This document shows positions 1 through 64,000 of a stretch of 64,000 bases of DNA, one piece after another. Source of the DNA: Candidatus Shapirobacteria bacterium (GTDB lineage Bacteria; Patescibacteriota; Microgenomatia; UBA12405); assembly GCA_041660365.1 (NCBI GenBank), contig JBAZWK010000001.1:1524-65523 (forward strand). The letters run 5' to 3'. Below the pieces are notes generated by a model. It was not told the DNA's origin. It worked only from the letters and a program-made list of their open reading frames with translations, and searched no databases. The translations under genes and the position numbers were made by a program. Numbering within the stretch: position 1 is the first letter of the stretch; each line of letters begins with the position of its first letter.

Positions 1-166
1 CGCCTTCGTTTAATAGCTTCCAAATCTCTTTTTGTTGTTCCTTATTTCCATTGATTAAAACGTGAGTAACGGCCTTGTACATCTCGTCAAAGGTAACCTC
101 TGGTTGTGTTTCCCCTTTCGTGTTTTCTTGTATTATCGACTTTTTTTGTGTTTTCCTTTTCACAAT
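1..166 (-). CDS. Partial hypothetical protein. The ORF runs off the window start, so only its N-terminal ~50 codons are visible, with a possible GTG start at 166
   Basis: An open minus-strand frame from about 166 to 1 has no stop before the window edge. No recognisable motif. Shorter than the ORF-track cutoff. Confidence 0.25.
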   Translation of the reverse strand, partial: MVKRKTQKKSIIQENTKGETQPEVTFDEMYKAVTHVLINGNKEQQKEIWKLLNEG

Positions 167-180
167 TTAAGTTTGATATA

Positions 181-681
181 TTAACTTTGGTTGATCTGTT
201 CAATTGGAAAGATAAATTCATTTAATAGCTTGGTGTATTTTGATTGTAGTTCGGCTGGAATTTGAGGATGAATAAATGGTGAAATGATTCCCTCTTTTTT
301 GACAATATCGCTAGCTTTATCAAAGAAGAAACCCTCAGGAGTTGCGAGAAAAAGATATGACGGTCTCCATGACTCATACATTCTCTTGGCATCAGTAAGA
401 ATTGTACTAGTACTTGGCCTCATTAAATACTTCACTTCAATAAGAAATACATCGTGTGTTTCATTGTTGATGACGGCAAAATCTGGTGCTCGTCGAATAA
501 TTTCCATTGTTTCCTGGGCTTTAATATCATCATGGCGATGAGCTAGTTCTGGAATAATTTGTTCATATCCAAAAGACAAAATAGTGAAACATCCAGCATC
601 ACGGAGCATTTGTTCAAATAGTGTTTCAGCAATTCGACCTTTAACTAAATTCTTTGAGAAATTGATTGGATCATAGTTCAT
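181..681 (-). CDS. Hypothetical protein with a PD-(D/E)xK (Hjc/Mrr-cat-like) nuclease-type core
   Basis: The order 'KGRIAETLFEQ...DFAVIN...DVFLIEVKY' gives the E...D...E-x-K arrangement of restriction-endonuclease-fold nucleases. 166 aa. Confidence 0.45.
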   Translation of the reverse strand: MNYDPINFSKNLVKGRIAETLFEQMLRDAGCFTILSFGYEQIIPELAHRHDDIKAQETMEIIRRAPDFAVINNETHDVFLIEVKYLMRPSTSTILTDAKRMYESWRPSYLFLATPEGFFFDKASDIVKKEGIISPFIHPQIPAELQSKYTKLLNEFIFPIEQINQS

Positions 682-867
682 AAATCCATTATAGCTCAGA
701 CGATTTTTTTGTGGTTTCTAAGTCTTTTTTTTATCTGCTATTTTTGATTGTTCTGTTTCGACCTGTTTGTACTTTTGGTATGCTATTTTGGCTTCCTCTG
801 ATATTTTTTGAGGGGTTTTGCCCTCTGTTGAGATAAGGAACATTAGTCGTTTCATAATTTATTTTAA

Positions 868-1266
868 TTATTTTTGTAAGGCTAAAATACTGTCTAATTT
901 TATCTTCCTGTTAGGTGACTCACCGTATTTATTAGTCTTTTCGTTGCCACTTAAATAAAATAATAAAAATAAAACATATAGCCCATATATTGGAATGTAT
1001 ACCGCTAAACCAAACCAACCATTTTTATCGTGGTCGTGTAGTCTTCTAATTGTCAAAGATAAATAATACACTAACAAGACTACGACTAAGGGTATGCTTA
1101 TAAAATTATAAAAAGGTGAAGTACTGTAATTAGGTATAAAACCTATCGGCACACAAATAAGCATAGGTAGCAAAATACCAACCCAAAAATTACCGACACT
1201 TAATCTCCCCTTAAATAAGTTTGATAGATATTCCATAGTATTATTTACCCTCCTTTGATTTATCAT
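868..1266 (-). CDS. DUF805-family inner-membrane protein
   Basis: Several TM segments plus the conserved 'RRLHDHDKNGWFGL...NKYGE' DUF805 (YhaH-like) signature. Confidence 0.6.
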   Translation of the reverse strand: MINQRRVNNTMEYLSNLFKGRLSVGNFWVGILLPMLICVPIGFIPNYSTSPFYNFISIPLVVVLLVYYLSLTIRRLHDHDKNGWFGLAVYIPIYGLYVLFLLFYLSGNEKTNKYGESPNRKIKLDSILALQK

Positions 1267-1582
1267 TTAACTGGCGATAGGTTAAAACTGATACTAAAAA
1301 GCCAATAAAAGCACTTACATAAGCCATCTTTAAGATAACAGTGTCGCCAAAACCAAACATAACACTAATTATCTGTAAGACAAAATAAGACAAAAACGAC
1401 GCTATAATCCCGACTACCCATGCAATAATAAAGGGCTTGGTTTTATAGTTGGTCAATTTTGTATATATCAACACGGGGATAAAGGGTATTACTACCGTCA
1501 TTAAAAAACCACTCACGCCGATAGCTGTTAATAAGAAAAGGGCGACAAGGCCACTACCTAACGCTATTACTATATTTTTCAT
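1241..1582 (-). CDS. Small integral membrane protein, hypothetical
   Basis: 113 aa with about four hydrophobic helices. Overlaps the downstream gene by 26 nt. Confidence 0.4.
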   Translation of the reverse strand: MKNIVIALGSGLVALFLLTAIGVSGFLMTVVIPFIPVLIYTKLTNYKTKPFIIAWVVGIIASFLSYFVLQIISVMFGFGDTVILKMAYVSAFIGFLVSVLTYRQLNDKSKEGK

Positions 1583-1637
1583 AATTATATTTTTGTTTTA
1601 CCCATTAAACGATTAAAGATATACCAAATAATTCCAC

Positions 1638-1868
1638 CTAACAAAAAGATGACGACAAACTCCATAAACACAAAAAAACGCTTTCCGTTCCTATATATTT
1701 AACTGCGTAACCTCCCGCAAGTATTCCTAAAACAACCCATCTAGGGACTAGTTTTAGTTCATGTTTACTACTACTGGACACTTTTATTGTAATAAAATCT
1801 CTAAGCCATCGACCAAATGAAATATGGCCTTGTTTGGTATTTAATAACATTTTGTCTGTTCTATTCAT
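1638..1868 (-). CDS. Small hypothetical (membrane?) protein. Possibly a degraded ORF
   Basis: 76-aa ORF with a hydrophobic stretch 'VVLGILAGGYAV'. The untranslated gap to the neighbouring gene hints at decay. Confidence 0.25.
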   Translation of the reverse strand: MNRTDKMLLNTKQGHISFGRWLRDFITIKVSSSSKHELKLVPRWVVLGILAGGYAVKYIGTESVFLCLWSLSSSFC

Positions 1869-2520
1869 GTTTATTATTGTCTAATATATTTGTAATTATT
1901 AAATGGACATGCTTATCAAGGAAATCCTTGGGCATACTTATCTTTAGTTGACCAGTTATATTGGTATCATTAATTATCCCACTTACCTTTTTATTGTCTA
2001 TTAAAAAATTTTCCTGGTTAGGATTTGATGCAAAAATTTGTGTTGTTCCGACTAAAAACTTAGCTGCGTTCTTTTTATTCAACTTTTCTCTTGCTCTAAG
2101 AATCGCAGTAATATGAAGTTTGTCTTTTTCGGCCTTTAGATATTCCCCGTATTTTTGATAAAGTTCTTCCATATACTCCTCTGGAGGAAAAAGATGTTTT
2201 GTAGTGAATATAAAAATATCAAGTAATCCCATTGCTAAGAATATTTTATCTTCAGGCGACTTATTGGATCCTTTAATTCCGTTAAGAACATCAATCAATC
2301 CCATAGTCAAAACTTCCTTAGTAATAAATTTATCCAGTTCAAACTTTTTTGGAAACATTTCTTCAACAATACTGCCGTGTTTTGGCCTTTTAGCATACCC
2401 ATAACACTGCCATAAACTATTATCTAATAGTGGATTCATTGCCGTTCCGGCAAGATAATTAATAAGGTCATTTATATCCGTAGTTTTTGCCTTATCCGTG
2501 TTGTTAATTTGTGTAGTCAT
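1861..2520 (-). CDS. Hypothetical protein
   Basis: 219-aa ORF with no recognisable motif. Sits in the accessory region. Confidence 0.4.
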   Translation of the reverse strand: MTTQINNTDKAKTTDINDLINYLAGTAMNPLLDNSLWQCYGYAKRPKHGSIVEEMFPKKFELDKFITKEVLTMGLIDVLNGIKGSNKSPEDKIFLAMGLLDIFIFTTKHLFPPEEYMEELYQKYGEYLKAEKDKLHITAILRAREKLNKKNAAKFLVGTTQIFASNPNQENFLIDNKKVSGIINDTNITGQLKISMPKDFLDKHVHLIITNILDNNKHE

Positions 2521-2640
2521 CTTTTGTTTATCCTCGACTTTATTATTAGTTTTATTAAGTTGATTATATTACTTTTTCAAGCGAACCATTGACCCGGACT
2601 AAAACCTATTTGTATGAATAACTAATACTAATTAATTTAA

Positions 2641-3081
2641 CTAGTACAGAGAAAAATACAAAATTGGAATCGCTAACCAAGGTAAAAATGCAGATATGTA
2701 ATATAAGGCATTTTTTTTCATTAATTTTGGATCGGTTTTTTTATCATGCTTTATATCCCACAATAAATCTGGCAGTCTTCCAAACATAATTATTATTGTC
2801 GCTATTACAACTCCTATATTCCAAATGCGAAATAGTAAATAAAAAAAGGTGATGTTTAATATTAAAGCAATAATAGTAGTTCGTTTTTGTTGATGTATAT
2901 ATTCTTTATCCTTACCTACAATTGTAATAAATTCTGGTGCTTCTTTTTTTATTCTATTAAGTTCTTGTTGTGGAAATAAACCTCTTATAAAAAGACCTAA
3001 AAGATTTACACTTAAAATCATTAAAATAATGCAAAATGCCACAGATATCAAAATATGTGAAATCATAGTTAATAATAACAC
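2641..3081 (-). CDS. Integral membrane protein, hypothetical
   Basis: 146 aa with four predicted TM helices. Confidence 0.4.
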   Translation of the reverse strand: MLLLTMISHILISVAFCIILMILSVNLLGLFIRGLFPQQELNRIKKEAPEFITIVGKDKEYIHQQKRTTIIALILNITFFYLLFRIWNIGVVIATIIIMFGRLPDLLWDIKHDKKTDPKLMKKNALYYISAFLPWLAIPILYFSLY

Positions 3082-3290
3082 TCAGTATTTATTACCTAAT
3101 GGAGTTAACTTGGAACTAGATTAAAAATAAATGGAAACAACCAAAAGATTTATTCTTTAGTATCAATCAAACGAAACTATAAGATTAAAAATCAATTCTA
3201 GTATCCAACAACAATACCCATAAATACCAAGTTTTTAATAGTCTCTTAAGAGGTATAATGTTTTATATTTATCACTTAATAAAATAGAAT

Positions 3291-5096
3291 ATGAAATTAA
3301 ATAATTTTAGAATTCAAAATTATAAATCCATAAAAGATAGTGGAGTTTGTTACTTGTCGGAAAATGACAATATTTTAGTTCTTGCAGGACAAAATGAATC
3401 GGGGAAAAGTTCAATTTTACAAGCTTTAGCAGATTTTTATTCAGGGGAATTGCACCCATATGCAATGAGAAAATTTGATTCCACTACATTTTTTCCTTCA
3501 ATGGATTGTACTTTTAATGTGGATGGAGGCAATTTAGATATTAATCAAATACTAAAAGACTTAGCTTTACCAGAAGAAATGGGTGAATATTTTAGAAAGT
3601 TAGATAAATTTATTATTATTAGAGTTTTTACTTCTCAAACAGAATCTATCTTAAGAGTTGACGATGATACTCATAATGAATTTATTACAGCTATCAAAAA
3701 GATTAATGAAAAAACCAGAAAAAATAAACCCCCATCTAAAACAGAAGGACAGGAGAAGGAAGATGGAGGTGAAGGAATCAATGAAATTAAATTAATAGAT
3801 GAAGAATTATCAAAAGAAGATTTGGGTGATATTTTATTTTCTTATACTACAAAAATAATTTTTTTTGATGACTTGAGAAATTTATTACCAGAAAAAATTT
3901 ATATATCAAGCTTAATCAACAATGAAACTGATGTCGATGGTTATATTGCTGTCAAAAATATTGAAACTATTCTTGGTGAAGATTTTACTAAATTTTCAGA
4001 GCTTGAAGATGGAGTTAGGGAATCACGTCGTGAAACATGTAATAGAACTATTACAGCAGATTTTAATGAAAAGTGGAAACAACAAATATTTAGTGATAGC
4101 AAAACAAAAATATCAATTCAATTTAATCAGGGTGGTCAAAGCGACAAAGGTCCATATCTAAACTTTTTTATTGTAACTAAAGAAAATGAATATCTGATTC
4201 CACAACAAAGAAGCCAAGGCTTTAGATGGTTTCTTTCGTTTTATTTAAGACTAAAAGCAGAAAGTAAAGCCAATGATAAATTAATAATTTTATTCGATGA
4301 ACCAGGACTATTTTTACATTCTAAAGCTCAAAATGATATGAAAAACCTTTTTGAAGAATTAGCCCAAAAAGACCAAATAATATATTCTACTCATTCTCCA
4401 TATCTGATTGATTCAGATCATCTAAACAGGGTTAGGTTAATATTAAATGATAAAAATGATGGTACTAAAATTGAAAAAATAACAGCTAAAATATCTGATA
4501 ATCAACAAGATGCCCTCAAACCTATTGCTGATGCTGTAGGACTGGATATTGCTCATTGTTTTTCACTCATATCTAAAAAAAATGTCATAGTAGAAGGAAT
4601 TTCTGATTTTTATTATTTTGTTGCAATGAAAAAAATATTAGAGATAAACGATGACTTTTCATTTATTCCGTCAGTTGGTGCAACTCAGGTTCATCTTTTG
4701 ATGGAACTATGTATTGGTTGGGGTTTGTCTTGGTTAATTATATTTGATGATGATTCACAATCAAATAATGCCTACCGAAACATTAAGAAAAACTTTTTTG
4801 ATAACAAAGAAAATGATGTAAAAAAGAAAATTTATTTAACAAAAGATATTGATGGTATCGAAAACATGTTTGAGTCAGAAGACTTAAATTTAGTTGATTC
4901 ATCAGCAAATTTTAACAATTCAGAAAAAAATTCAGTACATGTTAAAACTGTTGGTGGTAAAGAATTATATTCTCGGTTATTTTTTGAAAAAGTAAATAGC
5001 GGTGAAATCAAAAAAACACAAATTTCAAGAGAAGCCATTGCTAATTTTCAAAAATCATTCGATTTTATACAAACAAATCTAATTTTGTTAAATTAA
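3291..5096 (+). CDS. OLD-family ATP-dependent endonuclease (N-terminal ABC-type ATPase fused to a C-terminal Toprim). Class-1 OLD / GajA-like
   Basis: N-terminal 'LVLAGQNESGKSSILQAL' is a Walker A. 'LIILFDEPGLFLH' is a Walker B with D-loop and 'STHSP' is the H-loop. The C-terminal Toprim shows 'VIVEGISDFYY' and 'WLIIFDDD' (DxD). A TATAAT -10 box sits at about 3255. Confidence 0.7.
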   Translation: MKLNNFRIQNYKSIKDSGVCYLSENDNILVLAGQNESGKSSILQALADFYSGELHPYAMRKFDSTTFFPSMDCTFNVDGGNLDINQILKDLALPEEMGEYFRKLDKFIIIRVFTSQTESILRVDDDTHNEFITAIKKINEKTRKNKPPSKTEGQEKEDGGEGINEIKLIDEELSKEDLGDILFSYTTKIIFFDDLRNLLPEKIYISSLINNETDVDGYIAVKNIETILGEDFTKFSELEDGVRESRRETCNRTITADFNEKWKQQIFSDSKTKISIQFNQGGQSDKGPYLNFFIVTKENEYLIPQQRSQGFRWFLSFYLRLKAESKANDKLIILFDEPGLFLHSKAQNDMKNLFEELAQKDQIIYSTHSPYLIDSDHLNRVRLILNDKNDGTKIEKITAKISDNQQDALKPIADAVGLDIAHCFSLISKKNVIVEGISDFYYFVAMKKILEINDDFSFIPSVGATQVHLLMELCIGWGLSWLIIFDDDSQSNNAYRNIKKNFFDNKENDVKKKIYLTKDIDGIENMFESEDLNLVDSSANFNNSEKNSVHVKTVGGKELYSRLFFEKVNSGEIKKTQISREAIANFQKSFDFIQTNLILLN

Positions 5097-5311
5097 AACT
5101 TAAACAGTTCCCAAAGTTCAATATTCAATGCTTCAGCTATTCTTGCAATTGTTTTAATTGTCGGTTTTCTTTCTGCCCTCTCAATATACCCAATGAATGC
5201 ACGATTCAAACCAGTATCTAACGCAATATCTTCCTGAGTAAGGTTTTTTTCACCCCTTAGTTTTACAATCTTTTTACCTAAATTTTTATAAATTAGTTCC
5301 GTGTCAATCAC
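5093..5311 (-). CDS. XRE-family helix-turn-helix transcriptional regulator
   Basis: 72 aa. 'LTQEDIALDTGLNRAFIGYIERAERKPTIKTIARIAEAL' is the classic Cro/C1 HTH. Its stop overlaps the OLD gene stop tail-to-tail over 5093-5096. Confidence 0.8.
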   Translation of the reverse strand: MIDTELIYKNLGKKIVKLRGEKNLTQEDIALDTGLNRAFIGYIERAERKPTIKTIARIAEALNIELWELFKF

Positions 5312-5642
5312 AATAGAATTTTCCCTAAATACTGACCCTTGGTCGACTTACTGGTGGTATACTTTGTTCAACATGAAAGATAAACTACTTTCGATTGATA
5401 ACTCTCTTTTGGAATTGGCACGTTTTATTGTTATGTTATTTTTAATAGCTTTAGTTTTTGGAATAGGGTTCATTTTAATGGTTTTTAGTGCATTTAGTGC
5501 AGCTCCAATAATATGGATTTTTATGGGTGGCTTTACTAATACCTGGTTTTTATTTCCTTTTAGTATCCTTAGTATTTATCTATTTAGAGTTTGGATTAAA
5601 ATAAGCCCAAAAATAATAGAAATAATAAACCCAAAAAAATAA
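5301..5642 (+). CDS. Small membrane protein, hypothetical. The start may be the internal Met at 5373
   Basis: Hydrophobic helices 'FIVMLFLIALVFGIGFILMVF' and 'IIWIFMGGF'. Divergent from the XRE gene. Confidence 0.4.
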   Translation: MSITIEFSLNTDPWSTYWWYTLFNMKDKLLSIDNSLLELARFIVMLFLIALVFGIGFILMVFSAFSAAPIIWIFMGGFTNTWFLFPFSILSIYLFRVWIKISPKIIEIINPKK

Positions 5643-5643
5643 A

Positions 5644-6615
5644 ATGAAAAAATTCTTAAAAGTTCTATTTGTTTTAATAATGATTGTGGTTATTTCAATT
5701 GGAGCTTATTTAACTTATAAAGGAATTTCATATGCCAAAACTAAAACCAGTGATTTTATTGTCGATGAGGCAAACATTTTAGATGACAGAACTAAACAAT
5801 ATATCATTAGTATGATTGATGCTGGAGGTTACAAGGGAAAAATTGGTGTTGTGATTACTAAATCAACCAAACCACTAACTATAAAGGAATATGCCACTAA
5901 AATTGATCTTAATTGGGTAATGGAGAAAAACTTTTCAAGAAACGGAGTGATTATTTTTTACGCTGTTGATGACCCTAATTTTTTGGTTCAACATAGTTTA
6001 ACTTCAAATAGTTTAATAAATTTAGATCAGGCACAAAAAATAATTGAAATATCGACATCTTTTATAAGGAACAGTCAAAACAGTGAGGCAATAGTTCAAG
6101 GAGTAAAAGCAACAATAGACTTAGCTTCTGGAAAAGAATTATCTCCAATTCCAACATCAGTTCCCGAGACAACTCCTACTTCTACCTCGACTCCTACAAA
6201 AACAGGTAAACAACCACTTCCTGTATTGAAAGGAAGTAGTATTTTTAGTTTTGTAAATCAATATCGAGCAAGCAAAGGTTTACCTTTTCTCTCAGTATCA
6301 GATGAATTATGTAAACTCGCCGAAAAAAGAGCCGATCTAATGATGGCGAACAATATGGAGGCATTCAAAAAAAGTGGTACTGGCAATCATTATCAATTTG
6401 ATGATGTTCAATATTCAGGTAATGGAGTCGGTGAAAATATAGCAGCTAACTTAGGAAGAGATAAAGATGTAGTTGAGAAATGGAAAACATCACCACCCCA
6501 CAATGAATTAATGCTTTGGACAGAAAAAGAAGGAACTCAAATAACTAAAGGGTGTGTCGCGACTAGAGTGTCAGAGGTCGGATCAATTGTTGTATTATTA
6601 GTTGGAGACAAATAA
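5644..6615 (+). CDS. Secreted or membrane-anchored protein with an N-terminal TPM-like domain and a C-terminal CAP (SCP/PR-1/YkwD-like) domain
   Basis: N-terminal TM/signal. 'DEANILDDRTKQYII...GKIGVVITKS' is TPM-like. A Thr/Pro/Ser linker follows. The C-terminal 'GENIAANLG...VEKWKTSPPHNELML' is the CAP-domain signature. Confidence 0.55.
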   Translation: MKKFLKVLFVLIMIVVISIGAYLTYKGISYAKTKTSDFIVDEANILDDRTKQYIISMIDAGGYKGKIGVVITKSTKPLTIKEYATKIDLNWVMEKNFSRNGVIIFYAVDDPNFLVQHSLTSNSLINLDQAQKIIEISTSFIRNSQNSEAIVQGVKATIDLASGKELSPIPTSVPETTPTSTSTPTKTGKQPLPVLKGSSIFSFVNQYRASKGLPFLSVSDELCKLAEKRADLMMANNMEAFKKSGTGNHYQFDDVQYSGNGVGENIAANLGRDKDVVEKWKTSPPHNELMLWTEKEGTQITKGCVATRVSEVGSIVVLLVGDK

Positions 6616-6627
6616 ATTCAAATAATA

Positions 6628-7086
6628 ATGGGGCAAGATAATGAATATTTAATTAATACGGAAAATATCAAGGTCAGAACCGATTTGGTGGCAAAAATTG
6701 TCATAATTGGAGTTGTTTTATGGATAGTAATGAAATTATTAATTGGCTATTTTGGTAATAATGAGATTGGAAGTTTTTTTGAAAAAAGTAACTACACTAC
6801 TCAATACTGGGTATATCTGCAACCAGAAAATACTCAAACAAAAAATTACAGAATAAAAGCAGATATTCATCATTATGTAGAACCAGGAGATGAAGATTAT
6901 AGTGGTGGAGATAGATATGTTTTGGAAAAAGTTTATTGGGAAAATGGAGGACACTCAGATTTTGATGACTGTGAAATCAGTGATTCTATTTTAAGTAAGA
7001 ATGACAAAAACAATTACACTAACTGTTTTGATGATAATCACAATTACTACAAAATAAGATTGGATGAAAAAGTAAATGAAAAATAA
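6628..7086 (+). CDS. Hypothetical protein with an N-terminal TM anchor
   Basis: 152 aa. TM 'IVIIGVVLWIVMKLLIGYF' followed by a Cys/Asp/Tyr-rich soluble part. Confidence 0.4.
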   Translation: MGQDNEYLINTENIKVRTDLVAKIVIIGVVLWIVMKLLIGYFGNNEIGSFFEKSNYTTQYWVYLQPENTQTKNYRIKADIHHYVEPGDEDYSGGDRYVLEKVYWENGGHSDFDDCEISDSILSKNDKNNYTNCFDDNHNYYKIRLDEKVNEK

Positions 7087-8077
7087 AACAAAAAAAATTT
7101 CCAACAAAATAAAACTAGCAATTCCTCTTGTATTAATTCTTTCAATCTTAATAGTATTCTTTGGCAATAATAGTTCTAATAATTCAAATAGAGGCGTACC
7201 AGAGGCGTTATCAGAGGACCCAGGACGTGCAAACTCGTGTGAAACTGATATTGTTAAGGCCTTCGATAAAAATGGAACATTAAAAGTTTCAAATCAGGTT
7301 CAAAACACAAAATTAAGTTGGAAAGATAAAAAATATGAGACTTTTGTTTTAGACTGCCCAAACGAAGAAGAGTCTTTTAATAAAGTTTTTATTTTGAAAA
7401 ACAGTGAAGGCAAAATAATCTTTTCAATGACAGACGAAAGATTTGATAAAGCCGAAATCAAAGATATTAATAAAGATGACATTGCTGAGTTAGTAGTAGC
7501 TCATGGGAATAGTGGAAATTGTTTCAACTGCCAAGGTCAATCAGTTTTCCAAATAATTAATGACACAGTAAAGGATTTATTATCAAATTTACCAAAATCT
7601 GAAGGTTCAGAACATGCCAATGTTTGGCTATCAGATATTAATAATGATGGGATTGAAGACATAATGCTTAGAGATGATAGTTGGGAAATGCACGAAGGAT
7701 TTTTTCATTCAAATTCACCGAGTCATACTCAAATACTTACTTGGAATAATGGCGAATACCAACAAGGTGGTGAAATGTTTTCAAAATATTATCTCAATCA
7801 AATTAGTGAGAGAAACAAGGAAGTTACAAAACTCTTAAAAAGCAAAAATACTGGATTGAATGACATTGTCAGCTTGGCAATAGAAAATTATTGGGACTCT
7901 CAAGAGATAGGTAGGAACGATGAAGGCTACGCCAATTTTATTCTTCAAACAAATTTAGAAACTCTTCCAAAAACAATCGCAATTAATGACAGTGATAAAA
8001 TCTGGCTTTTGGGAATTAGAAATGAAATCGAGAAAGAATACAAAGAAGCCAGACCAACAATAACACCATTGTATTAA
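7076..8077 (+). CDS. Hypothetical secreted protein
   Basis: 333 aa with an N-terminal signal/TM 'IPLVLILSILIVFF'. No known motif. Overlaps the upstream gene by 11 nt, suggesting an operon. Confidence 0.4.
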   Translation: MKNKTKKISNKIKLAIPLVLILSILIVFFGNNSSNNSNRGVPEALSEDPGRANSCETDIVKAFDKNGTLKVSNQVQNTKLSWKDKKYETFVLDCPNEEESFNKVFILKNSEGKIIFSMTDERFDKAEIKDINKDDIAELVVAHGNSGNCFNCQGQSVFQIINDTVKDLLSNLPKSEGSEHANVWLSDINNDGIEDIMLRDDSWEMHEGFFHSNSPSHTQILTWNNGEYQQGGEMFSKYYLNQISERNKEVTKLLKSKNTGLNDIVSLAIENYWDSQEIGRNDEGYANFILQTNLETLPKTIAINDSDKIWLLGIRNEIEKEYKEARPTITPLY

Positions 8078-8379
8078 GACCCCTCGGTAAAATTTGAAAA
8101 ACGGACTCGGCTAACGATTCTTTAACAATATTTATGAGCAAGCACCCACTTGTAATGGCGTCATTAAAAACCCATCTTTCCATCAAATGTTTACTTTTCG
8201 ATATGATTAAATTAACTACTCAATATCCTGATTATCATCAGCAATAGAGCCATAATCATAATGTAATTTAGAGTTTTATAGTTTATTTTTGTGTTTTTTT
8301 TCATTTTTTTTACGGTTTAAGAGATATTTGAACCCCTCGATATTTTTTTATTTTTTTTAATGGCTTCATGATTTTTTCT

Positions 8380-8474
8380 GGGAGTCACTCCCCCTTTTTT
8401 GAGCTACAGATACGGCTTTGAGTAACCATTGGCTGTAGCTCTCGGAAGCACTTCCTTTTAGTTACACCATCACT
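8380..8474 (+). promoter_or_regulatory. Cluster of three stem-loops in the 430-bp spacer downstream of the primase gene. On the plus strand, GGGAG-tca-CTCCC and GGAAG-ca-CTTCC are each followed by a T-run (terminator-like). Between them is the 9-bp-stem hairpin GAGCTACAG...CTGTAGCTC
   Basis: The palindromes are read directly from the sequence. The T-runs fall on the plus strand. Confidence 0.35.
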
Positions 8475-8510
8475 CCTGAGTTAATGACACAGTGAAAAAG
8501 TCCAGGCATA

Positions 8511-10850
8511 TTATTGAAATATGGCACTTAACTCTGAATCAGACATATCATCAACTGTCTTGTCTAAAACCAAGGGAGGGTTAGTAATAATTTCTGTGCC
8601 TGAGGGAGGGTTTGTGGTTGTTTTTATAAAACTCTCACTAGAGAGACTAGTACTAGATAGTTTTATAGAAATAGGGTCAAACCCTCCAACCCTCCCCAGC
8701 TCTTCAAGAAGTCCTTCGTTGTTTTTAAGCTTAATCCCCTGGTAATGGATCAATCCCCCATTACGTTTTACTTTGTTATGTTTCTCTGTCATCATTTTTC
8801 CAAAGAGCGTGTTGCTTAACATGTCGCGATCCTTTAGTTTTGCATCTTCTGCCCAAGACACATAGTTTTTGTACAGGACTGTTGATTGTGTTAACACACC
8901 TTCAGTTTCTTCACACTCACTGACGATAAAATCGGACAATACGTCGTTCTCAGATTGATATGTTTTGGTTGCTATCTCAACTACTTCAGGTGTTGGGCTT
9001 AGGCCTTCTTTCTGCCATAGTAAGCACCCTTCAATTAACCAGTTTAGAATCCCAGATGATTCTGTTTCTAGTTTAGATACAAGATTTTCATCTTGTTCTT
9101 CTGGTTTGAATATCCGATTAAAACTGATTAGTTTAATTCTTCGCCAAAATCCGAAACTGTTGTCGTCAACACCAGGTAGATGATTGATGAACATCCAAGG
9201 TTTTGCTGTCGGTTTGAAAGTAAAGTTCTCTTGATAAAGATATCGAGCAGTGACATTATCACCGCCAGTCCAAGCCTTTAGTCTTTGTTCGTTAATTCGT
9301 GCAGTGGTCAATGTCTCACTGGATACTAAGAATCGTTTGAACTCTGTCGCTGCTTCATCGTTACTATTACTCGCCTGAAGATTTTTGCGAAAAAGACTAG
9401 CTGGCGCGTCATACGAATAGTCTCCCAATATATTAGAGATGGTCTTGAACATGACGCTTTTTCCGTTTGCACCATTACCATAACAAAAGAATGCGGCCTG
9501 ACTTTTGACACTTCCAGTTATTGAGTAACCCAATGCTTTTTGAACGTATCGAATTAGCTCTTTGTCACCTTGAAATATCTCGTCAAGAAACTGTTCCCAC
9601 CTTGGACAAGGTGCACCTGAATCATAGGTAACACTTGCTTGCATTGTAATTCTGTCTTCTGGTTGTCCATCTCTTAATTTACCAGTGGTTAGGTCAATAA
9701 TCCCATTTTTACACGATAACAACATTTCATTAGAATCCCAGTTTTTACCATCATCAGTTATTGGATGTTGATCTCTTGCAAGGGCAATGGCTGCTTCTAT
9801 CTTTTGCCTACTTTCGCTTTGCATAGCCCATTTTGCTACAGCTTCCTTCTTTTTTGGATTCTCTATTGTTGAGGCTTCTACAAATCGTTTTCTGGCAGCA
9901 TCAATAGCGTATCGGCTTATAGATCCATTATTGTCAGGCTTCCATCTGTGCTGATCCCACACTAACCAACGATTACGTCGATGATCGAACCTTAACTTAT
10001 TTCCAAATAGTTCTGCTATCTTTTCGGCATTACCAGTATCAGTCAGATGTAGTTTCTTCTTTTTCTTTTTTGTTTTATCTGATGGTTCCTGATTAGTAGA
10101 TTCTAGTTTACTGTTTTGAACAAACTCCCAAGCTCTTGAGACATTATAATTAAACTCAGTTTCATCTAAAGGTGGAGTAAAAGTTTGATTCATTCCAAAG
10201 AGGATTCTTTTACCTTCATCATAATTAGTTGAATAGAATTGATGACATGCCCATTGATACAACTTTCCACTTCTCTCACCTTCAGGAATATCTATAAAGT
10301 CTTTGATTACTAATGGGGTATAGTCAGTCGGACTCTTTTTATCTCCTCTAATTAGATTTTCTATGTCCAATGGAAGAGATTCCAACTTATTTATATTTTC
10401 AGTTGGATCACTTAACCACCTTCTATTATTGAAAGGTGGTAATAAAGCATATGAACGATCCCCTTTAATATCAATATGGAGTTCTGGGTTTGAATGACTT
10501 TGAATTCGTCTGTTGTACTTAAAGTAATAGTGTTTGCCACCACTTTGAGAAACAGCTTCTAGTGGAGAATGAAATCCCCATTCAGGTAATCCTTTCTTTA
10601 TACGGTCGTCGTCTACGATCATGACACCAGAAATATCACCAGTGACTACGGCCAGATAATACCCTTTATTTATCCATCTTTCGACGTCTTCAAGAGAGGC
10701 TTTGTTTGTTTGATATTTCTTCCATTTGTATACAGGTTTTTTGTCACCTTTTGAGCTTATTGGAATTATGGACCAGCCCAATTCTATATATTTTTTAGCG
10801 TATTCTAACGCGTTAAATTCTTGGGGTATTTTGTCCATCTTCATCATCAA
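8511..10850 (-). CDS. Primase-helicase of the phage/plasmid P4-alpha/D5 type (N-terminal Prim-Pol domain plus C-terminal SF3 helicase)
   Basis: N-terminal 'GWSIIPISSKGDKKPVYKWKKYQ...YLAVVTGDISGVMIVDDD' is a bifunctional primase/polymerase domain. The C-terminal 'FFCYGNGANGKS' is a Walker A of the D5_N/P4-primase helicase type. Confidence 0.75.
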   Translation of the reverse strand: MMMKMDKIPQEFNALEYAKKYIELGWSIIPISSKGDKKPVYKWKKYQTNKASLEDVERWINKGYYLAVVTGDISGVMIVDDDRIKKGLPEWGFHSPLEAVSQSGGKHYYFKYNRRIQSHSNPELHIDIKGDRSYALLPPFNNRRWLSDPTENINKLESLPLDIENLIRGDKKSPTDYTPLVIKDFIDIPEGERSGKLYQWACHQFYSTNYDEGKRILFGMNQTFTPPLDETEFNYNVSRAWEFVQNSKLESTNQEPSDKTKKKKKKLHLTDTGNAEKIAELFGNKLRFDHRRNRWLVWDQHRWKPDNNGSISRYAIDAARKRFVEASTIENPKKKEAVAKWAMQSESRQKIEAAIALARDQHPITDDGKNWDSNEMLLSCKNGIIDLTTGKLRDGQPEDRITMQASVTYDSGAPCPRWEQFLDEIFQGDKELIRYVQKALGYSITGSVKSQAAFFCYGNGANGKSVMFKTISNILGDYSYDAPASLFRKNLQASNSNDEAATEFKRFLVSSETLTTARINEQRLKAWTGGDNVTARYLYQENFTFKPTAKPWMFINHLPGVDDNSFGFWRRIKLISFNRIFKPEEQDENLVSKLETESSGILNWLIEGCLLWQKEGLSPTPEVVEIATKTYQSENDVLSDFIVSECEETEGVLTQSTVLYKNYVSWAEDAKLKDRDMLSNTLFGKMMTEKHNKVKRNGGLIHYQGIKLKNNEGLLEELGRVGGFDPISIKLSSTSLSSESFIKTTTNPPSGTEIITNPPLVLDKTVDDMSDSELSAIFQ

Positions 10851-11049
10851 TCACTAACTTTCCAGTCATATTATCTATAACTAGAACACCTTTGCCTTTA
10901 CAAACGGGACAAATGGTCTTCCCAAAAGAAACGGTGGTATATCCGTTACAGTTAGGGCATTTTTTTACTGTGAAATTTTCATCAGTCATACAATCAATGT
11001 AATTTATATTCCCAGCTCTATTCGTGGAGTTTCCTGGCTCTCGTATCAA
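10813..11049 (-). CDS. Small zinc-ribbon protein, co-oriented with and overlapping the primase gene
   Basis: 78 aa with 'CPNCNG...CPVCKGKG' (two CxxC knuckles, DnaJ-like CxxCxG spacing). Confidence 0.45.
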   Translation of the reverse strand: MIREPGNSTNRAGNINYIDCMTDENFTVKKCPNCNGYTTVSFGKTICPVCKGKGVLVIDNMTGKLVIDDEDGQNTPRI

Positions 11050-11467
11050 TCTCTCAAAAGAATTTCTTCTTCCTTACTTAATTTTAACAAGTGCAATACG
11101 TGTAGCGCAAGTGTTCTTATAGGATATGTTGCTTTTGTAAACATTGTCTTAAGAATCAATTCATAAAAGGTATTTTGATATGAAATATAGCCAATTGGAA
11201 ATAAATTTACTATATTTTAATTTATTGCGTGTATTACCGTAAAAATAATATAGTTTATGAGTTTATGAAAATTTACTTATGTAGTTATATTGATAGTTCT
11301 GTTAGAATTTTTTTGCTGAATTAGATAATTTTGATTAACATCTTCAAAATGATTAATTTTTATCAACGGAAATTTGTTATATCCTTTGTTTAGGGTAATT
11401 ATCAATTTTACAATTTTATTGTAACTAATTCCAGGGACTTGGGGCGAGTTGGAACCCAGAGGCGATT

Positions 11468-12976
11468 TTGGTAGGAAGTACGAGTGCTTCTTATCAGTGG
11501 ACAATGACGCCATTTGTAAAAAATTATGACTTATTAATTAGTGCTTTGGAAGCAAATGGTTTAGTAAAGAATCAAGATTTTTATGTATGGAATTATGACT
11601 GGCGAAAACCGTTGTCACAAATAGTAAATGATTTTAATGATTTTATAAATGGATTGAATTTACAAAATGGCGAGAAAGTAGATCTTGTGGGTCATAGTTT
11701 GGGTGGTTTATTGGCTCGGGTGTGGACTCAGGATCATCCGGAAATGGTGGGAGAAGTGATTACTTTGGGTAGTCCACATTTTGGGGCGCTTAAGGCATAT
11801 GAGGCTTGGAATGGAGCAAAAATTAGTGATAATTTTGATGTGGCTTCAGTGGCTCTGAACGTTTTGTTACAACTGGAAAAAAAGAACAATAATACTAGTG
11901 TAGAAACATTGAGAAACTACGCTCCGATTGTTTTTGATTTGTCCCCTACTTTTACTTTTTTGAAGAGAAATGGGGTTAATGTTTTAACGAAAAGCAGTCA
12001 GTATTTAAATGATAAAAATAATTCGGTAAATTTAATTAAAGATAAATTGATGACGGTTGATGGTCAGGGAGTATCGACCAAAGAATGGATAAAATTAGGG
12101 GACAGATCGGTGATTGATAAAATTTTAGGAGTATGGGAAGAAGGCCGTCCGACATCGTACTTATATGGAATTGGTGATGGCACCGTATTGAAAAAGAGCG
12201 CCATAATAAGCGGGACCGAGACAATGGAATTTAGTTCTAATCATGGTGATTTGGTTAACAAATCAACAAATTTTGTTTTGGAAAAATTGGGTTTGGGAAC
12301 AACGGTGAAAATAACAGCAGATAATATTCCCTTAAAACAGGCAGTATTTTATTTAGGTTCTCCGGCGAATATGATAGTTAATTGCGGCGGAACAGAAAGA
12401 AGTGAAAATAATGGTTGGGTGATAATGGAAAATCAAGATAGTAAAAATTGTATCGTAAAATTAATGGGTAAAGATGGCGGTGGAACTTATCATTTAGTGA
12501 TTGGTGATAATGACAACTGGAAATATGTGGAAGGGGAAATTGTTGATAGTCAGCAAATTAGTTTAACGGTAAATAGTGAAGATATTTATTGGCAGATGTT
12601 AAAACGTGATTTTCAAAGTTTGGGAATAAACACTTCGACGATTGATAATAAAAACATTTTAACGACGGCTGATATTTATATTAATTTTAGAGCGATCAAT
12701 AAAAATTATAAATTGAGTGAAGAAATAATTGATAATTTGAAAACTATTTTGGCAAAGAAAAGTGTCAGTAGTACAGATTTAAATAGTACCTATAACAAGG
12801 CATTAAGTTCTAAGTCTTTAGTTGATACTAATTTAAGATTAATGGCCAGAAATGGGGTTAATCCCCAGTACTCGGCGGCGATTACTTATGATCAGGCTAA
12901 TAAATTAATGGCTGAAGGAAAAAACTATGCGGCAAATTATTTGGCGTCGAAACTATTTGGAATTGTCTGGAAATAA
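11468..12976 (+). CDS. LCAT/PGAP1-like alpha/beta-hydrolase (lipase/acyltransferase family). Start codon uncertain (TTG at 11468 or ATG at 11504)
   Basis: 'YDWRKP' is the LCAT-family motif. 'VDLVGHSLGGLLAR' is the GxSxG nucleophile elbow. 'GSPHFGA' follows. Confidence 0.6.
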   Translation: MVGSTSASYQWTMTPFVKNYDLLISALEANGLVKNQDFYVWNYDWRKPLSQIVNDFNDFINGLNLQNGEKVDLVGHSLGGLLARVWTQDHPEMVGEVITLGSPHFGALKAYEAWNGAKISDNFDVASVALNVLLQLEKKNNNTSVETLRNYAPIVFDLSPTFTFLKRNGVNVLTKSSQYLNDKNNSVNLIKDKLMTVDGQGVSTKEWIKLGDRSVIDKILGVWEEGRPTSYLYGIGDGTVLKKSAIISGTETMEFSSNHGDLVNKSTNFVLEKLGLGTTVKITADNIPLKQAVFYLGSPANMIVNCGGTERSENNGWVIMENQDSKNCIVKLMGKDGGGTYHLVIGDNDNWKYVEGEIVDSQQISLTVNSEDIYWQMLKRDFQSLGINTSTIDNKNILTTADIYINFRAINKNYKLSEEIIDNLKTILAKKSVSSTDLNSTYNKALSSKSLVDTNLRLMARNGVNPQYSAAITYDQANKLMAEGKNYAANYLASKLFGIVWK

Positions 12977-12992
12977 TTTCTCTAAGTGTTTA

Positions 12993-13262
12993 TTACTCGG
13001 CATCAATAGGAACGTATCCTGGTAATAAATCGTATCTAAATCCATTTGTATTTAAGGAGCCAGTTTTTATTTCACTAAATCCGACTTTTTCTGGGTTTCT
13101 AATAGCTGATTCTGGACAGCCTTCATCAGTTAAAACTTTTGCTAGATCTTGTCTTTTTGAACAATAGTTTTCACCATTTTCGTTGGCTTTAACAAATACA
13201 CATTCATGTTTTTGACATATTTTAAGTATGTCTTGTTCGGACAATTCTGTTTGATTTGCCAT
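12993..13262 (-). CDS. Small hypothetical Cys-containing protein. The start is trimmed to the internal Met because the longer ORF runs into the tRNA gene
   Basis: ORF 12993..13331 overlaps tRNA-Val. The Met at 13262 gives an 89-aa product 'MANQTELSEQDILKICQKHECVF...'. Confidence 0.35.
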   Translation of the reverse strand: MANQTELSEQDILKICQKHECVFVKANENGENYCSKRQDLAKVLTDEGCPESAIRNPEKVGFSEIKTGSLNTNGFRYDLLPGYVPIDAE

Positions 13263-13295
13263 ATTAAGTTGATAATAACATTTTTTTAAAAAATG

Positions 13296-13369
13296 TGGTT
13301 GTTGCGGGACTTGAACCTGCGACCTCATCAATGTGAATGATGCGCTCTAACCAACTGAGCTAAACAACC
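13296..13369 (-). tRNA. tRNA-Val (anticodon CAC)
   Basis: Reverse complement reads GGTTGTT-T-AGCTCAGTTGGTTAGAGC-G-CATCA-TTCACAT-TGATG-AGGTC-GCAGGTTCAAGTCCCGC-AACAACC-A. It has a 7-bp acceptor stem, a D-arm, an anticodon loop 'TT CAC AT', a T-arm GGTTCAAGTCC and discriminator A. No CCA is encoded. One A-C mismatch in the T-stem. Confidence 0.8.
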
Positions 13370-13382
13370 AGATTGTTAATGA

Positions 13383-13430
13383 ATGCTCTACCAACTGACC
13401 TGCCTGCCGGCGGGCAGGGCTAAACAACCA
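13383..13430 (-). repeat. Degenerate partial copy of the tRNA-Val 5' half (acceptor 5' strand plus D-arm), interrupted by a 16-nt GC palindrome (cctgccggcgggcagg). Lies immediately 5' of the tRNA gene
   Basis: 13419-13430 'gctaaacaacca' is identical to 13358-13369. 13383-13400 'atgctctaccaactgacc' matches 13343-13360 'gcgctctaaccaactgagc'. A GC-rich palindrome sits between them. Confidence 0.5.
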
Positions 13431-13480
13431 ATACTGAGAGATTATACCAAAAATGGCTCCGAATAAGGGTATAATTAGCT

Positions 13481-14851
13481 ATGAATAAATTGGGTATAGT
13501 AGTTTTTGGAGTAACAAGTAATTTAGCTCAGCTAAAACTGTTGCCGGCTTTATTTGAATTGTGGCGACGGGGAAACATTGACAAAAATGTTTCAATAATC
13601 GGTTTATCGCATCGGGAAAGAAGTGAAGAGGAGATGAAAAACATATTTCGAGAGTCGTTAAAAAATAGAAAGTTAGTGTTCGATGAAGATTTGTTTGAAA
13701 ATTTTTGGCAATGTTTTACTTTTTTTTCAGGTAATTTAGACGAAAAGAAAATTTATGAAAAAACGGCTAAAGAATTATTAAAAGAAAATATAGAAAACGT
13801 TATTTTTTATTTGGCGGTCCATCCAAATTTATATGAGGGTATTTTTGAAAATTTAAAAAAGTGCAGTTTAAATAAAAATACTAAAGGCTTTGTGAAAGTG
13901 ATGATTGAAAAACCAATTGGAAGCGATTTTGTTAGCGCTAAAAAATTAAATGATTTGATGAGTAAGTATTTTTTGGAGTCGCAAATTTTTAGAATTGATC
14001 ACTATTTAATTAAGGAAACAATCCAAAATATTTTGATGTTTAGATTTCACAATAAAATTTTTGAGGCTTTGTGGAATAAAAATATGATTGATCATATTCA
14101 GGTGACAGCGGCAGAGGATTTTGGAGTGGAAATGAGAAACGCTTATTATGATTCGGTGGGGGCATTAAAAGATATGGGTCAAAGTCATGTACTGCAGATG
14201 ATTGCTTTGATTTTAATGAAAAAACCGGTATGTTTTGATAATAAGGAAATAACTGCTGAAAGGATGTCTGTCTTTAATAATTTAGTCCCCTGTCCGGAAA
14301 CCTTGGTCTTGGGGCAATATGAAAATTATAGTAAAGAAAAACTGTCGACAGATACATTTTTTGCCTTTAAAACAGAACTAAATATTAAAGAATTTAAAGG
14401 TGTGCCAATTTATGTCCGAAGTGGAAAAAAGCTTAAAAGCACAGCAACGGAAATTTCGGTAGTGTTCAAAAATGAAGCCGATCGAGATCCGAATGTATTA
14501 ATTTTTAGAATTCAACCAAATGAAGGAATAGTTTTAGAAATGGCGGTGAAAAAACCGGGTTTAGAGATGAAGTCAGAAAAAGCGACTATGCAATTTTGTT
14601 ACCATCAATTGGGAAAATTAAGCGAAGCTTATGAAAAATTGTTAGTAGATGCAATTAATGGCGAGCAAACTTATTTTAATGATGCAGTAGAAGTGGAGGC
14701 CCAATGGAAATTTATAGACGCCCTGAATGCTAAAAAATCAAAGATAAGTATCTATAATCCTGGAACTTGGGGACCAAAAGAGGCTGATGAGTTAATAGAA
14801 AGAGATGGCCGAAAATGGTTGGAACCATCTTTGGCATTGTGCCGAATCTGA
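13481..14851 (+). CDS. zwf: Glucose-6-phosphate 1-dehydrogenase
   Basis: N-terminal 'VVFGVTSNLAQLKLLPAL' is the G6PD dinucleotide-binding motif. 'RIDHYLIKE' is the G6PD active-site signature (DHYLGK). Confidence 0.8.
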   Translation: MNKLGIVVFGVTSNLAQLKLLPALFELWRRGNIDKNVSIIGLSHRERSEEEMKNIFRESLKNRKLVFDEDLFENFWQCFTFFSGNLDEKKIYEKTAKELLKENIENVIFYLAVHPNLYEGIFENLKKCSLNKNTKGFVKVMIEKPIGSDFVSAKKLNDLMSKYFLESQIFRIDHYLIKETIQNILMFRFHNKIFEALWNKNMIDHIQVTAAEDFGVEMRNAYYDSVGALKDMGQSHVLQMIALILMKKPVCFDNKEITAERMSVFNNLVPCPETLVLGQYENYSKEKLSTDTFFAFKTELNIKEFKGVPIYVRSGKKLKSTATEISVVFKNEADRDPNVLIFRIQPNEGIVLEMAVKKPGLEMKSEKATMQFCYHQLGKLSEAYEKLLVDAINGEQTYFNDAVEVEAQWKFIDALNAKKSKISIYNPGTWGPKEADELIERDGRKWLEPSLALCRI

Positions 14852-14870
14852 AAAAGTTATAAACTGATCT

Positions 14871-15449
14871 ATGAAATTTAGAAAAGCTTTTTCTTTAGGT
14901 AATTTTATTTTAGAGTTTGTTCAATCGATTGTTTTAGCCCTATCTGTTTTTGTTTTACTTTATCTATTTGTGGTGCAGCCAAATCAAGTTAGTGGTAGTT
15001 CTATGGAACCAAACTTTAAAAATGGTGAATATTTGTTGACTGATAAGTTAACTTATCAGTTTTCTAGTCCTCAACGTGGCCAAGTGGTGGTTTTTAGAGC
15101 GCCAGCTTCTGAGCCGTGTTCAGCTGATGAATGTGAATATATTAAGAGAATAATTGCTTTGCCCGGTGATAGGATAAAAGTTGAAAATCAAAAAGTTTAT
15201 TTAAATGGACAATTATTAAATCAAAGTTGGATACCGACTGATTTTGTGACTGAACCAGGGTCTTATTGTCAAGAAGGGGTAGAGGTGACAGTTCCATTGG
15301 GAACTTATTTAGTTTTTGGAGATAATCGATCTCATTCTCGGGATGGTCGAGAATTTGGACCAATCAAAAAAGATTCGATTGTGGGGAGAGCTTTTTTTGT
15401 ATACTGGCCAATTAAATCGATGGGTTTAGTTCCCACTATCAGCTTTTAA
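14871..15449 (+). CDS. lepB: Signal peptidase I
   Basis: N-terminal TM. 'SGSSMEPNF' is the S26 serine box. 'RIIALPGD' and 'GDNRSHSRDGR' are also present. Confidence 0.8.
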   Translation: MKFRKAFSLGNFILEFVQSIVLALSVFVLLYLFVVQPNQVSGSSMEPNFKNGEYLLTDKLTYQFSSPQRGQVVVFRAPASEPCSADECEYIKRIIALPGDRIKVENQKVYLNGQLLNQSWIPTDFVTEPGSYCQEGVEVTVPLGTYLVFGDNRSHSRDGREFGPIKKDSIVGRAFFVYWPIKSMGLVPTISF

Positions 15450-16274
15450 ATCTTTTTTACAGATTTGTTTGTACAATTCACTTAATTCAGTAAAACGTTT
15501 TTCGATTGGACCTCGGAATTGAAAAACAACTCGAGTGTAAATGTTAGTTTGAGAAATTTTAACTTTAGTAGTTTTATCGTCAAAAACTGATTCTAAGTCG
15601 TTACTGATATTATCTAAACGGGATTTTAAAAATTGAGGAATATTTTCTTTATTGATGGGAACTAAACCTTCTTCTATTTTTTGACGCATGCGTCTGGCGA
15701 TTTCTTCGGCGCGACGAACGGAAGCTTTTTCTTTGAGAATGATTTTATAGGCTTCAATCATTAAACGGGTGTCACCAATGCCAGAAAGGGCTCTAGCGTG
15801 ACCCTCAGAGATGATTCCAGAGAGTAAGCCGTCTTTTAACGCATCGGGAAGAGTCAAGAGTTTTAAGACGTTAATAACGTAAGGAACACTTTTGCTGACT
15901 TTTTTGGCAATGGCGTGATTATCGAGGTTAAATTCTTCTTTTAAACGTAAAAAAGCTTTGGCCCTTTCGATAGGATTAAGATCTTTACGTTGGACATTTT
16001 CGACTATAGCCATTTCCAACATTTGTTGAGGTGAAGTTTTTTTAATAATTGCCGGAACATAGGGTAATTTTAGAACACGGGCAGCGCGCCAGCGACGTTC
16101 GCCAGCAATAATTTGATAACCAGCGGGGGTTTGAGCAATAATTAAGGGTTCTAGAATGCCATGTTCGCGAATGGATTCAACTAATTCAGAAATCGAGTCA
16201 TTATTAATAATGCCGCGGGGTTGGAGTGGATTTGGTTCTAATTGATTGGTCGGAATTTGAGTGACATCTTTCAT
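15426..16274 (-). CDS. parB: Chromosome partitioning protein ParB/Spo0J
   Basis: 'LEPNPLQPR', 'ILEPLII', 'IIAGERRWRAA' and an HTH region give the ParB N-terminal and CTP-binding box. Confidence 0.8.
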   Translation of the reverse strand: MKDVTQIPTNQLEPNPLQPRGIINNDSISELVESIREHGILEPLIIAQTPAGYQIIAGERRWRAARVLKLPYVPAIIKKTSPQQMLEMAIVENVQRKDLNPIERAKAFLRLKEEFNLDNHAIAKKVSKSVPYVINVLKLLTLPDALKDGLLSGIISEGHARALSGIGDTRLMIEAYKIILKEKASVRRAEEIARRMRQKIEEGLVPINKENIPQFLKSRLDNISNDLESVFDDKTTKVKISQTNIYTRVVFQFRGPIEKRFTELSELYKQICKKDLKADSGN

Positions 16275-16324
16275 AGATTAAGACTACTATGAAAACCCCT
16301 GTGAAAAAAGAGAGATGAAATGTA

Positions 16325-16537
16325 TCAGATGCTTTTTCTGGTTTCTGGAACAGATTCGGACACAAGGTTTTCTATTAAAACTTGTTCTCCATCGTGAGTA
16401 TATCTAGTGGGTGCTATTGGTTTATTTTGATGAAGACGTTTAATCAAATCAGTGTTTGGGGTTGATGTTAGACCGATGTATTCCTCGTAAGAAGCTAAAG
16501 CTTGAAAATTTATTTCAGGTGCTTTTATTTTTGCCAT
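16325..16537 (-). CDS. Hypothetical small protein
   Basis: 70-aa ORF between rpmA and parB in the same orientation, with no motif. Confidence 0.3.
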   Translation of the reverse strand: MAKIKAPEINFQALASYEEYIGLTSTPNTDLIKRLHQNKPIAPTRYTHDGEQVLIENLVSESVPETRKSI

Positions 16538-16540
16538 AAA

Positions 16541-16939
16541 TTATTTTTTAGAAATAGATTTTTTAACAGTTTTTTTAGTTGCTTTTACGGCTACTTTTTC
16601 GACAACGGCTTTTTTGGTGACGTATTTGGCTTTAACAATTTTACTAGCATGTTCAATAGCTTTTTTCTCAATTTTCTTAGATTTAGGTGGTGCTTTGACC
16701 ACAGAAACGAATTTTTTACCTAATTTCTTAAAGAATTTGACAACACCGGGACGCATAGCGTAAATTGTAAAATCTTTACCTTGTTTAGTGCCGATACCAG
16801 GGTGAAATTTAGAACCAACTTGGCGAACAATAATTTGACCAACTTCAGTTTTTTGATCACCAAATTTTTTTAAACCTCGTCTTTGTCCAGGACGGTTGGA
16901 CTTTTGATTGGTTTTACCTTGAGATTTGACATGTGCCAT
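16541..16939 (-). CDS. rpmA: 50S ribosomal protein L27 with a ~50-aa Lys/Ala/Val-rich C-terminal extension
   Basis: 'MAHVKSQGKT...GQRRGLKKFGDQ...GQIIVRQVGSKFHPGIG...GKDFTIYA' is canonical L27. 132 aa against the usual ~85. Confidence 0.85.
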   Translation of the reverse strand: MAHVKSQGKTNQKSNRPGQRRGLKKFGDQKTEVGQIIVRQVGSKFHPGIGTKQGKDFTIYAMRPGVVKFFKKLGKKFVSVVKAPPKSKKIEKKAIEHASKIVKAKYVTKKAVVEKVAVKATKKTVKKSISKK

Positions 16940-16978
16940 ATATTTTTGAAAAAAATTTTAAAGTATAAATTCTAAAAA

Positions 16979-17284
16979 TTAAAAATTTAACTTAGTAATT
17001 TTAATGTCGGTTAGTTGGGCACGGAAACCGTGAGTTTTTCGATAGCGGGATTTAGCTTTGAAAATGGAGACTCGAAGTTTTTCACCTTGATAATCTCGAA
17101 CGATTTCAAAATCGACCGAAGCACCCTTGACAGTAGGGGTGCCAACTGTAATTTTGTCGTCATTGACGGTTAAAAGAACTTGATCAGTGGATTTAAGCGC
17201 TGGATCGAGTTTATCAACTGTAATAACCTGATTTTCTTCAACTTTATATTGTGTGCCAGAAATGGCAATTACCGCGTATTTCAT
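16979..17284 (-). CDS. rplU: 50S ribosomal protein L21
   Basis: 'MKYAVIAISGTQYKVEEN' is the L21 N-terminus. 101 aa, directly upstream of rpmA. Confidence 0.85.
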   Translation of the reverse strand: MKYAVIAISGTQYKVEENQVITVDKLDPALKSTDQVLLTVNDDKITVGTPTVKGASVDFEIVRDYQGEKLRVSIFKAKSRYRKTHGFRAQLTDIKITKLNF

Positions 17285-17314
17285 ACTTTTCGATTATAAC
17301 ATAGGGTATTTTTT

Positions 17315-18313
17315 TTAGGCTGAGTAAATAATACCCAAAGAAAACATTAGGGCCATGACTGAAGAGCCGCCGACGGACATAAAGGGCAGTGGAATGCCAG
17401 TGACAGGTAAAAGGCCGAGATTCATACCAATATTGATAAAGGTTTGAGCCCAAATTTCGAAAGCAATGCCTAAGGTAAATAAAAATAAAGGTAAATTGTT
17501 AGTGGTTTGGTAGGCTTTTTTGAGTAAAGTTCTAATAATGGTGATATAGGCACCAATAATTAATAAAACGGAAAAAAGGCCTAATTCTTCAGTGGTGGCG
17601 GCAAAAATAAAATCGGTGTGTTTTTCGGGTAAATAAAGTAATTGAGCTTGAGTTCCCTGGCGGTAGCCTTTGCCAAAAAAACCACCAGAACCGATGGCAA
17701 TTTGGGATTGAATTAAATTATAACCCTGACCCAGAGGATCAGTGCTTGGTTCCAGAAAGTGAGTAATTCGCTGTTGTTGATAATCTTTGAGAACAAATTT
17801 GTATGCTAAGGGCGAGAGAATCAGAAGAATAACACCAATAACAAGGCTTAATTTAAATAGTTTTTTATTGTATAAAATTATAGGGATGATCATAACTAAA
17901 ACAGTAATGGCACTACCTAAATCTGGCTGTAGCATAATTATTCCCACCGGGATTAAGTAAAATAAAGGCTGCGAGGTGGTGGCTAAAAATAACATTAGGG
18001 CGGGTTTGACAATTTCACTGGGTTGGATTGAAGAACCGCCAAGATACAGCCAGCGACGAGAACCACGGGTGAAATTTCCTAGAATTACCGGTAAAAGTAA
18101 AAATAGACAGGAAATTATAAAAATGATCCATCTTTGGGAATAGGTTTGTTTGGGATTAATTTGAGTCCCAATAGTAAAGAGGACAATGCCAATAAGCCAA
18201 GCCAAAATTTGTTTAAATAAAAGTTGTGGGGCCAGAGAGGAAACCATTACCAAATTAAGACTGCAGAGAACAATTAGACCGATGATTAAAGGCAGTGAAA
18301 GATTTTTTCTCAT
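17315..18313 (-). CDS. rodA: SEDS-family peptidoglycan glycosyltransferase (RodA/FtsW family). Likely RodA, since a second SEDS gene sits beside murG
   Basis: Polytopic, with 'GIPLPFMSVGGSSVMALMFSLGII' as the C-terminal SEDS signature. Confidence 0.7.
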   Translation of the reverse strand: MRKNLSLPLIIGLIVLCSLNLVMVSSLAPQLLFKQILAWLIGIVLFTIGTQINPKQTYSQRWIIFIISCLFLLLPVILGNFTRGSRRWLYLGGSSIQPSEIVKPALMLFLATTSQPLFYLIPVGIIMLQPDLGSAITVLVMIIPIILYNKKLFKLSLVIGVILLILSPLAYKFVLKDYQQQRITHFLEPSTDPLGQGYNLIQSQIAIGSGGFFGKGYRQGTQAQLLYLPEKHTDFIFAATTEELGLFSVLLIIGAYITIIRTLLKKAYQTTNNLPLFLFTLGIAFEIWAQTFINIGMNLGLLPVTGIPLPFMSVGGSSVMALMFSLGIIYSA

Positions 18314-21078
18314 GAAGTTTTACCAAGACTGAGAGTGTCCCCGACTTGGATGGAATCAGCCAAGGTTTTTTCCAGAATTTGGGATTCAAAGTTTTTGGGC
18401 CAGGTGGGGGCAATAATTTTTATACGGTCCTGAACTTGTAAACCTTGATTTTTTCTTAAAACTTGGATGTTTCTGACAAGATCACGATATTCACCTTCGG
18501 CGGCAAGTTCAGGGGTAATTTTAGTCTCTAAAATTGCTTTAATGTCGGTAGATACTTTAGTTATATTGACACTTTTAACATTAACTTCATCAGCGATTAT
18601 TGCCAATAGTTCGGGACTTAATTTACTTGGACAGTGGAGATCTAAATTAGATAAAGGTTGACGGATTTTAATGTTGGCCAATTGTCTTTGAGCGTGAGCT
18701 AATTGGCAAAGAGTGCGAACTAATTCCATATCTTTTTCCAAATTTTGGTCAATAAAGTTTTTATCAAATTCTGGCCAGGTTTGAAGGTGAACCGAAGAAT
18801 TTTGATGTAAATTTTGATAAAGAGTTTCACTTAAAAATGGGGTAAATGGGGCCATTAAGCGAGAAAGATTATCAAAGACAAAAAATAAAAATTCAAAATT
18901 GTCACTACGGTCACGGGATCGGCGGATATACCAAGTAGATAGGTCAGTTACAAAATTTTGGATACTTTCGGTAACTTTGGAAGTGTTGAATTTTTCAAGA
19001 TTTTTAGTAGAAATTTCAATGGTATGGTAAAGGCGTGATAATAACCATTTATCCATAGGATGGGACAAATTTTCTGGTTTAAACTTTGAGGGCTGCCAAT
19101 TTTCCAAATTAGCGTGCTGGGTGAAAAAGCGATAGGAATTCCAGAGGATCAGCAAAAAATCGCGTTTGACTTGATCGGCGATACTATAGCCAAAATTGAC
19201 ATTAGTGTGGGCTTTTTGTTGACAGTAAAGCCAACGCATTGGGTCGGCACCAATTTTTTCAATAGCATCTTCGTAAGGAATACCATTTTTTTTAGTTTTG
19301 CTAATTCTTTCGCCTTTTTCGTTACGAACTTCGCCATAAGTGACAACTTGTTTGTAAGGAGTGACATTTTCTAAAGTGACACTCATAAAAAGCATGGAAT
19401 AAAACCAGAGACGGATTTGTTCGGTGTTTTCTAAAACCATATCAGCCGGAAACCATTTTTGCCAATATTGTTTGTCTTCAAGATATTTGAGGGTAGAAAA
19501 GGGGACAACACCGGCGTCAAGCCAGACATCACCGACGTCAGGAACACGTTTAACATTTTTACCGCAATTAGGGCATTTTATTTCAATAGTATCAATCCAG
19601 GGACGGTGAATGGATTTTAGTTCATCAACTTTTTTGGGATCGACAGCTAAAGATTTTAGTTCTTTTAAGTCTCCGACGACAGTTAATTGGCCACAGGAAC
19701 ATTCATAAAAAGGCAGAGCTAATCCGTAGAAACGCTTGCGACTGATCATCCAATCTTCCATAGAATCAAGCCAATTTTGCATTCGGCGCCCAGTATACTT
19801 GGGATGCCATTCAACTTTTTTGGCGGCTTCTTTTAGAAGCGGACGGATTTCATCACTATTCATACACCAATTATTTTCTAAGCGGAAGAGACATTTGGTT
19901 TTGCAACGCCAACAATGAGGGTAACGGTGAGTGATAGGTTCGGTTTTAAAAAGTGAACCAATTGATTTTAAATATTCAAAAACTTGATCATTGACGTTAT
20001 GGGCGTATTTGCCAGTTAAATCACCATAACCTTCACCAAAGTGACCGTTTTCAATCAAAGGTGAGAGCATATCGGCATTTAATTTTTTACCTAATTCAAA
20101 GTCTTCCTGACCACAGCCGGGAGCAATGTGAACGACACCAGTGCCCTCGGAAGGATTAACCTGATTCCACTCAGTAATATAGTGTTTAATCCCCTGTTGA
20201 GCGGGAATATCAAATAAAGTTTCATATTTCAAATTGAGTAAAGTTTTGGCATCAATTGATTCATAATCAGTTAATCCCAATCTATCGGCAGAATCTTTGG
20301 CTAAATATAAGATTTGGTTTTCATATTTGGCTTTAACATATTCAAAATCAGTATTGATGGCCAATAAAACGTTGGCGGAGAGGGTCCAAGGGGTGGTGGT
20401 CCAGGCTAAAACATATTCGTTATCGCGGTCACTCAATTTAAATTTTAAAAAGACGGAAGTATCAGTGTCCATTTGATAACCGTCGGTTTGTTCGTGTTGA
20501 GAGAGACCGGTTTCACAGCGGGGACACCAGGTGGTGGCACTTTTCTTTTTGACGAGCCAGCCTTTTTCTTGGACGCTTTTCAAAAAATGCCAAATGTAAA
20601 GATTATTAGTTTGAGAATTGGTGTAATAAGAATTTTCCCAATCCATAAACATGCCCAAGCGAATTGATTGTTCAGTTTGAATTTTAGAAAATTTATCGAC
20701 ACGGGCGACGCAGGCATTGGTAAAGTTTTCTAAACCAAAATTTTGAATGTCTTTTTTGGAATTAAAACCATTTTCTTTTTCGACTTCCACTTCGACCCAG
20801 AGACCCTGGCAATCAAAACCATTTTGAAACCTTTCGGCAAAGCCTTGGGCATTTTTGAAACGCTGAAAGACGTCTTTGAGAGCACGGCCGCGAGCATGGT
20901 GGACGCCCATGGGGGCATTGGCAGTAATGGGACCATCAATAAAAGAAAAAGTTTCTTTAGAAGAATCGTTTTTATGAAGGTATTGATTAACAATATCGTT
21001 TTTCTGCCACCAGGTTAGAATCTGTTTTTCCTGTTGAGGAAAATCAGGAGTATTGGGAAGGTCTTTGAAATATGCCAT
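18310..21078 (-). CDS. ileS: Isoleucyl-tRNA synthetase (type 2 / archaeal-eukaryal-like)
   Basis: 'FIDGPITANAPMGVHHARG' is a HIGH-region variant. 'AWTTTPWTLSAN' is the IleRS editing-domain motif. 'ISKTKKNG' is KMSKS-like. Cys clusters CPRC and CWRC are present. Confidence 0.75.
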   Translation of the reverse strand: MAYFKDLPNTPDFPQQEKQILTWWQKNDIVNQYLHKNDSSKETFSFIDGPITANAPMGVHHARGRALKDVFQRFKNAQGFAERFQNGFDCQGLWVEVEVEKENGFNSKKDIQNFGLENFTNACVARVDKFSKIQTEQSIRLGMFMDWENSYYTNSQTNNLYIWHFLKSVQEKGWLVKKKSATTWCPRCETGLSQHEQTDGYQMDTDTSVFLKFKLSDRDNEYVLAWTTTPWTLSANVLLAINTDFEYVKAKYENQILYLAKDSADRLGLTDYESIDAKTLLNLKYETLFDIPAQQGIKHYITEWNQVNPSEGTGVVHIAPGCGQEDFELGKKLNADMLSPLIENGHFGEGYGDLTGKYAHNVNDQVFEYLKSIGSLFKTEPITHRYPHCWRCKTKCLFRLENNWCMNSDEIRPLLKEAAKKVEWHPKYTGRRMQNWLDSMEDWMISRKRFYGLALPFYECSCGQLTVVGDLKELKSLAVDPKKVDELKSIHRPWIDTIEIKCPNCGKNVKRVPDVGDVWLDAGVVPFSTLKYLEDKQYWQKWFPADMVLENTEQIRLWFYSMLFMSVTLENVTPYKQVVTYGEVRNEKGERISKTKKNGIPYEDAIEKIGADPMRWLYCQQKAHTNVNFGYSIADQVKRDFLLILWNSYRFFTQHANLENWQPSKFKPENLSHPMDKWLLSRLYHTIEISTKNLEKFNTSKVTESIQNFVTDLSTWYIRRSRDRSDNFEFLFFVFDNLSRLMAPFTPFLSETLYQNLHQNSSVHLQTWPEFDKNFIDQNLEKDMELVRTLCQLAHAQRQLANIKIRQPLSNLDLHCPSKLSPELLAIIADEVNVKSVNITKVSTDIKAILETKITPELAAEGEYRDLVRNIQVLRKNQGLQVQDRIKIIAPTWPKNFESQILEKTLADSIQVGDTLSLGKTS

Positions 21079-21097
21079 AGTCTATTTTAATATAAAA

Positions 21098-21143
21098 AAT
21101 CCCGCAGGTGCGGGATTGATAAGGCTCCGAAAAAAATCGGAGC
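21098..21143 (-). terminator. Two adjacent stem-loops downstream of ftsZ. Hairpin 21098-21117 is followed on the minus strand by UUUUUAUAUU, which fits a Rho-independent terminator
   Basis: aatcccgca-ggt-gcgggatt and gctccga-aaaaaa-tcggagc are GC-rich palindromes in an AT-rich spacer between the ftsZ 3' end and the ileS start. Confidence 0.45.
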
Positions 21144-21194
21144 TATTTAATAATTATTTGGTTAAAAGATAACACTGGGGATATTATACAACGA

Positions 21195-22364
21195 TTAATT
21201 ATTTTTTCTCAAAAAGGCGGGGATGTCGAACTCGTTTTCAATATCAAGGCCGGGGGGAATTTGCTGATCGTTTAAAAGACTTTGAAGTTGAGGATCTAAA
21301 GAACTGGTTTTTTCGGAGTTAGTGTCTAAATTTTGAGAATCAGCATCTAAGAGATTTTTCTGGAGAGAAAGGGGTTTTTTATAGGAAGAATAAGTCGAAC
21401 TTTTGTTGGGATCGAAGCCGGTGGCAATGACGGTAATTTTAATTTTGTCCTTAAGATCGGGGTCAATTGAGGCACCAAAAATAACGTTAGCGTCGGGAGC
21501 GACGTGGGCGGTAATGGTCTTAGCTGATTCTTCGATCTCGGACATAGTCAGATCGGGTCCACCAGTAATATTGATTAAGACTCCCCTAGCCCCATCAATA
21601 TTAACTTCAACTAAGGGTGAATCGATAGCAGCTTCGACAGCTTTGGCAGCTTTATCTGGTCCTTCGGCTTCACCAACACCCATCAGGGCGGAACCGGCAT
21701 TATTCATAATAGATTTAATATCAGCAAAATCGAGATTAATTAAACCAGGAGTGGTGATTAAGTCGGCAATGGCTTTAGTGCCTTTAGTTAAGACAGAATC
21801 GGCAACTTTAAAAGCGTCGAGTAAAGTGGATTGAGAATTAACTACTTCCATAACCCTTTGATTGGGAATAATAATTAGGGTGTCGACGTGTTGACGAAGA
21901 CGGGAGAGACCTTCATCGGCCCGACTCATGCGACGAGTGCCTTCAAATAAAAATGGTTTAGTAACGACACCAATAGTTAAAATCCCTAATTCTTTTTTGG
22001 CAATTTCAGCAATAATTGGAGCAGCTCCGGTACAGGTGCCGCCACCCATACCGCCGGTAATAAAAAGCATATCGGTGCCTTCAAGAACTTCCTTAATGCG
22101 TTCTCGGGATTCTTCAGCAGCTTGTTGACCAATATTTGGGTCACCGCCGGCACCAAGACCTTTAGTAATTTTTTCGCCAATTTGGATTTTGATAGGGGCC
22201 AAAGAATTTAAAAGTGCCTGGGAATCGGTGTTAACGGCAATAAAATCAACACCTTTAATCTCTTCTTGAGAAATCATGGAGTTGACGGCGTTGTTACCAC
22301 CACCACCAACACCGATGACTTTTATTTTAGCAAATTGTCCAGTTAATGTTTTAATTAATCCCAT
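21195..22364 (-). CDS. ftsZ: Cell division protein FtsZ
   Basis: 'IKVIGVGGGGNNAVNSM' and 'GGGTGTGAAP' form the tubulin-like GTPase signature. Confidence 0.9.
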   Translation of the reverse strand: MGLIKTLTGQFAKIKVIGVGGGGNNAVNSMISQEEIKGVDFIAVNTDSQALLNSLAPIKIQIGEKITKGLGAGGDPNIGQQAAEESRERIKEVLEGTDMLFITGGMGGGTCTGAAPIIAEIAKKELGILTIGVVTKPFLFEGTRRMSRADEGLSRLRQHVDTLIIIPNQRVMEVVNSQSTLLDAFKVADSVLTKGTKAIADLITTPGLINLDFADIKSIMNNAGSALMGVGEAEGPDKAAKAVEAAIDSPLVEVNIDGARGVLINITGGPDLTMSEIEESAKTITAHVAPDANVIFGASIDPDLKDKIKITVIATGFDPNKSSTYSSYKKPLSLQKNLLDADSQNLDTNSEKTSSLDPQLQSLLNDQQIPPGLDIENEFDIPAFLRKNN

Positions 22365-22367
22365 AAA

Positions 22368-23621
22368 TTAGGGTAAAAGAGGTTCAATAAAATTTTTAAG
22401 CCGGCCGAACAAACCCTCAAAAGAGACCTTAATTTTTTTGTTAGGGGAATTATTTTTAGAATTAGTTTTGGAATTTTGAAAATAAAGTAAGGTGCCAATG
22501 GCGCTGCTAAAGGCAGGGTTGGTAATGTCATCAACAAGTCCGCCAAGACGCGGGATATCGGCAATTCTGACAGGTAAAGATATTACTTCGTTACAAATTT
22601 CTTTGGCCAGAATGCTTTGAGCTCCGCCACCAGTAAGGACGATGCCGGCGGGAATAGTATTTTGAAAATCATAATCTTTGATTTGTTGAGCGATAAAACG
22701 GAAAATTTCTTCAAGTCGGGCCTTGATTATGCCGTTAACAGTGGTGGAAAAAGAAATTTTTTTCTTATCTTCACTGACAATGCCGAGGTGACTGAGATCA
22801 ATTTCATCTTCAAAACCTTTTTTATCAGCATAAGACTTTAATTTAATTTTAATTTTTTCCGAATCTTCCAGAGATAAACGGAGACCTATGGCCAAGTCAT
22901 TGGTAATATTATTGGCACCAAGGGGAATAACCCCGGAAAAAACCGGGGAAGACTCTTGAAAAATAGTAATAGTAGTATTACTGCCGCCGATGTCGACTAG
23001 AGCCACACCCAATTCTCTTTCGGTATCGTTAAGACAGGCTTTGGCAGCAGCTAGACCGGAATAAATTAGAGAATCAACTTTAATGCCAATATCCTCTAAA
23101 CATTTGTAAAGATTTTTTAAAGCGGGAGTAGAAGCAATGATTAAGTGTGTCTCGACTTCTAATCGGACACCATTCATACCAATGGGGTCAATAACTCCTT
23201 CTTGGCCATCGACAGTGAAGAGACGAGGAATAATGTGGATAATTTCTTTGTTCGCGGGAAGGGAAATAGCTTTGGCAGCTTCAATAGCTCGATCAATATC
23301 AGTACTGGAAATTTCGCCATTTTGTCCGGAAACAGCGGTAACACCCTTGGTGTTGAGACATTCAAAGTGAGGAGCAGTTAGAGAGATGTAGGCGTGGTTA
23401 ATTTGAAACCCGGCCATTCTTTCGGCAGATTCAATACATTCAGTGATAGTTTTAGAAGCTTGGTCAAGGTTAATTATTTGGCCTTTTTTAAAACCGGCAG
23501 CAGGTAGTGAGGCGACGCCAACAATGTTAATTTTATTATCGTTTTCAGAAATTTGACCAATCAAAACGGTAAGTTTAGAAGTACCAATATCAAGACAATT
23601 AATAGTTTTAAAATGCTGCAT
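22368..23621 (-). CDS. ftsA: Cell division protein FtsA
   Basis: Actin-like ATPase. 'CLDIGTSK', 'VDIGGSNTTI' and 'IVLTGGGAQ' are present. Immediately upstream of ftsZ. Confidence 0.85.
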   Translation of the reverse strand: MQHFKTINCLDIGTSKLTVLIGQISENDNKINIVGVASLPAAGFKKGQIINLDQASKTITECIESAERMAGFQINHAYISLTAPHFECLNTKGVTAVSGQNGEISSTDIDRAIEAAKAISLPANKEIIHIIPRLFTVDGQEGVIDPIGMNGVRLEVETHLIIASTPALKNLYKCLEDIGIKVDSLIYSGLAAAKACLNDTERELGVALVDIGGSNTTITIFQESSPVFSGVIPLGANNITNDLAIGLRLSLEDSEKIKIKLKSYADKKGFEDEIDLSHLGIVSEDKKKISFSTTVNGIIKARLEEIFRFIAQQIKDYDFQNTIPAGIVLTGGGAQSILAKEICNEVISLPVRIADIPRLGGLVDDITNPAFSSAIGTLLYFQNSKTNSKNNSPNKKIKVSFEGLFGRLKNFIEPLLP

Positions 23622-23630
23622 AAGTTAATT

Positions 23631-24710
23631 TTAGAGCTTTTTAAGGAGATTTAATAGCTTAAGGTTTGAATTTAAGGGAAGTGTTTTATTTTTAGTCTTA
23701 ATTTTGATTAATTTATTGATGTTATTTAACAAATTTTCTGCCGAAACTTCGGTATCTTTAATAATAATGGTACTTTTGGGAGACCTTGTTTTCAAATAAA
23801 GGGCATTTTTAAGTTGTTCATTTTGTTGACTGACTGGGAGTGGAATTAAAAGACATTTTTTGTGTAGAGCCATTAATTCCTGGGTAGTGTTGGCTCCGGA
23901 ACGAGAAATAATAATTTGACTATAATGAAAAAGCCAGCCAATATCAGGAGATTCGATATATGGATATGGATAATAATGTTTAAATTTGTTGGCAAATTTT
24001 TTAAATTGGAAATAATCTTCTTCGCCACACTGATGAATAATAGTATATTTTTGACTTAAAATAGGCAAAATTTCTTTTAGAATTAAGTTAAGATGGTGGG
24101 AACCCTGATTGCCGGCGGTGAGAAAAATTAAAGGATATTTTTTAATTTCCGGGATTAATTTTTTAAATAATTTAGAATTAGTAGAAAAAATTTCCCGGCG
24201 GAGTAAATTGCCGGTAAGGACATATTTTGAAGAATCATTGGCTATAGGAAAAGATAGGGCCACTTTTTGACAAAAAAGAGCATTAATTTTGGTGGATAAA
24301 CTCAAAGTAGAGGTTTGTTCGTGAGTGAGACAAGGAATTTTTTGAAGCCAAGCGGCAAAAACAACTGGGACTGAAAGATAACCACCAAAAGAGAGGACAT
24401 ATTTTGGTTTAATTTCTTGAATTGTTTTGTAAGCTTGCCAAAAACCACGAAAAATATGGGGAATGCCCTGAAGAGTGTTTGGTAACCAACGACGATCAAG
24501 CTTACCAGAATCAAGGCCATAAAATTTCACCCCTATTTTAGGAATAATTTTTGATTCTATTGATTTATCTTGGCTGACACTGGAATTGTAGTTGCGGCCG
24601 AAATAAAAGATTTTCCAGTCAAATTCCCGGTCTTGCTGTAATTGATGAATAAATTCAAGGGCGGGAGTGAGATGGGTGCCGGTGAGAATTATTTTTTGAC
24701 TCTTGATCAT
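23631..24710 (-). CDS. murG: UDP-N-acetylglucosamine--N-acetylmuramyl-(pentapeptide)-PP-undecaprenol GlcNAc transferase
   Basis: GT28 family. 'ISRSGANTTQELMALHKKCLLIPLP' is the C-terminal UDP-GlcNAc-binding motif. Sits in the dcw position. Confidence 0.8.
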   Translation of the reverse strand: MIKSQKIILTGTHLTPALEFIHQLQQDREFDWKIFYFGRNYNSSVSQDKSIESKIIPKIGVKFYGLDSGKLDRRWLPNTLQGIPHIFRGFWQAYKTIQEIKPKYVLSFGGYLSVPVVFAAWLQKIPCLTHEQTSTLSLSTKINALFCQKVALSFPIANDSSKYVLTGNLLRREIFSTNSKLFKKLIPEIKKYPLIFLTAGNQGSHHLNLILKEILPILSQKYTIIHQCGEEDYFQFKKFANKFKHYYPYPYIESPDIGWLFHYSQIIISRSGANTTQELMALHKKCLLIPLPVSQQNEQLKNALYLKTRSPKSTIIIKDTEVSAENLLNNINKLIKIKTKNKTLPLNSNLKLLNLLKKL

Positions 24711-25785
24711 GCTTTGAGTATAGCAATTGAGGATATTTTTTTTCTATGTTTATGGCTAAACCAATGGCGGTGAAGAGAGTAATTAAGGAGGAACCGCCAT
24801 AAGCAATAAATGGAAAAGGAATGCCGGTTAGAGGAATTAAGGCGACAATAGCGGCAAAATTAATTAGCCCTTGGTAGGCAATCCAACAGGCAATACCGCT
24901 GACCAGAAGTTTTTCAAAGGTGTCGGGGGTAGTCTGAGAGATTTTAATAAGTCGGGAAATTAAAAGCAAAAAAAGATAAGTTATTAAAGATAAACCAATA
25001 AAACCGGTTTCTTCGCCAATAACAGCCAAAATGGAATCGGTGCTAATTTTTGGCAAAAATTTATACTTTTGGTCGGAATTAGCAAAACCTTTACCATTTA
25101 ACCCTCCCGAAGCTAAGGATAAAATTAATTGTTCACTATGATAATTGAGATCGGTATTAGTTTGTTGATTTAAAAGGGTTTTGACTCGAGCCAGACGGTA
25201 AGGAGAAACTAAAATTAAAACTAAACTAAAGATGGTAATGACAAAGGCGGCAGAAAAGAGACTGGTAATTTCAGCGCCAGACAAGTAATAAATAGTGATG
25301 ACAATGGCGGCAATCATAACGGTAGTGCTTAGGTTTGGCTCAGCAATAACTAAAATTAGAGGTAAAAACAAGTAAATAGCTAAATTTTTAAGATTTCGTT
25401 TTTCTGGAAGGGAAAAGAGATATGAGAAAAAAATCACTGCGGCTAGTTTGAAGAGTTCTGAGGGTTGAAAATTAAAAAAACCGAAATCAATCTGACGTCT
25501 GGCGCCTAAAACTTTGACACCAATCCCGGGAATTAAAACTAAAATCAAGGTGATTAAAGATAAGGCGTAAAAGCGAAAGGAGTTATTCATGAAAAAGCTT
25601 ATTTTCAAACGGGAAGTGATTAAAAGACAAATTAAACCAAGGACAATCCAAATTAATTGTTTTTTGAGAAAAAAATAAGGATCACCAATGGTTTTTTCAG
25701 CTTCAAAAAGAGAAGCGGAAGAGATAAAAAGAAGACCAATTATTGAGAGAATAATAGTGTATAAAAAAGTTTGAGAAAACTTCAT
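24655..25785 (-). CDS. ftsW: SEDS-family cell division protein FtsW
   Basis: Polytopic. 'GIPFPFIAYGGSSLITLF' is present. Adjacent to murG. Confidence 0.8.
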   Translation of the reverse strand: MKFSQTFLYTIILSIIGLLFISSASLFEAEKTIGDPYFFLKKQLIWIVLGLICLLITSRLKISFFMNNSFRFYALSLITLILVLIPGIGVKVLGARRQIDFGFFNFQPSELFKLAAVIFFSYLFSLPEKRNLKNLAIYLFLPLILVIAEPNLSTTVMIAAIVITIYYLSGAEITSLFSAAFVITIFSLVLILVSPYRLARVKTLLNQQTNTDLNYHSEQLILSLASGGLNGKGFANSDQKYKFLPKISTDSILAVIGEETGFIGLSLITYLFLLLISRLIKISQTTPDTFEKLLVSGIACWIAYQGLINFAAIVALIPLTGIPFPFIAYGGSSLITLFTAIGLAINIEKKYPQLLYSKHDQESKNNSHRHPSHSRP

Positions 25786-26882
25786 GATTTAATTTCGGCC
25801 AACATTTGGGGGTTAATAATGACGGGATTATTAGTTTTTGAAAAAATTTCAAATTTATTAATTTTTTTAATAGTGGTGCCAAGTTGGTTTCGAAGAGTAA
25901 TTTCGGAGCCGATTAAATTTTGGTTATAAAATCTGGCCTGTTCTTGGAATAAATTTACTTGATAGTTTAGGTTAGAAAATTCAGCCAGATGAAAATAAAA
26001 AAGTGGGGTTAAATTATTTTTTAATTCAATTTGAGTGTAAAAAGCAAAAGAAGCGGTTAGACGGGGGTTGCATTCCAAAAGATAAACTTGATCATTTTGA
26101 ACCATAAAATCAAGGCCAAAAAAACCACGATAATTTAAAGGATTTAAAATTTTTTCGGAAAAATCGGTAGTAATTTTTTTAATTTTTTCTTGAATTTCTA
26201 TTGGAGCTAGAGAAGGCCATTGACGGCCGACAGTGGCAAAAGAATTAGTGGTTAATTCGGAAAGACCGGTGTATTGGAGAGCCGGCGGACTTTGAAGAAG
26301 ACCGAATTTAGTGAGACAGCAATTATTTAAGAGAGAATAGGAGTTGGTAAGTAGAGGTGAAAATTTAGCGAGAGTATTGACGGGAATTAAATTTTTAGCA
26401 GTATCATAATTATCAAACTGATGGGTACTATTGCCGGCCCAACCAAAATGAGTTTGAATAACAATGTCCTTCCCAAATTTTTGTTGAGCTTCCTGAAAGG
26501 AATTTTGAGTAAAAGGGGCGATAAAAGCGGGAACTACAGGTAAATTATTTTGGGTACACAACTCAAAAAATTTAATTTTATCTTCTAAGAGACGATTAGT
26601 TTTAGCCGGATTAGCAGCCAAAAGCCATTGGTTTTTTTGACATAAAAGATCAATTTTGGCCGAAGGCTTAAAGGGGATAATAACTGTTTTATTTGATAAT
26701 TTAATTTGATCTTGAATATTTTTTTGAGACAAAAGAAAGCCACTATTTTTTATTTTTAAATAATTTTGAAATAACGAATGAAAATTGGGTAGTTGGGGTA
26801 AAGAAATATCTAAAAATTTATCGACGACTAAAAAATAGAAATCAAGTTCGGAATTTTTTAAAAGATCTTCTAAATAGTTCAT
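25782..26882 (-). CDS. ATP-grasp domain ligase of unknown specificity, in the dcw slot where ddl is normally found
   Basis: 'LEDKIKFFELCTQNNLPVVP' and 'RGFFGLDFMVQNDQVYLLECNPRLTASF' are the ATP-grasp C-domain motifs. No Ddl-type N-terminal domain is evident. Confidence 0.6.
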   Translation of the reverse strand: MNYLEDLLKNSELDFYFLVVDKFLDISLPQLPNFHSLFQNYLKIKNSGFLLSQKNIQDQIKLSNKTVIIPFKPSAKIDLLCQKNQWLLAANPAKTNRLLEDKIKFFELCTQNNLPVVPAFIAPFTQNSFQEAQQKFGKDIVIQTHFGWAGNSTHQFDNYDTAKNLIPVNTLAKFSPLLTNSYSLLNNCCLTKFGLLQSPPALQYTGLSELTTNSFATVGRQWPSLAPIEIQEKIKKITTDFSEKILNPLNYRGFFGLDFMVQNDQVYLLECNPRLTASFAFYTQIELKNNLTPLFYFHLAEFSNLNYQVNLFQEQARFYNQNLIGSEITLRNQLGTTIKKINKFEIFSKTNNPVIINPQMLAEIKS

Positions 26883-27676
26883 CGTTTAGTGCCAGTCAAA
26901 AGAATAACGGGATAATCCCCTACTTCAGGGTTATTTTTCATTTGTTGAAAAGCAGCAATGGTTAAAGCAGATTCGGCGGAAAGAGAAAATTGATTAGTAA
27001 AATCAAGACAATCAATGGTCTCTTGGTTGGAAATGATTAGACCAGAGCCTTGGTGTTTTTTGATAGCTCTAATAACTTCATTTTTTAAAGGCAAATATTT
27101 AACACTGAGGGCATCGGTAATAGTTTCTGTTTCTAATGTATATTCTGAGGTAAAAGCACTACAGATAGTAGGATTGCTAGCCGGCTGGACGGCAAAAATT
27201 TTTATAGTTAGGGGTAATTTTTTGGCAATCCCCAAAAGGGTAGTGCCGCTGCCAACGGGAATAAAAAGACTGGTAATTTGAGGAAGTTGCTCTAATAATT
27301 CAGTAGCAACTTGGCTGTAGCCAATTTGAGCGCTAGGATCAGTTGATTGGCGTAAAAGATAAGCGTGATTGGCTTTAGAAAATTTAATAGCATCGCTAAT
27401 TGCTTGTAAAGACTGAATAACATGGCCTTTGATTAGGGGTAATTTGCTTTGACTAATTTTTGGAGAGACAAAAATGGTCAGAGGAATATTGGCTTGCTGG
27501 CAATAGTAGGAGGCGGAAATGGCGGCATTACCGGTAGAAGAAATAACGGCAGTAGAGAAATTATTTTTAATTAAATTTTGAATTTGGAAAGGCAGAGCCC
27601 GATCTTTGGTGGAGCCAGTAGGGTTAAGATCTTCGCGTTTAAAATAAAGGTTATCGATTTTAGTTAGAGGTGTCAT
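26879..27676 (-). CDS. Fold-type II PLP-dependent enzyme (threonine synthase / cysteine synthase / serine-racemase superfamily)
   Basis: 'FKREDLNPTGSTKDRA' carries the Schiff-base lysine box. 'AVISSTGNAA' is the glycine-rich loop. 265 aa. Overlaps the ATP-grasp gene by 4 nt. Confidence 0.65.
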   Translation of the reverse strand: MTPLTKIDNLYFKREDLNPTGSTKDRALPFQIQNLIKNNFSTAVISSTGNAAISASYYCQQANIPLTIFVSPKISQSKLPLIKGHVIQSLQAISDAIKFSKANHAYLLRQSTDPSAQIGYSQVATELLEQLPQITSLFIPVGSGTTLLGIAKKLPLTIKIFAVQPASNPTICSAFTSEYTLETETITDALSVKYLPLKNEVIRAIKKHQGSGLIISNQETIDCLDFTNQFSLSAESALTIAAFQQMKNNPEVGDYPVILLTGTKR

Positions 27677-27710
27677 ATAATAGTGATTAGTTATATTTTA
27701 GCTAAATTAT

Positions 27711-27875
27711 ATGCCAGATACTAATAATAAAGTTATTTGCCCTGATTGCCAAACAGAAATTAAAAGTGAAACGATGAGTGTGGGAGATATTTTAGAGTGT
27801 CCAGAATGCGGTACCGAGGTGGAAATATTATCAATTAATCCCTTGAAATACCGGGAATTGATTGAAGAAAAATAA
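27711..27875 (+). CDS. LysW-like small zinc-ribbon protein (amino-group carrier protein family?). Absent from the ORF track, which has a 60-aa cutoff
   Basis: The 54-aa product 'MPDTNNKVICPDCQTEIKSETMSVGDILECPECGTEVEILSINPLKYRELIEEK' has two CPxC knuckles. Its 'GxxLxCxxCGxExEIxxxNPL' stretch parallels LysW. The stop overlaps the def start (taATGg). Confidence 0.45.
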   Translation: MPDTNNKVICPDCQTEIKSETMSVGDILECPECGTEVEILSINPLKYRELIEEK

Positions 27876-28462
27876 TGGCCACTAGAGAGACAATTCAAAT
27901 TGGAGATTTGCGATTAAAGGCAGAAAATGAGACTGTGGGTGATTTTGCTAATTTAAAAATAAGACAAGTGGTGACTGATTTGGTGGATACGATGCACCAA
28001 GAAGGAAATATTGGTTTAGCAGCCCAACAAATTGGGGAAAATTGGAAAATTTTTGTAACGGAACCAAGAGAAACTAAAGACAGAACGGCAGATCAGGCTG
28101 ATGAATTACGGGTTTATATTAACCCAATAATTACTGAATTTTCTAAAGAGGAAAGCGTTATTTATGAAGGTTGTGGAAGTGTTTTACATGGAACTTTATT
28201 TGGACCGGTTAAGAGACCAAGAGAAATTACTATTGAGGCCTTTGATTTAGAAGGTAAAAGATTTAGATTAATTTGTGATGGAATTTTAGCGAGAGTAATT
28301 CAACATGAATATGACCATTTACAAGGAATTGAATTTGTGGAAAGGATTAGCGATTATAAGAAATTGATGGTGGCGGAATTTTATCGACAAAGAGTAAAAA
28401 ACTCTCCAGAGCAAATTGAGGCATCAAAAATTACTAAGAAAATATACCAATATTTAGGATAG
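27875..28462 (+). CDS. def: Peptide deformylase
   Basis: 'GNIGLAAQQIG' is motif I, 'EGCGSV' is motif II and 'QHEYDHLQG' is motif III (HExxH). Confidence 0.85.
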   Translation: MATRETIQIGDLRLKAENETVGDFANLKIRQVVTDLVDTMHQEGNIGLAAQQIGENWKIFVTEPRETKDRTADQADELRVYINPIITEFSKEESVIYEGCGSVLHGTLFGPVKRPREITIEAFDLEGKRFRLICDGILARVIQHEYDHLQGIEFVERISDYKKLMVAEFYRQRVKNSPEQIEASKITKKIYQYLG

Positions 28463-29032
28463 ATTTAGTCTAAAGACACCTTGGTTCGGAAATTTTTTGT
28501 TGGTAATACTGAACTCGCCGTAGTGGACTCCCCTACCGATAAGTGAAGAATCGACATAAACGACTTTATCTCCCATTTTTTCGATGACAAAGAGAAGGTG
28601 TCGGCCATTTTTTTGTCGAATTAAATCAGCGGTTTGGATGTTGTTGATATCGATTTTTTTAGATAATGGAGCGGAAGTTAGCATATCGGCAGAGGTGCGG
28701 CGAACGTTTAATTTAATATCAAAATAAAAATTCAAAAGATGACAGGCAAGACCAGAGCAATCAATACCAATTTTATTTTTCTTTTGGAAGTTATAAATTT
28801 GTTGAGGGCTTAAATCAACTAATTTTATATTTTGAATATTAGCTAATTCAATTGTTTTTAAGGCAATTTCTTTAGCACTGCCTTTACCAACATCAACAGC
28901 ATTTAGAGAAATTTTTTTGGGACGATTGGTATAGTAGGGAATGCCAATATATTTTAAAATTTCGGAGTGAAGATCTGCTAATTTAGTCCTAACCATAGTC
29001 CAAAAATAGCTAATATAAATGTGGCCAACCAA
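28454..29032 (-). CDS. NlpC/P60-family cysteine peptidase with no evident signal peptide. Possibly a murein-peptide-processing enzyme
   Basis: 'GIDCSGLACHLL' gives the catalytic Cys. '...GRHLLFVIEKMGDKVVYVDSS' gives the His region. Overlaps the mraY 3' end. Confidence 0.5.
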   Translation of the reverse strand: MVGHIYISYFWTMVRTKLADLHSEILKYIGIPYYTNRPKKISLNAVDVGKGSAKEIALKTIELANIQNIKLVDLSPQQIYNFQKKNKIGIDCSGLACHLLNFYFDIKLNVRRTSADMLTSAPLSKKIDINNIQTADLIRQKNGRHLLFVIEKMGDKVVYVDSSLIGRGVHYGEFSITNKKFPNQGVFRLNLS

Positions 29033-30012
29033 GCTCTAAAAACAATTTTTGGTTCTTCCCAGCCAAGTTTTTGTAATGTGAGATGAATTGGAGCAGCGGG
29101 AAAAACTTTTTTATGTAAATATATTTTACTAAAAATTTGAATGGCGCTGCTGAGACCTTCGATTATAAAAGGTAAACCGACAATAATTAGTGGAACAATT
29201 TTTCCTAATAGTAGGGCTATAACAGCAAAGGTGGCTCCAAAGGAAAGAGAACCGACGTCACCAAGCCAGAGGCGGGCGGGAAAGACATTAAAGTAAAGAA
29301 AGGCGATTAAAGCGCCGATCCAGAGAGCTAGAAATAAGGAAATTGGAGTGTCTAGAGAAGTGCTGGCGAGAATCCAAAAGGCGAAGAGAGAAATCATTAA
29401 AATACCACAGGACAGGCCGTCTAGACCGTCACTAATGTTAAAAAAATTAGCGAAAGCGACGATAATAGTTGTAGAAATAGGAATGAAAAAAAGTCCTAAG
29501 CTGACAGCACCAATAAAAGGTAGATAGATAAAATTAATGCCGAGTTGAAAATAAATTAGAGAAGAGGTAATCGTAGCTAGAATTATTTGAAGTAATAATT
29601 TGTACTTCATGCGGAGACCGAAAAAACCTGTTTTAGGAAAAGCAAAAAACTTAAGAACATCATCATAAAGGCCAAGGAGACCGAAGCTGATAAAGGTAAA
29701 AAAGATAATGGTAATTTCGTTAATTAAATGGTAGTTACTGGAAATAAAAATTCGCGACATTTTTAGAATGGGAAAAAGAAAGAGAAAAAGTACTGAAACG
29801 GCAACAATAATTAATAATCCTCCACCAACAGGAGTACCACTTTTCTGGGCATGAAATTTGTCAAAAATCGGAGTGTGTTTGTTCTGAAAATCGAGAGTAT
29901 TTTGTTTTTGACGTTGAAATTTAAGTTTGTAAAGTAAATTAATGAATGGCACTACTAAAATACTAGTGGCAATAAAAGAAAAAAGGAGTAGTCCAAGATA
30001 TAAGTGAATCAT
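28978..30012 (-). CDS. mraY: Phospho-N-acetylmuramoyl-pentapeptide transferase
   Basis: Polytopic. 'GLYDDV', 'NISDGLDGLSCG' and 'LGDVGSLSFGA' are MraY/WecA-family motifs. Confidence 0.85.
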   Translation of the reverse strand: MIHLYLGLLLFSFIATSILVVPFINLLYKLKFQRQKQNTLDFQNKHTPIFDKFHAQKSGTPVGGGLLIIVAVSVLFLFLFPILKMSRIFISSNYHLINEITIIFFTFISFGLLGLYDDVLKFFAFPKTGFFGLRMKYKLLLQIILATITSSLIYFQLGINFIYLPFIGAVSLGLFFIPISTTIIVAFANFFNISDGLDGLSCGILMISLFAFWILASTSLDTPISLFLALWIGALIAFLYFNVFPARLWLGDVGSLSFGATFAVIALLLGKIVPLIIVGLPFIIEGLSSAIQIFSKIYLHKKVFPAAPIHLTLQKLGWEEPKIVFRAWLATFILAIFGLWLGLN

Positions 30013-31337
30013 GTTTTGATATATTTTATATTAGCACCTAATGAGCAGAGACGGTCAGCAAGTTTTTCGTAACCACGTTCGATATATTCCACATTATCAA
30101 TGGTGCTTTCGCCGGTGGCGGTGAGGGCGGCCAAAGTGATACAAGCACCGGCGCGAAGATCGTTAGCACTGAAATTGGCAGCTTTTAATTTAATTGGGCC
30201 ATAAATTTTGACGGCGTGAAAATACTCAGATTTATCGGTGTCTAAATTAAATTCATAATATGCCTCAGGATTGGCTATTTTTGGGTTGTAAGTTTGAGTT
30301 TTAGCCCCCATTTGGTTCAAGAAAGCTAGGTGTTGAAAACGGGAAGGATAGACTCGTTCAATAACATTACTGACGCCAATGGCTTGAGTTAAAAGAACTG
30401 AAAAAATAGCTTGCCAATCGGTCATAAAACCTGGTTCTGGCCCTGTTTCAATATCGATAGCAGTTAATTGTTTTTGCCAAGAGACAGTGACTTCATCTTT
30501 GCCGGCATCAATTTTAGCGCCCATTTTTTCAATAGTATCTAAAAAAGTCTTAATAATTTGGGAATCAGTTCGTAAAATATTGATGGAACCTTTGGTGGCC
30601 AGGGCGGCACAGGCAAAAGTGATGGCTTCGTTTCTATCAGAGATGACTTGATGACTAGTGCCATGAAGTTTGGTGACACCATTAATAATAATAGTTTTAG
30701 AATTATCTTTCTGGCGGACAATATCGGCACCCATGGTATTTAACATGGCAATTAAATCATCAATTTCCGGTTCTAAAGCAGTGTTTTCAAAAATACTTTG
30801 GCCTGAAGCTAGGACGGCGGTCATAATGACCACTTCAGTAACGGTGTGACTAGGTTTGTTGAAAACATAGTGAGTACCTTTGATTTGTTGAGTAGTAAAA
30901 ATCATTAAATCATCTTTAAATTCAGTATTAATTCCCATAGTGGCAAAACAATCAAAAAGACGATCTAAAGGCCTGGCACCTAAACGGTCACCGCCAGGAG
31001 TGGGAATAGTGGCCTGACCAGTTCTGGCTAAGAGTGGAGCGGCAAAAATAAATGAAGTCCGGGATTTTTCACCGGTACCGTGAGGAACAACTGTGGAGCT
31101 AATTTTAGGAGTTTGAATACTGAGACTGTGTTCCCCGGTTCTAATAATTTTTGAGCCCAAACTTTCAGCGATACTTTCGGTAATTTTGACGTCAGAAATT
31201 TGAGGAATGTTAAAAATGTGAGTGATTTCATCAGAAAGAAGAGAAGCAATTATTTGTTTATAACTGGCATTTTTGGCACCGCGAATGGAAACTTCCCCAT
31301 TAAGAGATTGGCCTCCATTAATAATATATTTAGACAT
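30009..31337 (-). CDS. murA: UDP-N-acetylglucosamine 1-carboxyvinyltransferase
   Basis: 'MSKYIINGGQSLNGEVSIRGAKNAS' is the MurA N-terminus. EPSP-synthase fold. 442 aa. Confidence 0.8.
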   Translation of the reverse strand: MSKYIINGGQSLNGEVSIRGAKNASYKQIIASLLSDEITHIFNIPQISDVKITESIAESLGSKIIRTGEHSLSIQTPKISSTVVPHGTGEKSRTSFIFAAPLLARTGQATIPTPGGDRLGARPLDRLFDCFATMGINTEFKDDLMIFTTQQIKGTHYVFNKPSHTVTEVVIMTAVLASGQSIFENTALEPEIDDLIAMLNTMGADIVRQKDNSKTIIINGVTKLHGTSHQVISDRNEAITFACAALATKGSINILRTDSQIIKTFLDTIEKMGAKIDAGKDEVTVSWQKQLTAIDIETGPEPGFMTDWQAIFSVLLTQAIGVSNVIERVYPSRFQHLAFLNQMGAKTQTYNPKIANPEAYYEFNLDTDKSEYFHAVKIYGPIKLKAANFSANDLRAGACITLAALTATGESTIDNVEYIERGYEKLADRLCSLGANIKYIKT

Positions 31338-31343
31338 AGATTA

Positions 31344-32627
31344 TTAAGAGTATAAACTAATAATTTTTTTAAAAAGTTTTTGACCCTCTAGACCGCCGGA
31401 GCTAAAGTGAATTAAAATATTGTCTGATTTAAGGTTGTTTTTATAGTGGTCTAAAACTGATTTTGGTAAAGGTAAATAGCAACTATGGGAAATATTGGTT
31501 AAAAAATCTTTGGCGGAAAGTCGGAAAGAATTTCTAGTGGGGAAATTTAAACGATAAATAACAATTTCGGAACAATTTTTGAAGGCAGTTTTTAATTCTA
31601 AAAGATTTTGAGGATGTTGAATGAAAGAAGCATGAGCTTCAAAAAAAACTTTAATTAAAGATTGGGGATATTTTATTTTGAGAGCGTTTATAGTAGCTTC
31701 AATTCTATTGGCACTTTGAGCAAAATCATCGAAAAAAAGAATTTTTTGATGAGTAGCTAAGAGTTGTAAACGACGTTTAATGCCTTTGAATTGAAGAAAG
31801 GCAGTGGTAATTATTTTAGGTGAAATAGTAAGATTTTGGGCAAGAATTTCGACGGCAGCTAAATTATTTTGGTTGTATTCCCCAATCAAATTATTTTTTA
31901 TTTTAGTGGAGTTGTAGGGAATAACTTTACATTTAGCTGAGGAAAGTAAGGGCAAAATTGAGGGATCATTTTGGTTGTAAATTAAAAGGCCATCAATGGG
32001 AATATTTTTAACTAAGTTTTGAAAGGCAAGAAAATTTTCATTTTCGTTTTGGTAGCTATCTTTGTGTTCCCATTGAGCACTGGTTAAAATTAAATATTTG
32101 ACGGGGTAATAGAGAAATTTAGCCTGAGTGTCGAGACCGTGAATGGATTCGTCGGCTTCGACCACAGACCAATCGGAATTATTAAATTGACAAGATGGTA
32201 ATAAATTTAGACTTTGGCCGCCAAACATGAAATTTGGTTTTAGACCGGCCTTTTTTAATAAAAAAGCAGTGGCAGCGGTAGTAGTAGTTTTGCCGTAAGA
32301 GCCAGCAATTAAAATAGAGTTGCTTTTAATTAAATTTTTAGCAATGTAATTAGTAGCGGAAATATAGGGAATTTTTAGTTTTTTAATTTCAGCAAATTCG
32401 GCTTTTGTTTTGGAAAAAGATTGATAAGAAGAGCCAATAATGGCTAAATCAATATAGGAATTAATTTCAGTTTGGTTAATAGAAATATGGGCTTTTTTTA
32501 ACTGCTGACTAAAAGGTGGGTAGATTTTTTCTTGGTCAGAGCCAGTGATTAGATGGCCTTGTTTTTGCAAAGCCAAAGCCAGCGGGGCAGTCATAGAACC
32601 AGCAATGCCTAAAATATGGATATGCAT
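31344..32627 (-). CDS. murC: UDP-N-acetylmuramate--L-alanine ligase (MurC/Mpl family). Its N-terminus carries the Mpl-like 'YPPxSxQL' motif
   Basis: 'MHIHILGIAGSMTAPLALALQKQGHLITGSDQEKIYPPFSQQL' matches the MurC/Mpl N-terminus. 'LIAGSYGKTTTTA' is the Mur-ligase P-loop. 'VVEADESI' follows. Confidence 0.7.
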   Translation of the reverse strand: MHIHILGIAGSMTAPLALALQKQGHLITGSDQEKIYPPFSQQLKKAHISINQTEINSYIDLAIIGSSYQSFSKTKAEFAEIKKLKIPYISATNYIAKNLIKSNSILIAGSYGKTTTTAATAFLLKKAGLKPNFMFGGQSLNLLPSCQFNNSDWSVVEADESIHGLDTQAKFLYYPVKYLILTSAQWEHKDSYQNENENFLAFQNLVKNIPIDGLLIYNQNDPSILPLLSSAKCKVIPYNSTKIKNNLIGEYNQNNLAAVEILAQNLTISPKIITTAFLQFKGIKRRLQLLATHQKILFFDDFAQSANRIEATINALKIKYPQSLIKVFFEAHASFIQHPQNLLELKTAFKNCSEIVIYRLNFPTRNSFRLSAKDFLTNISHSCYLPLPKSVLDHYKNNLKSDNILIHFSSGGLEGQKLFKKIISLYS

Positions 32628-32698
32628 ATTAATTCAAAATTTCTAAAGTCTAAATTCTAAATAATTAAAAAATATTTTCAATTTTTACTATTAAATTT

Positions 32699-33301
32699 TT
32701 AATTGTAAGAATGCCATTGGCCATTAATAAAATACTCAAAATTGGGGAAATTACGTTTGTAATAACCTAATTTAGTTTCGGGATTAAAACGGCCTAAATA
32801 ACAATATTTTAGTTTTTGGTCGTAAGAATCCTGAATTACTTGAAGGGATAATCTGATCGGTAGATCGTGATGGGCATATTTAGGGTCGTAAAAAACGTAA
32901 GCAATATGGGAAATAGTTGAAGAAAAATAGCATATGGCGTAGGCACATTCCTGATGATTTTCATCAGAGTAAACATATAGACGATTAAAAATATGATCTT
33001 TAAACAGGGTTTTTATAGTGGATGTAGGAATTTCCCATTCTAAAGTTTTTGACCAAGTAAATAATTTCTTTTGAAATTCTGGTGTGTAAGCAGAGAAATC
33101 TTTTAAAGGGATTTGCTTAAAAGAAAAAGTGTTAGTTTTTTTAAAAATACGACGGTTCTCGGAGGAGAGTTGAAAATTACTGAGATCACAGCGGGAAGAA
33201 TAATTCTCGTCGTGATAAAAAGTATCTTTAAGATTACGTTGAGGTAAAAGACCCTGTTGATAATTTTCTTCTATAGATAGATTGTTTTTAATATTAAACA
33301 T
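32699..33301 (-). CDS. ATE_C / Bpt-like aminoacyl-tRNA--protein transferase homologue (GNAT fold) lacking the Cys-rich ATE_N domain. Start trimmed to the Met at 33301
   Basis: 'IAYVFYDPKYAHHDLPIRLSLQVI...YCYLGRFNPETKLGYYKRNFPNFEYFINGQW' parallels the conserved FYDP...YLGYW...KxxYKxxFxPxE...GxW core of arginyl-tRNA-transferase / Bpt C-domains. The longer ORF overlaps murE. Confidence 0.55.
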   Translation of the reverse strand: MFNIKNNLSIEENYQQGLLPQRNLKDTFYHDENYSSRCDLSNFQLSSENRRIFKKTNTFSFKQIPLKDFSAYTPEFQKKLFTWSKTLEWEIPTSTIKTLFKDHIFNRLYVYSDENHQECAYAICYFSSTISHIAYVFYDPKYAHHDLPIRLSLQVIQDSYDQKLKYCYLGRFNPETKLGYYKRNFPNFEYFINGQWHSYN

Positions 33302-34549
33302 TTTGAGTTTTAAGGCGGAAAGCGCTTCTAAAGGCTTCGGCTTCAGACCAAGGATATTCAGTAGAACCGTGAAGAATGGTAGTTTCATGACCCTTGCCAC
33401 AGGCAACAATGGTATCGCCGGGCTTAGCAATTTTAACAGCCAGATTAAAAGCATCTTGACGATTGGGAATATTGAAATAATGAAATAAGTTTGGGTCTTT
33501 AATAACGGAATCGAGAGGATCAAGAAAAAGTGACTTTTTGGGATTAATACCAGAGATTATTTGCTGATTAATGTCTTCAATTTTTTCGTGACGGGTATCA
33601 TCAGCGGTAATAAAGGCAATATTGGCTAATTTGGAAACGACTTTTCCCATGAGTGGGCGTTTACTTTGATCTCTGCCGCCGGTAGCACCAAAGATGACCA
33701 AAAGACGTCCTGGAGTGATTTTTCGAAGTGAATCTAGAGTAACCTTGAGGGCGTTGGGGGTATGAGCAAAATCAATAACAGTTTTTATTTTAGGGTCTAA
33801 AGAGATATTTTCCCGACGGCCTTTGGCTTCGGGAAAATTAAGAATAGTTTCGACAAAAATTCTTGGATCAAGATTTAATTTTGAAAATGCCGAATAACAG
33901 GCTAAAATATTATAAATTTGGTATTCGTAATTACTGTCTGTAGAAAATTGTTGATGATTTATTTTAAAACTTAAAGATTGAGAATCAATCTTAACTTCGG
34001 TAGCGGTGAAATCGGATTTATTTCTAACGCCGTAGTCAATACAGGGAATTGAAATCATGGCTTTTAACTTGGGGTAATAAGGGTCATCATGATTAATGAC
34101 CGCTAAATCTGACTGAGAGAAAATTTTAGCTTTAGTTTGAAGGTAATTGTCAATAGTGTGGTGATAATCGAGGTGTTCGTGAGATAAATTAGTAAAAATA
34201 CCAATTTTAAAATGGCAACCCCAATAACGATATTGGTCTAAAGCATGGGAAGTAACTTCACAGACAACGTGGGTGTAACCTTGTTTTTGATAATCAAATA
34301 AGATTTTTTGGATATCTTTAGGATCGGGACTGGTGGTGTGAAGGCCTTGGGTGCTGAGAGTACTGATAATGCCGCATTTAAGGCACTATTTTCTAACAAT
34401 TTTTGCATTAGAGTACAAGTGGTAGTTTTACCATCAGTACCAGTGACCCCGATTAGAGTTAGTTTATGGCTAGGAAAATGGAAATATAAGTTCCAAAAAA
34501 TACTTTGGGGTAAGTGCCAAAAGAGATTTTTAAAGCGCTGAGTATTCAT
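33294..34549 (-). pseudogene. murE: UDP-N-acetylmuramoyl-L-alanyl-D-glutamate--2,6-diaminopimelate ligase MurE, split by a 1-nt frameshift near 34377-34388. The ORF track shows it as fragments 34238..34549 and 33294..34058
   Basis: The N-terminal fragment has the P-loop 'LIGVTGTDGKTTT'. The downstream frame continues 'GIISTLSTQGLHTTSPDP...VCEVTSHALDQ...FTNLSHEHLDYH...VIDFAHTPNAL...GKGHE', which covers all the MurE motifs. The two frames differ by one base at a TTT/AAA run. Restoring one A gives the contiguous stretch ...LLENSALKCGIISTL... Confidence 0.65.
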
Positions 34550-34561
34550 TGATTGCTTTAA

Positions 34562-36151
34562 TTATAACAAAGGCTCTAACTTTTGAGCTAATTCGAACCA
34601 CATTGGCGCGGCGGTAGATGAACCCCAAGGGGAAGAACGTGGATTGTCAATAGTAATAATCATGGTGAATTTAGGATTATCGCAGGGGGAAAAACCGATA
34701 TAGGAACCAATAGTGTTGGAATTGTCGTAAACACCCTGGATTGAGACTTGAGCGGTACCACTTTTGGCACAAACATCCATGTTTTTGGGTCGAAATTGGT
34801 TAACGGGGCTATTTTCGACTGCGTAGCGCAAAATGCCTTTAATTTGGTCAATAGTACTGTTTTTATAAACTGAAGTGCTTTCAATTGGAGAAAGCTTATT
34901 AAGATGAACTTTGACCAGTTGGCCATTATTGGCTATAGAATTGAAAGCTTGAATCATTTGTAATTGGTTGACGGCAATACCTTGGCCAAAAGCGGCGGTG
35001 GCAATATCAATATCGGACCAATAAGTTTTGGGTGGGGAAATAGATTCCCCACTAAGTTCGACGCCAGTTTTTTGATCTAATTTCAAAAGATGAAAATAAT
35101 CCAAAAATTTGTTGATAGTTAATTTGTCCATAACATAGGACATACCAATATTATCGGAATTTTTTATAATATCATCTAAAGTGGAATCGGGGTGAAGAGA
35201 ATTGTCCCAATTACTGATAGTATACTGACCAATCTGTCGGGGGCGGTCACATTTTTGACAAATAAAATTGCGATCTAAATTGCCAGAATCAAGAGCAGCG
35301 GACATAACTAAGGGTTTAAAAATAGAACCTGGTTCAAAAATATTGGCAATATTGGTGGTTTTGGTGGTGGCGGAAGGACTGGCCTCGTATGAAGCCATAG
35401 CCAGAATTTCTCCACTCTGAGGTTTAATAATGATAATTGAAGCAGAATCAGCTTGGTATTTTTCTACACCATCTTTGATAGTATTTTCGGCTAATAGTTG
35501 AATTTGGCGGTTAAGAGAAGTGTGAATATCTTGACCATCAATTTCATTTTTTTGCCAGTTTTTACGGGTTAATAGGTTAGCACCGGTGCCGTCAACTGCG
35601 GAACGGGAAAAACCGACCTGACCGGAAATTTGACGTTGGTAATAACGTTCCAGATTTTGAATAATGTTGATAGCGAGGCTTTGTTCTGGATATAATCGGG
35701 CCTGCTTTTCAGTAAAATCAATACCAGGGATATTTTGAAGATTTTGCATTTGGCTACGATTAAATCTGGTAATGAAGTCTAACCATTTTTGATTCGGATT
35801 ATTAAATTTTTCTAAAAGGATGGCATTTTCAGAGGTAAATTTGGCTTCAGTGGAGCTGATTTCGGCAATAATCTCTGGAAGAGATTTTTGAAAATTTGGT
35901 TTATAAAGGGAAAGGTTATAGTAGGTATAACTTAGACTTAAAGGAAAGTTATCAGAACTAAGAATATTGCCCTGTTTTGGGAAAATAGTATTAAGTTTAT
36001 AGATCTGAGAAGTAGCTTGATCTCGAAGTTCTTGGCCTTTAAGGATTTGCCAATAAAAAAGGCGACCTAAAATTAAAATAAAACAAAGATAAATAGTTAA
36101 AAGAATAATTTTAGAACGTTTGTTTTCCATTGATGGCGTATTTGTTAGCAA
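34562..36151 (-). CDS. ftsI: Penicillin-binding protein 2/3 family transpeptidase (FtsI)
   Basis: N-terminal TM. 'GSIFKP' is SxxK, 'NSDN' is SxN and 'KSGTA' is KTG. Sits in the dcw position after ftsL. Confidence 0.8.
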   Translation of the reverse strand: MLTNTPSMENKRSKIILLTIYLCFILILGRLFYWQILKGQELRDQATSQIYKLNTIFPKQGNILSSDNFPLSLSYTYYNLSLYKPNFQKSLPEIIAEISSTEAKFTSENAILLEKFNNPNQKWLDFITRFNRSQMQNLQNIPGIDFTEKQARLYPEQSLAINIIQNLERYYQRQISGQVGFSRSAVDGTGANLLTRKNWQKNEIDGQDIHTSLNRQIQLLAENTIKDGVEKYQADSASIIIIKPQSGEILAMASYEASPSATTKTTNIANIFEPGSIFKPLVMSAALDSGNLDRNFICQKCDRPRQIGQYTISNWDNSLHPDSTLDDIIKNSDNIGMSYVMDKLTINKFLDYFHLLKLDQKTGVELSGESISPPKTYWSDIDIATAAFGQGIAVNQLQMIQAFNSIANNGQLVKVHLNKLSPIESTSVYKNSTIDQIKGILRYAVENSPVNQFRPKNMDVCAKSGTAQVSIQGVYDNSNTIGSYIGFSPCDNPKFTMIITIDNPRSSPWGSSTAAPMWFELAQKLEPLL

Positions 36152-36317
36152 ATTCTATTTGAAGATTTTCGTTTTGTTGTTTTATTTCAGAATATTTTTT
36201 TTCTAGCTCAGAATATCTTTGGTTTTCGGTAACCATTTGACTGGAATAATAAACAGAAAAAAGGATTTGAAAAAAAACCAAACCGAGAGTGATAGCCAGT
36301 AAGAGTCGGTTAAGCAT
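36111..36317 (-). CDS. ftsL: Cell division protein FtsL-like (single TM plus coiled coil)
   Basis: 68 aa. The TM 'LLLAITLGLVFFQILFSVYY' is followed by a heptad-like 'ELEKKYSEIKQQNENLQIE'. Lies between rsmH and ftsI. Confidence 0.5.
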   Translation of the reverse strand: MLNRLLLAITLGLVFFQILFSVYYSSQMVTENQRYSELEKKYSEIKQQNENLQIEFANKYAINGKQTF

Positions 36318-37183
36318 TAGTTATTTTGATAAATTCTAAGAACGGCCGAACGGGATAAAGGATTTTTTTTAATTTCTTGATGAGTCGGCAGAAATTTTTC
36401 TGATTTTAGATGGTGTTGAACAATAAATTGTTTAATAATCCGATCTTCACCGGAATGAAATGAAATAATAACAACTTTACCCGATTTTTTGGTTATTTTT
36501 AATGAAGCATTGAGAAGTTTTTTTAAATTATCAAATTCATGATTAACGGTAATTCGCAGGGCCAAGAAAATTTTAGTAGAGGGATTTTTTTGAGTAGAAT
36601 AATGTTTTTTTTGATAATAATTTTGGACAATTTGGCTGAGCTCTAAACCATTTTTTATGGGATGATGTTGTCGAGCCTGAATGATTTCATAAACTAATGG
36701 TTTGGCAAGTTTTTCCTGAGCATATTTAGTAAAAATTTCATAAAGTTGATCTTTATCCCAAGTATTAATAATTTCTTCGGCGCTTAGAGTTTGAGTTTTA
36801 GGATTAAGTCGCATATCCAAAGATTTTGGATCATTAAATGAGAATCCCCTATCTGTGCCTGATTGTTGGTTAAGACTTAAGCCTAAATCGACTAGAAGAC
36901 CATCTAAAGGCTGTTTTATTTTTTTGTGCCAAAGAGAATAGATTTGAGAAAAATTGCCTTTAAGGGGATGAAAGTTTGTAGATAAATTTTCGTTCTTTAT
37001 CCTATCTACAGCAATTTTTTGATTTTGTGGATCAAGATCAAGGCCATAGACAGTAGCGCCTTTATTTAAAATTTCCAGAGTATGTCCAGCATGACCTAAA
37101 GTAGCATCTAAAAATGTTTGACCACTTTGAGGGTCGAGAAGTTTAATGACTTCTGATAATAGGACAGGCTGGTGATAATTCAT
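36317..37183 (-). CDS. rsmH: 16S rRNA (cytosine1402-N4)-methyltransferase RsmH (MraW)
   Basis: 'HQPVLLSEVIKLL...FLDATLGHAGHT' is the RsmH N-terminus. Ends with 'FHSGEDRIIK'. Confidence 0.85.
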   Translation of the reverse strand: MNYHQPVLLSEVIKLLDPQSGQTFLDATLGHAGHTLEILNKGATVYGLDLDPQNQKIAVDRIKNENLSTNFHPLKGNFSQIYSLWHKKIKQPLDGLLVDLGLSLNQQSGTDRGFSFNDPKSLDMRLNPKTQTLSAEEIINTWDKDQLYEIFTKYAQEKLAKPLVYEIIQARQHHPIKNGLELSQIVQNYYQKKHYSTQKNPSTKIFLALRITVNHEFDNLKKLLNASLKITKKSGKVVIISFHSGEDRIIKQFIVQHHLKSEKFLPTHQEIKKNPLSRSAVLRIYQNN

Positions 37184-37797
37184 TAAAGAGAAGAAGAGTT
37201 GGTGACTAAGTAAGAGCCATCATTTTTATAGTCTTTAAGAACCACAAAGTAAGTGCTGCTGGGTATGGATTTGGGAACAGAACTAAAGTTTTGATCAGTC
37301 CAAACTAATTTACCCGCTTTTTTAACTTCGGCGGAACTTTTGAGAGTAAAAGGAGTGTCAAAAGTGGAAATCTGGCCATTTTGGGTGGTAAAAGTTAAAT
37401 TTAAATTACCACCGGTGACGCCATTGTCGTAACTGTATTTACAGCCAGAGGTACAACTTTCAGTACCTAAAAGAATTTTTCTATCGGTTTTTGTAGCAGC
37501 TAAATCGGTGGCTTCAATGTTTCCAGAGGCTCCTTTTTCAATTTCTAAACCATTAGTGGCGGCAGTATAAGTGAGTTCGTATTCTATTTTGGTAATATTT
37601 TTCGAAATTGACCCTATTCTTAGAGTTAATTCGTGGCCGTCATTTCGGGAAAGAAGAGAAATTGTGGGACGGTCGGCGACAGCCATTTCTACTAGTCTAG
37701 GGGTGGGGGTGGGAGAAGTGGTGGCTGTGGGAGTATTTTTACCACAAGCGGAAAGAATTAAAACGGAAATAAGAATTAGACCAAGATATTTTTTCAT
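37183..37797 (-). CDS. Hypothetical lipoprotein
   Basis: Signal peptide with lipobox 'ILSACG', then a Thr/Pro-rich linker. 204 aa. Confidence 0.4.
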   Translation of the reverse strand: MKKYLGLILISVLILSACGKNTPTATTSPTPTPRLVEMAVADRPTISLLSRNDGHELTLRIGSISKNITKIEYELTYTAATNGLEIEKGASGNIEATDLAATKTDRKILLGTESCTSGCKYSYDNGVTGGNLNLTFTTQNGQISTFDTPFTLKSSAEVKKAGKLVWTDQNFSSVPKSIPSSTYFVVLKDYKNDGSYLVTNSSSL

Positions 37798-37800
37798 AGG

Positions 37801-39117
37801 TTAATTTAACTGCTTTTTGAGCCAGGTGTCAATTTCGTCGATATTTATTCTAATTTGAGACATAGTATCCCGATCGCGAATAGAGACAGTGTGGTCTTCT
37901 AAAGTTTGATAATCAATAACAGCACACCAAGGAGTGCCAATTTCGTCCTGACGACGATATTTTTTACCAATATTACTGCTGTCGTCAAAATCAACGGAAT
38001 AATTTTGTGATAGGTCGGTGTAAAGTTTTTGAGCTTTTTCAACGAGTTCTGGTTTATTAGCTGCTAAGGGAAAAATAGCCAATTTATAGGCAGAAACCTT
38101 TGGATTGATTTTTAAATAAGTTCTAATTTCACCATTGTCTAATTTTTGTTCCTGATAAGCGTCAAGCAATAAAAAGAAAAAAGAACGGTCAACTCCACCA
38201 GAAGCCTCGACGATATGAGGTAAATATTTTTCATGAGTGACTGGATCTAAATAACTAAGATCCTGACCACTAAATTTGGAATGTTGGGTTAAATCATAGT
38301 TACCACGCCAATGAATGCCTTCCATTTCCGCCCATCCCCAGGGAGCATTATATTCAATATCAAAGGCTTTTTTGGCATAAAAAGCGAGTTCGTCTGGTTC
38401 ATGTTGGCGAAATCTTAAGGAATCTTTTTGGTTAAATAAATTTTGATACCAGGTCATACGCTGTGCTTTCCAATATTCATAGAATTTATCCATATCGGCT
38501 TCTTGGCAAAAATATTGGATATCCCATTGTTCAAATTCTCGGGTACGATAGAGAAAATTTTTGGGAGTGATTTCATTTCGAAAGGCTTTTCCAATTTGAG
38601 CAATACCAAAAGGAATTTTGACACGGCAGGAATTAACCACATTTTGAAAATCTAAATAGATAGTTTGACAGGCTTCACCACGAAGATAAGTTTTTATTTT
38701 TTCACCTTCAATAACCCCAATACTAGTTTCCATAAGGGTATTAAATTTTTTGGCTTGAGTGAATTCTCCCCCACAATCAGGACAAATTTTAGCATTATCG
38801 ATTAAATCGGGACGAAAACGGTGGTGACATTTTTTACATTCCACCATAAGATCACCAAAATTTTGGATATGACCGGAGGCTTCCCAAACTTTAGGGTGAG
38901 TAATTATGGTCCCATCAATCAAAACAAGATCAGAACGCTGCTGGACATTGTGTTTCAACCATAAAGATTTCCAGTTGTTTTTCATTAAAGAACCGATGGG
39001 GCCGTAATCATAAAAACCTTGGATACCACCGTAGATTTCACTGTTTTGAAATATTATCCCTCGACGTTTACAAAGGGAGACAATCTTAGCGACTTGATCA
39101 TTTTGCTCATTACTCAT
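37801..39117 (-). CDS. glyQS: Glycyl-tRNA synthetase, alpha2 (archaeal/eukaryal-like) type
   Basis: 'FQNSEIYGGIQGFYDYGPIGSLMKNN' is the class-II GlyRS motif 1 region. A zinc knuckle 'CKKCHHRFR...CPDCGG' is present. Confidence 0.85.
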   Translation of the reverse strand: MSNEQNDQVAKIVSLCKRRGIIFQNSEIYGGIQGFYDYGPIGSLMKNNWKSLWLKHNVQQRSDLVLIDGTIITHPKVWEASGHIQNFGDLMVECKKCHHRFRPDLIDNAKICPDCGGEFTQAKKFNTLMETSIGVIEGEKIKTYLRGEACQTIYLDFQNVVNSCRVKIPFGIAQIGKAFRNEITPKNFLYRTREFEQWDIQYFCQEADMDKFYEYWKAQRMTWYQNLFNQKDSLRFRQHEPDELAFYAKKAFDIEYNAPWGWAEMEGIHWRGNYDLTQHSKFSGQDLSYLDPVTHEKYLPHIVEASGGVDRSFFFLLLDAYQEQKLDNGEIRTYLKINPKVSAYKLAIFPLAANKPELVEKAQKLYTDLSQNYSVDFDDSSNIGKKYRRQDEIGTPWCAVIDYQTLEDHTVSIRDRDTMSQIRINIDEIDTWLKKQLN

Positions 39118-39133
39118 GTGTGTATTATAAACG

Positions 39134-40516
39134 TTAATTTATAGTTCTGGAAATTTTATATACAAACCAGTCTGAACGGTTTATCTTGATAGTATCTGAA
39201 GGTTTTAGATTACGAAAGTTATCGAGTTCGTAAGCCGGATCTTTTGAGAGTTTTTGCCAATCATTTTGATAAGAAATAACGTACAAAGTATCAATTTTTT
39301 TATATTCAGCGGGATCTTTTATGACAATATCTTTTAAAGTTAATTGATCTTTAAAACGAAAACCTTTGGTATTTCCATCTGGACTTTGGAGAACAATTAA
39401 ATTAAACAATGGGTCACTTTTTTGATTTTCGTCAATATAGTTGATAATTTGTTTTTGGGCCTGAATATTACTAGTCCAATCTGATGAATTTAAAATGGTA
39501 GGAATATTTAAAAGATTAAAAACAATTAATAGGAGAGTTAATAATTTGATTAAAAGATATTTTTGATTTTTATATAACCAAAATAAGTAAAAAATAGTGA
39601 CTGGTAGGATATAGTGACCACTAAATCGGCTATGTGCTAAAGAGAGGCCGACTATTTGAAAAATAAACGGTAGTATCCAGAGGTTATTTTTGTTTCGATA
39701 AATAATGAGACTAGTTAATGTCAGAATAAAAGCAATATAGCCAAAAACTATTTGATTTCCAGAGAAATAGGTAAAAAGATTAGTGGTAAGAAGCCAAAGA
39801 TTTTGCAAAAAGGAGATTTGGTGGGTATTGGTGTAGAGCTGACTAAAAGAAAGCATTCTGGTTATAAATAATCCGGGAGGATGGGTTAAATCAAACAAAA
39901 TGAAAGGAGTAATGCTTAGGAATAAACCGAGCGAATATTGCCAACTGTCTTTAAATTTTCTATTAAGAAAAAATATTATTGGAATAATGGCTAGTGTAGT
40001 AAAAACGGCAAACCAGTGAAGATGAATAGTTAAGCCCATTAGAATACCGGTGATAATATATTTATAAGGTAACTTAGAAAAAAGAATTAAGAGAGATAGG
40101 GCTTGAAAAAATGGAATAAGGTGAGGACTCCAAGCCCAGCGGGAGGAGACCAATAGAGGAGTAAAGATAACTGTTAATATAAAAATTGGATAAGACCAAT
40201 GAATTTTTTTTAGAATTAAAGCAAAAAGTATAAGAGTCAGAAGGCCGTAAAAGACAGTGCTATAGGCGGTAACCATGGGGTCATAACCAAAGATAATACA
40301 AAATGGCAAAAATAAATAATAAGGCAGGGAACTAAAAACTTCGATACCGTTTTCATCTGTTGGACCAATTAAAGTAATTTTTTTGTTTTGATAAATATTT
40401 TTAATACTGACGAGAACACTGGATTCATCGCGTGTAAAACGGGAACTATATTGAAGATTGTATAAGCGAAAAAATATCGCCAGAGCGATTAGTAATATAA
40501 TAATTATTTTTTTCAT
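39134..40516 (-). CDS. GT-C-fold polytopic membrane glycosyltransferase (ArnT / PMT / GT39-83-like)
   Basis: About 11 TM helices. The first loop 'FFRLYNLQYSSRFTRDESSVL' carries the DE motif typical of ArnT/PMT-type GT-C enzymes. Soluble C-terminal domain. Confidence 0.45.
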   Translation of the reverse strand: MKKIIIILLIALAIFFRLYNLQYSSRFTRDESSVLVSIKNIYQNKKITLIGPTDENGIEVFSSLPYYLFLPFCIIFGYDPMVTAYSTVFYGLLTLILFALILKKIHWSYPIFILTVIFTPLLVSSRWAWSPHLIPFFQALSLLILFSKLPYKYIITGILMGLTIHLHWFAVFTTLAIIPIIFFLNRKFKDSWQYSLGLFLSITPFILFDLTHPPGLFITRMLSFSQLYTNTHQISFLQNLWLLTTNLFTYFSGNQIVFGYIAFILTLTSLIIYRNKNNLWILPFIFQIVGLSLAHSRFSGHYILPVTIFYLFWLYKNQKYLLIKLLTLLLIVFNLLNIPTILNSSDWTSNIQAQKQIINYIDENQKSDPLFNLIVLQSPDGNTKGFRFKDQLTLKDIVIKDPAEYKKIDTLYVISYQNDWQKLSKDPAYELDNFRNLKPSDTIKINRSDWFVYKISRTIN

Positions 40517-41073
40517 TTAAATAGTTTACTGCTAATAAGTGGTTTTTCGATAATGGATTCACAATATTTTTTAAGAAGTTGTTGAGTATTTTTATAATCT
40601 TGTTCTTGGTAAATATTTTTTATTTCAGTGGGAATGCCATAACCCAATAATTCCAAAAACAAAATTTCATTTTTAATAAATATATTGAACTGGTCCTGAC
40701 TAATGGATTCGATAATTTTAGCTAAAATTGGGTAAATTTCTGGGAGATTTTGATTGAAGGGTAAAAGAAGGTTGGCTATTTCTAAAAAATAAAACAGTAA
40801 ATTAATCTGGCCAAGCTTTTGGGAATGATAAAGAAAGGACAGTTCCGATTCCGATTCAGAGAGCCAAAGAAAATTATTTTTTTGATAAAGACCAACCTTA
40901 ATGATGTTGCCTATTTCTAAATGACCAAGACGGCGGCTTTTAACGGACTGAACGCTTTTTGCTAAACAGTTTATTTTGCCTAAGTTTGGGGTAAATAATG
41001 TTAAAAGTAAATCCCCTTCTCCACGACGTTGTTTTTTGATAACAATGGCATGTGTGGAAATATTTCGGTCCAT
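40513..41073 (-). CDS. recO: DNA repair protein RecO (short form)
   Basis: 'THAIVIKKQRRGEGDLLLTLFTPNLGKINCLAKSVQSVKSRR' parallels the RecO N-terminal OB-fold consensus. 186 aa. Confidence 0.55.
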   Translation of the reverse strand: MDRNISTHAIVIKKQRRGEGDLLLTLFTPNLGKINCLAKSVQSVKSRRLGHLEIGNIIKVGLYQKNNFLWLSESESELSFLYHSQKLGQINLLFYFLEIANLLLPFNQNLPEIYPILAKIIESISQDQFNIFIKNEILFLELLGYGIPTEIKNIYQEQDYKNTQQLLKKYCESIIEKPLISSKLFK

Positions 41074-43016
41074 TAGAGAGAGAGTTTGATGGTTTTATCG
41101 GCTACCCAAGAGAAAGTATCAACTTTTTGGCCGTTGACATAGATATCGTAATTAATGGCTTTGGTGCCGGGTTGTTTTTGTAAATAAAGAGTATAGTTAC
41201 TGCTGGCTTTAACAGATGAAGTATATTGGACGGTGATAATATTGCTTGACATAGCATAAAGCGGATATTTGTTGCCGTAAAAGCCTTCAAAAACTTGTTT
41301 GCCTAATTCCTCGTAGAGAACTGGCTCGACTTCAGAGCCGGTCATTTTGATTAGTTTGCTACCAATTGGAACATAAAATCTGAACATATCTCGATAGGTG
41401 GGAGCGTTAAGACAAAGGTCACCTTTTTCCAAATTACAATTAGAGGCTTTGGCGGGATTGGTGTAAGTTAGAGTGATTTTATGATTAACTAAGCCGTTAC
41501 TGGTAGTAATTTCATCTTTAATTTTTTGGGTAATAAAGATATTACTTTTGGCACTGGCAAAATTAGCGTCGTTGAGGTGGAAATAATCAGTGTTGGCATC
41601 AGTGGCGACAATTTGGCCGGCAATATTGACTGATTCAGCTGCCTTTTGAATTTCTGTATTATTGGGAAAATAGAATAAAATGTGTTTTTGGTTAATATTT
41701 TTAAATAAAGCTTGGGCTAATGGGGCAATTTTATCTTTTTCAGAACCCATAGCATTGGCTAATAGTGCCTGCATTAATGGTCCCATAAATCCTTTCCGAT
41801 TGGTTTCGATGTAATTTCTGGGACGGCCGGCGATATATTCAAGAGCGTAAATAATTTGGGGACAGCCGTCACAACGGGAATCGGGAGCGGCAGTAAAGGT
41901 ACCAACAGTAGTATCTAATTTACCTAAAACACTAACCATATCGACCAAAACTTGGGTATCAATAGCTACTACGGCATCGAACTGAGTTTTTTTGCCCATA
42001 GCTTTATAGTAACTATCCAAAAATATTTGGGCATCAGTAGGAAAATCAGGCGATAAATTACTGTCACGAAGGTTAAGATAAGGAACGTTAATGTGATAGG
42101 ACTTAATAATTCGGGGAGCTGGGGTAGTGCTCGAGAGTTTATCGTCAAGGTCATAAATATTGCTGGCAGTGCCGGGAGTAATTTTACCGTTGGTAACTTT
42201 TATGGAAGAATAAGCAGTCCAAAAGCCACCACTGGGACGGAGTTCGCCGTCATTTTGAAAGATCATTAAGTAATTTCGGGAACTATCTTTACCGAGTAAC
42301 CAAGAGATGTTGGTTAAAATTGGTTTACCTTCACTTAAAATTTTATTGGCTTGACTGATAGTCTCTTTGACCTGATTAAAATCTTGATGAATGGCGATAT
42401 TTTTGTAAGTAGCCGGATAACGATTAATATCAATTTTATTGATTAATGAATCAATTTCAATAATTTTATTTTCAATAGAGTCCAGATGAGGCAATAAACT
42501 TCCTACCGATTCGGTCAAAAAAGAAATCCGATCTTCAGTGGTTTTGGCGCTGCTAACCCCCGAGCCTTTAAGACCGAGAAAATCTTGATATGGCTCAATA
42601 GCTTGAATTACAATATCTCCAGTATCTAGGGCGTTTTGACTAATTTTAATCAAATTTTGGCCGTCAGAATAGTAGTTTTTAGCAATAGGGATAATTTTTA
42701 GATAGGATAATTTTTGGAATTTATTATTAATAAGAGTTAACTGTTGACGTAAATTTCCGAGTGTAGTTTTGCTTTGATTTAAATCCTTGTCAGAAATAGA
42801 CTGTTTTAAGGTTTGAACAGTGATTTTGGCAGTATTAATTTGATTGAGTAAATCTTTTCCGGGTAAATAGAGACCGAAAAAGAGAAAAATTAATATTAAA
42901 ACAATAATACTAATTATTACCGATAATACGGTAATAATCTTTTTATGAAATTTCTTTTTTGGAGTTTTTTTAATCGAAACAGAGGTGTTTTTAATCAAGG
43001 TAGCAGGAATTTCCAT
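41073..43016 (-). CDS. DUF4012 domain-containing membrane-anchored protein, of the kind usually linked to cell-envelope polysaccharide loci
   Basis: N-terminal TM. The motif 'LLGKDSSRNYLMIFQNDGELRPSGGFWTAY' is the DUF4012 hallmark. 647 aa. Confidence 0.65.
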   Translation of the reverse strand: MEIPATLIKNTSVSIKKTPKKKFHKKIITVLSVIISIIVLILIFLFFGLYLPGKDLLNQINTAKITVQTLKQSISDKDLNQSKTTLGNLRQQLTLINNKFQKLSYLKIIPIAKNYYSDGQNLIKISQNALDTGDIVIQAIEPYQDFLGLKGSGVSSAKTTEDRISFLTESVGSLLPHLDSIENKIIEIDSLINKIDINRYPATYKNIAIHQDFNQVKETISQANKILSEGKPILTNISWLLGKDSSRNYLMIFQNDGELRPSGGFWTAYSSIKVTNGKITPGTASNIYDLDDKLSSTTPAPRIIKSYHINVPYLNLRDSNLSPDFPTDAQIFLDSYYKAMGKKTQFDAVVAIDTQVLVDMVSVLGKLDTTVGTFTAAPDSRCDGCPQIIYALEYIAGRPRNYIETNRKGFMGPLMQALLANAMGSEKDKIAPLAQALFKNINQKHILFYFPNNTEIQKAAESVNIAGQIVATDANTDYFHLNDANFASAKSNIFITQKIKDEITTSNGLVNHKITLTYTNPAKASNCNLEKGDLCLNAPTYRDMFRFYVPIGSKLIKMTGSEVEPVLYEELGKQVFEGFYGNKYPLYAMSSNIITVQYTSSVKASSNYTLYLQKQPGTKAINYDIYVNGQKVDTFSWVADKTIKLSL

Positions 43017-43034
43017 AATTAAAGTTTAGCATGT

Positions 43035-43721
43035 TTACCAATTAGAAAACATGGCAGCTGGGGTTTTGAAAATAATGGCAATTTCTTGACGAAGCGAGCG
43101 ATTTTTAATATAGACAGCATCCATCTTGGCTCTTTTTTCAAAAGGGAGGTTGTTACGTCCTGAAACTTGCCAGAGACCGGTGATGCCGGGTTTGGCGGTT
43201 CGAATAATATCAATGTATTTTTTTGTTTTAGGGTATTTTTGAGCATATTCATTTAACTCTTCATCGCGATAGGCTCGAGGGCCAACTAAACTCATTTCCC
43301 CTTTTAAAACATTGATAAACTGGGGCATTTCATCAATAGAGGTGGCACGAATAAATTTACCAATTTTGGTAATGCGGGGATCCTCAGAGGCGGAGAGCTT
43401 CCAGTCATTAGCTTTATATTTTTCCCAAAGTTCTGGATAGTTTTCTCTTAAAAATTTATCATTGTCACCACAACGCATAGAGCGAAATTTATACATGAAG
43501 AACTCACGATCTTGACCAACCCTTTTTTGTTTAAAAATAATTGGACCGAAAGAAGTTATTTTGATAAGGAGGGAAACAATTAAAAGAATTGGTGAGAAGG
43601 CAATTAACAAAAGAGCGGAGGCAAAAATATCAATAGTTCTTTTAACGGGAGCAAATAAAAAAACTCTTAGGTTGTAAAAAGGTAAATCTCTTCTAGTCAT
43701 TTTTTGAACATAGAGTGTCAA
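43035..43721 (-). CDS. Initiating polyprenyl-phosphate sugar-phosphate transferase (Bac_transf / PglC-WbaP C-terminal type)
   Basis: 'KRTIDIFASALLLIAFSPILLIVSLLIK...GPIIFKQKRVG...FFMYKFRSM...PGITGLWQVSGR' is the full sugar-transferase motif set. Confidence 0.75.
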   Translation of the reverse strand: MTLYVQKMTRRDLPFYNLRVFLFAPVKRTIDIFASALLLIAFSPILLIVSLLIKITSFGPIIFKQKRVGQDREFFMYKFRSMRCGDNDKFLRENYPELWEKYKANDWKLSASEDPRITKIGKFIRATSIDEMPQFINVLKGEMSLVGPRAYRDEELNEYAQKYPKTKKYIDIIRTAKPGITGLWQVSGRNNLPFEKRAKMDAVYIKNRSLRQEIAIIFKTPAAMFSNW

Positions 43722-44736
43722 CTTGTTGCTTAAAGTTTAACATAAAGTTTTTATGGTCAAAGCGGGAAGCTTGTAACTGACAACCACGGCTGTTTGGGGT
43801 ATGTTTAAGATATTCATTTAAAGCCTTAAATAAGGAATTTTCATTTAATTCAGAAAAGAAAATGCCAGTTTTATGGTCGATAATTGTTTCTAATGCTCCG
43901 CCTTTTTGATAGGCTACCACTCCTCGACCACAAGCTTGAACTTCAAGGGCACTAAGACCAAAATCTTCTTCTTGAGGATGAATTAAACCGAGGCAGTTTT
44001 GATAAAGAGAAACTAATTGATGATCATCAATATTTCCTAAAAATTCGATATTTTTATTATTTTTGGCTAAAGATTTTAAATAGTTTTGGTCTCGACCGAC
44101 GCCAACAATCTTAAGGAAATAAGGAAAATCGCGAAAAGTTTTAATAACTAAGTCAATATTTTTATGAGCGACTAAACGGGAGACAATTAAAAAATAATTT
44201 TTTGGTTTTTGCTGGTTAGGGAAGAACTTTTTAGTATCAATTCCAGGGTAGATGACAGTGGTGGGACGTTGATAATTAGCCTGAATACGTTTGGCAACAT
44301 TTTGTGAATTACAAAAAATATAATCGGGACGAGAGGCATAAATTTTATCTATTTTTTGATATTTTTTTAAAAGTGGCCTAAGTATAAGTGGCGGATTTTG
44401 ATAGAGGTAACGATTAATATTGTGGTAATAGCAAATAAATAAAGTTTGGGGAAGGGTAAGAAAACAGTGACCGATGGTGGAGGTAGTGGAGATTAAAAGA
44501 TCATATGAAGAAAAATCAACTTGCTCCATTTTATAGGCATAAAATGGAGTGTATAGAAGTTTATTTTTTAAATTTAGGGAAATAATTTTGTGGCCTTTTG
44601 GCAACCAAGAGGTTTTTTGAGGGTCATAAATGAGAGTATAAATATCGGCTTGAGGATAGATTTCTAAAAGATCGAGAAGAACTCTTTCGGCACCACCCCA
44701 TTGATTGAGCCAATCATAAAAGATTGCAATTTTCAA
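43693..44736 (-). CDS. Glycosyltransferase family 4 (GT-B). Apparent TTG start sits inside a heptamer repeat
   Basis: 'MKIAIFYDWLNQWGGAERV' and 'EDFGLSALEVQACGRGVVAY' are the GT4 EX7E-type motifs. Confidence 0.7.
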   Translation of the reverse strand: MKIAIFYDWLNQWGGAERVLLDLLEIYPQADIYTLIYDPQKTSWLPKGHKIISLNLKNKLLYTPFYAYKMEQVDFSSYDLLISTTSTIGHCFLTLPQTLFICYYHNINRYLYQNPPLILRPLLKKYQKIDKIYASRPDYIFCNSQNVAKRIQANYQRPTTVIYPGIDTKKFFPNQQKPKNYFLIVSRLVAHKNIDLVIKTFRDFPYFLKIVGVGRDQNYLKSLAKNNKNIEFLGNIDDHQLVSLYQNCLGLIHPQEEDFGLSALEVQACGRGVVAYQKGGALETIIDHKTGIFFSELNENSLFKALNEYLKHTPNSRGCQLQASRFDHKNFMLNFKQQVDTLCSKND

Positions 44737-44762
44737 TTACGAATTACGAATTACGAATTAAG
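44735..44762. repeat. Tandem heptanucleotide repeat (AATTACG)x3 plus one imperfect unit. Spans the 14-bp gap between two GT4 genes and includes the downstream TTG start and the upstream stop
   Basis: Reads aattacg aattacg aattacg aattaag directly. Confidence 0.6.
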
Positions 44763-45869
44763 TAATTCTTGATAAAAATTTAATGTTTGAATAGCGGTTT
44801 TAGACCAAGAATATTTGGTGACTTGTTGATGACCTAACTTTAATAATTTATTTCTGAGTGTTGGAGATTTTTGTAATAATTTAATTTGCTTGATTAAGTC
44901 GTCCGGGTTGTGGGGATTAAAATAGAGAACTGAGTTTTCATAAATTTCCGGAAGACAGCTGGAATTAGCAGCAATAACTGGACAGTTTAGAGCCATAGCT
45001 TCTAAGCCGGTTAAGCTGAAACCTTCTAGAAATGAGGGGTGAACTAAAGCCAAAGCTCGTTGATAAATTTGTTGGAATTTATTGTCTGGCAAATAACCTA
45101 AAAATTCAACTTGTTTTTCCAAGTGATTTAACCTAACTAATTTAACAATTCTTTGAGTAAAAACAGAACGGGCGCAAATAATTTTTAGTTTTAACTTAGG
45201 CAATTTTTTTAAGGCTTCAAAAACAACTTCAATATTTTTATGGGGGTAAAGGTTGCCGGTGTAAATAAGATAGTCAGAGATTCTAGGTTCTGGATTCGAG
45301 AGACGAGAAGATTTTTGGAGAAATTCAGGATCAACGGCTTCGTAAGTAGTAATAATTTTTTGAGAATTAAAATGGTATTTTTCTATGATGTAGTCACGCC
45401 AAAAATTACTGGGGACAATGATAAAACTAGTGTTAAAAATAAAACGGGTCATTAATAAATAACCCCAGTATTTAGGCCAATAAAAAAGAGAATTTCTGGT
45501 CGAGGTAGCTGGTCCTTTGGAAAAATGGCGGATTAAATCATGAACAGTGACGACTGATTTACCACCATAAAAGATGGGTTTATCTAGATGGGTAAAGTGA
45601 ACTAAATCGGGTTTTAAACTTCTTAAAAGAAAGGGTAAGAGTAATTGTTCCTGAATGGAATAATGTCTAAACTTTGTGGTTACGTAGGTAAAATTATTTC
45701 CTAAATCATTTTTTACTTCTGGCAATAATTCTGAATAAACTAAAAGAGTAAAATGATATTTTTTAAAATCAGACTGATCTTTTAGGGCGATTAAAAGATT
45801 TTTGGTATAACGGCCAAGACCGGTGTGTTTGGGACCATAAAGACGAGCATCAATAACAATATGCATCAT
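44751..45869 (-). CDS. Glycosyltransferase family 4
   Basis: 'EGFSLTGLEAMALNCPVIAANSSCLPEI'. GT-B fold. Confidence 0.7.
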   Translation of the reverse strand: MMHIVIDARLYGPKHTGLGRYTKNLLIALKDQSDFKKYHFTLLVYSELLPEVKNDLGNNFTYVTTKFRHYSIQEQLLLPFLLRSLKPDLVHFTHLDKPIFYGGKSVVTVHDLIRHFSKGPATSTRNSLFYWPKYWGYLLMTRFIFNTSFIIVPSNFWRDYIIEKYHFNSQKIITTYEAVDPEFLQKSSRLSNPEPRISDYLIYTGNLYPHKNIEVVFEALKKLPKLKLKIICARSVFTQRIVKLVRLNHLEKQVEFLGYLPDNKFQQIYQRALALVHPSFLEGFSLTGLEAMALNCPVIAANSSCLPEIYENSVLYFNPHNPDDLIKQIKLLQKSPTLRNKLLKLGHQQVTKYSWSKTAIQTLNFYQELLNS

Positions 45870-46819
45870 AGATGTTTGACCTTGAAGATACGATATTTTT
45901 CTAAAAGATTAATACCCAGCCAAACTATTTGTTGAAGAATTGGTGGATAACTTTTAATTAAATTTTCGCGGTAGAAAATGCGCATGGCGTTAGTAGTGGC
46001 CATGGCACTTCTGACTTTAGTTTCTATGGATTTGGTAGCAATATTCTGGGTGTGTTTAATAATTCCCGAGGAAACTCCTTGGTAGTGATAGGCTTTGCAG
46101 CCAGGATAAAAATAAAGGCTGTAACCTTTTTGTTTTATTTGCCAACAAAGATCAATATCTTCGCCGTACATAAAATATTTTTCATTCCACCAATTAATAT
46201 TTTCACCAACACTTCTTTTGAGCATGACGAAAGCACCGACACAGGCATCAATTTTTTGAACTTTAGAATAATCTAAGTGGCCCATAAAGTAGCCATTTAG
46301 TAATTTAGAGTGAGGAAAAAGTTTAGGCAAACCAAAGCCAAAGAAATGACAAAAAGCATTCCAGGGAGTGGGAAAGCCACGGTGGCATTCGGGTTGAGTT
46401 TTGCCGGTTAATACTAGAATTAAATTACAAGTAGCAGAGTCAACTTCAGAATGGTGTTCAAAAAAATCCAAGATTTTCCGAAAAGTATCTTTTTCAACTG
46501 TGGTATCAGGATTAAGAAATAAAACGTATTTAGACTGGGGATTAGTGGCTTTTAAAGCCTCATTATTGCCGGCAGCAAAACCAATATTGCCAGAATTAGG
46601 ATGAAAGACGAATTTCAATTGAGAACGATTTGATTTGACGGTTTTGGCAAGCTTAAAACTGTCATCTGTAGAAGCATTATCGGCAACAATGATTTCTATA
46701 GAATAATCACCAAGTTGGGATTGTTTGATGCTTTCTAAATTTTTCTTAAGATAATCCTTGGCGTTGTAGTTTAAAACAACTACCGAAAGAATGGGATTAT
46801 TTTTTGGTGATGTTTTCAT
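45866..46819 (-). CDS. Glycosyltransferase family 2
   Basis: 'LSVVVLNYNAKDYL...IIVADNASTDDS' gives the GT2 DxD region. Confidence 0.7.
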   Translation of the reverse strand: MKTSPKNNPILSVVVLNYNAKDYLKKNLESIKQSQLGDYSIEIIVADNASTDDSFKLAKTVKSNRSQLKFVFHPNSGNIGFAAGNNEALKATNPQSKYVLFLNPDTTVEKDTFRKILDFFEHHSEVDSATCNLILVLTGKTQPECHRGFPTPWNAFCHFFGFGLPKLFPHSKLLNGYFMGHLDYSKVQKIDACVGAFVMLKRSVGENINWWNEKYFMYGEDIDLCWQIKQKGYSLYFYPGCKAYHYQGVSSGIIKHTQNIATKSIETKVRSAMATTNAMRIFYRENLIKSYPPILQQIVWLGINLLEKYRIFKVKHL

Positions 46820-48008
46820 AGATTTGATTTAAACCCTCAACACATTTAATAAAAGAGTAATTATTTTTAATTAATTTCCGAGCGTTTGCGCCCATAGCTT
46901 GGCGAAATTTAGTGTCTGTCAAAATTTTGAAAACATTTTTGAGAATGTCTTTGTTGGGACTGACGATAGCGTCTTTATAATTTTCAATTTTGATGCTGCC
47001 CATACCACCTTCAGGGGTGGTAATAACTGGCAGACCGAAGGTCATGCCTTCTAGAAATTTATTACGGGTGCCTCCCCCACTGCCCATGGGAGCTAAAAGC
47101 AACCAACAGTGTTCGTAATAATATTGAGGATCATGTGGCTGGCCATCGGAATCAGCTTCGGCCACAATAATGTCTGGTGAGGCGTATTTGCCAAAAAATT
47201 CTGGAGCAAAACGACCAATGATATAGAGCTGACAGTTAGGAACTTGAGTTTTAATTTGAGGCCAATAATTTTCTAAAATTAATTCTACCGATTCTCGATT
47301 TTGCATCCATTTCATGTTTGAAACACCAAAAAGAATGCTGGGATTTTTCGATTTTTGACTTTTGGTGGGGGCGTCAATATATTTTTGATCAACGCCGTTT
47401 TGAAAATATTGAATATCTTTACGATTAGTAACTTCAGAAATAGTTTTTTGATCCTCAATACCAAAAGCGACCACAGTGTGAGTATTTTTCCAATAATGAG
47501 TTTCCCAATACTTTAGTTTACTGACGTCATACCAAAGGACGGGTGCTAAAATTTTTCTCCAACCCTTGAGACTTTCGACATAGTGTTGATAAACAGCGTA
47601 TTCAATAGTTAAATCGACTAAGACCACCGGAATATCAGTTTTAGGGATATTGGGCATAGGGTAAAAACAATCACAGTGAATAAGGTCAAATTTGTGGGTG
47701 TCAATTTCTTCTTGAATGGCTTTGCGAAAATCGTCAGAAATATAGTTGACCACTAAAAAAGGATAGGGACTAAAAGCGGTAGCTAGGATTTTTTTAAGGT
47801 CCCAAGTCTTACCTCTTTTAACCACAACAATTTTTTGACAATATTGACGAAGATCTTCGACTCCCTCTTCATCACGACTAAAACAAATCAAAGTAATGTC
47901 ATTTTTTGGAGCTAAATATTTGATGGAATAAAAGGATGATCTTTGACCTCCGGATTGAGATAAACGAGGAACGTAGGGAGTGATCATTAAGATTTTTCTT
48001 TTAATCAT
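46797..48008 (-). CDS. Glycosyltransferase, GT-B fold (GT4-like)
   Basis: 'ILMITPYVPRLSQSGGQR' is the N-terminus. The C-terminal 'GGGTRNKFLEGMTFGLPVITT' is GT-B-like. Confidence 0.6.
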   Translation of the reverse strand: MIKRKILMITPYVPRLSQSGGQRSSFYSIKYLAPKNDITLICFSRDEEGVEDLRQYCQKIVVVKRGKTWDLKKILATAFSPYPFLVVNYISDDFRKAIQEEIDTHKFDLIHCDCFYPMPNIPKTDIPVVLVDLTIEYAVYQHYVESLKGWRKILAPVLWYDVSKLKYWETHYWKNTHTVVAFGIEDQKTISEVTNRKDIQYFQNGVDQKYIDAPTKSQKSKNPSILFGVSNMKWMQNRESVELILENYWPQIKTQVPNCQLYIIGRFAPEFFGKYASPDIIVAEADSDGQPHDPQYYYEHCWLLLAPMGSGGGTRNKFLEGMTFGLPVITTPEGGMGSIKIENYKDAIVSPNKDILKNVFKILTDTKFRQAMGANARKLIKNNYSFIKCVEGLNQIYENITKK

Positions 48009-49395
48009 GTTTTAAATTTAAACTTTGATAATAGAGAGCCATAATAATCCAAAAAGTATAAGCCACTTTTGAAGCTTCTAGAATATCAATAAAAGTAGCG
48101 TTAGCCAACAGACTGGCCATTACAGAAAGGAAAATCAATGATAGTTGAGAGGCTAAATCTGTGGGACGTTTTTTAATTAGAGGTACGGTTTTAATAAAGA
48201 AATAAAGGAAAATAATATTTAAGGTCATAAAACCTAAAAGGCCACTTTCACCTAAAGATCGGAGATAATCATTATCTGTGGCGAGGGTAATGGAACCTAG
48301 GCCGGTACCTAAAATCGGGTTTTTCTTAAAGGCATTTAAAGCTCGAGGCCATTCAACATTAAAGCGAATTTCCCCAGAGCGAGCCACACCGGCGTCAATA
48401 TCGGCTGGGGTAACTTCTTCAACAGCCGGATGACGAAAGACAGTGGGGGTGGGTTTTTGGATAATGACGGCCACTGGTTTTTGAATAATAGCAATGACAG
48501 TTGTAGTTGGAGTTGGAAAAATAGTGGGAGTGGAGCTGATTTTTACAGTTGAGGTTTTAACAATATTAATGGTGGCTAGAAGTCGTTGATTTAAGTCTCC
48601 TGAACTAAAAAAAGAATAAACAACCAGGGCAGAAAGCGGCAGTATCCACCAATAGCGACGTAGGAGTATAAAGCAGAGAACAATGCCGCCCCAAAATGCA
48701 AAAATGGAAACTCGAGAAGCGGTGAGAGTTAATAAATTAAAGCCAATTAAAAAGATGATAAAGGAAGAAATTTTTAGTAATTTGTTTTTAGTTAAAACGG
48801 TGACAGCACCAATAATAATTAAAACTAAACTAAGGTAAGCGGCCAAATCATAGTGGCCGGCAAAGGTGGAGGAAATTCGAGTCCAAACATTCATTTGAAG
48901 AAGTTGGCCTTTTGAGAATTCTTCATTCATGGTGGAAACAACTGGAAATTGAAAATATTTTTGACCATAGCCATAAACAGCGATGCCCAGCATGGCCATC
49001 AAAAGAAAAATATAAGGATAAATGAAATCTTTAATATTTTTAATAGCATTTAAAGTGATAAAGAAGAGAGAAATATATTCAAAACGACGAAAGGTGTTAA
49101 GCAAAAGAACCGAGGGTAAGTTATTTTGATAAATTAATATTGAGTTGACCGTACTAAGCAAAATAGCGATAAAATAGGCAATAAACAGTAAAGTAATTTT
49201 TTGTTTAAAGAAAGAAAAATGATTTTTTAGTTGATAAATAAAGAAAAATACAAAACAGAGGGCGATAACAATATCATCAAGGCGAATGGCTACGTAGGTG
49301 CCTTCAACGCCAGTTAAGGGAAATTTGGGATAGAGAGGAATAAAGAGAATTAAGATGGCTAAAATAATCCGAAAAGGATTTAAATTCTTGAACAT
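48001..49395 (-). CDS. O-antigen ligase / Wzy-like polymerase family membrane protein
   Basis: Polytopic with a periplasmic loop. 'ILGTGLGSITLATDNDYLRSLGESGLLGF' is the Wzy_C signature. Confidence 0.6.
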   Translation of the reverse strand: MFKNLNPFRIILAILILFIPLYPKFPLTGVEGTYVAIRLDDIVIALCFVFFFIYQLKNHFSFFKQKITLLFIAYFIAILLSTVNSILIYQNNLPSVLLLNTFRRFEYISLFFITLNAIKNIKDFIYPYIFLLMAMLGIAVYGYGQKYFQFPVVSTMNEEFSKGQLLQMNVWTRISSTFAGHYDLAAYLSLVLIIIGAVTVLTKNKLLKISSFIIFLIGFNLLTLTASRVSIFAFWGGIVLCFILLRRYWWILPLSALVVYSFFSSGDLNQRLLATINIVKTSTVKISSTPTIFPTPTTTVIAIIQKPVAVIIQKPTPTVFRHPAVEEVTPADIDAGVARSGEIRFNVEWPRALNAFKKNPILGTGLGSITLATDNDYLRSLGESGLLGFMTLNIIFLYFFIKTVPLIKKRPTDLASQLSLIFLSVMASLLANATFIDILEASKVAYTFWIIMALYYQSLNLKHD

Positions 49396-50297
49396 ACCTC
49401 TTTATAAATTGGAATAATTAAACTGCGGAGGAAGGCGTTAACTTTGAGGACTTTTTTAACCACTTTAGTTTGCCACTGAGGCCGATGTCGTTCAAAAAAA
49501 GAGATAACACCAGTATATTCACGAACAATGGGATCGGAACGTTTGATAGCTGAAGCGCCGCCAAGATGGATAATCTGTGGGCCAACAAGATACCAACATT
49601 GAGATTTTGGAAAGGCTAAATGCATGCGGTAAGCCCATTCAACTTCTTCGCCATACATAAAGTAACTTTCGTCAAAACCTTTAGTTTTATCAACAACAGA
49701 GCGACGAATTAACATAAAAGCGCCAGTGACCCAGTCTTGTTGGTGATCCTTAAGAAATAATTTTTCATGAGTATAAAACTGGGGAGTGTGGGGATGAAAA
49801 GGTCTAACTAGAGAGTTAAAAAAAGGCAAATCATCAAAACCTAAAGACCAGGCAATAGTATTGGCTAAGTTCGGAAAATAACCACCACTGGCTTGAATAC
49901 TTAAATCTTTGTTTAATAATTGGGCGCTACACATATGAGCTTCGGGGTGGGCCGAGAGCCAAATTAGGCTTTGGCTGATAGCGGAGTGAAGAATAATAGT
50001 ATCAGGGTTTAAGAGAAGAATATAATTGCCTTTTGAAATTCTAATCCCTTGGTTATTGGCTTTACCAAAACCGACATTTTCATTAAGAATTAATTGACAG
50101 TTTTTTGCTTTTGAGCTCTTAATAAATTTATTTATTTGGACAACTGAATCGTCTGGAGAAGCATTGTCAATAACAATAATTTCAAAGGGGATATCTTTAA
50201 GACCTTTATCGGTATAAATCGATTTTAAACAGTCGACAGTAATTTGGCTGGTATTATAAGAGACAATGATGATGGAGAGGAGTGGATTATTTTTCAT
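49380..50297 (-). CDS. Glycosyltransferase family 2
   Basis: 'LLSIIIVSYNTSQIT...IIVIDNASPDDS'. Confidence 0.7.
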   Translation of the reverse strand: MKNNPLLSIIIVSYNTSQITVDCLKSIYTDKGLKDIPFEIIVIDNASPDDSVVQINKFIKSSKAKNCQLILNENVGFGKANNQGIRISKGNYILLLNPDTIILHSAISQSLIWLSAHPEAHMCSAQLLNKDLSIQASGGYFPNLANTIAWSLGFDDLPFFNSLVRPFHPHTPQFYTHEKLFLKDHQQDWVTGAFMLIRRSVVDKTKGFDESYFMYGEEVEWAYRMHLAFPKSQCWYLVGPQIIHLGGASAIKRSDPIVREYTGVISFFERHRPQWQTKVVKKVLKVNAFLRSLIIPIYKEVCSRI

Positions 50298-50835
50298 CTG
50301 AGTTTAGAAATTTTTTATATACAAAAACAATGGAAATTAAGGATAATTCTAATATAGCAAAATTAGCTAGGCGACGAAAAGGTGAAGTTGGAACAATTTT
50401 TAAAGTGATTTTGGCATTATATTCTTTGCCTTTGAAAATTAGTTTATTAACGATTCTTTTTTCCGGTTTAGTGAAGACATCGTTTTGCCATTCGTAACCA
50501 TTAATATAGAGTGACTCTTTAAAAGGGAGGTGAAATTCTTCAAAATAATAACTTTGAATTGTATCTTTGATAATAGTTTTGGCTAATTCCGGGGGGTGAT
50601 TAAGGATAATTAAAAATGGGGCATTATAAGTGGATTTATAGAAATTGATAACCTCGTTTCTGGTTAAATTAGTGTAATAAGCAGAAACATTTTTCAATTG
50701 AACAGTATCCCCTGGTTCGTCTGACTTGGCACTATTGGGCAGATTTTTTAAAGTGGGAGTGGGAATTAAAAGATAGGCAAGAGATATGGCATTAAATAAA
50801 ATAATTAAAATAGTGGGAAGGATTTTTTTAAGCAT
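50287..50835 (-). CDS. Membrane-anchored hypothetical protein
   Basis: N-terminal and C-terminal hydrophobic helices. 182 aa. Sits within the glycan locus. Confidence 0.35.
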   Translation of the reverse strand: MLKKILPTILIILFNAISLAYLLIPTPTLKNLPNSAKSDEPGDTVQLKNVSAYYTNLTRNEVINFYKSTYNAPFLIILNHPPELAKTIIKDTIQSYYFEEFHLPFKESLYINGYEWQNDVFTKPEKRIVNKLIFKGKEYNAKITLKIVPTSPFRRLANFAILELSLISIVFVYKKFLNSDEK

Positions 50836-51428
50836 TATTGAAAAAGCATGGCTCGACCCAAAGAATATTGGGGATTTTTAAGTTGACGATCGGAAATCTT
50901 TTTAGCGGGAATTCCACCCCAAACTTCATAATCGGGAATGTCTTTGGTGACCACTGCGCCGGCAGCGACAATGGCTCCCCGACCAATAGTAACTCCGGGA
51001 AGAATAATAGCCCGAGGACCAATAAAAACGTAATCTTTGATGATAACTGGAGCAAAGGAATTTTTAAAATCGGAGGAATTTATGTCGTGTTCGTCAGTAT
51101 AAATTAAAACTTCACTGGCAATATCCACGTGATTACCAATATCTAATTTTCCTCGACCGTCTAAAAAAGCGCGATAACCGATGATGCTGTTTTGGCCGAT
51201 AGTGATGCCGCTTGGGTGGAAAAAATTGGCTTCGAGTTGAATAGTACTGTTGAAGGGCATTTTTAAACCCGAGATTAGATAAAAAACTTTTCGAAGACTA
51301 TGGATGGGGAGGTAACCGATAATTCTTAAAATCAGTAGCCAAAATTCACTAAAAACAGTGAGAAAACGATTTAGTATTTTAGGAAATAGGTTTTGGAGAG
51401 TTAGTTTTTGACCAACGTATTCATTCAT
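50835..51428 (-). CDS. Hexapeptide-repeat (left-handed beta-helix) acetyltransferase, sugar O/N-acetyltransferase type
   Basis: The repeats '[42 protein letters not shown]' are LbH repeats. Confidence 0.65.
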
Positions 51429-51436
51429 AAGTTAAA

Positions 51437-52534
51437 TTATAGCTTAGAAAAAATTTTAATGAGGGATTTAGCGGAGTTGATCCAGGTGAATTTTTGAGCT
51501 TGTTTTAGGCCTTTGCTAATTAAATTTTGCCTAATTTCAGGATTAATAATTTGGGTCATCGCTTCTAATAAAGTTTGAGAATTATATGGATCAATATAAA
51601 GGGCAGTATCGGCGAGAACTTCTTTAAGCGGGGAAATATTACTGGCGATAACCGGGGTGCCGGCTTGCTGACTTTCAATAGCGGGAATACCGAAACCTTC
51701 GTAAGTACTGGGAATAATTAAAGAGACGGCGTTTTGATAGAGACAAGATTTCTCTGTTTCACTGAGGTAATCGGTAAAAATAATTTGAGAATTTAATTTT
51801 AGTTTGGCGACTAATTGAGCGATGTCGGTGTAAAGCCAGCCTTTTTTTCCACCAATGACCAACTGGTAGTTGGGATTTTTGGCTAAAAATTTGGCAAAAG
51901 TTTCGATTAAAAAGGGATAATTCTTATTAGGTTTGAGAGTACCGATAGCTAAAAAATAAGGATAAGTTAGGTGAAATTTTTTAGCAACAGGTGAAAAACT
52001 TTGAGTTTTGATTTTGGAAATCTGGGACACGCCATTATAAACTAAAGAGATTTTTTGCGGGTCAATTTGGTAAGTTTTGACTAATTCGTCTTTGGTAAAT
52101 TGGGAAACGGCCACAATGTGGGCGGATTTTTTAAGTGAAGTTTCAGTCCAATTTTTAAGCTGATAGAAATCTTTTTTGGTAAATTGGGAAGGGTCTTGCA
52201 AATAACCAATGTCGTGAATAGTAGGAACGCAGGGAAAGGGGGAAAATAACGGAGAATAGTGATTAAAGGAATAAAATAAATCTAGATCAGGAGATTTAGT
52301 ATAAAGATAAAAAGGCAGGGCAATTTTGGTCCAAAGTTTTTGGGGACCAAAAACTAAATAATGCCAGTTAGCCTTGGTTTTAGGGAGATCGTTTTGAGGT
52401 GGATTTTTAAGAAAAATATAATATTGGTTTTTTAAGTCTTGACGGTAAAGTTCCCATAAAATATTAAAGGCGTATTGACCAACACCGACCCTTTGGGGAA
52501 AATTGGCTTCATTAGCGTCGATTCCAATCAACAT
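51437..52534 (-). CDS. Glycosyltransferase family 4
   Basis: 'EGFGIPAIESQQAGTPVIASNISPLKEV'. Confidence 0.7.
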   Translation of the reverse strand: MLIGIDANEANFPQRVGVGQYAFNILWELYRQDLKNQYYIFLKNPPQNDLPKTKANWHYLVFGPQKLWTKIALPFYLYTKSPDLDLFYSFNHYSPLFSPFPCVPTIHDIGYLQDPSQFTKKDFYQLKNWTETSLKKSAHIVAVSQFTKDELVKTYQIDPQKISLVYNGVSQISKIKTQSFSPVAKKFHLTYPYFLAIGTLKPNKNYPFLIETFAKFLAKNPNYQLVIGGKKGWLYTDIAQLVAKLKLNSQIIFTDYLSETEKSCLYQNAVSLIIPSTYEGFGIPAIESQQAGTPVIASNISPLKEVLADTALYIDPYNSQTLLEAMTQIINPEIRQNLISKGLKQAQKFTWINSAKSLIKIFSKL

Positions 52535-53664
52535 ATTTTTTTATAAATATTTAAAGTTTGTTTGGCGGTGATATCCCAAGAAAATTTGGTCGATTGCAGA
52601 AGAGATTTTTGGGAAAGTTTTTTTCTAAGAGTGCTCGAACTAATCAATTTTTGTAAACCTTGAAAAATCGATTCAATGGAATTGGGATTAATTAAAATAC
52701 CAGAGTTGCCAACAACTTCGGGCAGTGAGGAAGTACAGCTAGTTAAAACAGGAACACCAAGTTTTAGAGATTTAACTAAGGGCAGGCCAAAACCTTCGTA
52801 GAGGGAGGGGTAAGCTAAAAATAAAGCTGAGGCGTGAAGAGCCACCATATCTTTTTCGGGAATGTAACCCAGGATCTTAATCCGAGAATTTTTGAACTGG
52901 AGAATATCTTTACCCCAACCATATTTACCGGTGATAGCTAATTCTACCTTAGATTCGGGATGTTTTTGATGGTATAAATTAAAGGCAGCAATTAAACGAG
53001 TTAAATTTTTGCGCGGTTCCCGGGTGCCTTGGGAAAGAATAAATTTTTTAAGGCCGTACTGTTTTTCGATGGCAGATTTTTTGCGATTTTGAATTTCTGG
53101 GGACAGTTTCAAAAAATCACTGTATTTATCTTCGGCGGCTTCATAAATAACGCTAGTTTTTTGAGAATTTATTTTAGGGAAAATTCTTAAAAGATCTTTT
53201 TGAGAATTTTGCGAGACACAAATAAAATTTTGACATTCTTTGGCTGCCCAAAACATTTTTCGTTGATGAGTAGTGACAATTTTAGGAGATAACCATTGGG
53301 GAAAAAGAAAGGGCGTTAAGTCGTGGACAGTAGTGATAGTTTTGGCTTTTAATGTCGGCGGCTGGGTCCAATCAGAAGTATGAAAAACATCGCATCGGCC
53401 AATAAAAAATTCTATCGGTAAAATATGAAGTTGATTCCATAGAATGGCTAAAAAAGTGGGAGGTAAGCGATAATGGTAGATTTTGACATTTTTATATTTG
53501 GCTAATTCAGAAATTTCTTTTGGCAGTGGTTGGCGAAGAAGAGAAAAAAAGAGTTTATATGTGTTTTGGCGATCATTTTTTAGAAGATGCCGGACTAGGT
53601 TTAGGGTGTAATTACTGACACCGGTGCCATAAGCAATAGAAGAGACATCGATTCCGATTATCAT
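52528..53664 (-). CDS. Glycosyltransferase family 4
   Basis: 'EGFGLPLVKSLKLGVPVLTSCTSSLPEVVG'. Confidence 0.7.
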   Translation of the reverse strand: MIIGIDVSSIAYGTGVSNYTLNLVRHLLKNDRQNTYKLFFSLLRQPLPKEISELAKYKNVKIYHYRLPPTFLAILWNQLHILPIEFFIGRCDVFHTSDWTQPPTLKAKTITTVHDLTPFLFPQWLSPKIVTTHQRKMFWAAKECQNFICVSQNSQKDLLRIFPKINSQKTSVIYEAAEDKYSDFLKLSPEIQNRKKSAIEKQYGLKKFILSQGTREPRKNLTRLIAAFNLYHQKHPESKVELAITGKYGWGKDILQFKNSRIKILGYIPEKDMVALHASALFLAYPSLYEGFGLPLVKSLKLGVPVLTSCTSSLPEVVGNSGILINPNSIESIFQGLQKLISSSTLRKKLSQKSLLQSTKFSWDITAKQTLNIYKKIC

Positions 53665-54512
53665 ATCTGTATGGTTGATTTTAGCAAATATGATAAATTT
53701 CGGAGGCGTTCGACGAAAATTTGAGGAAAATTTTTAATAAATTCGGAAAAAGTATAATTTTTGTGAATAAAATAAATCCAATTTTTAAAAACTTGTTTAG
53801 CCCGAAAGTTGCCCATGCGATTGCTGGTGCCGCCACCTAGATGGTAAGCCAAGGCTTGAGGAATCAACAAAGTCTGATAGTGATTTTTTTGGAGCCGAAA
53901 GGCAAGGTCGACATCTTCGACATAGGCGAAATAATGTTCGTCGAAAAGGCCTATTTTAAGGATAATTTCTTTATTATAAATGACGACGGCGCCACTGGAA
54001 CCCCAGACTGATTTAGAGGAATAGTTAGTTAGATGAGTAGATAAGTAGTTAATAGTTGAAAAGTGGTTTTGAAGGCACTTACCTGACCAATCAAAACTGA
54101 TGCCTTGGGATTCAATGGCAGTGCCGTCACGGTTTAAAACCGTGCCACAAAAACAGGCAAACTTAGGGTATTTTTTAATGTTTTGAACAATTAATTTAAA
54201 ATAATTTTGATCGAGATTCAAGTCGTTGTTTAATAGACAGACGTAATTGTATTTGGCAGCCTTAATGCCCCGATTAACGGCAAAAGCAAAACCAGTATTG
54301 CGATTTAGTTGAATAGTGGAATAGTCGAATAGTTTAATAGATGAAGAGTTGAATAGTTGAATAGAATTATCAGTGGAGCCGTTGTCGACCAGAATTATTT
54401 CGAATTTGGCGTTGAGGCAATTTTTAATGGCAAGGTTAAGATTTTTTAGACAGTCGGGTAGATATTTAGCACCATTAAAATTAGGAATAATGATACTAAA
54501 ATTAATTTCCAT
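53661..54512 (-). CDS. Glycosyltransferase family 2. Carries an in-frame 8-bp periodic insert
   Basis: 'FSIIIPNFNGAKYL...IILVDNGSTDNS' then 'IQLFNSSSIKLFDYSTIQLN', encoded by the 54309-54364 repeat array, then 'RNTGFAFAVNRG'. Confidence 0.7.
   Translation of the reverse strand: MEINFSIIIPNFNGAKYLPDCLKNLNLAIKNCLNAKFEIILVDNGSTDNSIQLFNSSSIKLFDYSTIQLNRNTGFAFAVNRGIKAAKYNYVCLLNNDLNLDQNYFKLIVQNIKKYPKFACFCGTVLNRDGTAIESQGISFDWSGKCLQNHFSTINYLSTHLTNYSSKSVWGSSGAVVIYNKEIILKIGLFDEHYFAYVEDVDLAFRLQKNHYQTLLIPQALAYHLGGGTSNRMGNFRAKQVFKNWIYFIHKNYTFSEFIKNFPQIFVERLRNLSYLLKSTIQI
54309..54364. repeat. 8-bp periodic array, seven units (TTGAATAG-like), in-frame inside the GT2 gene
   Basis: Reads ttgaatag tggaatag tcgaatag tttaatag atgaagag ttgaatag ttgaatag. 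Confidence 0.7.
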
Positions 54513-54966
54513 AATTTATTTTAATAGAATCCCCTATTTTTAATTTTATTTTTTGGGCAGTACCGGCATTTAATTCGATGACGTATTTAACGGCTTGGGA
54601 ACTTTGGTAGAGTTTGAGTTGAAGGTCGGGAACATTGGGTTCGGGTTTTGCGGTGAAGATATCGGTAACTTGACCGCTTTGAGTGACAAAAATCATGTCT
54701 AAAGAAATCAAGGTATCTTTCATCCAAAAATAGCGAATAGTTTCACCATTAAAAACAAAAAGCATCCCGCAGTTAGAACAAAGTTCTGATCGATTAGAGA
54801 GTCCTTTGGCCTGAAGATAGGAATTATTTGCAATCTCAAGAATATAACTTTGATCTTTAATATTTTGATTTATTGTCTTGGGTGGTGATGATTTATTGAT
54901 AAATAGTTTAGTAGATAAGTAGATTAGTAGTAAGACAACTAGAACTATAATGATAATTTTTTGCAT
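54502..54966 (-). CDS. DUF192 (COG1430) domain protein with an N-terminal TM anchor
   Basis: 'LQAKGLSNRSEL...GMLFVF...FWMKDTLISLDMIFV...YVIELNAG' is the DUF192 pattern. Confidence 0.6.
   Translation of the reverse strand: MQKIIIIVLVVLLLIYLSTKLFINKSSPPKTINQNIKDQSYILEIANNSYLQAKGLSNRSELCSNCGMLFVFNGETIRYFWMKDTLISLDMIFVTQSGQVTDIFTAKPEPNVPDLQLKLYQSSQAVKYVIELNAGTAQKIKLKIGDSIKINYGN
54898..54937. repeat. 8-bp periodic array (GATAAGTA-like, five units) inside the N-terminal codons of the DUF192 gene
   Basis: Reads gataaata gtttagta gataagta gattagta gtaagaca. Confidence 0.55.
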
Positions 54967-56147
54967 AAGCTTTCCCCTATTCTATCCCAAGTGTAAAAAC
55001 TTTTAATATTTTGATAACCGGTATGGGCCAGATTTTTCGAAAGTTGCGGTGATTTAATTAATTTAATAATAGTTCTAGTTAAGTTGTTTAGATTATCTAT
55101 TTTGAAAGTTAAACCGCCCTTTAAGGTATTAATAACTTCGAATGTTTGGGGAGTATTGGCACCGATTATCGCTTTGCCTCGGGCTAGGCTTTCGACAAAA
55201 ACCAAGCCAAAACTTTCATGAACTGAGGGCAGAATTAAAAAAGAACTTTGATCTATGGCATCCTTAATTTGTTTTGGAGTGGGTTTAAAAATAAATTTAA
55301 TTTTTGACCGAGTCTGTGGAGGAATAGTTTTTAAAAAAGTCGAAATTTTGGGAAAATAAAGGGTTTTTTGACCGAGAAGGGTTAAAGACGAGTGAGGGTA
55401 TTTTTTTAAAATTAAATCAAAAGCTTGGATTAAAAGTTCGCTTCTTTTATGAGCGGAAAAATTAGCAATAAAAACTAGGTGAGTTTCTTTTGGATAATGA
55501 ATTCTTTTTTCATCAATAATAAAATCTGGGTCAACCCCGAGACCGTGGACAAAATATTGGGGTTGAGTGATTTTTAAATTTTTTTGAAAATATTTTTTTT
55601 CATAGTCGGTGAGACACCAAAGGTAGTCGGCTTTTTTTAATACGGAAAGTAAAATGGGACTTTGAAAATCCGGATCATTAGGGTGAAAACAAGGAACGAG
55701 GAGTAATTTAGTTGAATAGTGGAATAGTTTAGTAGTTAAGAAGTGAAGAAAAGAAGCATAAAGAATAATGGTGGTGGGAAGCGGGCCAGCGATTATATAA
55801 TCGGGATGAAATTGGACAATAGATTTTAGAGATGAGAAAAAAGAAATTGGGGAAAAGATGGGACCTTTACTAAAAGTTTTGAAGTTGGGAAGTAATTTAG
55901 ATAATAGTTTAAAGGGACGATGGAGGAAAGTAAAAACTGGTAATCGAATAATGTTTGAGCCGTCTTTGCCATAATTTAATTGGCTATGACGAGCCGAGGA
56001 GAAGTCGTCGGTGGAAGTACAGTTAGTAGTTAAAACTAAAATTTGATGGCCCTGTTTTTCTAGGTATTCCCCTATTTTATTGATGGCTCTGGAGCCGCCG
56101 TCAACGGCGGGAGGGTAAATATGAGTCAGTAGTAAAAATTTGGCCAT
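54945..56147 (-). CDS. Glycosyltransferase family 4. Carries an in-frame 8-bp periodic segment
   Basis: 'MAKFLLLTHIYPPAVDGGSRA' and 'ESFGLVFVESLARGKAIIGANTPQ'. The peptide 'LHFLTTKLFHYSTKLLL' is encoded by the 55701-55748 array. Confidence 0.7.
   Translation of the reverse strand: MAKFLLLTHIYPPAVDGGSRAINKIGEYLEKQGHQILVLTTNCTSTDDFSSARHSQLNYGKDGSNIIRLPVFTFLHRPFKLLSKLLPNFKTFSKGPIFSPISFFSSLKSIVQFHPDYIIAGPLPTTIILYASFLHFLTTKLFHYSTKLLLVPCFHPNDPDFQSPILLSVLKKADYLWCLTDYEKKYFQKNLKITQPQYFVHGLGVDPDFIIDEKRIHYPKETHLVFIANFSAHKRSELLIQAFDLILKKYPHSSLTLLGQKTLYFPKISTFLKTIPPQTRSKIKFIFKPTPKQIKDAIDQSSFLILPSVHESFGLVFVESLARGKAIIGANTPQTFEVINTLKGGLTFKIDNLNNLTRTIIKLIKSPQLSKNLAHTGYQNIKSFYTWDRIGESLCKKLSL
55701..55748. repeat. 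8-bp periodic array (xTAGTxxA units) inside the GT4 gene
   Basis: Reads gagtaatt tagttgaa tagtggaa tagtttag tagttaag aagtgaag. Confidence 0.5.
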
Positions 56148-56173
56148 TTGATATAGTATATTTCATAAGAGCT

Positions 56174-57109
56174 ATGAAAACGGTAATGAATAAGTTAAAA
56201 AAAGTTTTGAATTCCAAATTGTTCCAATTGTCCTTTTCGGCGATATTAATTTTTGTGGCTTTTCGAAGGGTTAATGTTGGCCATTTACTAAATGAGGTGC
56301 ATCAAGCCCCCTGGTGGGTGGTGATAGTTTTGTTGGTATATATGGCTTTTTCCATGGTTTTGGGTGGTTTACGCTGGAGTATTTTAGTTTTAGGTAAGGT
56401 TAAGCTTAGTGATGTTTTGGCCTTCACCAAAGCTACTTATGCCGGCAGCTTTTATTCACTATTTTTTCCATCTTCTGTTGGCGGAGATTTATTAAAATGG
56501 ACAAGTTTAACTAAAAAATATCCGGAAATGTCAAAGCTAAAGTTAATGGGTTCGGCCTTAATTGATCGGGTAATTGGTTTTAGCGCTTTTTCAATCGCGG
56601 CTTTAATAGCTTTAATTGCCGGGAAAATATTGAAGTATCAATTTCCTGAGATTTTATTTTGGTTATTTTTAGGGATTAATTTTGCTTTAATTGTTTTTTA
56701 TGTTTTGGTTTTTACAATTGATTTTGAAAAAATGTTGAGTAAATTTAAATTTTTAAATAAGTTATTGGAAATTGTGGATTTACTAAAGAATAGTAATAAA
56801 CAAAGAATTATTATTTGTTTTTTAATCTCTTTAATATCTGAACCGGTATGGATGTTAATGACCTGGTTTTCGTCCTTGACCTTCAAAGCTCACATAAAAC
56901 TACTGCAAGTATTTATTTTTATGCCGATAATATCCTTAATTTTAGTATTACCCATTTCATGGGCGGGTTTTGGGGCCAGAGAAAATTTATTTTTAATATT
57001 TTTTGGGCAGTTAGGATATCAATCAGAAAAATTGCTGTTAGTATCGGCTTTTGGTGGAATATTAGGAATATTAAATGCTTTGATTGGCGGACTGGTGCTG
57101 TTGTTCTAA
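56174..57109 (+). CDS. Flippase-like (UPF0104 / lysyl-PG-synthase-TM-like) polytopic membrane protein
   Basis: About eight TM helices. The N-terminal 'KLFQLSFSAILIFVAFRRVNVGHL...LGGLRWSIL' pattern matches the UPF0104 family, which is often linked to GT2 genes. Confidence 0.5.
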   Translation: MKTVMNKLKKVLNSKLFQLSFSAILIFVAFRRVNVGHLLNEVHQAPWWVVIVLLVYMAFSMVLGGLRWSILVLGKVKLSDVLAFTKATYAGSFYSLFFPSSVGGDLLKWTSLTKKYPEMSKLKLMGSALIDRVIGFSAFSIAALIALIAGKILKYQFPEILFWLFLGINFALIVFYVLVFTIDFEKMLSKFKFLNKLLEIVDLLKNSNKQRIIICFLISLISEPVWMLMTWFSSLTFKAHIKLLQVFIFMPIISLILVLPISWAGFGARENLFLIFFGQLGYQSEKLLLVSAFGGILGILNALIGGLVLLF

Positions 57110-57149
57110 ATAGATAAGTAGTTGAATAGATAAGTAGTTGAGAAGTAAA
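57110..57149. repeat. 8-bp periodic array (ATAGATAAGTAGTTGA x2 plus tail), intergenic, immediately after the stop of the flippase-like gene
   Basis: Reads atagataa gtagttga atagataa gtagttga gaagtaaa. Confidence 0.65.
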
Positions 57150-57157
57150 ATACTATT

Positions 57158-57256
57158 AACTGTCAAGAAGGTCTGGTGTATAGCCAGACTGGCAACCGAG
57201 CCCGCCGAAGAGGTGGATCACGGTGCCCGTCCAAAAACAATTTGGAAGACAGGCCT
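57158..57256 (+). ncRNA. SAM-I (S-box) riboswitch in the metK leader
   Basis: P1 is CUGUC (57160-64) paired with GACAG (57248-52). J1/2 is 'AAGAAGG', against the consensus AAGAGAGG. The P2 hairpin is GUCUGG-uguauag-CCAGAC. The P3 strands are 'GGCAACC' (57191-97) and 'GGUGCCC...UCC' (57222-). The P4 hairpin is CCAAA-aacaa-UUUGG. 'GGAAGA' precedes the P1 3' strand. It ends 22 nt before the metK ATG. Confidence 0.7.
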
Positions 57257-57277
57257 TATTAATTAAAAAGGAAAAAT

Positions 57278-58375
57278 ATGAACTATTTCCAGTTTTCTTC
57301 CGAGTCGGTATCGTCGGGTCATCCCGATAAAATCTGTGATCAAATTTCTGATGCAGTGCTAGATGAAGCTTTGAGTTTAGATAAAAATTCCAGAGTAGCG
57401 GTAGAAACTCTACTGACTGTTAATAGAATTGTTTTAGCTGGCGAAGTCACTTGTACTAATAAAATTGATTTTGAAAAAGTAGCCAGAAATAAAATTAAGG
57501 AAATTGGTTACGATAAAGAGATTTATAACTTTACTGATAAGTCCCCGATTGAAATATATGTTCACCAACAGTCGGCTGACATTGCAATCGGGGTTGATAA
57601 TGAGGGTGCTGGCGATCAGGGAATGATGTTTGGTTATGCCAGTGATGAGACCAAGGAATTGATGCCGTTGCCGATAGTTTTGGCTCATAGATTATGCCGA
57701 AAGATGGATGAATTAGAGAAAAAAGAAAATTGGATTAGACCCGATGGAAAATCACAGGTGACAGTAAATTATGATAATGGAAAAGTAATTGGAATTGAAA
57801 AAGTAGTCTTGGCAAAACCGTTGGATTATAAAAAAAAGATTGATTTTAAACAATATTTTTATGAGTCGGTAATTTTACCAGTGTTGAGTGAATACAATTT
57901 AAATATTGGAATAGATCAGGTTATTTTTAATGGAACAGGACGTTGGGAAATTGGCGGTCCGGCAACTGATACGGGGGTGACTGGTCGGAAAATTGTAGTC
58001 GATACTTATGGTGGGATGGGAAGAATTGGCGGTGGTTGTTTTTCCGGAAAGGATCCAACAAAAGTTGATCGAAGTGCGGCTTACGCCGCCAGGTTTTTAG
58101 CTAAAAATGTGGTGGCAGCAGGATTGGCGAAACGCTGCGAAGTGCAATTAGCTTATGCAATTGGTGTTAGAGACCCAGTTGGTAAAGGTTTTGAGACTTT
58201 TGGAACTGCTACTAAAGATGAAAAAATTATTAATGATTTTATTTGGAATTTAATGGATTTGTCGGTCAAAGGTATTATAGAAAAATTTGATCTTAAGAGA
58301 CCAATATTTGCCCAAACAGCCAAATATGGACATTTTGGAAATGAAAATTATTCTTGGGAGAGTATAGATAAGTAG
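57278..58375 (+). CDS. metK: S-adenosylmethionine synthetase
   Basis: 'FSSESVSSGHPDKICDQISDAVLD', 'GAGDQGMMFGYA' and 'DTYGG' are canonical MetK motifs. Confidence 0.9.
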   Translation: MNYFQFSSESVSSGHPDKICDQISDAVLDEALSLDKNSRVAVETLLTVNRIVLAGEVTCTNKIDFEKVARNKIKEIGYDKEIYNFTDKSPIEIYVHQQSADIAIGVDNEGAGDQGMMFGYASDETKELMPLPIVLAHRLCRKMDELEKKENWIRPDGKSQVTVNYDNGKVIGIEKVVLAKPLDYKKKIDFKQYFYESVILPVLSEYNLNIGIDQVIFNGTGRWEIGGPATDTGVTGRKIVVDTYGGMGRIGGGCFSGKDPTKVDRSAAYAARFLAKNVVAAGLAKRCEVQLAYAIGVRDPVGKGFETFGTATKDEKIINDFIWNLMDLSVKGIIEKFDLKRPIFAQTAKYGHFGNENYSWESIDK

Positions 58376-58403
58376 TTGAATAGTTGAATAGATAAGTAGT
58401 AAG
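58364..58403. repeat. 8-bp periodic array overlapping the metK stop codon
   Basis: Reads atagataa gtagttga atagttga atagataa gtagtaag. It has the same unit family as the array at 57110. Confidence 0.65.
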
Positions 58404-58494
58404 ATGAGTGTATGTTATATCACAATATTTTAGTTTGGAAAAAGTCACATGAATTTACTTTAGAAATCTATAAAATAACTAAAAAATATCCCAA

Positions 58495-58743
58495 ATGAGA
58501 AGAGCTTCTAGTTCAGTTCCGGCCAATATTGTGGAAGGAAATGCTAGAAGATCAAGTAAGGAATTTGCTCAATTTTTAGTTCAAGCCAGGGGTTCTTTAT
58601 CAGAAACACAATATTTTTTAGAATTATCAAAAGATTTAGAATACATTTCAGTATCTGAATTTGAAAATCTTACTACACTGTCTATTGAAGTAGCTAAGAT
58701 GTTAAACTCTTTATTAACTAAGATTAAGAGTTGTAATTATTAG
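58495..58743 (+). CDS. Four-helix-bundle protein (the family encoded in 23S rRNA intervening sequences), N-terminally disrupted. The first ~28 codons lie in another frame at 58412..58498, so this is a likely pseudogene or truncated product
   Basis: 'RRASSSVPANIVEGNARRSSKEFAQFLVQARGSLSETQYFLELS' matches the family core (RRAAxSIxANIAEGxxRxSxKEFxxFLxIAxGSxxE). The upstream frame encodes 'MLYHNILVWKKSHEFTLEIYKITKKYPK*', which matches the family N-terminus. About 7 codons are missing and there is a frameshift. Confidence 0.6.
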   Translation: MRRASSSVPANIVEGNARRSSKEFAQFLVQARGSLSETQYFLELSKDLEYISVSEFENLTTLSIEVAKMLNSLLTKIKSCNY

Positions 58744-58746
58744 ATT

Positions 58747-58787
58747 TTAACTATTAATCTATTTATCTATTAAACTATTCATCTAAC
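58747..58787. repeat. 8-bp periodic array in inverted orientation (reverse complement ATAGTTTA ATAGATAA ATAGATTA ATAGTTAA), between the four-helix-bundle gene and galE
   Basis: With the array at 58364-58403 it forms imperfect inverted repeats flanking the four-helix-bundle gene. Confidence 0.6.
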
Positions 58788-59756
58788 ATGATATTAATAG
58801 TCGGAGGGGCCGGATATATCGGCTCAGAAATAAACAAAGAATTAAATGTAAACGGTTACAAAACCGTAATTTTAGACAGTTTGGTTTCGGGGCATAAAGA
58901 GTCGGTAAAATGGGGAGAATTTGTTCAGGGTGATTTAGTTAATTTAGAAGATATTCGGGGAGTGTTTAAAAAATATCCAATTGAGGCGGTGTTTAATTTT
59001 GCGGCTTTTATCGAAGTTGGTGAATCAGTGAAAGATCCGCAAAAATATTATTTTAATAATTTAATAAACACTCTTAATTTATTAAAAGTAATGAGAGAGT
59101 TTAACGTTAATAAAATTATTTTTTCCTCAACGGCAGCGACTTTTGGCGAACCAAAATACACGCCAATTGATGAAAAACATCCGCAATGGCCAATTAATCC
59201 CTATGGTTGGACTAAATTTATGATAGAGCGGGTGTTTTCAGATTACGATACTGCATATGGTCTACGATATGTGGCTTTGCGTTATTTCAATGCTTGTGGG
59301 GCCAATGATGAGGCGGATATTGGCGAAAATCATAACCCAGAATCTCACTTAATTCCTTTGGTTTTGGATGCGGCCATTGGGAAAAGGGAAAATATAAAAA
59401 TTTTTGGCACTGACTACCCTACCCCGGACGGCACTTGTGTTCGGGATTATGTTCACGTGGTTGATTTGGCCTCAGCTCATCTTTTAGCTTTAAAACATCT
59501 GTTGGATGGTGGAGAATCAAAACAATACAACTTAGGTAATGGTAAAGGTTTTTCAGTCCGCGAGGTAATTGAGGCGGTTAAAAAAGTAACTGGGAAAGAG
59601 TTTACAGTAATTGAAGATGTCAGACGTCCTGGCGATCCACCGGTTTTGGTGGCCACTTCAGAAAAAATTAAAAAAGAATTGGGCTGGGATCCAAAATATA
59701 CTGATATTGAGGCAATTGTAGCGACCGCTTGGAAATGGCACCAAAAAAAGGCATAA
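58788..59756 (+). CDS. galE: UDP-glucose 4-epimerase
   Basis: 'MILIVGGAGYIGSEI' is the Rossmann GxxGxxG. 'YGWTKFMIE' is the YxxxK motif. SDR extended family, 322 aa. Confidence 0.85.
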   Translation: MILIVGGAGYIGSEINKELNVNGYKTVILDSLVSGHKESVKWGEFVQGDLVNLEDIRGVFKKYPIEAVFNFAAFIEVGESVKDPQKYYFNNLINTLNLLKVMREFNVNKIIFSSTAATFGEPKYTPIDEKHPQWPINPYGWTKFMIERVFSDYDTAYGLRYVALRYFNACGANDEADIGENHNPESHLIPLVLDAAIGKRENIKIFGTDYPTPDGTCVRDYVHVVDLASAHLLALKHLLDGGESKQYNLGNGKGFSVREVIEAVKKVTGKEFTVIEDVRRPGDPPVLVATSEKIKKELGWDPKYTDIEAIVATAWKWHQKKA

Positions 59757-59763
59757 TAGAGTC

Positions 59764-61056
59764 ATGACAAAAATAGCCGTAATTGGAACTGGTTATGTAG
59801 GTTTAGTGACTGGCACATGTTTGGCGGAAATTGGACATAGTGTTTTTTGTGTGGATATTGATGAGAAAAAAATTGAAAATTTAAAAAAAGGGATTATTCC
59901 GATTTATGAACCAGGTCTAGAGGAGTTAGTCAAAAAGAATTTTGAGAAAAAGAGTTTATTTTTTACCACAGATATCAGTGAGGCGGTGTCACAGGCCGAA
60001 GTAGTGTTTATTGCGGTGGGGACGCCACCAATGCCTGATGGTTCGGTAAATTTGGAATATGTTAATGTTGCGGCGGAATCGATTGGTAAGGCAATGAACG
60101 GCTATAAAATAATTATCAACAAGTCGACGGTGCCAATTGGTACCGGTGGTTCAGTTCAAAGAATAATTTCTACCTATTATAAGGGAGAATTTGATATAGT
60201 ATCAAACCCGGAATTTTTAAGAGAAGGTAGTGCCGTTGCTGATTTTATGAATCCAGATAGAATTGTAATTGGTAACGGTGGGGAAAAAGGTCGAAAAATA
60301 ATGTTGGATTTGTATGCTCCCCTACCCGGTGAAAGAGTGTTAACTAATATCAAAACAGCCGAGATGATCAAATATGCTTCTAATGCTTATTTAGCGACCT
60401 CTATTTCCTTTATTAATTCGATTGCTGGAATTTGTGAAAAGGTGGGAGCGGATGTGACCGAAGTGGCCTTGGGAATGAGATTAGATAAAAGAATTGGCAA
60501 ATATGCTTTTTTGGATGCCGGGGTGGGTTACGGCGGTTCTTGTTTTCCCAAAGATGTTAAAGGACTAATTCAAATTGCCAATGAAAATAATATTTCTTTT
60601 GATATTTTAGAATCAGTAGAAGCGACTAATGAAGCCCAGAAAAAATCTTTGTTACGTAAAGTTCAGAAATTATTGGGAGAAAATTTAAGCGGGAAAAGAA
60701 TTGCCATTTGGGGTTTGGCCTTTAAAGCGGAAACTGACGATATGCGGGAAGCGCCGGCTTTGACGATTATCAAACAACTACAAGATCGGGATGTAAAATT
60801 AGTGGCTTATGACCCGGTGGCCAGAAAACAAGTTGAAAAGATTAATAGTGAATTAGTTTTTGCTGATGATTTGTATGAGTCAGTAAAAGGTGTCGATGCT
60901 TTGGTAATAAGTACAGCTTGGAAAGAATTTAAAGAGGCGGATTTGGATAAAATTAAATCACTAATGAAAACGCCGAATATTGTGGATGGCAGAAATATGT
61001 TTAATGTGGAAGAGATGAAGGAAAAGGGCTTTAATTATCTTTCGGTGGGGCGATAG
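59764..61056 (+). CDS. ugd: UDP-glucose 6-dehydrogenase
   Basis: 'KIAVIGTGYVGLVTGTCLAEIGHSVFCVDID' and 'GGSCFPKD' give the catalytic Cys. Confidence 0.85.
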   Translation: MTKIAVIGTGYVGLVTGTCLAEIGHSVFCVDIDEKKIENLKKGIIPIYEPGLEELVKKNFEKKSLFFTTDISEAVSQAEVVFIAVGTPPMPDGSVNLEYVNVAAESIGKAMNGYKIIINKSTVPIGTGGSVQRIISTYYKGEFDIVSNPEFLREGSAVADFMNPDRIVIGNGGEKGRKIMLDLYAPLPGERVLTNIKTAEMIKYASNAYLATSISFINSIAGICEKVGADVTEVALGMRLDKRIGKYAFLDAGVGYGGSCFPKDVKGLIQIANENNISFDILESVEATNEAQKKSLLRKVQKLLGENLSGKRIAIWGLAFKAETDDMREAPALTIIKQLQDRDVKLVAYDPVARKQVEKINSELVFADDLYESVKGVDALVISTAWKEFKEADLDKIKSLMKTPNIVDGRNMFNVEEMKEKGFNYLSVGR

Positions 61057-63700
61057 CAGAAATAGTGTAGAGGGTGAAGAAATCTGTAGGATCTGTTTTT
61101 ATTTTTTTTAAGATAAAGTGTTTTTGGATAAATTCCATAATGGCCGGGGTATCGTTGCTGTAGACAATGGTAGTGCCGATTTGGAGTTTGTCGAGATTTG
61201 GCAGAAAATATTTGATGTCATAATTTGGCAGTAAAACAGTTTCGAGGGATGGATTTATAGGTAAATAAGTTTTCATTTGATATTTTAAAATTAAGGCGGT
61301 ATCACCGTCCCGACTGATAATTAAGGGGCTGATTTTGGTCAGATTATATTTGTTTTGAAAGATTGGATATTGTGTCAATTGAGTGTAAACGTTGTGTTGA
61401 TTGCTGTTGTGAATTCGCGTGGGCTGCTTAATATTTAAATAGGAAATATAGAAGAAGGTAACGATAAATAAACTAATCGGCAGAGTATAAATATTTTTAT
61501 TTTTGATTTTTTGGCTAAGTATTTTTAGAATTAAACAAAATTCTATCAGCAGAAAAGGACTGATATTAACAATGTTATTTTGGTTGGAACGGCTGACAAA
61601 ATAACTGAAAATAGCCACATTGTGAATGATGATAAAGGCAAAAGCGGTGGTCAACTCGTTTTTTCGATTATAGATTTGCTCAAAGAAAAGGATAAAACCA
61701 CTAATCAGAATAATAAGGGCCAAATAATAATTTCCAAAATCAGGTATTAATTCCGAGCTGAAACCGTCGATATATGTAGTGGCGTATTGGAGGTAATTTT
61801 TGATTGGCGGAGAAATATGATGATATTGATATTCTTTAAAGATTATTATTCCAAAGATAGTTAGGGTAATAACTAGGAAAAGTGACAAATATTTTAGAAA
61901 TATTTTAAAAGCATTTTTAAAGTTTGAGTAATTAATAAATGAATAGGCTCCAAGGGAAAATATGTAGGCCGGGACGATGTAGATGGCAGTTTCAATTGAC
62001 CAAAAGACAGAAATAGAGGCGATAAAAGCAGAAATGATAATACCAATTTTATTGGGAAAGTAGGTGATAAAAAATATTATTAAGGTGCCAAGACCAAAGC
62101 GAATCGGTCCGGAGGATGGAAAAAGTCCGTTGCTATCTAGAGAAAATTGAGTTTGAAGAAAGATAGTAATTATTGAAAAGAGAAAACTTAGATAATTATT
62201 TTTGGTGATTTTATAAATAATTAAAAAGTCCAGTAAATAAATCAAAATATAGATGCCCTGATTTAAAATGTGAAAATTTTCAAAAGTTATTCCAAATGGT
62301 TTTAAAACTGAGCTAATAAAATGGATCGATAGATAGCCGTATTGAGAAGGAACATCACTAAGGAGGCTTCTATCCTGGCTAATTTCATAAGCGGGGCCAA
62401 GATAAAAGGAATAATGGTGATAATCAATAGGTTTATTGGTGGAATATAAGGCAAACACAGCAGAAATAATAAACAAAATAGAGGTAATTAAAATATTTTT
62501 ATGAGAGCTGATGGTGAGGACTATTTTTAGAATTTGAGATAGTAAAAGGGTGGAAAGCATGATGACAAGAACTATAGGGAAGGAGAAATTGTCGATATCG
62601 AGTCGAAAATAACTGAGAACGGAAATCAGGACAATTAACTGCAAAAGAAAATTTTTCAAGAATTGCTCTGGACTTTGTTTTAACTGTATCAGGGTGGGAA
62701 CAAGACTCAATATGAGAAAAATTAAATAGTTGTAACTAAGTAAATGTCGGAAAAATATTAAATAGCTTAATTGAACAGCAAAGATAAAGAATCCCAGTAT
62801 TAAGGATTTTTTGAAGAATTTTTGGGCAATATTCTTTTTTAAAAAAGTCAGTGTCAAAGTAAAAGAAAACAGAAGGATTGAAGAAATTTCATAAATTAAC
62901 CACTCGCTTGATTCGCTATGTTTTTTGATAAGCAAAATAGCTGCTGTAACAAACAACAAAGCGTATATGGAAGTTAGAAATGTAAAAATACCTTTATTGT
63001 CCTGATTTATAGGTAGATTATCTTTGGGGGAATATTGAAAATATTTAACAAAATTTCCTCCGAGCCGGGTATTGAGAAAAATATATAAAATCAGGGTGGC
63101 AAGCAGGGCGTAAGCCCACGAGGCGAAATTAAGATGGTTGATAAAGGAGAGAGATTTGTTTAGAAGATATGAAGGAATTTCAGATTTGTTTTCAGAAAGA
63201 TATTTTTTGGAATAATTGTACTTTGAAATAAAATCATCGGAAAATGGCGATAAAGTTAAGTAATTATTGCCTTGACCATAAAGCGATTTAATTTCAATTT
63301 CATAGCTTTTTCCTTTGGAATTGGGAATCTCTGGAAAACCAAAAGGAAAATATTCATAGTTATTAAATTGATCAACTTTGTATTTAGCGCTGTAAAACCA
63401 GTTGCTTTGACCTTGCTCTTTAATACTGAATTGAAGATAATCATCGTTGATATTCCAATGGGTATCAAATTTCATGGCAATGATTCCTAGGTGATCGTGC
63501 TTGGCAGTGAACAAAGCTTGAGCAGAAACATTTTGGTATAAATTTAGGGGAGTTTTAGTGTTGAAATGGGAATTTTCAGTGATAATGACCGGACTGTAAT
63601 CCTGGTAGTCGTAGATCTTTTTATATACAAAACCGATGAGAAGAATTAGGAAAAAAATGAAACAGATTTTTATTTTTGTATTTAGGTGTTTTTTTAACAT
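61031..63700 (-). CDS. Large polytopic membrane protein (more than 20 TM helices) with an N-terminal extracytoplasmic domain. Possibly a GT-C / YfhO-DUF2079-like polysaccharide-associated enzyme
   Basis: 889 aa. Signal/TM, a ~170-aa soluble stretch, then continuous hydrophobic helices. Its 3' end overlaps the ugd 3' end convergently by 26 nt. Confidence 0.4.
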   Translation of the reverse strand: MLKKHLNTKIKICFIFFLILLIGFVYKKIYDYQDYSPVIITENSHFNTKTPLNLYQNVSAQALFTAKHDHLGIIAMKFDTHWNINDDYLQFSIKEQGQSNWFYSAKYKVDQFNNYEYFPFGFPEIPNSKGKSYEIEIKSLYGQGNNYLTLSPFSDDFISKYNYSKKYLSENKSEIPSYLLNKSLSFINHLNFASWAYALLATLILYIFLNTRLGGNFVKYFQYSPKDNLPINQDNKGIFTFLTSIYALLFVTAAILLIKKHSESSEWLIYEISSILLFSFTLTLTFLKKNIAQKFFKKSLILGFFIFAVQLSYLIFFRHLLSYNYLIFLILSLVPTLIQLKQSPEQFLKNFLLQLIVLISVLSYFRLDIDNFSFPIVLVIMLSTLLLSQILKIVLTISSHKNILITSILFIISAVFALYSTNKPIDYHHYSFYLGPAYEISQDRSLLSDVPSQYGYLSIHFISSVLKPFGITFENFHILNQGIYILIYLLDFLIIYKITKNNYLSFLFSIITIFLQTQFSLDSNGLFPSSGPIRFGLGTLIIFFITYFPNKIGIIISAFIASISVFWSIETAIYIVPAYIFSLGAYSFINYSNFKNAFKIFLKYLSLFLVITLTIFGIIIFKEYQYHHISPPIKNYLQYATTYIDGFSSELIPDFGNYYLALIILISGFILFFEQIYNRKNELTTAFAFIIIHNVAIFSYFVSRSNQNNIVNISPFLLIEFCLILKILSQKIKNKNIYTLPISLFIVTFFYISYLNIKQPTRIHNSNQHNVYTQLTQYPIFQNKYNLTKISPLIISRDGDTALILKYQMKTYLPINPSLETVLLPNYDIKYFLPNLDKLQIGTTIVYSNDTPAIMEFIQKHFILKKIKTDPTDFFTLYTISAIAPPKDN

Positions 63701-63717
63701 TATGAGTGTGATGTAAA

Positions 63718-63975
63718 TTAAAGCTTATCAATAAACTGATATTTAATTTTCCAAACATAATAGGTCCATTTTCCAGTAATAGTAGAAAAATCAAAATGGG
63801 CTAGGTGATCAAGACCTCTTTTGGTCAGATATAGAATTTTTGTTAGAGTAAACAATACGGGGTATTCTTTGGTTCTATTTTTAGGATTTATAGCAACGTC
63901 TGTTAACTTGTTAAATATAAAATCAGGAATTTTAAATGTAGCCAAAAGATACAATAGAATATTGTTAAATGTCAT
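63718..63975 (-). CDS. Hypothetical small protein
   Basis: 85-aa ORF directly upstream of the large membrane-protein gene. No motif. Confidence 0.3.
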   Translation of the reverse strand: MTFNNILLYLLATFKIPDFIFNKLTDVAINPKNRTKEYPVLFTLTKILYLTKRGLDHLAHFDFSTITGKWTYYVWKIKYQFIDKL

Positions 63976-64000
63976 TTTAGTGTCAAGGTAAGATGAATTT

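Follow-up and report, generated by a model that had tools for sequence, protein, structure and literature searches.

A cysteine-free Bpt/ATE1-like aminoacyl-tRNA transferase homologue embedded in the mur operon of Candidatus Shapirobacteria

Candidatus Shapirobacteria carry, between the Mur ligase genes murE and murC, a gene for a small relative of the Bpt and ATE1 aminoacyl-tRNA transferases. Its product, here called ATEC (short for the Cys-less Bpt/ATE1-like gene product at positions 32699-33301, minus strand, of the window, that is, the whole 64,000-nucleotide stretch of DNA that was analysed), is homologous to these enzymes, shares their fold and conserved catalytic residues, is encoded at a constant place among the mur genes and, in one lineage, forms a single protein with MurC. 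ATEC is best explained as a minimal, Cys-free GNAT of the Bpt/ATE1 branch that was recruited into cytoplasmic peptidoglycan-precursor synthesis. From homology we infer that it uses aminoacyl-tRNA, and the same comparison suggests an acceptor and a class of donor: ATEC may carry out tRNA-dependent aminoacylation of a peptidoglycan precursor, likely on the amine of a diaminopimelate (DAP)-type residue, as a Fem/MurM analogue, a proposal to which we give an even chance.

If this proposal is right, ATEC would be the first Bpt/ATE1-family enzyme found to act on a cell-wall precursor instead of a protein, and peptidoglycan synthesis would have taken up tRNA-dependent GNAT chemistry twice independently, the earlier case being FemABX. 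ATEC would also provide a concrete and testable lead, the first of its kind, on the peptidoglycan chemistry of the Candidate Phyla Radiation (CPR), the ultra-small bacteria to which Shapirobacteria belong and for which we know of no wall-structure determination and very few cultured organisms. The size of ATEC (200 aa) and its confident structure model should ease expression and crystallography.

Members of the ATEC family currently carry the labels 'arginyltransferase' or 'hypothetical', and a protein 100% identical to ATEC, from a Candidatus Shapirobacteria MAG, is annotated as a hypothetical protein. Both labels are probably misleading for the family. We found no description of it in the open-access literature, where the term 'ATE_C' is confounded by an unrelated acronym.

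The gene and its operon

The mechanical open reading frame extends over 32699..33523 (minus strand); translation truly begins at the ATG at 33301, which yields a protein of 200 aa. All orthologues begin there with MFN or MYN. This ATG sits within the last murE codons, an overlap of 8 nt. The gene called in a first-pass annotation of the sequence is real and correctly placed, with murE upstream and a MurC-type ligase downstream. This division and cell wall (dcw) cluster comprises the following features.

36317-37183, minus strand: rsmH, upstream part of the dcw cluster
36111-36317, minus strand: ftsL/DivIC-like open reading frame, upstream part of the dcw cluster
34562-36151, minus strand: ftsI, upstream part of the dcw cluster
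33294..34549, minus strand: murE, DAP-type by motif, directly upstream of ATEC, its stop overlapping the ATEC start by 8 nt (NCBIfam TIGR01085, NF001126)
32699..33301, minus strand: ATEC, Cys-less Bpt/ATE1-like aminoacyl-tRNA transferase homologue, 200 aa (Pfam, hhalign, AF2, Foldseek)
31344..32627, minus strand: MurC-type Mur ligase, downstream of ATEC after a 71-nt gap (TIGR01082 murC is the best model)
30009-31337, minus strand: murA (EPSP_synthase label from orthologous locus L001; order conserved in 60+ loci)
28978-30012, minus strand: mraY (Glycos_transf_4 label from orthologous locus L001; order conserved in 60+ loci)
27711-27875, plus strand: LysW-like Zn-ribbon, same dcw cluster
26879-27676, minus strand: ThrC-like PLP enzyme, same dcw cluster
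25782-26882, minus strand: ATP-grasp_3 ligase, same dcw cluster

The murE copy in the window is split by a single frame change near 34375, as seen in a three-frame view of the local sequence; intact orthologues score 357-409 bits. The MurE motif reads DDTR, as in 76 Shapirobacteria loci, or EDPR, and both forms keep the Arg of the DAP-type DNPR motif. For the downstream ligase, the murC model TIGR01082 scores highest at 194.6 bits yet stays below its cutoff of 335, and orthologues reach 242-260 bits.

All 82 of the 82 Shapirobacteria loci show the order rsmH, ftsI, murE, ATEC, murC, (murA), mraY on one strand, often with ATEC overlapping the murE stop by 4-8 nt. The embedding in a dcw cluster that was first noticed in a single genome extends throughout the surveyed Shapirobacteria, and it recurs in about 25 more distant low-GC loci with the core murE, ATEC, murC. 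GC content and gene order suggest that these low-GC class I relatives belong to the CPR. Another ATEC subfamily has the order mraY, ATEC, murC.

ATEC belongs to the Bpt/ATE1 aminoacyl-tRNA transferase superfamily

Pfam, profile-profile comparison and the structure model all place ATEC in the ATE_C/Bpt/ATE1 aminoacyl-tRNA transferase superfamily, and its homology to ATE_C/Bpt is well beyond chance by Pfam, NCBIfam, hhalign and AF2/Foldseek. The core motifs quoted in the first-pass annotation are present: VFYDP (136-140), CYLG (167-170) and KLGYYKRNFPNFEYFINGQW (177-196). Pfam ATE_C (PF04377) matches residues 99-189 above threshold, if by a small margin (26.2 bits, gathering score 25, E = 1.3e-5). 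ATE_N gave no Pfam match, FemAB and Leu_Phe_trans (PF03588) gave none at E <= 1, and FemAB had none in NCBIfam at the same limit. The NCBIfam arginyltransferase (bpt) models reach at best 35.4 bits (E = 1e-8, profile positions 75-239 of 247). ATEC misses their equivalog cutoffs (170-358) by more than 130 bits and so is not an equivalog of characterised Bpt. Alignment of the family to four bona fide Bpt sequences with hhalign gave 99.2% probability at E = 7.5e-20, and 99.2-99.5% across alignments including a global run.

The AF2 model of ATEC (pLDDT 93.3, pTM 0.89) is a confident GNAT/ATE1-like fold with one GNAT core. Among its PDB matches, Foldseek ranks ATE1 of human, yeast and K. lactis first (E = 2e-9, probability 1.00, TMq 0.66-0.70, where TMq and TMt are the TM-score normalised to query and target). 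The synthase domain of MprF and FemX of Weissella come next, and the best matches are all aminoacyl-tRNA transferases. FemX is among the significant matches (E about 1e-5), and the original identification of ATEC survives this structural comparison. Sequence searches of the PDB were weak, with nothing relevant for the single ATEC protein and, for a 64-sequence profile, ATE1 at E = 0.06 behind generic GNATs; residue mapping was therefore routed through Bpt sequences.

The closest sequence relative is Bpt (Vibrio vulnificus type; COG2935, PRK01305), which hhalign aligns over ATEC residues 35-200, ungapped at 113-192. The two have similar lengths of about 200-260 aa and share a Tyr-Lys dyad, an SxxxRR basic helix, the FxDP and YLG motifs and an uncharged donor pocket. 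They differ in that Bpt has C21 and a C65/C68/CxxC71 cluster, whereas ATEC lacks the Cys motifs and the first ~30 residues, and in that ATEC lies in a mur operon, not beside clpS or other N-degron genes. ATE1 (PDB 8tzv, 8e3s, 7tif, 7wg1/7wg2) supplies the best structural matches through its GNAT core with K304 and the preceding Tyr, and its Arg80/Tyr87-type acceptor pocket is probably kept in ATEC. ATE1 is, however, ~500 aa long, and ATEC has neither its N-domain, which binds Zn or Fe-S, nor its large C-terminal domain. Aat (PF03588) resembles ATEC in its GNAT-fold aminoacyl-tRNA transferase chemistry and small size, but uses a Gln188/Asp186 relay and acts on N-terminal Arg/Lys, and ATEC has no Leu_Phe_trans match.

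Two other readings draw on these searches. ATEC could be tRNA-independent, either as a GNAT that uses acyl-CoA or another donor on a wall precursor (for example the DAP amine) or as a non-catalytic subunit or scaffold of a Mur complex. Consistent with this are the GNAT fold itself, the ordinary acetyltransferases that are its best PDB sequence-profile matches, the Pfam Acetyltransf_6 matches also found among Verrucomicrobiota members of the family, and the complexes and chimeras in which Mur enzymes are known to occur. We nevertheless regard it as very unlikely: all the best structural matches are aminoacyl-tRNA transferases, the invariant Tyr-Lys dyad and basic helix are specific to such enzymes, and ~60 invariant positions favour catalysis over scaffolding.

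Least probable of the readings we weighed is that ATEC acts like an MprF synthase and aminoacylates not peptidoglycan but a membrane lipid or some other polymer of the envelope. MprF and aminoacyl-PG synthase domains are among the best structural matches, and the window has a stand-alone LPG_synthase_TM gene (56174-57109), but this gene lies 23 kb off within a polysaccharide cluster. With the MprF/aminoacyl-PG synthase C-domain (DUF2156) ATEC shares structural similarity only: its sequence kin is Bpt, it has no DUF2156 Pfam match and no membrane segment (no hydrophobic stretch is visible in the sequence), and its conserved neighbours are Mur ligases.

Predicted functional residues

ATEC orthologues share ~60 invariant columns at pairwise identities of 59-79%, indicating strong purifying selection. 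Three groups of codons encode candidate functional residues.

32756..32761, minus strand: Tyr181-Lys182, predicted catalytic dyad (hhalign offset to Bpt Y220-K221)
33134..33163, minus strand: S47-T56 (SSENRRIFKK T), basic helix, predicted binder of the tRNA acceptor arm (hhalign)
33215..33238, minus strand: R22...Y29, probable acidic-acceptor pocket (global hhalign to Bpt R54, Y61)

Y181-K182 is invariant in 21 of 21 orthologues and in the broad alignment of 64 sequences. Judged by alignment, it is the predicted counterpart of the Tyr303-Lys304 catalytic dyad of K. lactis Ate1, which corresponds to FemX Phe304-Lys305 and whose K304A and Y303F mutants are inactive (PMC9351520). The basic helix aligns to the Bpt segment LSRSQKRVLTKN in hhalign, and the AF2 model has a helix at 47-55, in which S47, E48, N49, R50, R51 and K55 are invariant among orthologues, R50, R51 and K55 in 21 of 21. 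A basic alpha3 helix is conserved among aminoacyl-transferases (PMC9351520), and ATEC residues 47-56 would be its equivalent.

In K. lactis Ate1, Arg80 and Tyr87 form an acidic-acceptor pocket (PMC9351520). ATEC R22 and Y29, both invariant in 21 of 21 orthologues and with the +7 spacing seen in Ate1 and Bpt, are probably their counterpart, a carboxylate-binding acceptor pocket; they pair with Bpt R54/Y61 in a forced global hhalign alignment whose confidence in that stretch is low. Where Ate1 has an acidic residue to bind the side chain of Arg (Glu277/Asp277), ATEC has Val155, which makes arginine an unlikely donor. His132 is invariant and specific to the ATEC family; Bpt has Ser there.

The first-pass annotation had described ATEC as lacking the Cys-rich ATE_N domain, and this holds for the cysteines and for the first ~30 residues but not for the segment with the Arg/Tyr acceptor pocket, which appears to be kept. 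Global hhalign places a Cys-free remnant of the C-terminal half of ATE_N at ATEC residues 17-37. A 6-residue deletion falls at the Bpt PHCEHC knuckle, which holds the first two of three clustered Bpt cysteines, and the third aligns with ATEC Asn33. In all, the four metal-binding cysteines of ATE_N (CxxC plus CC/CxxC) are lost and the N-terminal CxYC segment is absent; the sole conserved cysteines among ATEC orthologues, C124 and C167, both lie in the GNAT core.

Gene context argues for a role in the cell wall

MurC is the most constant neighbour of ATEC and also its fusion partner. In one lineage, seven cluster members (P0121, P0395-P0400) are in-frame ATEC-MurC fusions with two different Pro/Ser linkers, which gives ATEC a physical link to the Mur pathway. 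A further candidate fusion, P0304, in which an Alr C-terminal domain is joined to ATEC, was rejected, as its gene call seems to be truncated or a read-through. In dcw-embedded relatives the cluster encodes bona fide MurE (409 bits), MurC, MurB and MurF, and a MurD-like ligase lies nearby. On this ground we reject ATEC as a general stand-in for a missing Mur ligase and regard it as an add-on to the set.

Such a setting bears on a rival reading, in which ATEC, like Bpt, would transfer an amino acid onto an N-terminal Asp or Glu, for example of a divisome or wall-synthesis protein, for ClpS-type N-degron turnover or for regulation. Its place among the mur genes would then be no more than a sign that they are co-regulated. 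The Bpt leucyl-transferases are the closest sequence relatives, the Arg/Tyr pair that recognises an acidic N-terminal residue appears conserved, and the hydrophobic donor pocket is like that of Bpt. Against this stand the invariant place between two Mur ligases with translational coupling, the in-frame fusion with MurC, the loss of the metal-binding cysteines that define ATE_N, the wide margin by which the NCBIfam Bpt equivalog cutoffs are missed, and an association with alanine racemase in Verrucomicrobiota (below) that has no N-degron logic. A search for ClpS across 173 loci and the 64-kb window found no homologue, a weak negative, and in all CPR loci the neighbours of ATEC are Mur ligases. 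Nor do ATEC homologues sit beside clpS/aat-type genes, so the case for a wall setting made at first pass survives, and we judge protein modification to be quite improbable.

A recurrent association with ATP-grasp and PLP enzymes

The LysW-like, ThrC-like and ATP-grasp genes of the cluster recur around ATEC in other CPR lineages, and in 70 loci the (I/V)EEK tail of the LysW-like Zn-ribbon is conserved. This module (25782..27875) is possibly associated with ATEC in function. Other chemistries are conceivable, given these conserved ATP-grasp, PLP-enzyme and LysW-like genes close to ATEC.

In Verrucomicrobiota, a branch of the family lies in an operon of PurD-like ATP-grasp, Alr and ATEC. The alr gene is on the same strand and at most 2 kb upstream of ATEC in 33 of 39 loci, and no mur genes are adjacent to these members. 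Their neighbours are again genes of D-amino-acid and peptide-ligation chemistry. One ATEC family member is fused to a PPDK_N/PEP-utilizers module of ATP-grasp type.

These associations could mean that ATEC works with an ATP-grasp ligase and a PLP enzyme or racemase, plus a LysW-like carrier in the CPR, in peptide pre-assembly or branch extension. In the first version the acceptor would be a free amino acid or dipeptide (for example D-Glu or D-Ala-D-Ala), to be put in place afterwards by a Mur ligase; in the second, the ATP-grasp enzyme would put a D-amino acid on the stem peptide and ATEC would add an L-amino acid from tRNA. The triad of ATP-grasp, PLP enzyme and ATEC in Shapirobacteria, in other CPR dcw clusters and in the Verrucomicrobiota operon speaks for this, as do the PPDK_N/PEP-utilizers fusion and the choice of MurC, not MurE, as fusion partner, which suits a role upstream of ligation. 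There is also a precedent, in that ATP-grasp ligases form the cross-bridges that consist of D-amino acids, and tRNA-dependent GNAT ligases those of L-amino acids or Gly (PMC2922099). Aslfm/Racfm of Enterococcus faecium show the same genomic logic of an ATP-grasp ligase and a PLP enzyme/racemase by wall genes, although their D-aspartate branching is tRNA-independent and has no GNAT component (PMC2922099).

The CPR and Verrucomicrobiota ATP-grasp proteins, however, do not cross-hit at E = 1e-5 and are thus not detectably orthologous, so the triad holds at the level of enzyme class only. The CPR module may be a mere passenger of the dcw cluster, for example a substitute for Ddl or Alr, and the full MurC/D/E/F set in relatives makes pre-assembled peptides unneeded. 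No known aminoacyl-tRNA transferase uses free amino acids for wall synthesis. On balance we consider pre-assembly or branch extension unlikely.

A model for aminoacylation of a peptidoglycan precursor

In the Fem-like reading that we prefer, the acceptor arm of an aminoacyl-tRNA would be docked by the basic helix 47-56, with the aminoacyl group held in an uncharged hydrophobic pocket (I133/A134, L151, V155, C167). Such a pocket points to a small or hydrophobic donor amino acid, not Arg. Arg22 and Tyr29 would hold an acceptor amine that bears a neighbouring carboxylate, and Tyr181-Lys182 would stabilise the tetrahedral intermediate, like Lys304 in Ate1 and Lys305 in FemX. The likeliest acceptor would be the free amine at the distal centre of the DAP-type residue of UDP-MurNAc-tri/pentapeptide or lipid II, a residue just added by MurE, whose gene lies upstream and is translationally coupled; a branched stem peptide would result. 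ATEC would then be a Fem/MurM analogue by function and a Bpt/ATE1 relative by descent.

The comparison with FemX/FemABX/MurM (PDB 1xe4, 4ii9, 7z6a) covers the predicted job, aminoacyl-tRNA-dependent addition to a third-position diamino acid, as well as the GNAT fold (Foldseek E about 1e-5), the equivalent catalytic Lys (K305) and a genetic link to wall synthesis, which for ATEC is its place between murE and murC (82/82). FemX differs in having two tandem GNAT lobes (~335 aa; family about 330-420 aa) against one domain of 200 aa in ATEC, its TMt is 0.33-0.37, ATEC has no sequence membership in FemAB (PF02388), and ATEC descends from the protein-transferase branch. To our knowledge, the tRNA-dependent cell-wall branching enzymes are all FemABX and none is of the ATE/Bpt type, which counts against a Fem-like ATEC. 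The MurC fusion, moreover, is not a specific pointer to the DAP amine, as the substrate and product of MurC have no free stem-peptide amine. The suggestion at first pass of a Fem analogue rather than an N-end-rule enzyme is accordingly well supported by context and the MurC fusion in its choice of a wall role, while its chemistry, acceptor and donor are read from homology.

A more radical model would have Shapirobacteria build the stem peptide by a hybrid route, with MurC and MurE as the only Mur ligases and ATEC, the ATP-grasp, the ThrC-like and the LysW-like proteins in place of MurD, MurF and Ddl. Aminoacyl-tRNA would then supply part of the peptidoglycan peptide, and perhaps MurB-dependent chemistry would be replaced too. 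A search of 88 Shapirobacteria stretches (±8 kb, plus the 64-kb window) found no murB, murD, murF or ddl; in sister lineages, by contrast, the cluster still encodes MurB and MurF. These genes may lie elsewhere in the Shapirobacteria genome, and we hold the hybrid route to be highly unlikely.

Candidate donors and distribution of the family

Staphylococcal tRNA-Gly genes provide a precedent for a tRNA dedicated to wall synthesis. A search for a dedicated tRNA near the operon found tRNA-Val (13295-13369) as the only tRNA in the window. A class II aminoacyl-tRNA synthetase gene (37801-39117), for which Pfam gives the class alone, is conserved upstream of the cluster and adjoins recO in all annotated loci. 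We take it to encode a glycyl-tRNA synthetase; because the pairing with recO is also known from other bacteria, it was set aside as a sign of a Gly donor.

The family comprises 451 close homologues and 242 clusters at 50% identity, with 2,816 homologues of the Verrucomicrobiota branch, and 189 stretches in species-representative genomes match ATEC.

Identity and fold of ATEC

The first-pass annotation had called an ATE_C/Bpt-like gene in a Mur-ligase operon, and a real gene, here termed ATEC, is present at that position:

32699–33301 (−): ATEC, a Cys-less Bpt/ATE1-like aminoacyl-tRNA transferase homologue

The mechanical ORF spans 32699..33523 (−); translation in fact begins at the ATG at 33301 and yields a 200-residue protein, and every ATEC orthologue begins with MFN or MYN at the same position. 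This ATG lies within the last murE codons (...AAA ATG TTT AA), the two reading frames overlapping by 8 nt, and a 71-nt AT-rich gap separates the ATEC stop from the next gene. The GC content of the window is ~0.35. A protein of identical sequence is annotated as hypothetical in a Candidatus Shapirobacteria MAG (Candidate Phyla Radiation, CPR, or Patescibacteria), and a literature search found no description of the family.

In Pfam, ATEC matches one family only, ATE_C (PF04377), with 26.2 bits where the gathering score is 25. Against the NCBIfam 'arginyltransferase' (bpt) models it reaches ~35 bits (E = 1e-8), far under their cutoffs, and covers only model positions 75–239 of 247. Comparison of a family alignment of 21 ATEC orthologues with four Cys-bearing bona fide Bpt by hhalign gave 99.2% probability (E = 7.5e-20) and a register that is gap-free over residues 113–192. 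The AlphaFold2 model built on the same family alignment is confident (pLDDT 93.3, pTM 0.89) and has an ATE1-like GNAT fold: the closest structures in the PDB are ATE1 from human, yeast and K. lactis (E to 2e-9, TM 0.66–0.70 on the query), followed by the aminoacyl-phosphatidylglycerol synthase domain of MprF and by Weissella FemX. As every one of these matches is to GNAT-fold enzymes that use tRNA as the source of their aminoacyl group, the homology first read from the sequence is confirmed, far beyond chance. Domain model, profile comparison, fold and catalytic residues together place ATEC in the ATE_C superfamily. We found no sequence membership of ATEC in FemABX, Aat or MprF; lipid aminoacylation, for which the MprF fold match might be cited, is very improbable.

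Conserved and altered residues

Residue roles were transferred from K. lactis Ate1 and FemX through the gap-free hhalign register (PMC9351520; bioRxiv 10.1101/2022.07.20.500667). The catalytic dyad, Y303-K304 in Ate1 and F304-K305 in FemX (PMC9351520), has its ATEC counterpart in Y181-K182, which is invariant among the orthologues and across 64 aligned sequences of the wider family. The motif SSENRRIxKKT (ATEC 47–56) is likewise invariant and is helical in the model, and we equate it with the basic α3 helix through which Ate1 binds tRNA phosphates (PMC9351520). With dyad and helix both retained, a tRNA-independent or scaffold role appears quite improbable.

The donor side-chain pocket, comprising S255, S273, E277 and Y289 in Ate1, corresponds to A168, A185, Q189 and L201 in Bpt and to I133/A134, L151, V155 and C167 in ATEC. 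The predicted ATEC pocket is uncharged and hydrophobic, without an acid to bind arginine, which suggests that the annotation 'arginyltransferase' is probably wrong; a small or hydrophobic donor amino acid seems more likely. ATEC also carries a family-specific invariant His132, a Ser in Bpt.

The ATE_N domain had been described as missing, which held in part. Its defining metal-binding cysteines are absent from ATEC, and a forced global alignment against Bpt shows that the first ~30 residues, bearing the CxYC motif, are gone and that six residues are deleted at Bpt PHCEHC. The same alignment, of low confidence in this stretch, pairs an invariant R22/Y29 of ATEC with Bpt R54/Y61, and this segment is seemingly retained. 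Bpt R54/Y61 are the positions of the Ate1 R80/Y87 pocket, which serves to recognise the first-residue carboxylate of the acceptor (PMC9351520).

ATEC lies between murE and murC in 82 Shapirobacteria loci

The Shapirobacteria dcw cluster runs rsmH, an ftsL-like ORF, ftsI, murE, ATEC, a MurC-type ligase gene, murA, mraY and an unknown 192-aa ORF, then def and a LysW-like Zn-ribbon gene (both on the opposite strand), a ThrC-like PLP enzyme gene and an ATP-grasp ligase gene, and ends with ftsW, murG, ftsA and ftsZ. Scanning one genome per GTDB species returned 189 stretches encoding an ATEC relative, from which we examined the best 80 (50–68% identical) and two further loci from 1.1-Mb and 269-kb contigs. 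The order murE > ATEC > murC on one strand recurred in 82 of 82 loci wherever the contig reaches, with ATEC and murE usually 0–30 nt apart or overlapping, and the reported placement between the two ligase genes was thereby borne out. By tblastn at 1e-6, murB, murD, murF and ddl had no match in the window or within ±8 kb of ATEC in L001–L087, the Shapirobacteria-type loci.

Further features of the cluster and its surroundings in the window are:

37801–41073: recO and a class II aminoacyl-tRNA synthetase gene
34300–34420 (−): broken part of murE
28454–29032 (−): ORF beside mraY
25782–27875: LysW-like Zn-ribbon, PLP enzyme and ATP-grasp genes
24655–25785 and 17315–18313: two FtsW/RodA-family (SEDS) genes, one within the dcw cluster
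18310–21078: class I aminoacyl-tRNA synthetase gene, probably IleRS, adjoining the second SEDS gene

MurE and MurC are the only Mur ligases in the Shapirobacteria clusters (window and L001–L087, ±8 kb); in sister low-GC lineages, MurB and MurF are still present between murC and mraY. In the window, murE is broken by a single frame change at ~34370–34385 (between ...LLENSAL and KCGIISTLS...), its N-terminal part forming ORF 34238–34549 and the remainder continuing in another frame down to 33294; orthologues are unbroken at 405–441 aa. The frame change is probably a 1-nt assembly error, possibly a pseudogene, and its site falls outside the two identical public contigs.

The module at 25782–27875 occupies the usual murD/ddl place and has counterparts at L001 15042–17255, L089 2902–9690 and L107 15460–16641. 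Its Zn-ribbon, of 54 aa, scores 39.8 bits with TIGR01206 (cutoff 53) and ends in an (I/V)EEK tail conserved in 70 loci; in Shapirobacteria it adjoins a ThrC-like PLP enzyme, which is truncated, and an ATP-grasp_3 ligase. The three genes recur in the dcw cluster of other CPR lineages, where the ATP-grasp gene sometimes lies apart from the other two (L089) or is not within the flank that was fetched. As a whole the module is reminiscent of an amino-group-carrier-protein system.

The mraY-adjacent ORF (190–285 aa; also L001 14360–15040, L107 14606–15463 and L089 4139–4915) directly follows mraY, or directly precedes it in L089, and matches nothing in Pfam or NCBIfam. Several CPR lineages conserve this position, homology having been shown only between the L089 and L107 versions; the window version (p192) matched L119 alone, where it lies downstream of murC.

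The recO–synthetase pair (also L001 3039–5148) lies directly upstream of the dcw cluster and is conserved in Shapirobacteria and annotated loci; in class I, the low-GC relatives treated below, the synthetase alone was detected. The synthetase is read as glycyl-tRNA synthetase, Pfam identifying only its class. Because recO–glyQS synteny is older and more general, we did not count this gene as evidence for a Gly-tRNA donor.

Many contigs with the Shapirobacteria-type operon (L005, L006, L007, L009 and others) are publicly labelled 'uncultured Gammaproteobacteria' and one 'Candidatus Methanoperedens sp.'; placeholder naming or mis-binning is the probable explanation.

Two genomic contexts in the wider family

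A profile search returned 242 clusters at E ≤ 1e-3, true Bpt first appearing at ~1e-8. Most members have 215–275 aa, and in most an extra Cys-free N-terminal segment (MKLFFSE..DY..Y.FPY) aligns to the CxYC part of ATE_N. Metagenomes yielded 526 relatives, the best 80 of which form two classes.

Class I (~25 of these loci; GC 0.27–0.52, all but one ≤0.42) has MurE within ~2 kb upstream of ATEC in every locus and, where the contig is long enough, MurC after it; the exceptions are L113 and L114, whose 8-kb downstream flanks contain no recognised murC. The fully annotated L107 encodes rsmH, ftsI, MurE (409 bits, above cutoff), ATEC, MurC, MurB, MurA, a MurF-like protein and mraY, followed by an unknown ORF, the LysW-like Zn-ribbon and the ThrC-like PLP enzyme. 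One low-GC subfamily has the order ATP-grasp, unknown ORF, mraY, ATEC, MurC, Zn-ribbon, PLP enzyme, with a MurD-like ligase adjacent. Since these low-GC relatives keep canonical Mur ligases, the transferase supplements the Mur pathway and does not stand in for one of its ligases.

Class II (56 loci among the best 80; GC mostly 0.47–0.63, contigs to 797 kb) is Verrucomicrobiota, judging by one named hit among 2,816 homologues, the top matches listed being 80–93% identical. These loci have no mur neighbours and instead show an operon of PurD-like ATP-grasp ligase > bona fide alanine racemase (TIGR00492, 355 bits) > ATEC, with alr on the same strand and ≤2 kb upstream in 33 of the 39 loci with enough flank. 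Constant dcw embedding thus holds for Shapirobacteria and class I and not for class II. In examples such as L169 3826–8063 and L121 5594–8044 (range L115–L173), the PurD-like protein scores 98 bits, far under the purD cutoff, and the ATE_C-like protein is Cys-less with 267 aa; as far as our searches show, the three-gene operon is uncharacterised.

An N-end-rule function had been argued against, and an approximate query, E. coli ClpS, found no clpS homologue at any locus of any class. ATEC differs from characterised Bpt/ATE1 in its failure of the equivalog score and in lacking a Cys-rich ATE_N and an N-degron context; a Bpt-like protein-modifying role, for which the sequence kinship with Bpt would speak, is unlikely.

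Gene fusions

Among 1.84 billion representative proteins, the profile search found a 645-aa protein joining an ATEC domain to a MurC-type ligase through a Pro/Ser-rich linker. It occupies the same dcw position on three contigs, and its 90% cluster has seven members (ENA, JGI and an NCBI contig of 234 kb) with two different linker sequences. This is a genuine gene fusion and no assembly artefact. In P0178, an 809-aa protein from the profile search (L093 8001–10430), an ATE_C-like domain is fused to domains of the PPDK_N and PEP-utilizers families; its gene is not part of any dcw cluster and has a DNA methylase and a helicase gene as neighbours.

A proposed role in peptidoglycan-precursor synthesis

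Several lines tie ATEC functionally to cytoplasmic peptidoglycan-precursor synthesis: its fixed position between two Mur ligases in hundreds of species, its translational coupling to murE, the ATEC-MurC fusion, and its association, in an unrelated phylum, with alanine racemase. Aminoacyl-tRNA is the most likely donor, given that the tRNA helix and the Tyr-Lys dyad are both retained and that every structural neighbour depends on tRNA. MurE, encoded next door, has kept the DNPR-motif arginine (as DDTR in 76 Shapirobacteria loci and EDPR in class I); in MurE structures this arginine is the mark of enzymes that incorporate residues of the diaminopimelate type. A residue of this type would leave a free amine beside a carboxylate, an acceptor that would suit the conserved Arg/Tyr pocket of Bpt/ATE1 enzymes. 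From the Mur context, the signs of tRNA dependence and this fit we propose that ATEC may use aminoacyl-tRNA to aminoacylate the residue at the third position of UDP-MurNAc-peptide or lipid II, a proposal with an even chance of being right. ATEC would then be analogous to Fem/MurM in what it does and related to Bpt/ATE1 in its descent; it is not a FemABX member by sequence and may nevertheless work like FemX.

The main rival, possible though doubtful, is that ATEC cooperates with the recurrent ATP-grasp and PLP-enzyme pair, extending a D-amino-acid branch or pre-assembling a peptide. As a precedent, ATP-grasp ligases are known to build D-residue bridges, and tRNA-dependent GNAT ligases to build those with L-residues (PMC2922099).

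Other features of the window

A low-GC stretch (0.28) at 2000–13400 looks like an integrated mobile element or defence island. In or near it lie:

3291–5096: OLD-family AAA/TOPRIM nuclease
5644–6615: CAP/TPM-domain protein
8511–10850: Prim-Pol/D5-type primase-helicase
13295–13369: tRNA-Val, near the stretch

A large polysaccharide cluster at 43035–57109 encodes a Bac_transf initiating transferase, at least nine GT1/GT2/GT4 glycosyltransferases, a Wzy-type ligase/polymerase, a hexapeptide acyltransferase and DUF4012, and includes:

56174–57109: stand-alone LPG_synthase_TM (MprF flippase-like) gene

What the first reader, a model, noticed from the sequence alone, without database searches (positions are those of the whole stretch)
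54309..58787. Six arrays of an 8-bp periodic motif (NTAGNTNA / TTGAATAG) within 4.5 kb, three of them in-frame inside glycosyltransferase or DUF192 coding sequence and three at gene boundaries
The arrays run 5-7 units each over 40-56 bp. They occur at 54309-54364 (inside the GT2 gene, encoding the 8-aa-periodic peptide IQLFNSSS/IKLFDYST/IQLNRNTG), 54898-54937 (DUF192 N-terminus), 55701-55748 (GT4 gene), 57110-57149 (after the flippase-like gene), 58364-58403 (overlapping the metK stop) and 58747-58787 (inverted, before galE). Eight is not a multiple of three, yet the reading frames survive. This recalls palindromic elements that insert in-frame into genes (Rickettsia RPE-like behaviour) or short-unit slippage repeats that could drive phase or antigenic variation of surface-glycan enzymes. 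The intergenic copies sit exactly at cassette borders (riboswitch-metK, and the four-helix-bundle gene).
Basis: seen in the sequence. Interest (0 to 1): 0.7.

Follow-up and report, generated by a model that had tools for sequence, protein, structure and literature searches.

The report
Stop-rich 8-bp repeat arrays, IVS-like cassette
A candidate-phylum bacterium carries seven stable arrays of one 8-bp repeat in a sugar-coat gene cluster: two form the inverted arms of a decayed "intervening-sequence" gene cassette, and five are solo copies tolerated at gene ends or as small in-frame insertions, so they are not on/off switches.

Summary
There are seven arrays, not six, of unit TAG-W-N-D-A-R within 54014-58787: 11 pattern matches against 0.01 expected by chance, and none elsewhere in the 64 kb.

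The TAG strand has stops in all three frames and almost no C. Its complement is open in the frame used. This explains the placement:
- In minus-strand genes (GT2 twice, DUF192, GT4), arrays are read through as 15-24 nt in-frame insertions, relative to orthologues that lack arrays.
- In plus-strand genes (flippase-like gene, metK), they sit on or just after the stop codon.

Arrays 58364-58404 and 58747-58787 are inverted arms around a frameshifted four-helix-bundle (PF05635, 23S rRNA IVS protein) gene. This unit replaces a ~50-bp metK-galE spacer found in relatives, and the arms fold into a long stem.

In 68 unrelated metagenomic PF05635 loci, 72% have inverted 7-8-nt tandem arrays on their flanks; none of 41 control pairs do.

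Phase variation is not supported: units are imperfect, three assemblies are identical, and arrays sit at orthologous positions in related species, conserved at least as well as neighbouring codons.

Verdict: a new octamer variant of known stop-rich short tandem repeats (TAACTGA type) combined with an IVS-like cassette. How the arrays spread, and any function, are inferred.

The parts
54014..54061 (+). Units: TAGAGGAA TAGTTAGT TAGATGAG TAGATAAG TAGTTAAT. It lies inside the minus-strand GT2 gene and is read as residues 151-167 (HFSTINYLSTHLTNYSS).
   Evidence: It lies in an indel-rich loop of the family, +21 nt relative to L209/L210/L003. The AF2 model has low pLDDT (63) here and almost no regular structure.
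54306..54369 (+). Array A2, 7-8 units (TAGTTGAA TAGTGGAA TAGTCGAA TAGTTTAA TAGATGAA GAGTTGAA TAGTTGAA). It lies inside GT2 and is read as residues 50-69 (NSIQLFNSSSIKLFDYSTIQ).
   Evidence: TRF score 83, period 8, 7.4 copies. It is +24 nt relative to L209/L210. AF2 models it as a helix plus a strand of the GT-A fold, pLDDT 86-93. It is degenerate in L001/L003 and replaced by another short repeat in L006.
54896..54937 (+). Array A3, inside the DUF192 gene. It encodes part of the N-terminal hydrophobic anchor (VVLLLIYLSTKLFI).
   Evidence: It is present at the same position in L001, L006 and L211 and absent (-15 nt) in L209, L210 and L003. The block is 100/92/83% identical in DNA against 77/67/65% for the rest of the gene, and is the top-ranked window in the gene.
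55701..55748 (+). Array A4 (core 55709-55748), inside the third GT4 gene. It encodes LHFLTTKLFHYSTKLL.
   Evidence: It is orthologous in L001, L006 and L211, and -18 nt in L209/L210. Against L211 the block is 83% identical versus 57% for the rest of the gene, rank 3 of 312 windows.
57110..57150 (+). Array A5, starting immediately after the TAA stop of the LPG_synthase_TM (flippase-like) gene and ending just before the metK leader. It contains a perfect 16-bp unit repeated 2.1 times.
   Evidence: The same array is found at the same junction in L211 (where it overlaps the stop) and as a remnant in L209. It is absent in L210 and in L001/L003/L006.
57155..57287 (+). Candidate SAM-I/IV riboswitch in the metK leader (context, not part of the repeat family).
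   Evidence: RF01725, 37.8 bits (gathering score 41.1), E = 5.6e-5, full model length matched. There was no hit at the gathering threshold.
57278..58375 (+). metK. Its last three sense codons (I-D-K) and its stop codon lie in array A6; relatives end at ...WE(K/R)I*, so the array adds two codons (D-K) and supplies the stop.
58364..58404 (+). Array A6, the left arm of the IVS-like cassette. It supplies the metK stop codon.
   Evidence: It pairs with A7 in the minimum-free-energy fold of 58355-58795. The A6:A7 duplex is -30.5 kcal/mol, z = -5.0.
58405..58743 (+). Decayed four-helix-bundle gene (PF05635 / TIGR02436, '23S rRNA intervening sequence protein'). Only the C-terminal 82 codons remain as an ORF (58495-58743). 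The N-terminal part is recognisable only in other reading frames.
   Evidence: Pfam 86.8 bits, profile positions 35-106 of 106; TIGR02436 86.7 bits. The frameshifts were read directly from the sequence.
58747..58787 (-). Array A7, the right arm of the cassette, inverted (TAG on the minus strand). It ends one base before the galE ATG.
53661..56147 (-). Host genes carrying the coding arrays: GT2 (53661-54512), DUF192 (54502-54966) and GT4 (54945-56147).

Best explanation
SHOWN. The seven arrays are copies of one lineage-specific octanucleotide tandem repeat (TAG-W-N-D-A-R).
- One strand is nearly C-free and carries stops in all three frames. The other strand is open in the frames used.
- Two arrays in inverted orientation (58364-58404 and 58747-58787) are the arms of a ~410-bp cassette. 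It holds a now-frameshifted PF05635 four-helix-bundle gene and occupies the metK-galE junction, where relatives have only a ~50-bp hairpin spacer.
- The arms pair into a ~38-bp interrupted stem, as the terminal repeats of 23S rRNA intervening sequences do.
- Inverted 7- or 8-nt tandem arrays are the usual flanks of PF05635 genes across phyla.
- The other five arrays are solo copies in the same absolute orientation. On plus-strand genes they sit on or just after the stop codon. In minus-strand genes they are translated as 5-8-residue in-frame insertions in family-variable segments.
- The arrays are old, of fixed length, and conserved at least as well as the surrounding codons.

INFERRED.
- Solo arrays arose by local copy-paste (template switching, short-patch conversion or slippage) from arrays of this family. 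Only copies in the tolerated orientation and phase survived.
- The cassette arms act in RNA as a double-stranded processing site of the RNase III type. This would uncouple the inserted gene from the metK-galE transcript, while the three-frame stops end the upstream ORF cleanly.
- The retained TAG periodicity suggests a sequence-level role: pairing, or recognition by the four-helix-bundle protein.
For: - Non-random and localised.
- Strand asymmetry of stops and of C content.
- Filled versus empty site: L210 and L211 have metK-TAA-(hairpin)-ATG-galE, where the window has A6-gene-A7.
- Stem: MFE -96.8 kcal/mol, z = -3.5, with A6 paired to A7; duplex -30.5 kcal/mol, z = -5.0.
- General architecture: of 68 metagenomic PF05635 loci with enough flank, 72% have an inverted flank match of score 12 or more, against 0 of 41 control pairs taken 500 bp further out. 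Tandem arrays occur in 43% against 0%. 26 of 49 loci are sandwiched between co-directional genes, with spacers of about 62 nt.
- The same architecture appears in Mesorhizobium sp. ISC25, a Patescibacteria MAG, a Pleurocapsa MAG, Picosynechococcus PCC 7003 (between cmr2 and cmr3) and Geminocystis.
- Coding arrays are in-frame insertions relative to array-less orthologues and fall in family-variable regions.
- Stability: identical in three assemblies, at orthologous positions in L001, L006 and L211, and well conserved as blocks.
- CTA and T7 columns are 89-90% identical between orthologous arrays, against 76% for the other unit columns.
- The class behaves the same way elsewhere. Of 106 TAG-octamer arrays in GTDB genomes, 31 hold the stop of an upstream co-directional ORF, 16 lie inside a reverse-strand ORF and none lie inside a forward ORF.
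- Published analogue: TAACTGA repeats (PMC4679880). IVS stems cut by RNase III: PMC4990558.
Against: - Only 4 of the 120 GTDB loci recovered with TAG-octamer arrays have an adjacent PF05635 gene, so most such arrays are not cassette arms.
- Relatives L001, L006 and L211 have the solo arrays but no PF05635 gene within the 10-20 kb seen, so derivation of the solos from a cassette is not shown.
- Three-frame stops are not a general property of PF05635 flanks.
- No recombinase or other copying agent is nearby.
- The clustering of all solos within about 2.2 kb of one divergent promoter region is unexplained.
- RNase III processing and protein binding are untested.
- The conservation statistics rest on two arrays and four related genomes that are not independent.
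Confidence: 0.5

Rival explanations
1. Ordinary long simple-sequence repeats. The arrays arise and persist by replication slippage and mutational bias alone. They have no function and no real link to the four-helix-bundle cassette, and their placement reflects only purifying selection against stops.
For: - 5-11-nt SSRs are over-represented in many prokaryotes (literature cited in PMC4679880 and PMC4692102).
- TAG-octamer arrays are widespread and mostly lack a PF05635 neighbour.
- Placement rules follow from stop content.
Against: - Independent slippage would give different units in different genes. Here one unit family occurs seven times in 4.8 kb and nowhere else in 64 kb.
- Arrays inside variable protein segments are conserved as well as or better than the flanking codons.
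- The TAG and A7 positions are better kept than the interior unit positions.
- 72% of PF05635 loci against 0% of controls have inverted array flanks.
Confidence: 0.2
2. Cis-regulatory RNA or DNA sites. The periodic UAG units would be bound by an oligomeric regulator, in the manner of TRAP or HutP or as proposed for TAACTGA repeats. This would control translation, termination or stability of the two divergent glycan operons.
For: - TAG periodicity is conserved while the spacers drift.
- Arrays abut stop and start codons without a Shine-Dalgarno sequence.
- All arrays cluster around one divergent promoter region, in relatives as well.
- Plus-strand-RNA arrays are complementary to the arrays in the minus-strand mRNA.
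Against: - Four arrays lie in coding sequence, antisense to the UAG strand.
- The spacing (5 nt) differs from that of TRAP (2-3 nt) and HutP (4 nt).
- No candidate regulator is in the window.
- The arrays are absent from close relatives with the same genes (L209, L210), so any such regulation is dispensable.
Confidence: 0.15
3. RPE-like mobile element. A discrete selfish element transposes into genes in frame.
For: In-frame insertions of 15-24 nt occur in unrelated genes, in permissive segments.
Against: - There is no palindrome within any single array and no conserved element ends or length.
- Arrays differ in unit number and order.
- The net insertions are shorter than the arrays.
- There are no target duplications.
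Confidence: 0.06
4. Contingency loci. Changes in unit number switch the glycosyltransferases on and off (phase variation).
For: A unit length that is not a multiple of three, in surface-glycan genes, resembles known phase-variable loci.
Against: - Units are imperfect (TRF 73-91% matches for the coding arrays).
- Two other assemblies from other samples are identical over A1-A3.
- Arrays have been stable at orthologous positions across species.
- All the genes are intact.
Confidence: 0.04

Closest known systems
TAACTGA heptamer direct repeats of Beggiatoaceae, Cyanobacteria and Bacteroidetes (MacGregor 2015, PMC4679880)
   Same: - Short head-to-tail repeats whose 'forward' strand has stops in all three frames.
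- Forward copies overlap upstream stop codons or sit next to start codons.
- 'Reverse' copies lie inside ORFs, in variable or terminal protein regions.
- Function unknown.
   Different: - The unit here is 8 nt with a different sequence (TAGWNDAR), and the units are degenerate.
- The host is a CPR bacterium.
- The arrays are confined to one 4.8-kb locus rather than spread through the genome (within the 64 kb seen).
- Two arrays form the inverted arms of a PF05635 cassette, a link that paper does not describe.
23S rRNA intervening sequences carrying the S23p/PF05635 ORF (Leptospira, Coxiella; Warrier 2016, PMC4990558)
   Same: - An element of ~410-430 nt holding a PF05635 ORF, bordered by complementary termini that form a long stem.
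- The ORF is often not needed or is decayed.
- Sporadic distribution suggests a selfish or mobile origin.
   Different: - It lies between two protein-coding genes (metK and galE), not in a 23S rRNA helix.
- The termini are built from tandem 8-nt units.
- RNase III excision has not been tested here.
G-rich heptamer arrays of Xanthomonas (GGGAATC) and Nostoc (GGGGAYT) (Rehm 2015, PMC4692102), and cyanobacterial STRR repeats
   Same: - Intergenic 7-nt tandem arrays close to ORF ends.
- About 70 convergent (inverted) pairs per Xanthomonas genome.
- Positions stable between species rather than hypervariable.
   Different: - Those units are G-rich and were discussed as G-quadruplex formers; they do not carry stop codons.
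- Coding insertions were not emphasised.
- No link to PF05635 genes was reported, although PDB 2GSC is a PF05635 protein from X. campestris.
Rickettsia palindromic elements (RPE)
   Same: Repeated DNA tolerated as in-frame insertions in permissive parts of unrelated proteins.
   Different: RPEs are 100-150-bp palindromic units of defined sequence. The arrays here are direct 8-bp repeats with net insertions of only 15-24 nt.

Membership tests
IVS-type element (23S rRNA intervening sequence with S23p ORF) | Internal ORF of family PF05635 / TIGR02436 | tested here: met
   Pfam 86.8 bits and TIGR02436 86.7 bits for 58495-58743. The gene is truncated and frameshifted.
IVS-type element (23S rRNA intervening sequence with S23p ORF) | Complementary termini forming a stem that encloses the ORF | tested here: met
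   A6 pairs with A7 in the MFE and centroid folds, z = -3.5. Duplex -30.5 kcal/mol, z = -5.0.
IVS-type element (23S rRNA intervening sequence with S23p ORF) | Inserted in helix 9, 25 or 45 of a 23S rRNA gene | tested here: not met
   It lies between metK and galE, and there is no rRNA in the window. It is therefore IVS-like in build, not a member in the strict sense.
IVS-type element (23S rRNA intervening sequence with S23p ORF) | Excised from the transcript by RNase III | not testable with these tools
   Needs RNA data or an in vitro cleavage assay.
Stop-rich short tandem direct repeats (TAACTGA type) | Head-to-tail repeats of a 7-nt TAACTGA unit | tested here: not met
   The unit is 8 nt, TAGWNDAR. 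Same kind of repeat, different family.
Stop-rich short tandem direct repeats (TAACTGA type) | Forward strand has stops in all three frames; forward copies are confined to ORF ends; reverse copies are tolerated inside ORFs | tested here: met
Phase-variable contingency locus (SSR) | A tract of identical units long enough for frequent slippage | tested here: not met
   The coding arrays show 73-91% matches between units. The longest perfect run is 2.4 units.
Phase-variable contingency locus (SSR) | Unit-number polymorphism between close strains or within populations | tested here: not met
   L127 and L128, from other samples, are identical to the window over 53192-55087 except for one terminal base. 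This rests on consensus assemblies only, and covers only A1-A3.
Rickettsia palindromic element-like insertion | A palindromic element of defined length and sequence | tested here: not met
   The arrays are direct repeats of variable unit number.
Rickettsia palindromic element-like insertion | In-frame insertion into unrelated genes relative to orthologues | tested here: met
   +15 to +24 nt relative to L209/L210/L003.
TRAP / HutP-type (U/G)AG-repeat RNA-binding site | Triplets spaced by 2-3 nt (TRAP) or 4 nt (HutP), with a cognate ring protein encoded in the genome | tested here: not met
   The spacing here is 5 nt. The spacings of the known systems are from my own knowledge. No such protein is in the window; the rest of the genome was not available.
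CRISPR array | Repeats of 25-40 nt separated by unique spacers | tested here: not met
   The units abut one another with no spacers.

The most novel reading that the evidence does not exclude
PF05635 four-helix-bundle proteins crystallise with five chains per entry and share a Pfam family with the Avd protein of diversity-generating retroelements. In this reading, these proteins and the 7-8-nt tandem arrays that bracket their genes form one widespread selfish or RNA-processing cassette system. The protein would recognise the repeat. The cassette would insert between genes of operons and into rRNA, where it is seen as an 'IVS'. Its arms would seed the solo heptamer and octamer arrays (LSSR, STRR, TAACTGA, and the arrays in this window) whose origin has been unexplained since the 1990s.
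Probability: 0.2. Interest if true: 0.8.

Novelty: new variant of a known kind. Interest (0 to 1): 0.55.

Why it matters
For this window, the result removes a tempting but wrong reading: that these are phase-variable glycosyltransferases.

It also gives a simple rule for where such repeats can live, based on the stop content of each strand.

More broadly, it ties together three separate literatures:
- 23S rRNA intervening sequences and their enigmatic S23p ORF;
- over-represented heptamer and octamer tandem repeats;
- stop-rich TAACTGA-type repeats.

The link is a testable architecture: a PF05635 gene bracketed by inverted tandem arrays and inserted between co-directional genes. It is seen here in a CPR bacterium, in other MAGs (Pleurocapsa, a proteobacterium), in the cultured strains Mesorhizobium sp. 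ISC25 and Picosynechococcus PCC 7003, and in most of 68 unrelated metagenomic loci.

If the protein recognises its flanking repeat, that would assign a function to a very common 'hypothetical' family. It would also explain a long-noted repeat class.

The better-than-background conservation of array DNA inside variable protein segments is a concrete anomaly worth following up.

Tried and rejected
- Exact-sequence look-up of the window's metK, and of its representative P0121, found nothing on record. A5-A7 could therefore not be compared between assemblies.
- A five-sequence PF05635 alignment was too diverse for the search for related loci. A three-sequence alignment worked.
- I first read 57110-58787 as a single window-specific insertion, because L001, L003 and L006 join the flippase-like gene directly to galE. 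I rejected this after L209, L210 and L211 showed metK at the same place. Only the A6-gene-A7 unit is an insertion.
- 'Three-frame stop insulator' as a general property of PF05635 flanks was rejected. Many flank units carry no stops and show no polarity.
- Strict tandem scoring (-3 per mismatch) undercounts degenerate arrays. The inverted-match test was more informative.
- Rfam at the gathering threshold gave only a tRNA, so no known RNA family covers the arrays.
- Literature searches for a described link between PF05635/S23p genes and heptamer or octamer arrays found none in the held library. That library lacks most subscription journals, so absence there is weak evidence.
- CRISPR, RPE, TRAP/HutP and assembly artefact were considered and rejected (see the membership tests). 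Three assemblies and several species agree on the sequence.

Full report
**Observation.** The window is AT-rich (34.6% G+C). It matches a contig annotated as Candidatus Shapirobacteria, a member of the candidate phyla radiation.
- The pattern TAG(N5)TAG(N5)TAG(N5)TAG has 11 matches, all within 54014-58785, against 0.01 expected from shuffles. A looser pattern with two mismatches gives 20 against 0.11.
- Runs of at least 3 phased TAG number 7 plus 1 at period 8, and only 0-1 at any other period from 4 to 13.
- The unit is T1 A2 G3 W4 N5 D6 A7 R8. On the TAG strand there is a single C in 312 nt, against a 14% background.
- Six arrays have TAG on the plus strand. The last one (58747-58787) is inverted.

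**Why the frames survive.** The TAG strand has stop codons in all three frames in every array. The complement has none, or only stops outside the frame in use.
- GT2, DUF192 and the third GT4 gene are on the minus strand, so they read the open complement.
- The flippase-like LPG_synthase_TM gene and metK are on the plus strand. There the arrays begin immediately after the stop (57110) or supply the stop themselves (58373-58375).
- The same rules hold for 106 TAG-octamer arrays recovered from GTDB genomes of many phyla. Of these, 31 hold the stop of an upstream co-directional ORF, 26 are followed within 60 nt by a start, 16 lie inside a reverse-strand ORF, and none lies inside a forward ORF.
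- That scan required TAG. It therefore shows that such arrays are widespread, not that TAG is favoured among octamer repeats.

**Comparison with relatives.** The glycan cluster is syntenic in several related genomes: L001, L003, L006 and L209-L212.
- Codon alignments show that each coding array coincides with an in-frame insertion relative to array-less orthologues (L209, L210, L003). The insertions are +18 nt in GT4, +15 nt in DUF192, and +24 and +21 nt in GT2.
- The affected segments are the indel-prone parts of the families.
- An AlphaFold model of GT2 (mean pLDDT 91.6) places the second array-coded segment in a low-confidence surface loop. The first is modelled as a helix plus strand at the edge of the GT-A fold.
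- The DUF192 and GT4 arrays are present at orthologous positions in L001, L006 and L211. L211 has four arrays in GT4.
- The arrays are not fast-evolving. The DUF192 block is 100, 92 and 83% identical in DNA to L006, L001 and L211, against 77, 67 and 65% for the rest of the gene. The GT4 block is 83% identical to L211 against 57% for the rest.
- Within orthologous arrays, the CTA and T7 columns are 89-90% identical in pairwise comparisons. The other unit columns are 76% identical.
- These comparisons use few arrays and related genomes, so they are suggestive only.
- Two independent assemblies from other samples are identical to the window across three arrays.
- Taken together, this argues against contingency loci.

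**The cassette.** The ORF at 58495-58743 is the C-terminal two-thirds of a PF05635/TIGR02436 four-helix-bundle protein ('23S rRNA intervening sequence protein'). The N-terminal part is recognisable only in other frames, so the gene is decayed.
- It is bracketed by array A6 (58364-58404) and the inverted array A7 (58747-58787).
- In L210 and L211, metK is followed by a ~50-bp hairpin spacer and then galE. In the window that spacer is replaced by A6-gene-A7, about 410 bp. metK gains two codons and a new stop from A6, and A7 ends one base before the galE ATG.
- As RNA, 58355-58795 folds with A6 paired to A7 (MFE -96.8 kcal/mol, z = -3.5). The duplex alone is -30.5 kcal/mol, z = -5.0.
- This is the build of the 23S rRNA intervening sequences of Leptospira and Coxiella: an element of about 430 nt with this ORF and terminal inverted repeats cut by RNase III (PMC4990558). 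The difference is that it sits between protein-coding genes.

**A correction to my first reading.** L001, L003 and L006 join the flippase-like gene directly to galE, so I first took metK to be part of the insertion. L209, L210 and L211 have metK at the same place, so metK there is shared among relatives.
- Array A5, after the flippase-like gene, is also shared. L211 has it overlapping the stop, and L209 has a remnant.
- In L211, a HigA/HigB-like pair sits between two direct arrays at this junction. The arrays therefore mark a junction that has accepted different small cassettes.

**Generality of the cassette architecture.** Starting from arrays, an HMM built from the window's protein found PF05635 genes directly next to arrays in four loci: Mesorhizobium sp. 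ISC25, a Patescibacteria MAG, a proteobacterial MAG and a Pleurocapsa MAG. In three of these the upstream array has an inverted partner downstream that ends just before the next gene's ATG; in Pleurocapsa the downstream 8-mer is not the reverse complement of the upstream unit.
- Starting instead from the protein, a metagenome scan returned 80 loci.
- Their flanks show tandem arrays of period 7 (mostly) or 8, with the downstream array the reverse complement of the upstream one.
- Of 68 loci with enough flank, 72% reach an inverted-match score of 12, against none of 41 control pairs taken 500 bp further out. Strict tandem arrays occur in 43% against 0%.
- 26 of 49 loci lie between co-directional genes, with spacers of about 62 nt.
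- Complete plasmids of cultured cyanobacteria show the same thing, including a copy between cmr2 and cmr3 of a type III-B CRISPR operon.
- The repeat unit is lineage-specific, and stop codons are not a general feature of these flanks.
- I found no paper in the held library that describes this association.

**What is known.** The closest described analogue to the solo arrays is the TAACTGA heptamer repeat of Beggiatoaceae, cyanobacteria and Bacteroidetes. Its forward copies carry stops in all frames and sit at ORF ends. Its reverse copies lie inside ORFs in variable regions. Its function is unknown (PMC4679880). Heptamer arrays in Xanthomonas and Nostoc are likewise intergenic, often in convergent pairs, and positionally stable (PMC4692102).

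**Interpretation.**
- Shown:
  - one repeat family with seven copies;
  - placement rules set by strand-specific stops;
  - in-frame insertions in permissive segments;
  - age and stability of the arrays;
  - an IVS-like cassette with array arms at a filled site whose empty form exists in relatives;
  - a cross-phylum association of PF05635 genes with inverted tandem-array flanks.
- Inferred:
  - the solos are copies spread locally from arrays of this family by template switching, conversion or slippage;
  - the arms act as a double-stranded RNA processing site;
  - the periodic TAG is kept for pairing or protein recognition.
- Unexplained:
  - why all solos lie within about 2.2 kb of one divergent promoter region, here and in relatives;
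  - why the TAG strand is C-free;
  - what copies the arrays.

**Verdict.** This is a real and non-random feature. It is a new octamer variant of a known kind of repeat, joined to an IVS-like cassette. The broader PF05635-array link is the part most worth following up.

Noticed in passing
window 44735-44760: A perfect heptamer array (TAATTCG x 3.7 as read on the minus strand, with TAA in all three frames). It contains the stop of ORF 44751-45869(-) and overlaps the TTG start of ORF 43693-44736(-) by 2 nt. This is a second, unrelated stop-rich tandem array at an intra-operon junction.
   Followed up: partly
window 57155-57287: SAM-I/IV riboswitch-like leader upstream of metK, full model length matched. 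It scores 37.8 bits, below Rfam's gathering score of 41.1. The same leader motif (TTAACTGTCAAGA...GGCAACC...CACGGTGCC) is conserved in L209-L211.
   Followed up: partly
window 1-64000: GC skew on the plus strand is positive (+0.1 to +0.35) over nearly the whole window, whichever strand the genes are on. Most genes between 15 and 56 kb lie on the minus strand, which is the C-rich strand.
   Followed up: no
L211 4111-4861 (and L212): A HigA/HigB-like pair (HTH_3 + Gp49) is inserted between the flippase-like gene and the metK riboswitch. It is bracketed by two direct arrays of the window's repeat unit. L209 has only the HTH_3 gene and one array remnant.
   Followed up: partly
L006 10160-10200; GT2 homologues P0010, P0100, P0102: The same variable segments of the GT2 family carry other short repeats in other genomes: GTCATTT x 3 in L006, and a KIEDCRL peptide repeat at the N-terminus and in segment 2 of P0010. 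These loops seem to accept short tandem DNA repeatedly.
   Followed up: no
L214 (Picosynechococcus sp. PCC 7003 plasmid, NZ_CP016476.1 126543-126899): A four-helix-bundle gene with inverted array flanks sits between cas10/cmr2 and cmr3 of a type III-B CRISPR operon. This may explain why a published large-scale screen lists '23S rRNA IVP' among CRISPR-linked proteins (PMC10910872, figure legend).
   Followed up: partly
PDB 2gsc (XCC0516, Xanthomonas campestris) and 2rld: The two solved PF05635 structures each have five chains per entry. One is from the species in which about 70 convergent pairs of GGGAATC heptamer arrays were reported. Whether those pairs bracket PF05635 genes could not be checked here.
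   Followed up: no
L034 1397-1488, L043 7147-7295, L072 1445-1499: Inverted pairs of TAG-octamer arrays with little or nothing between them. These may be gene-less derivatives of the cassette.
   Followed up: no
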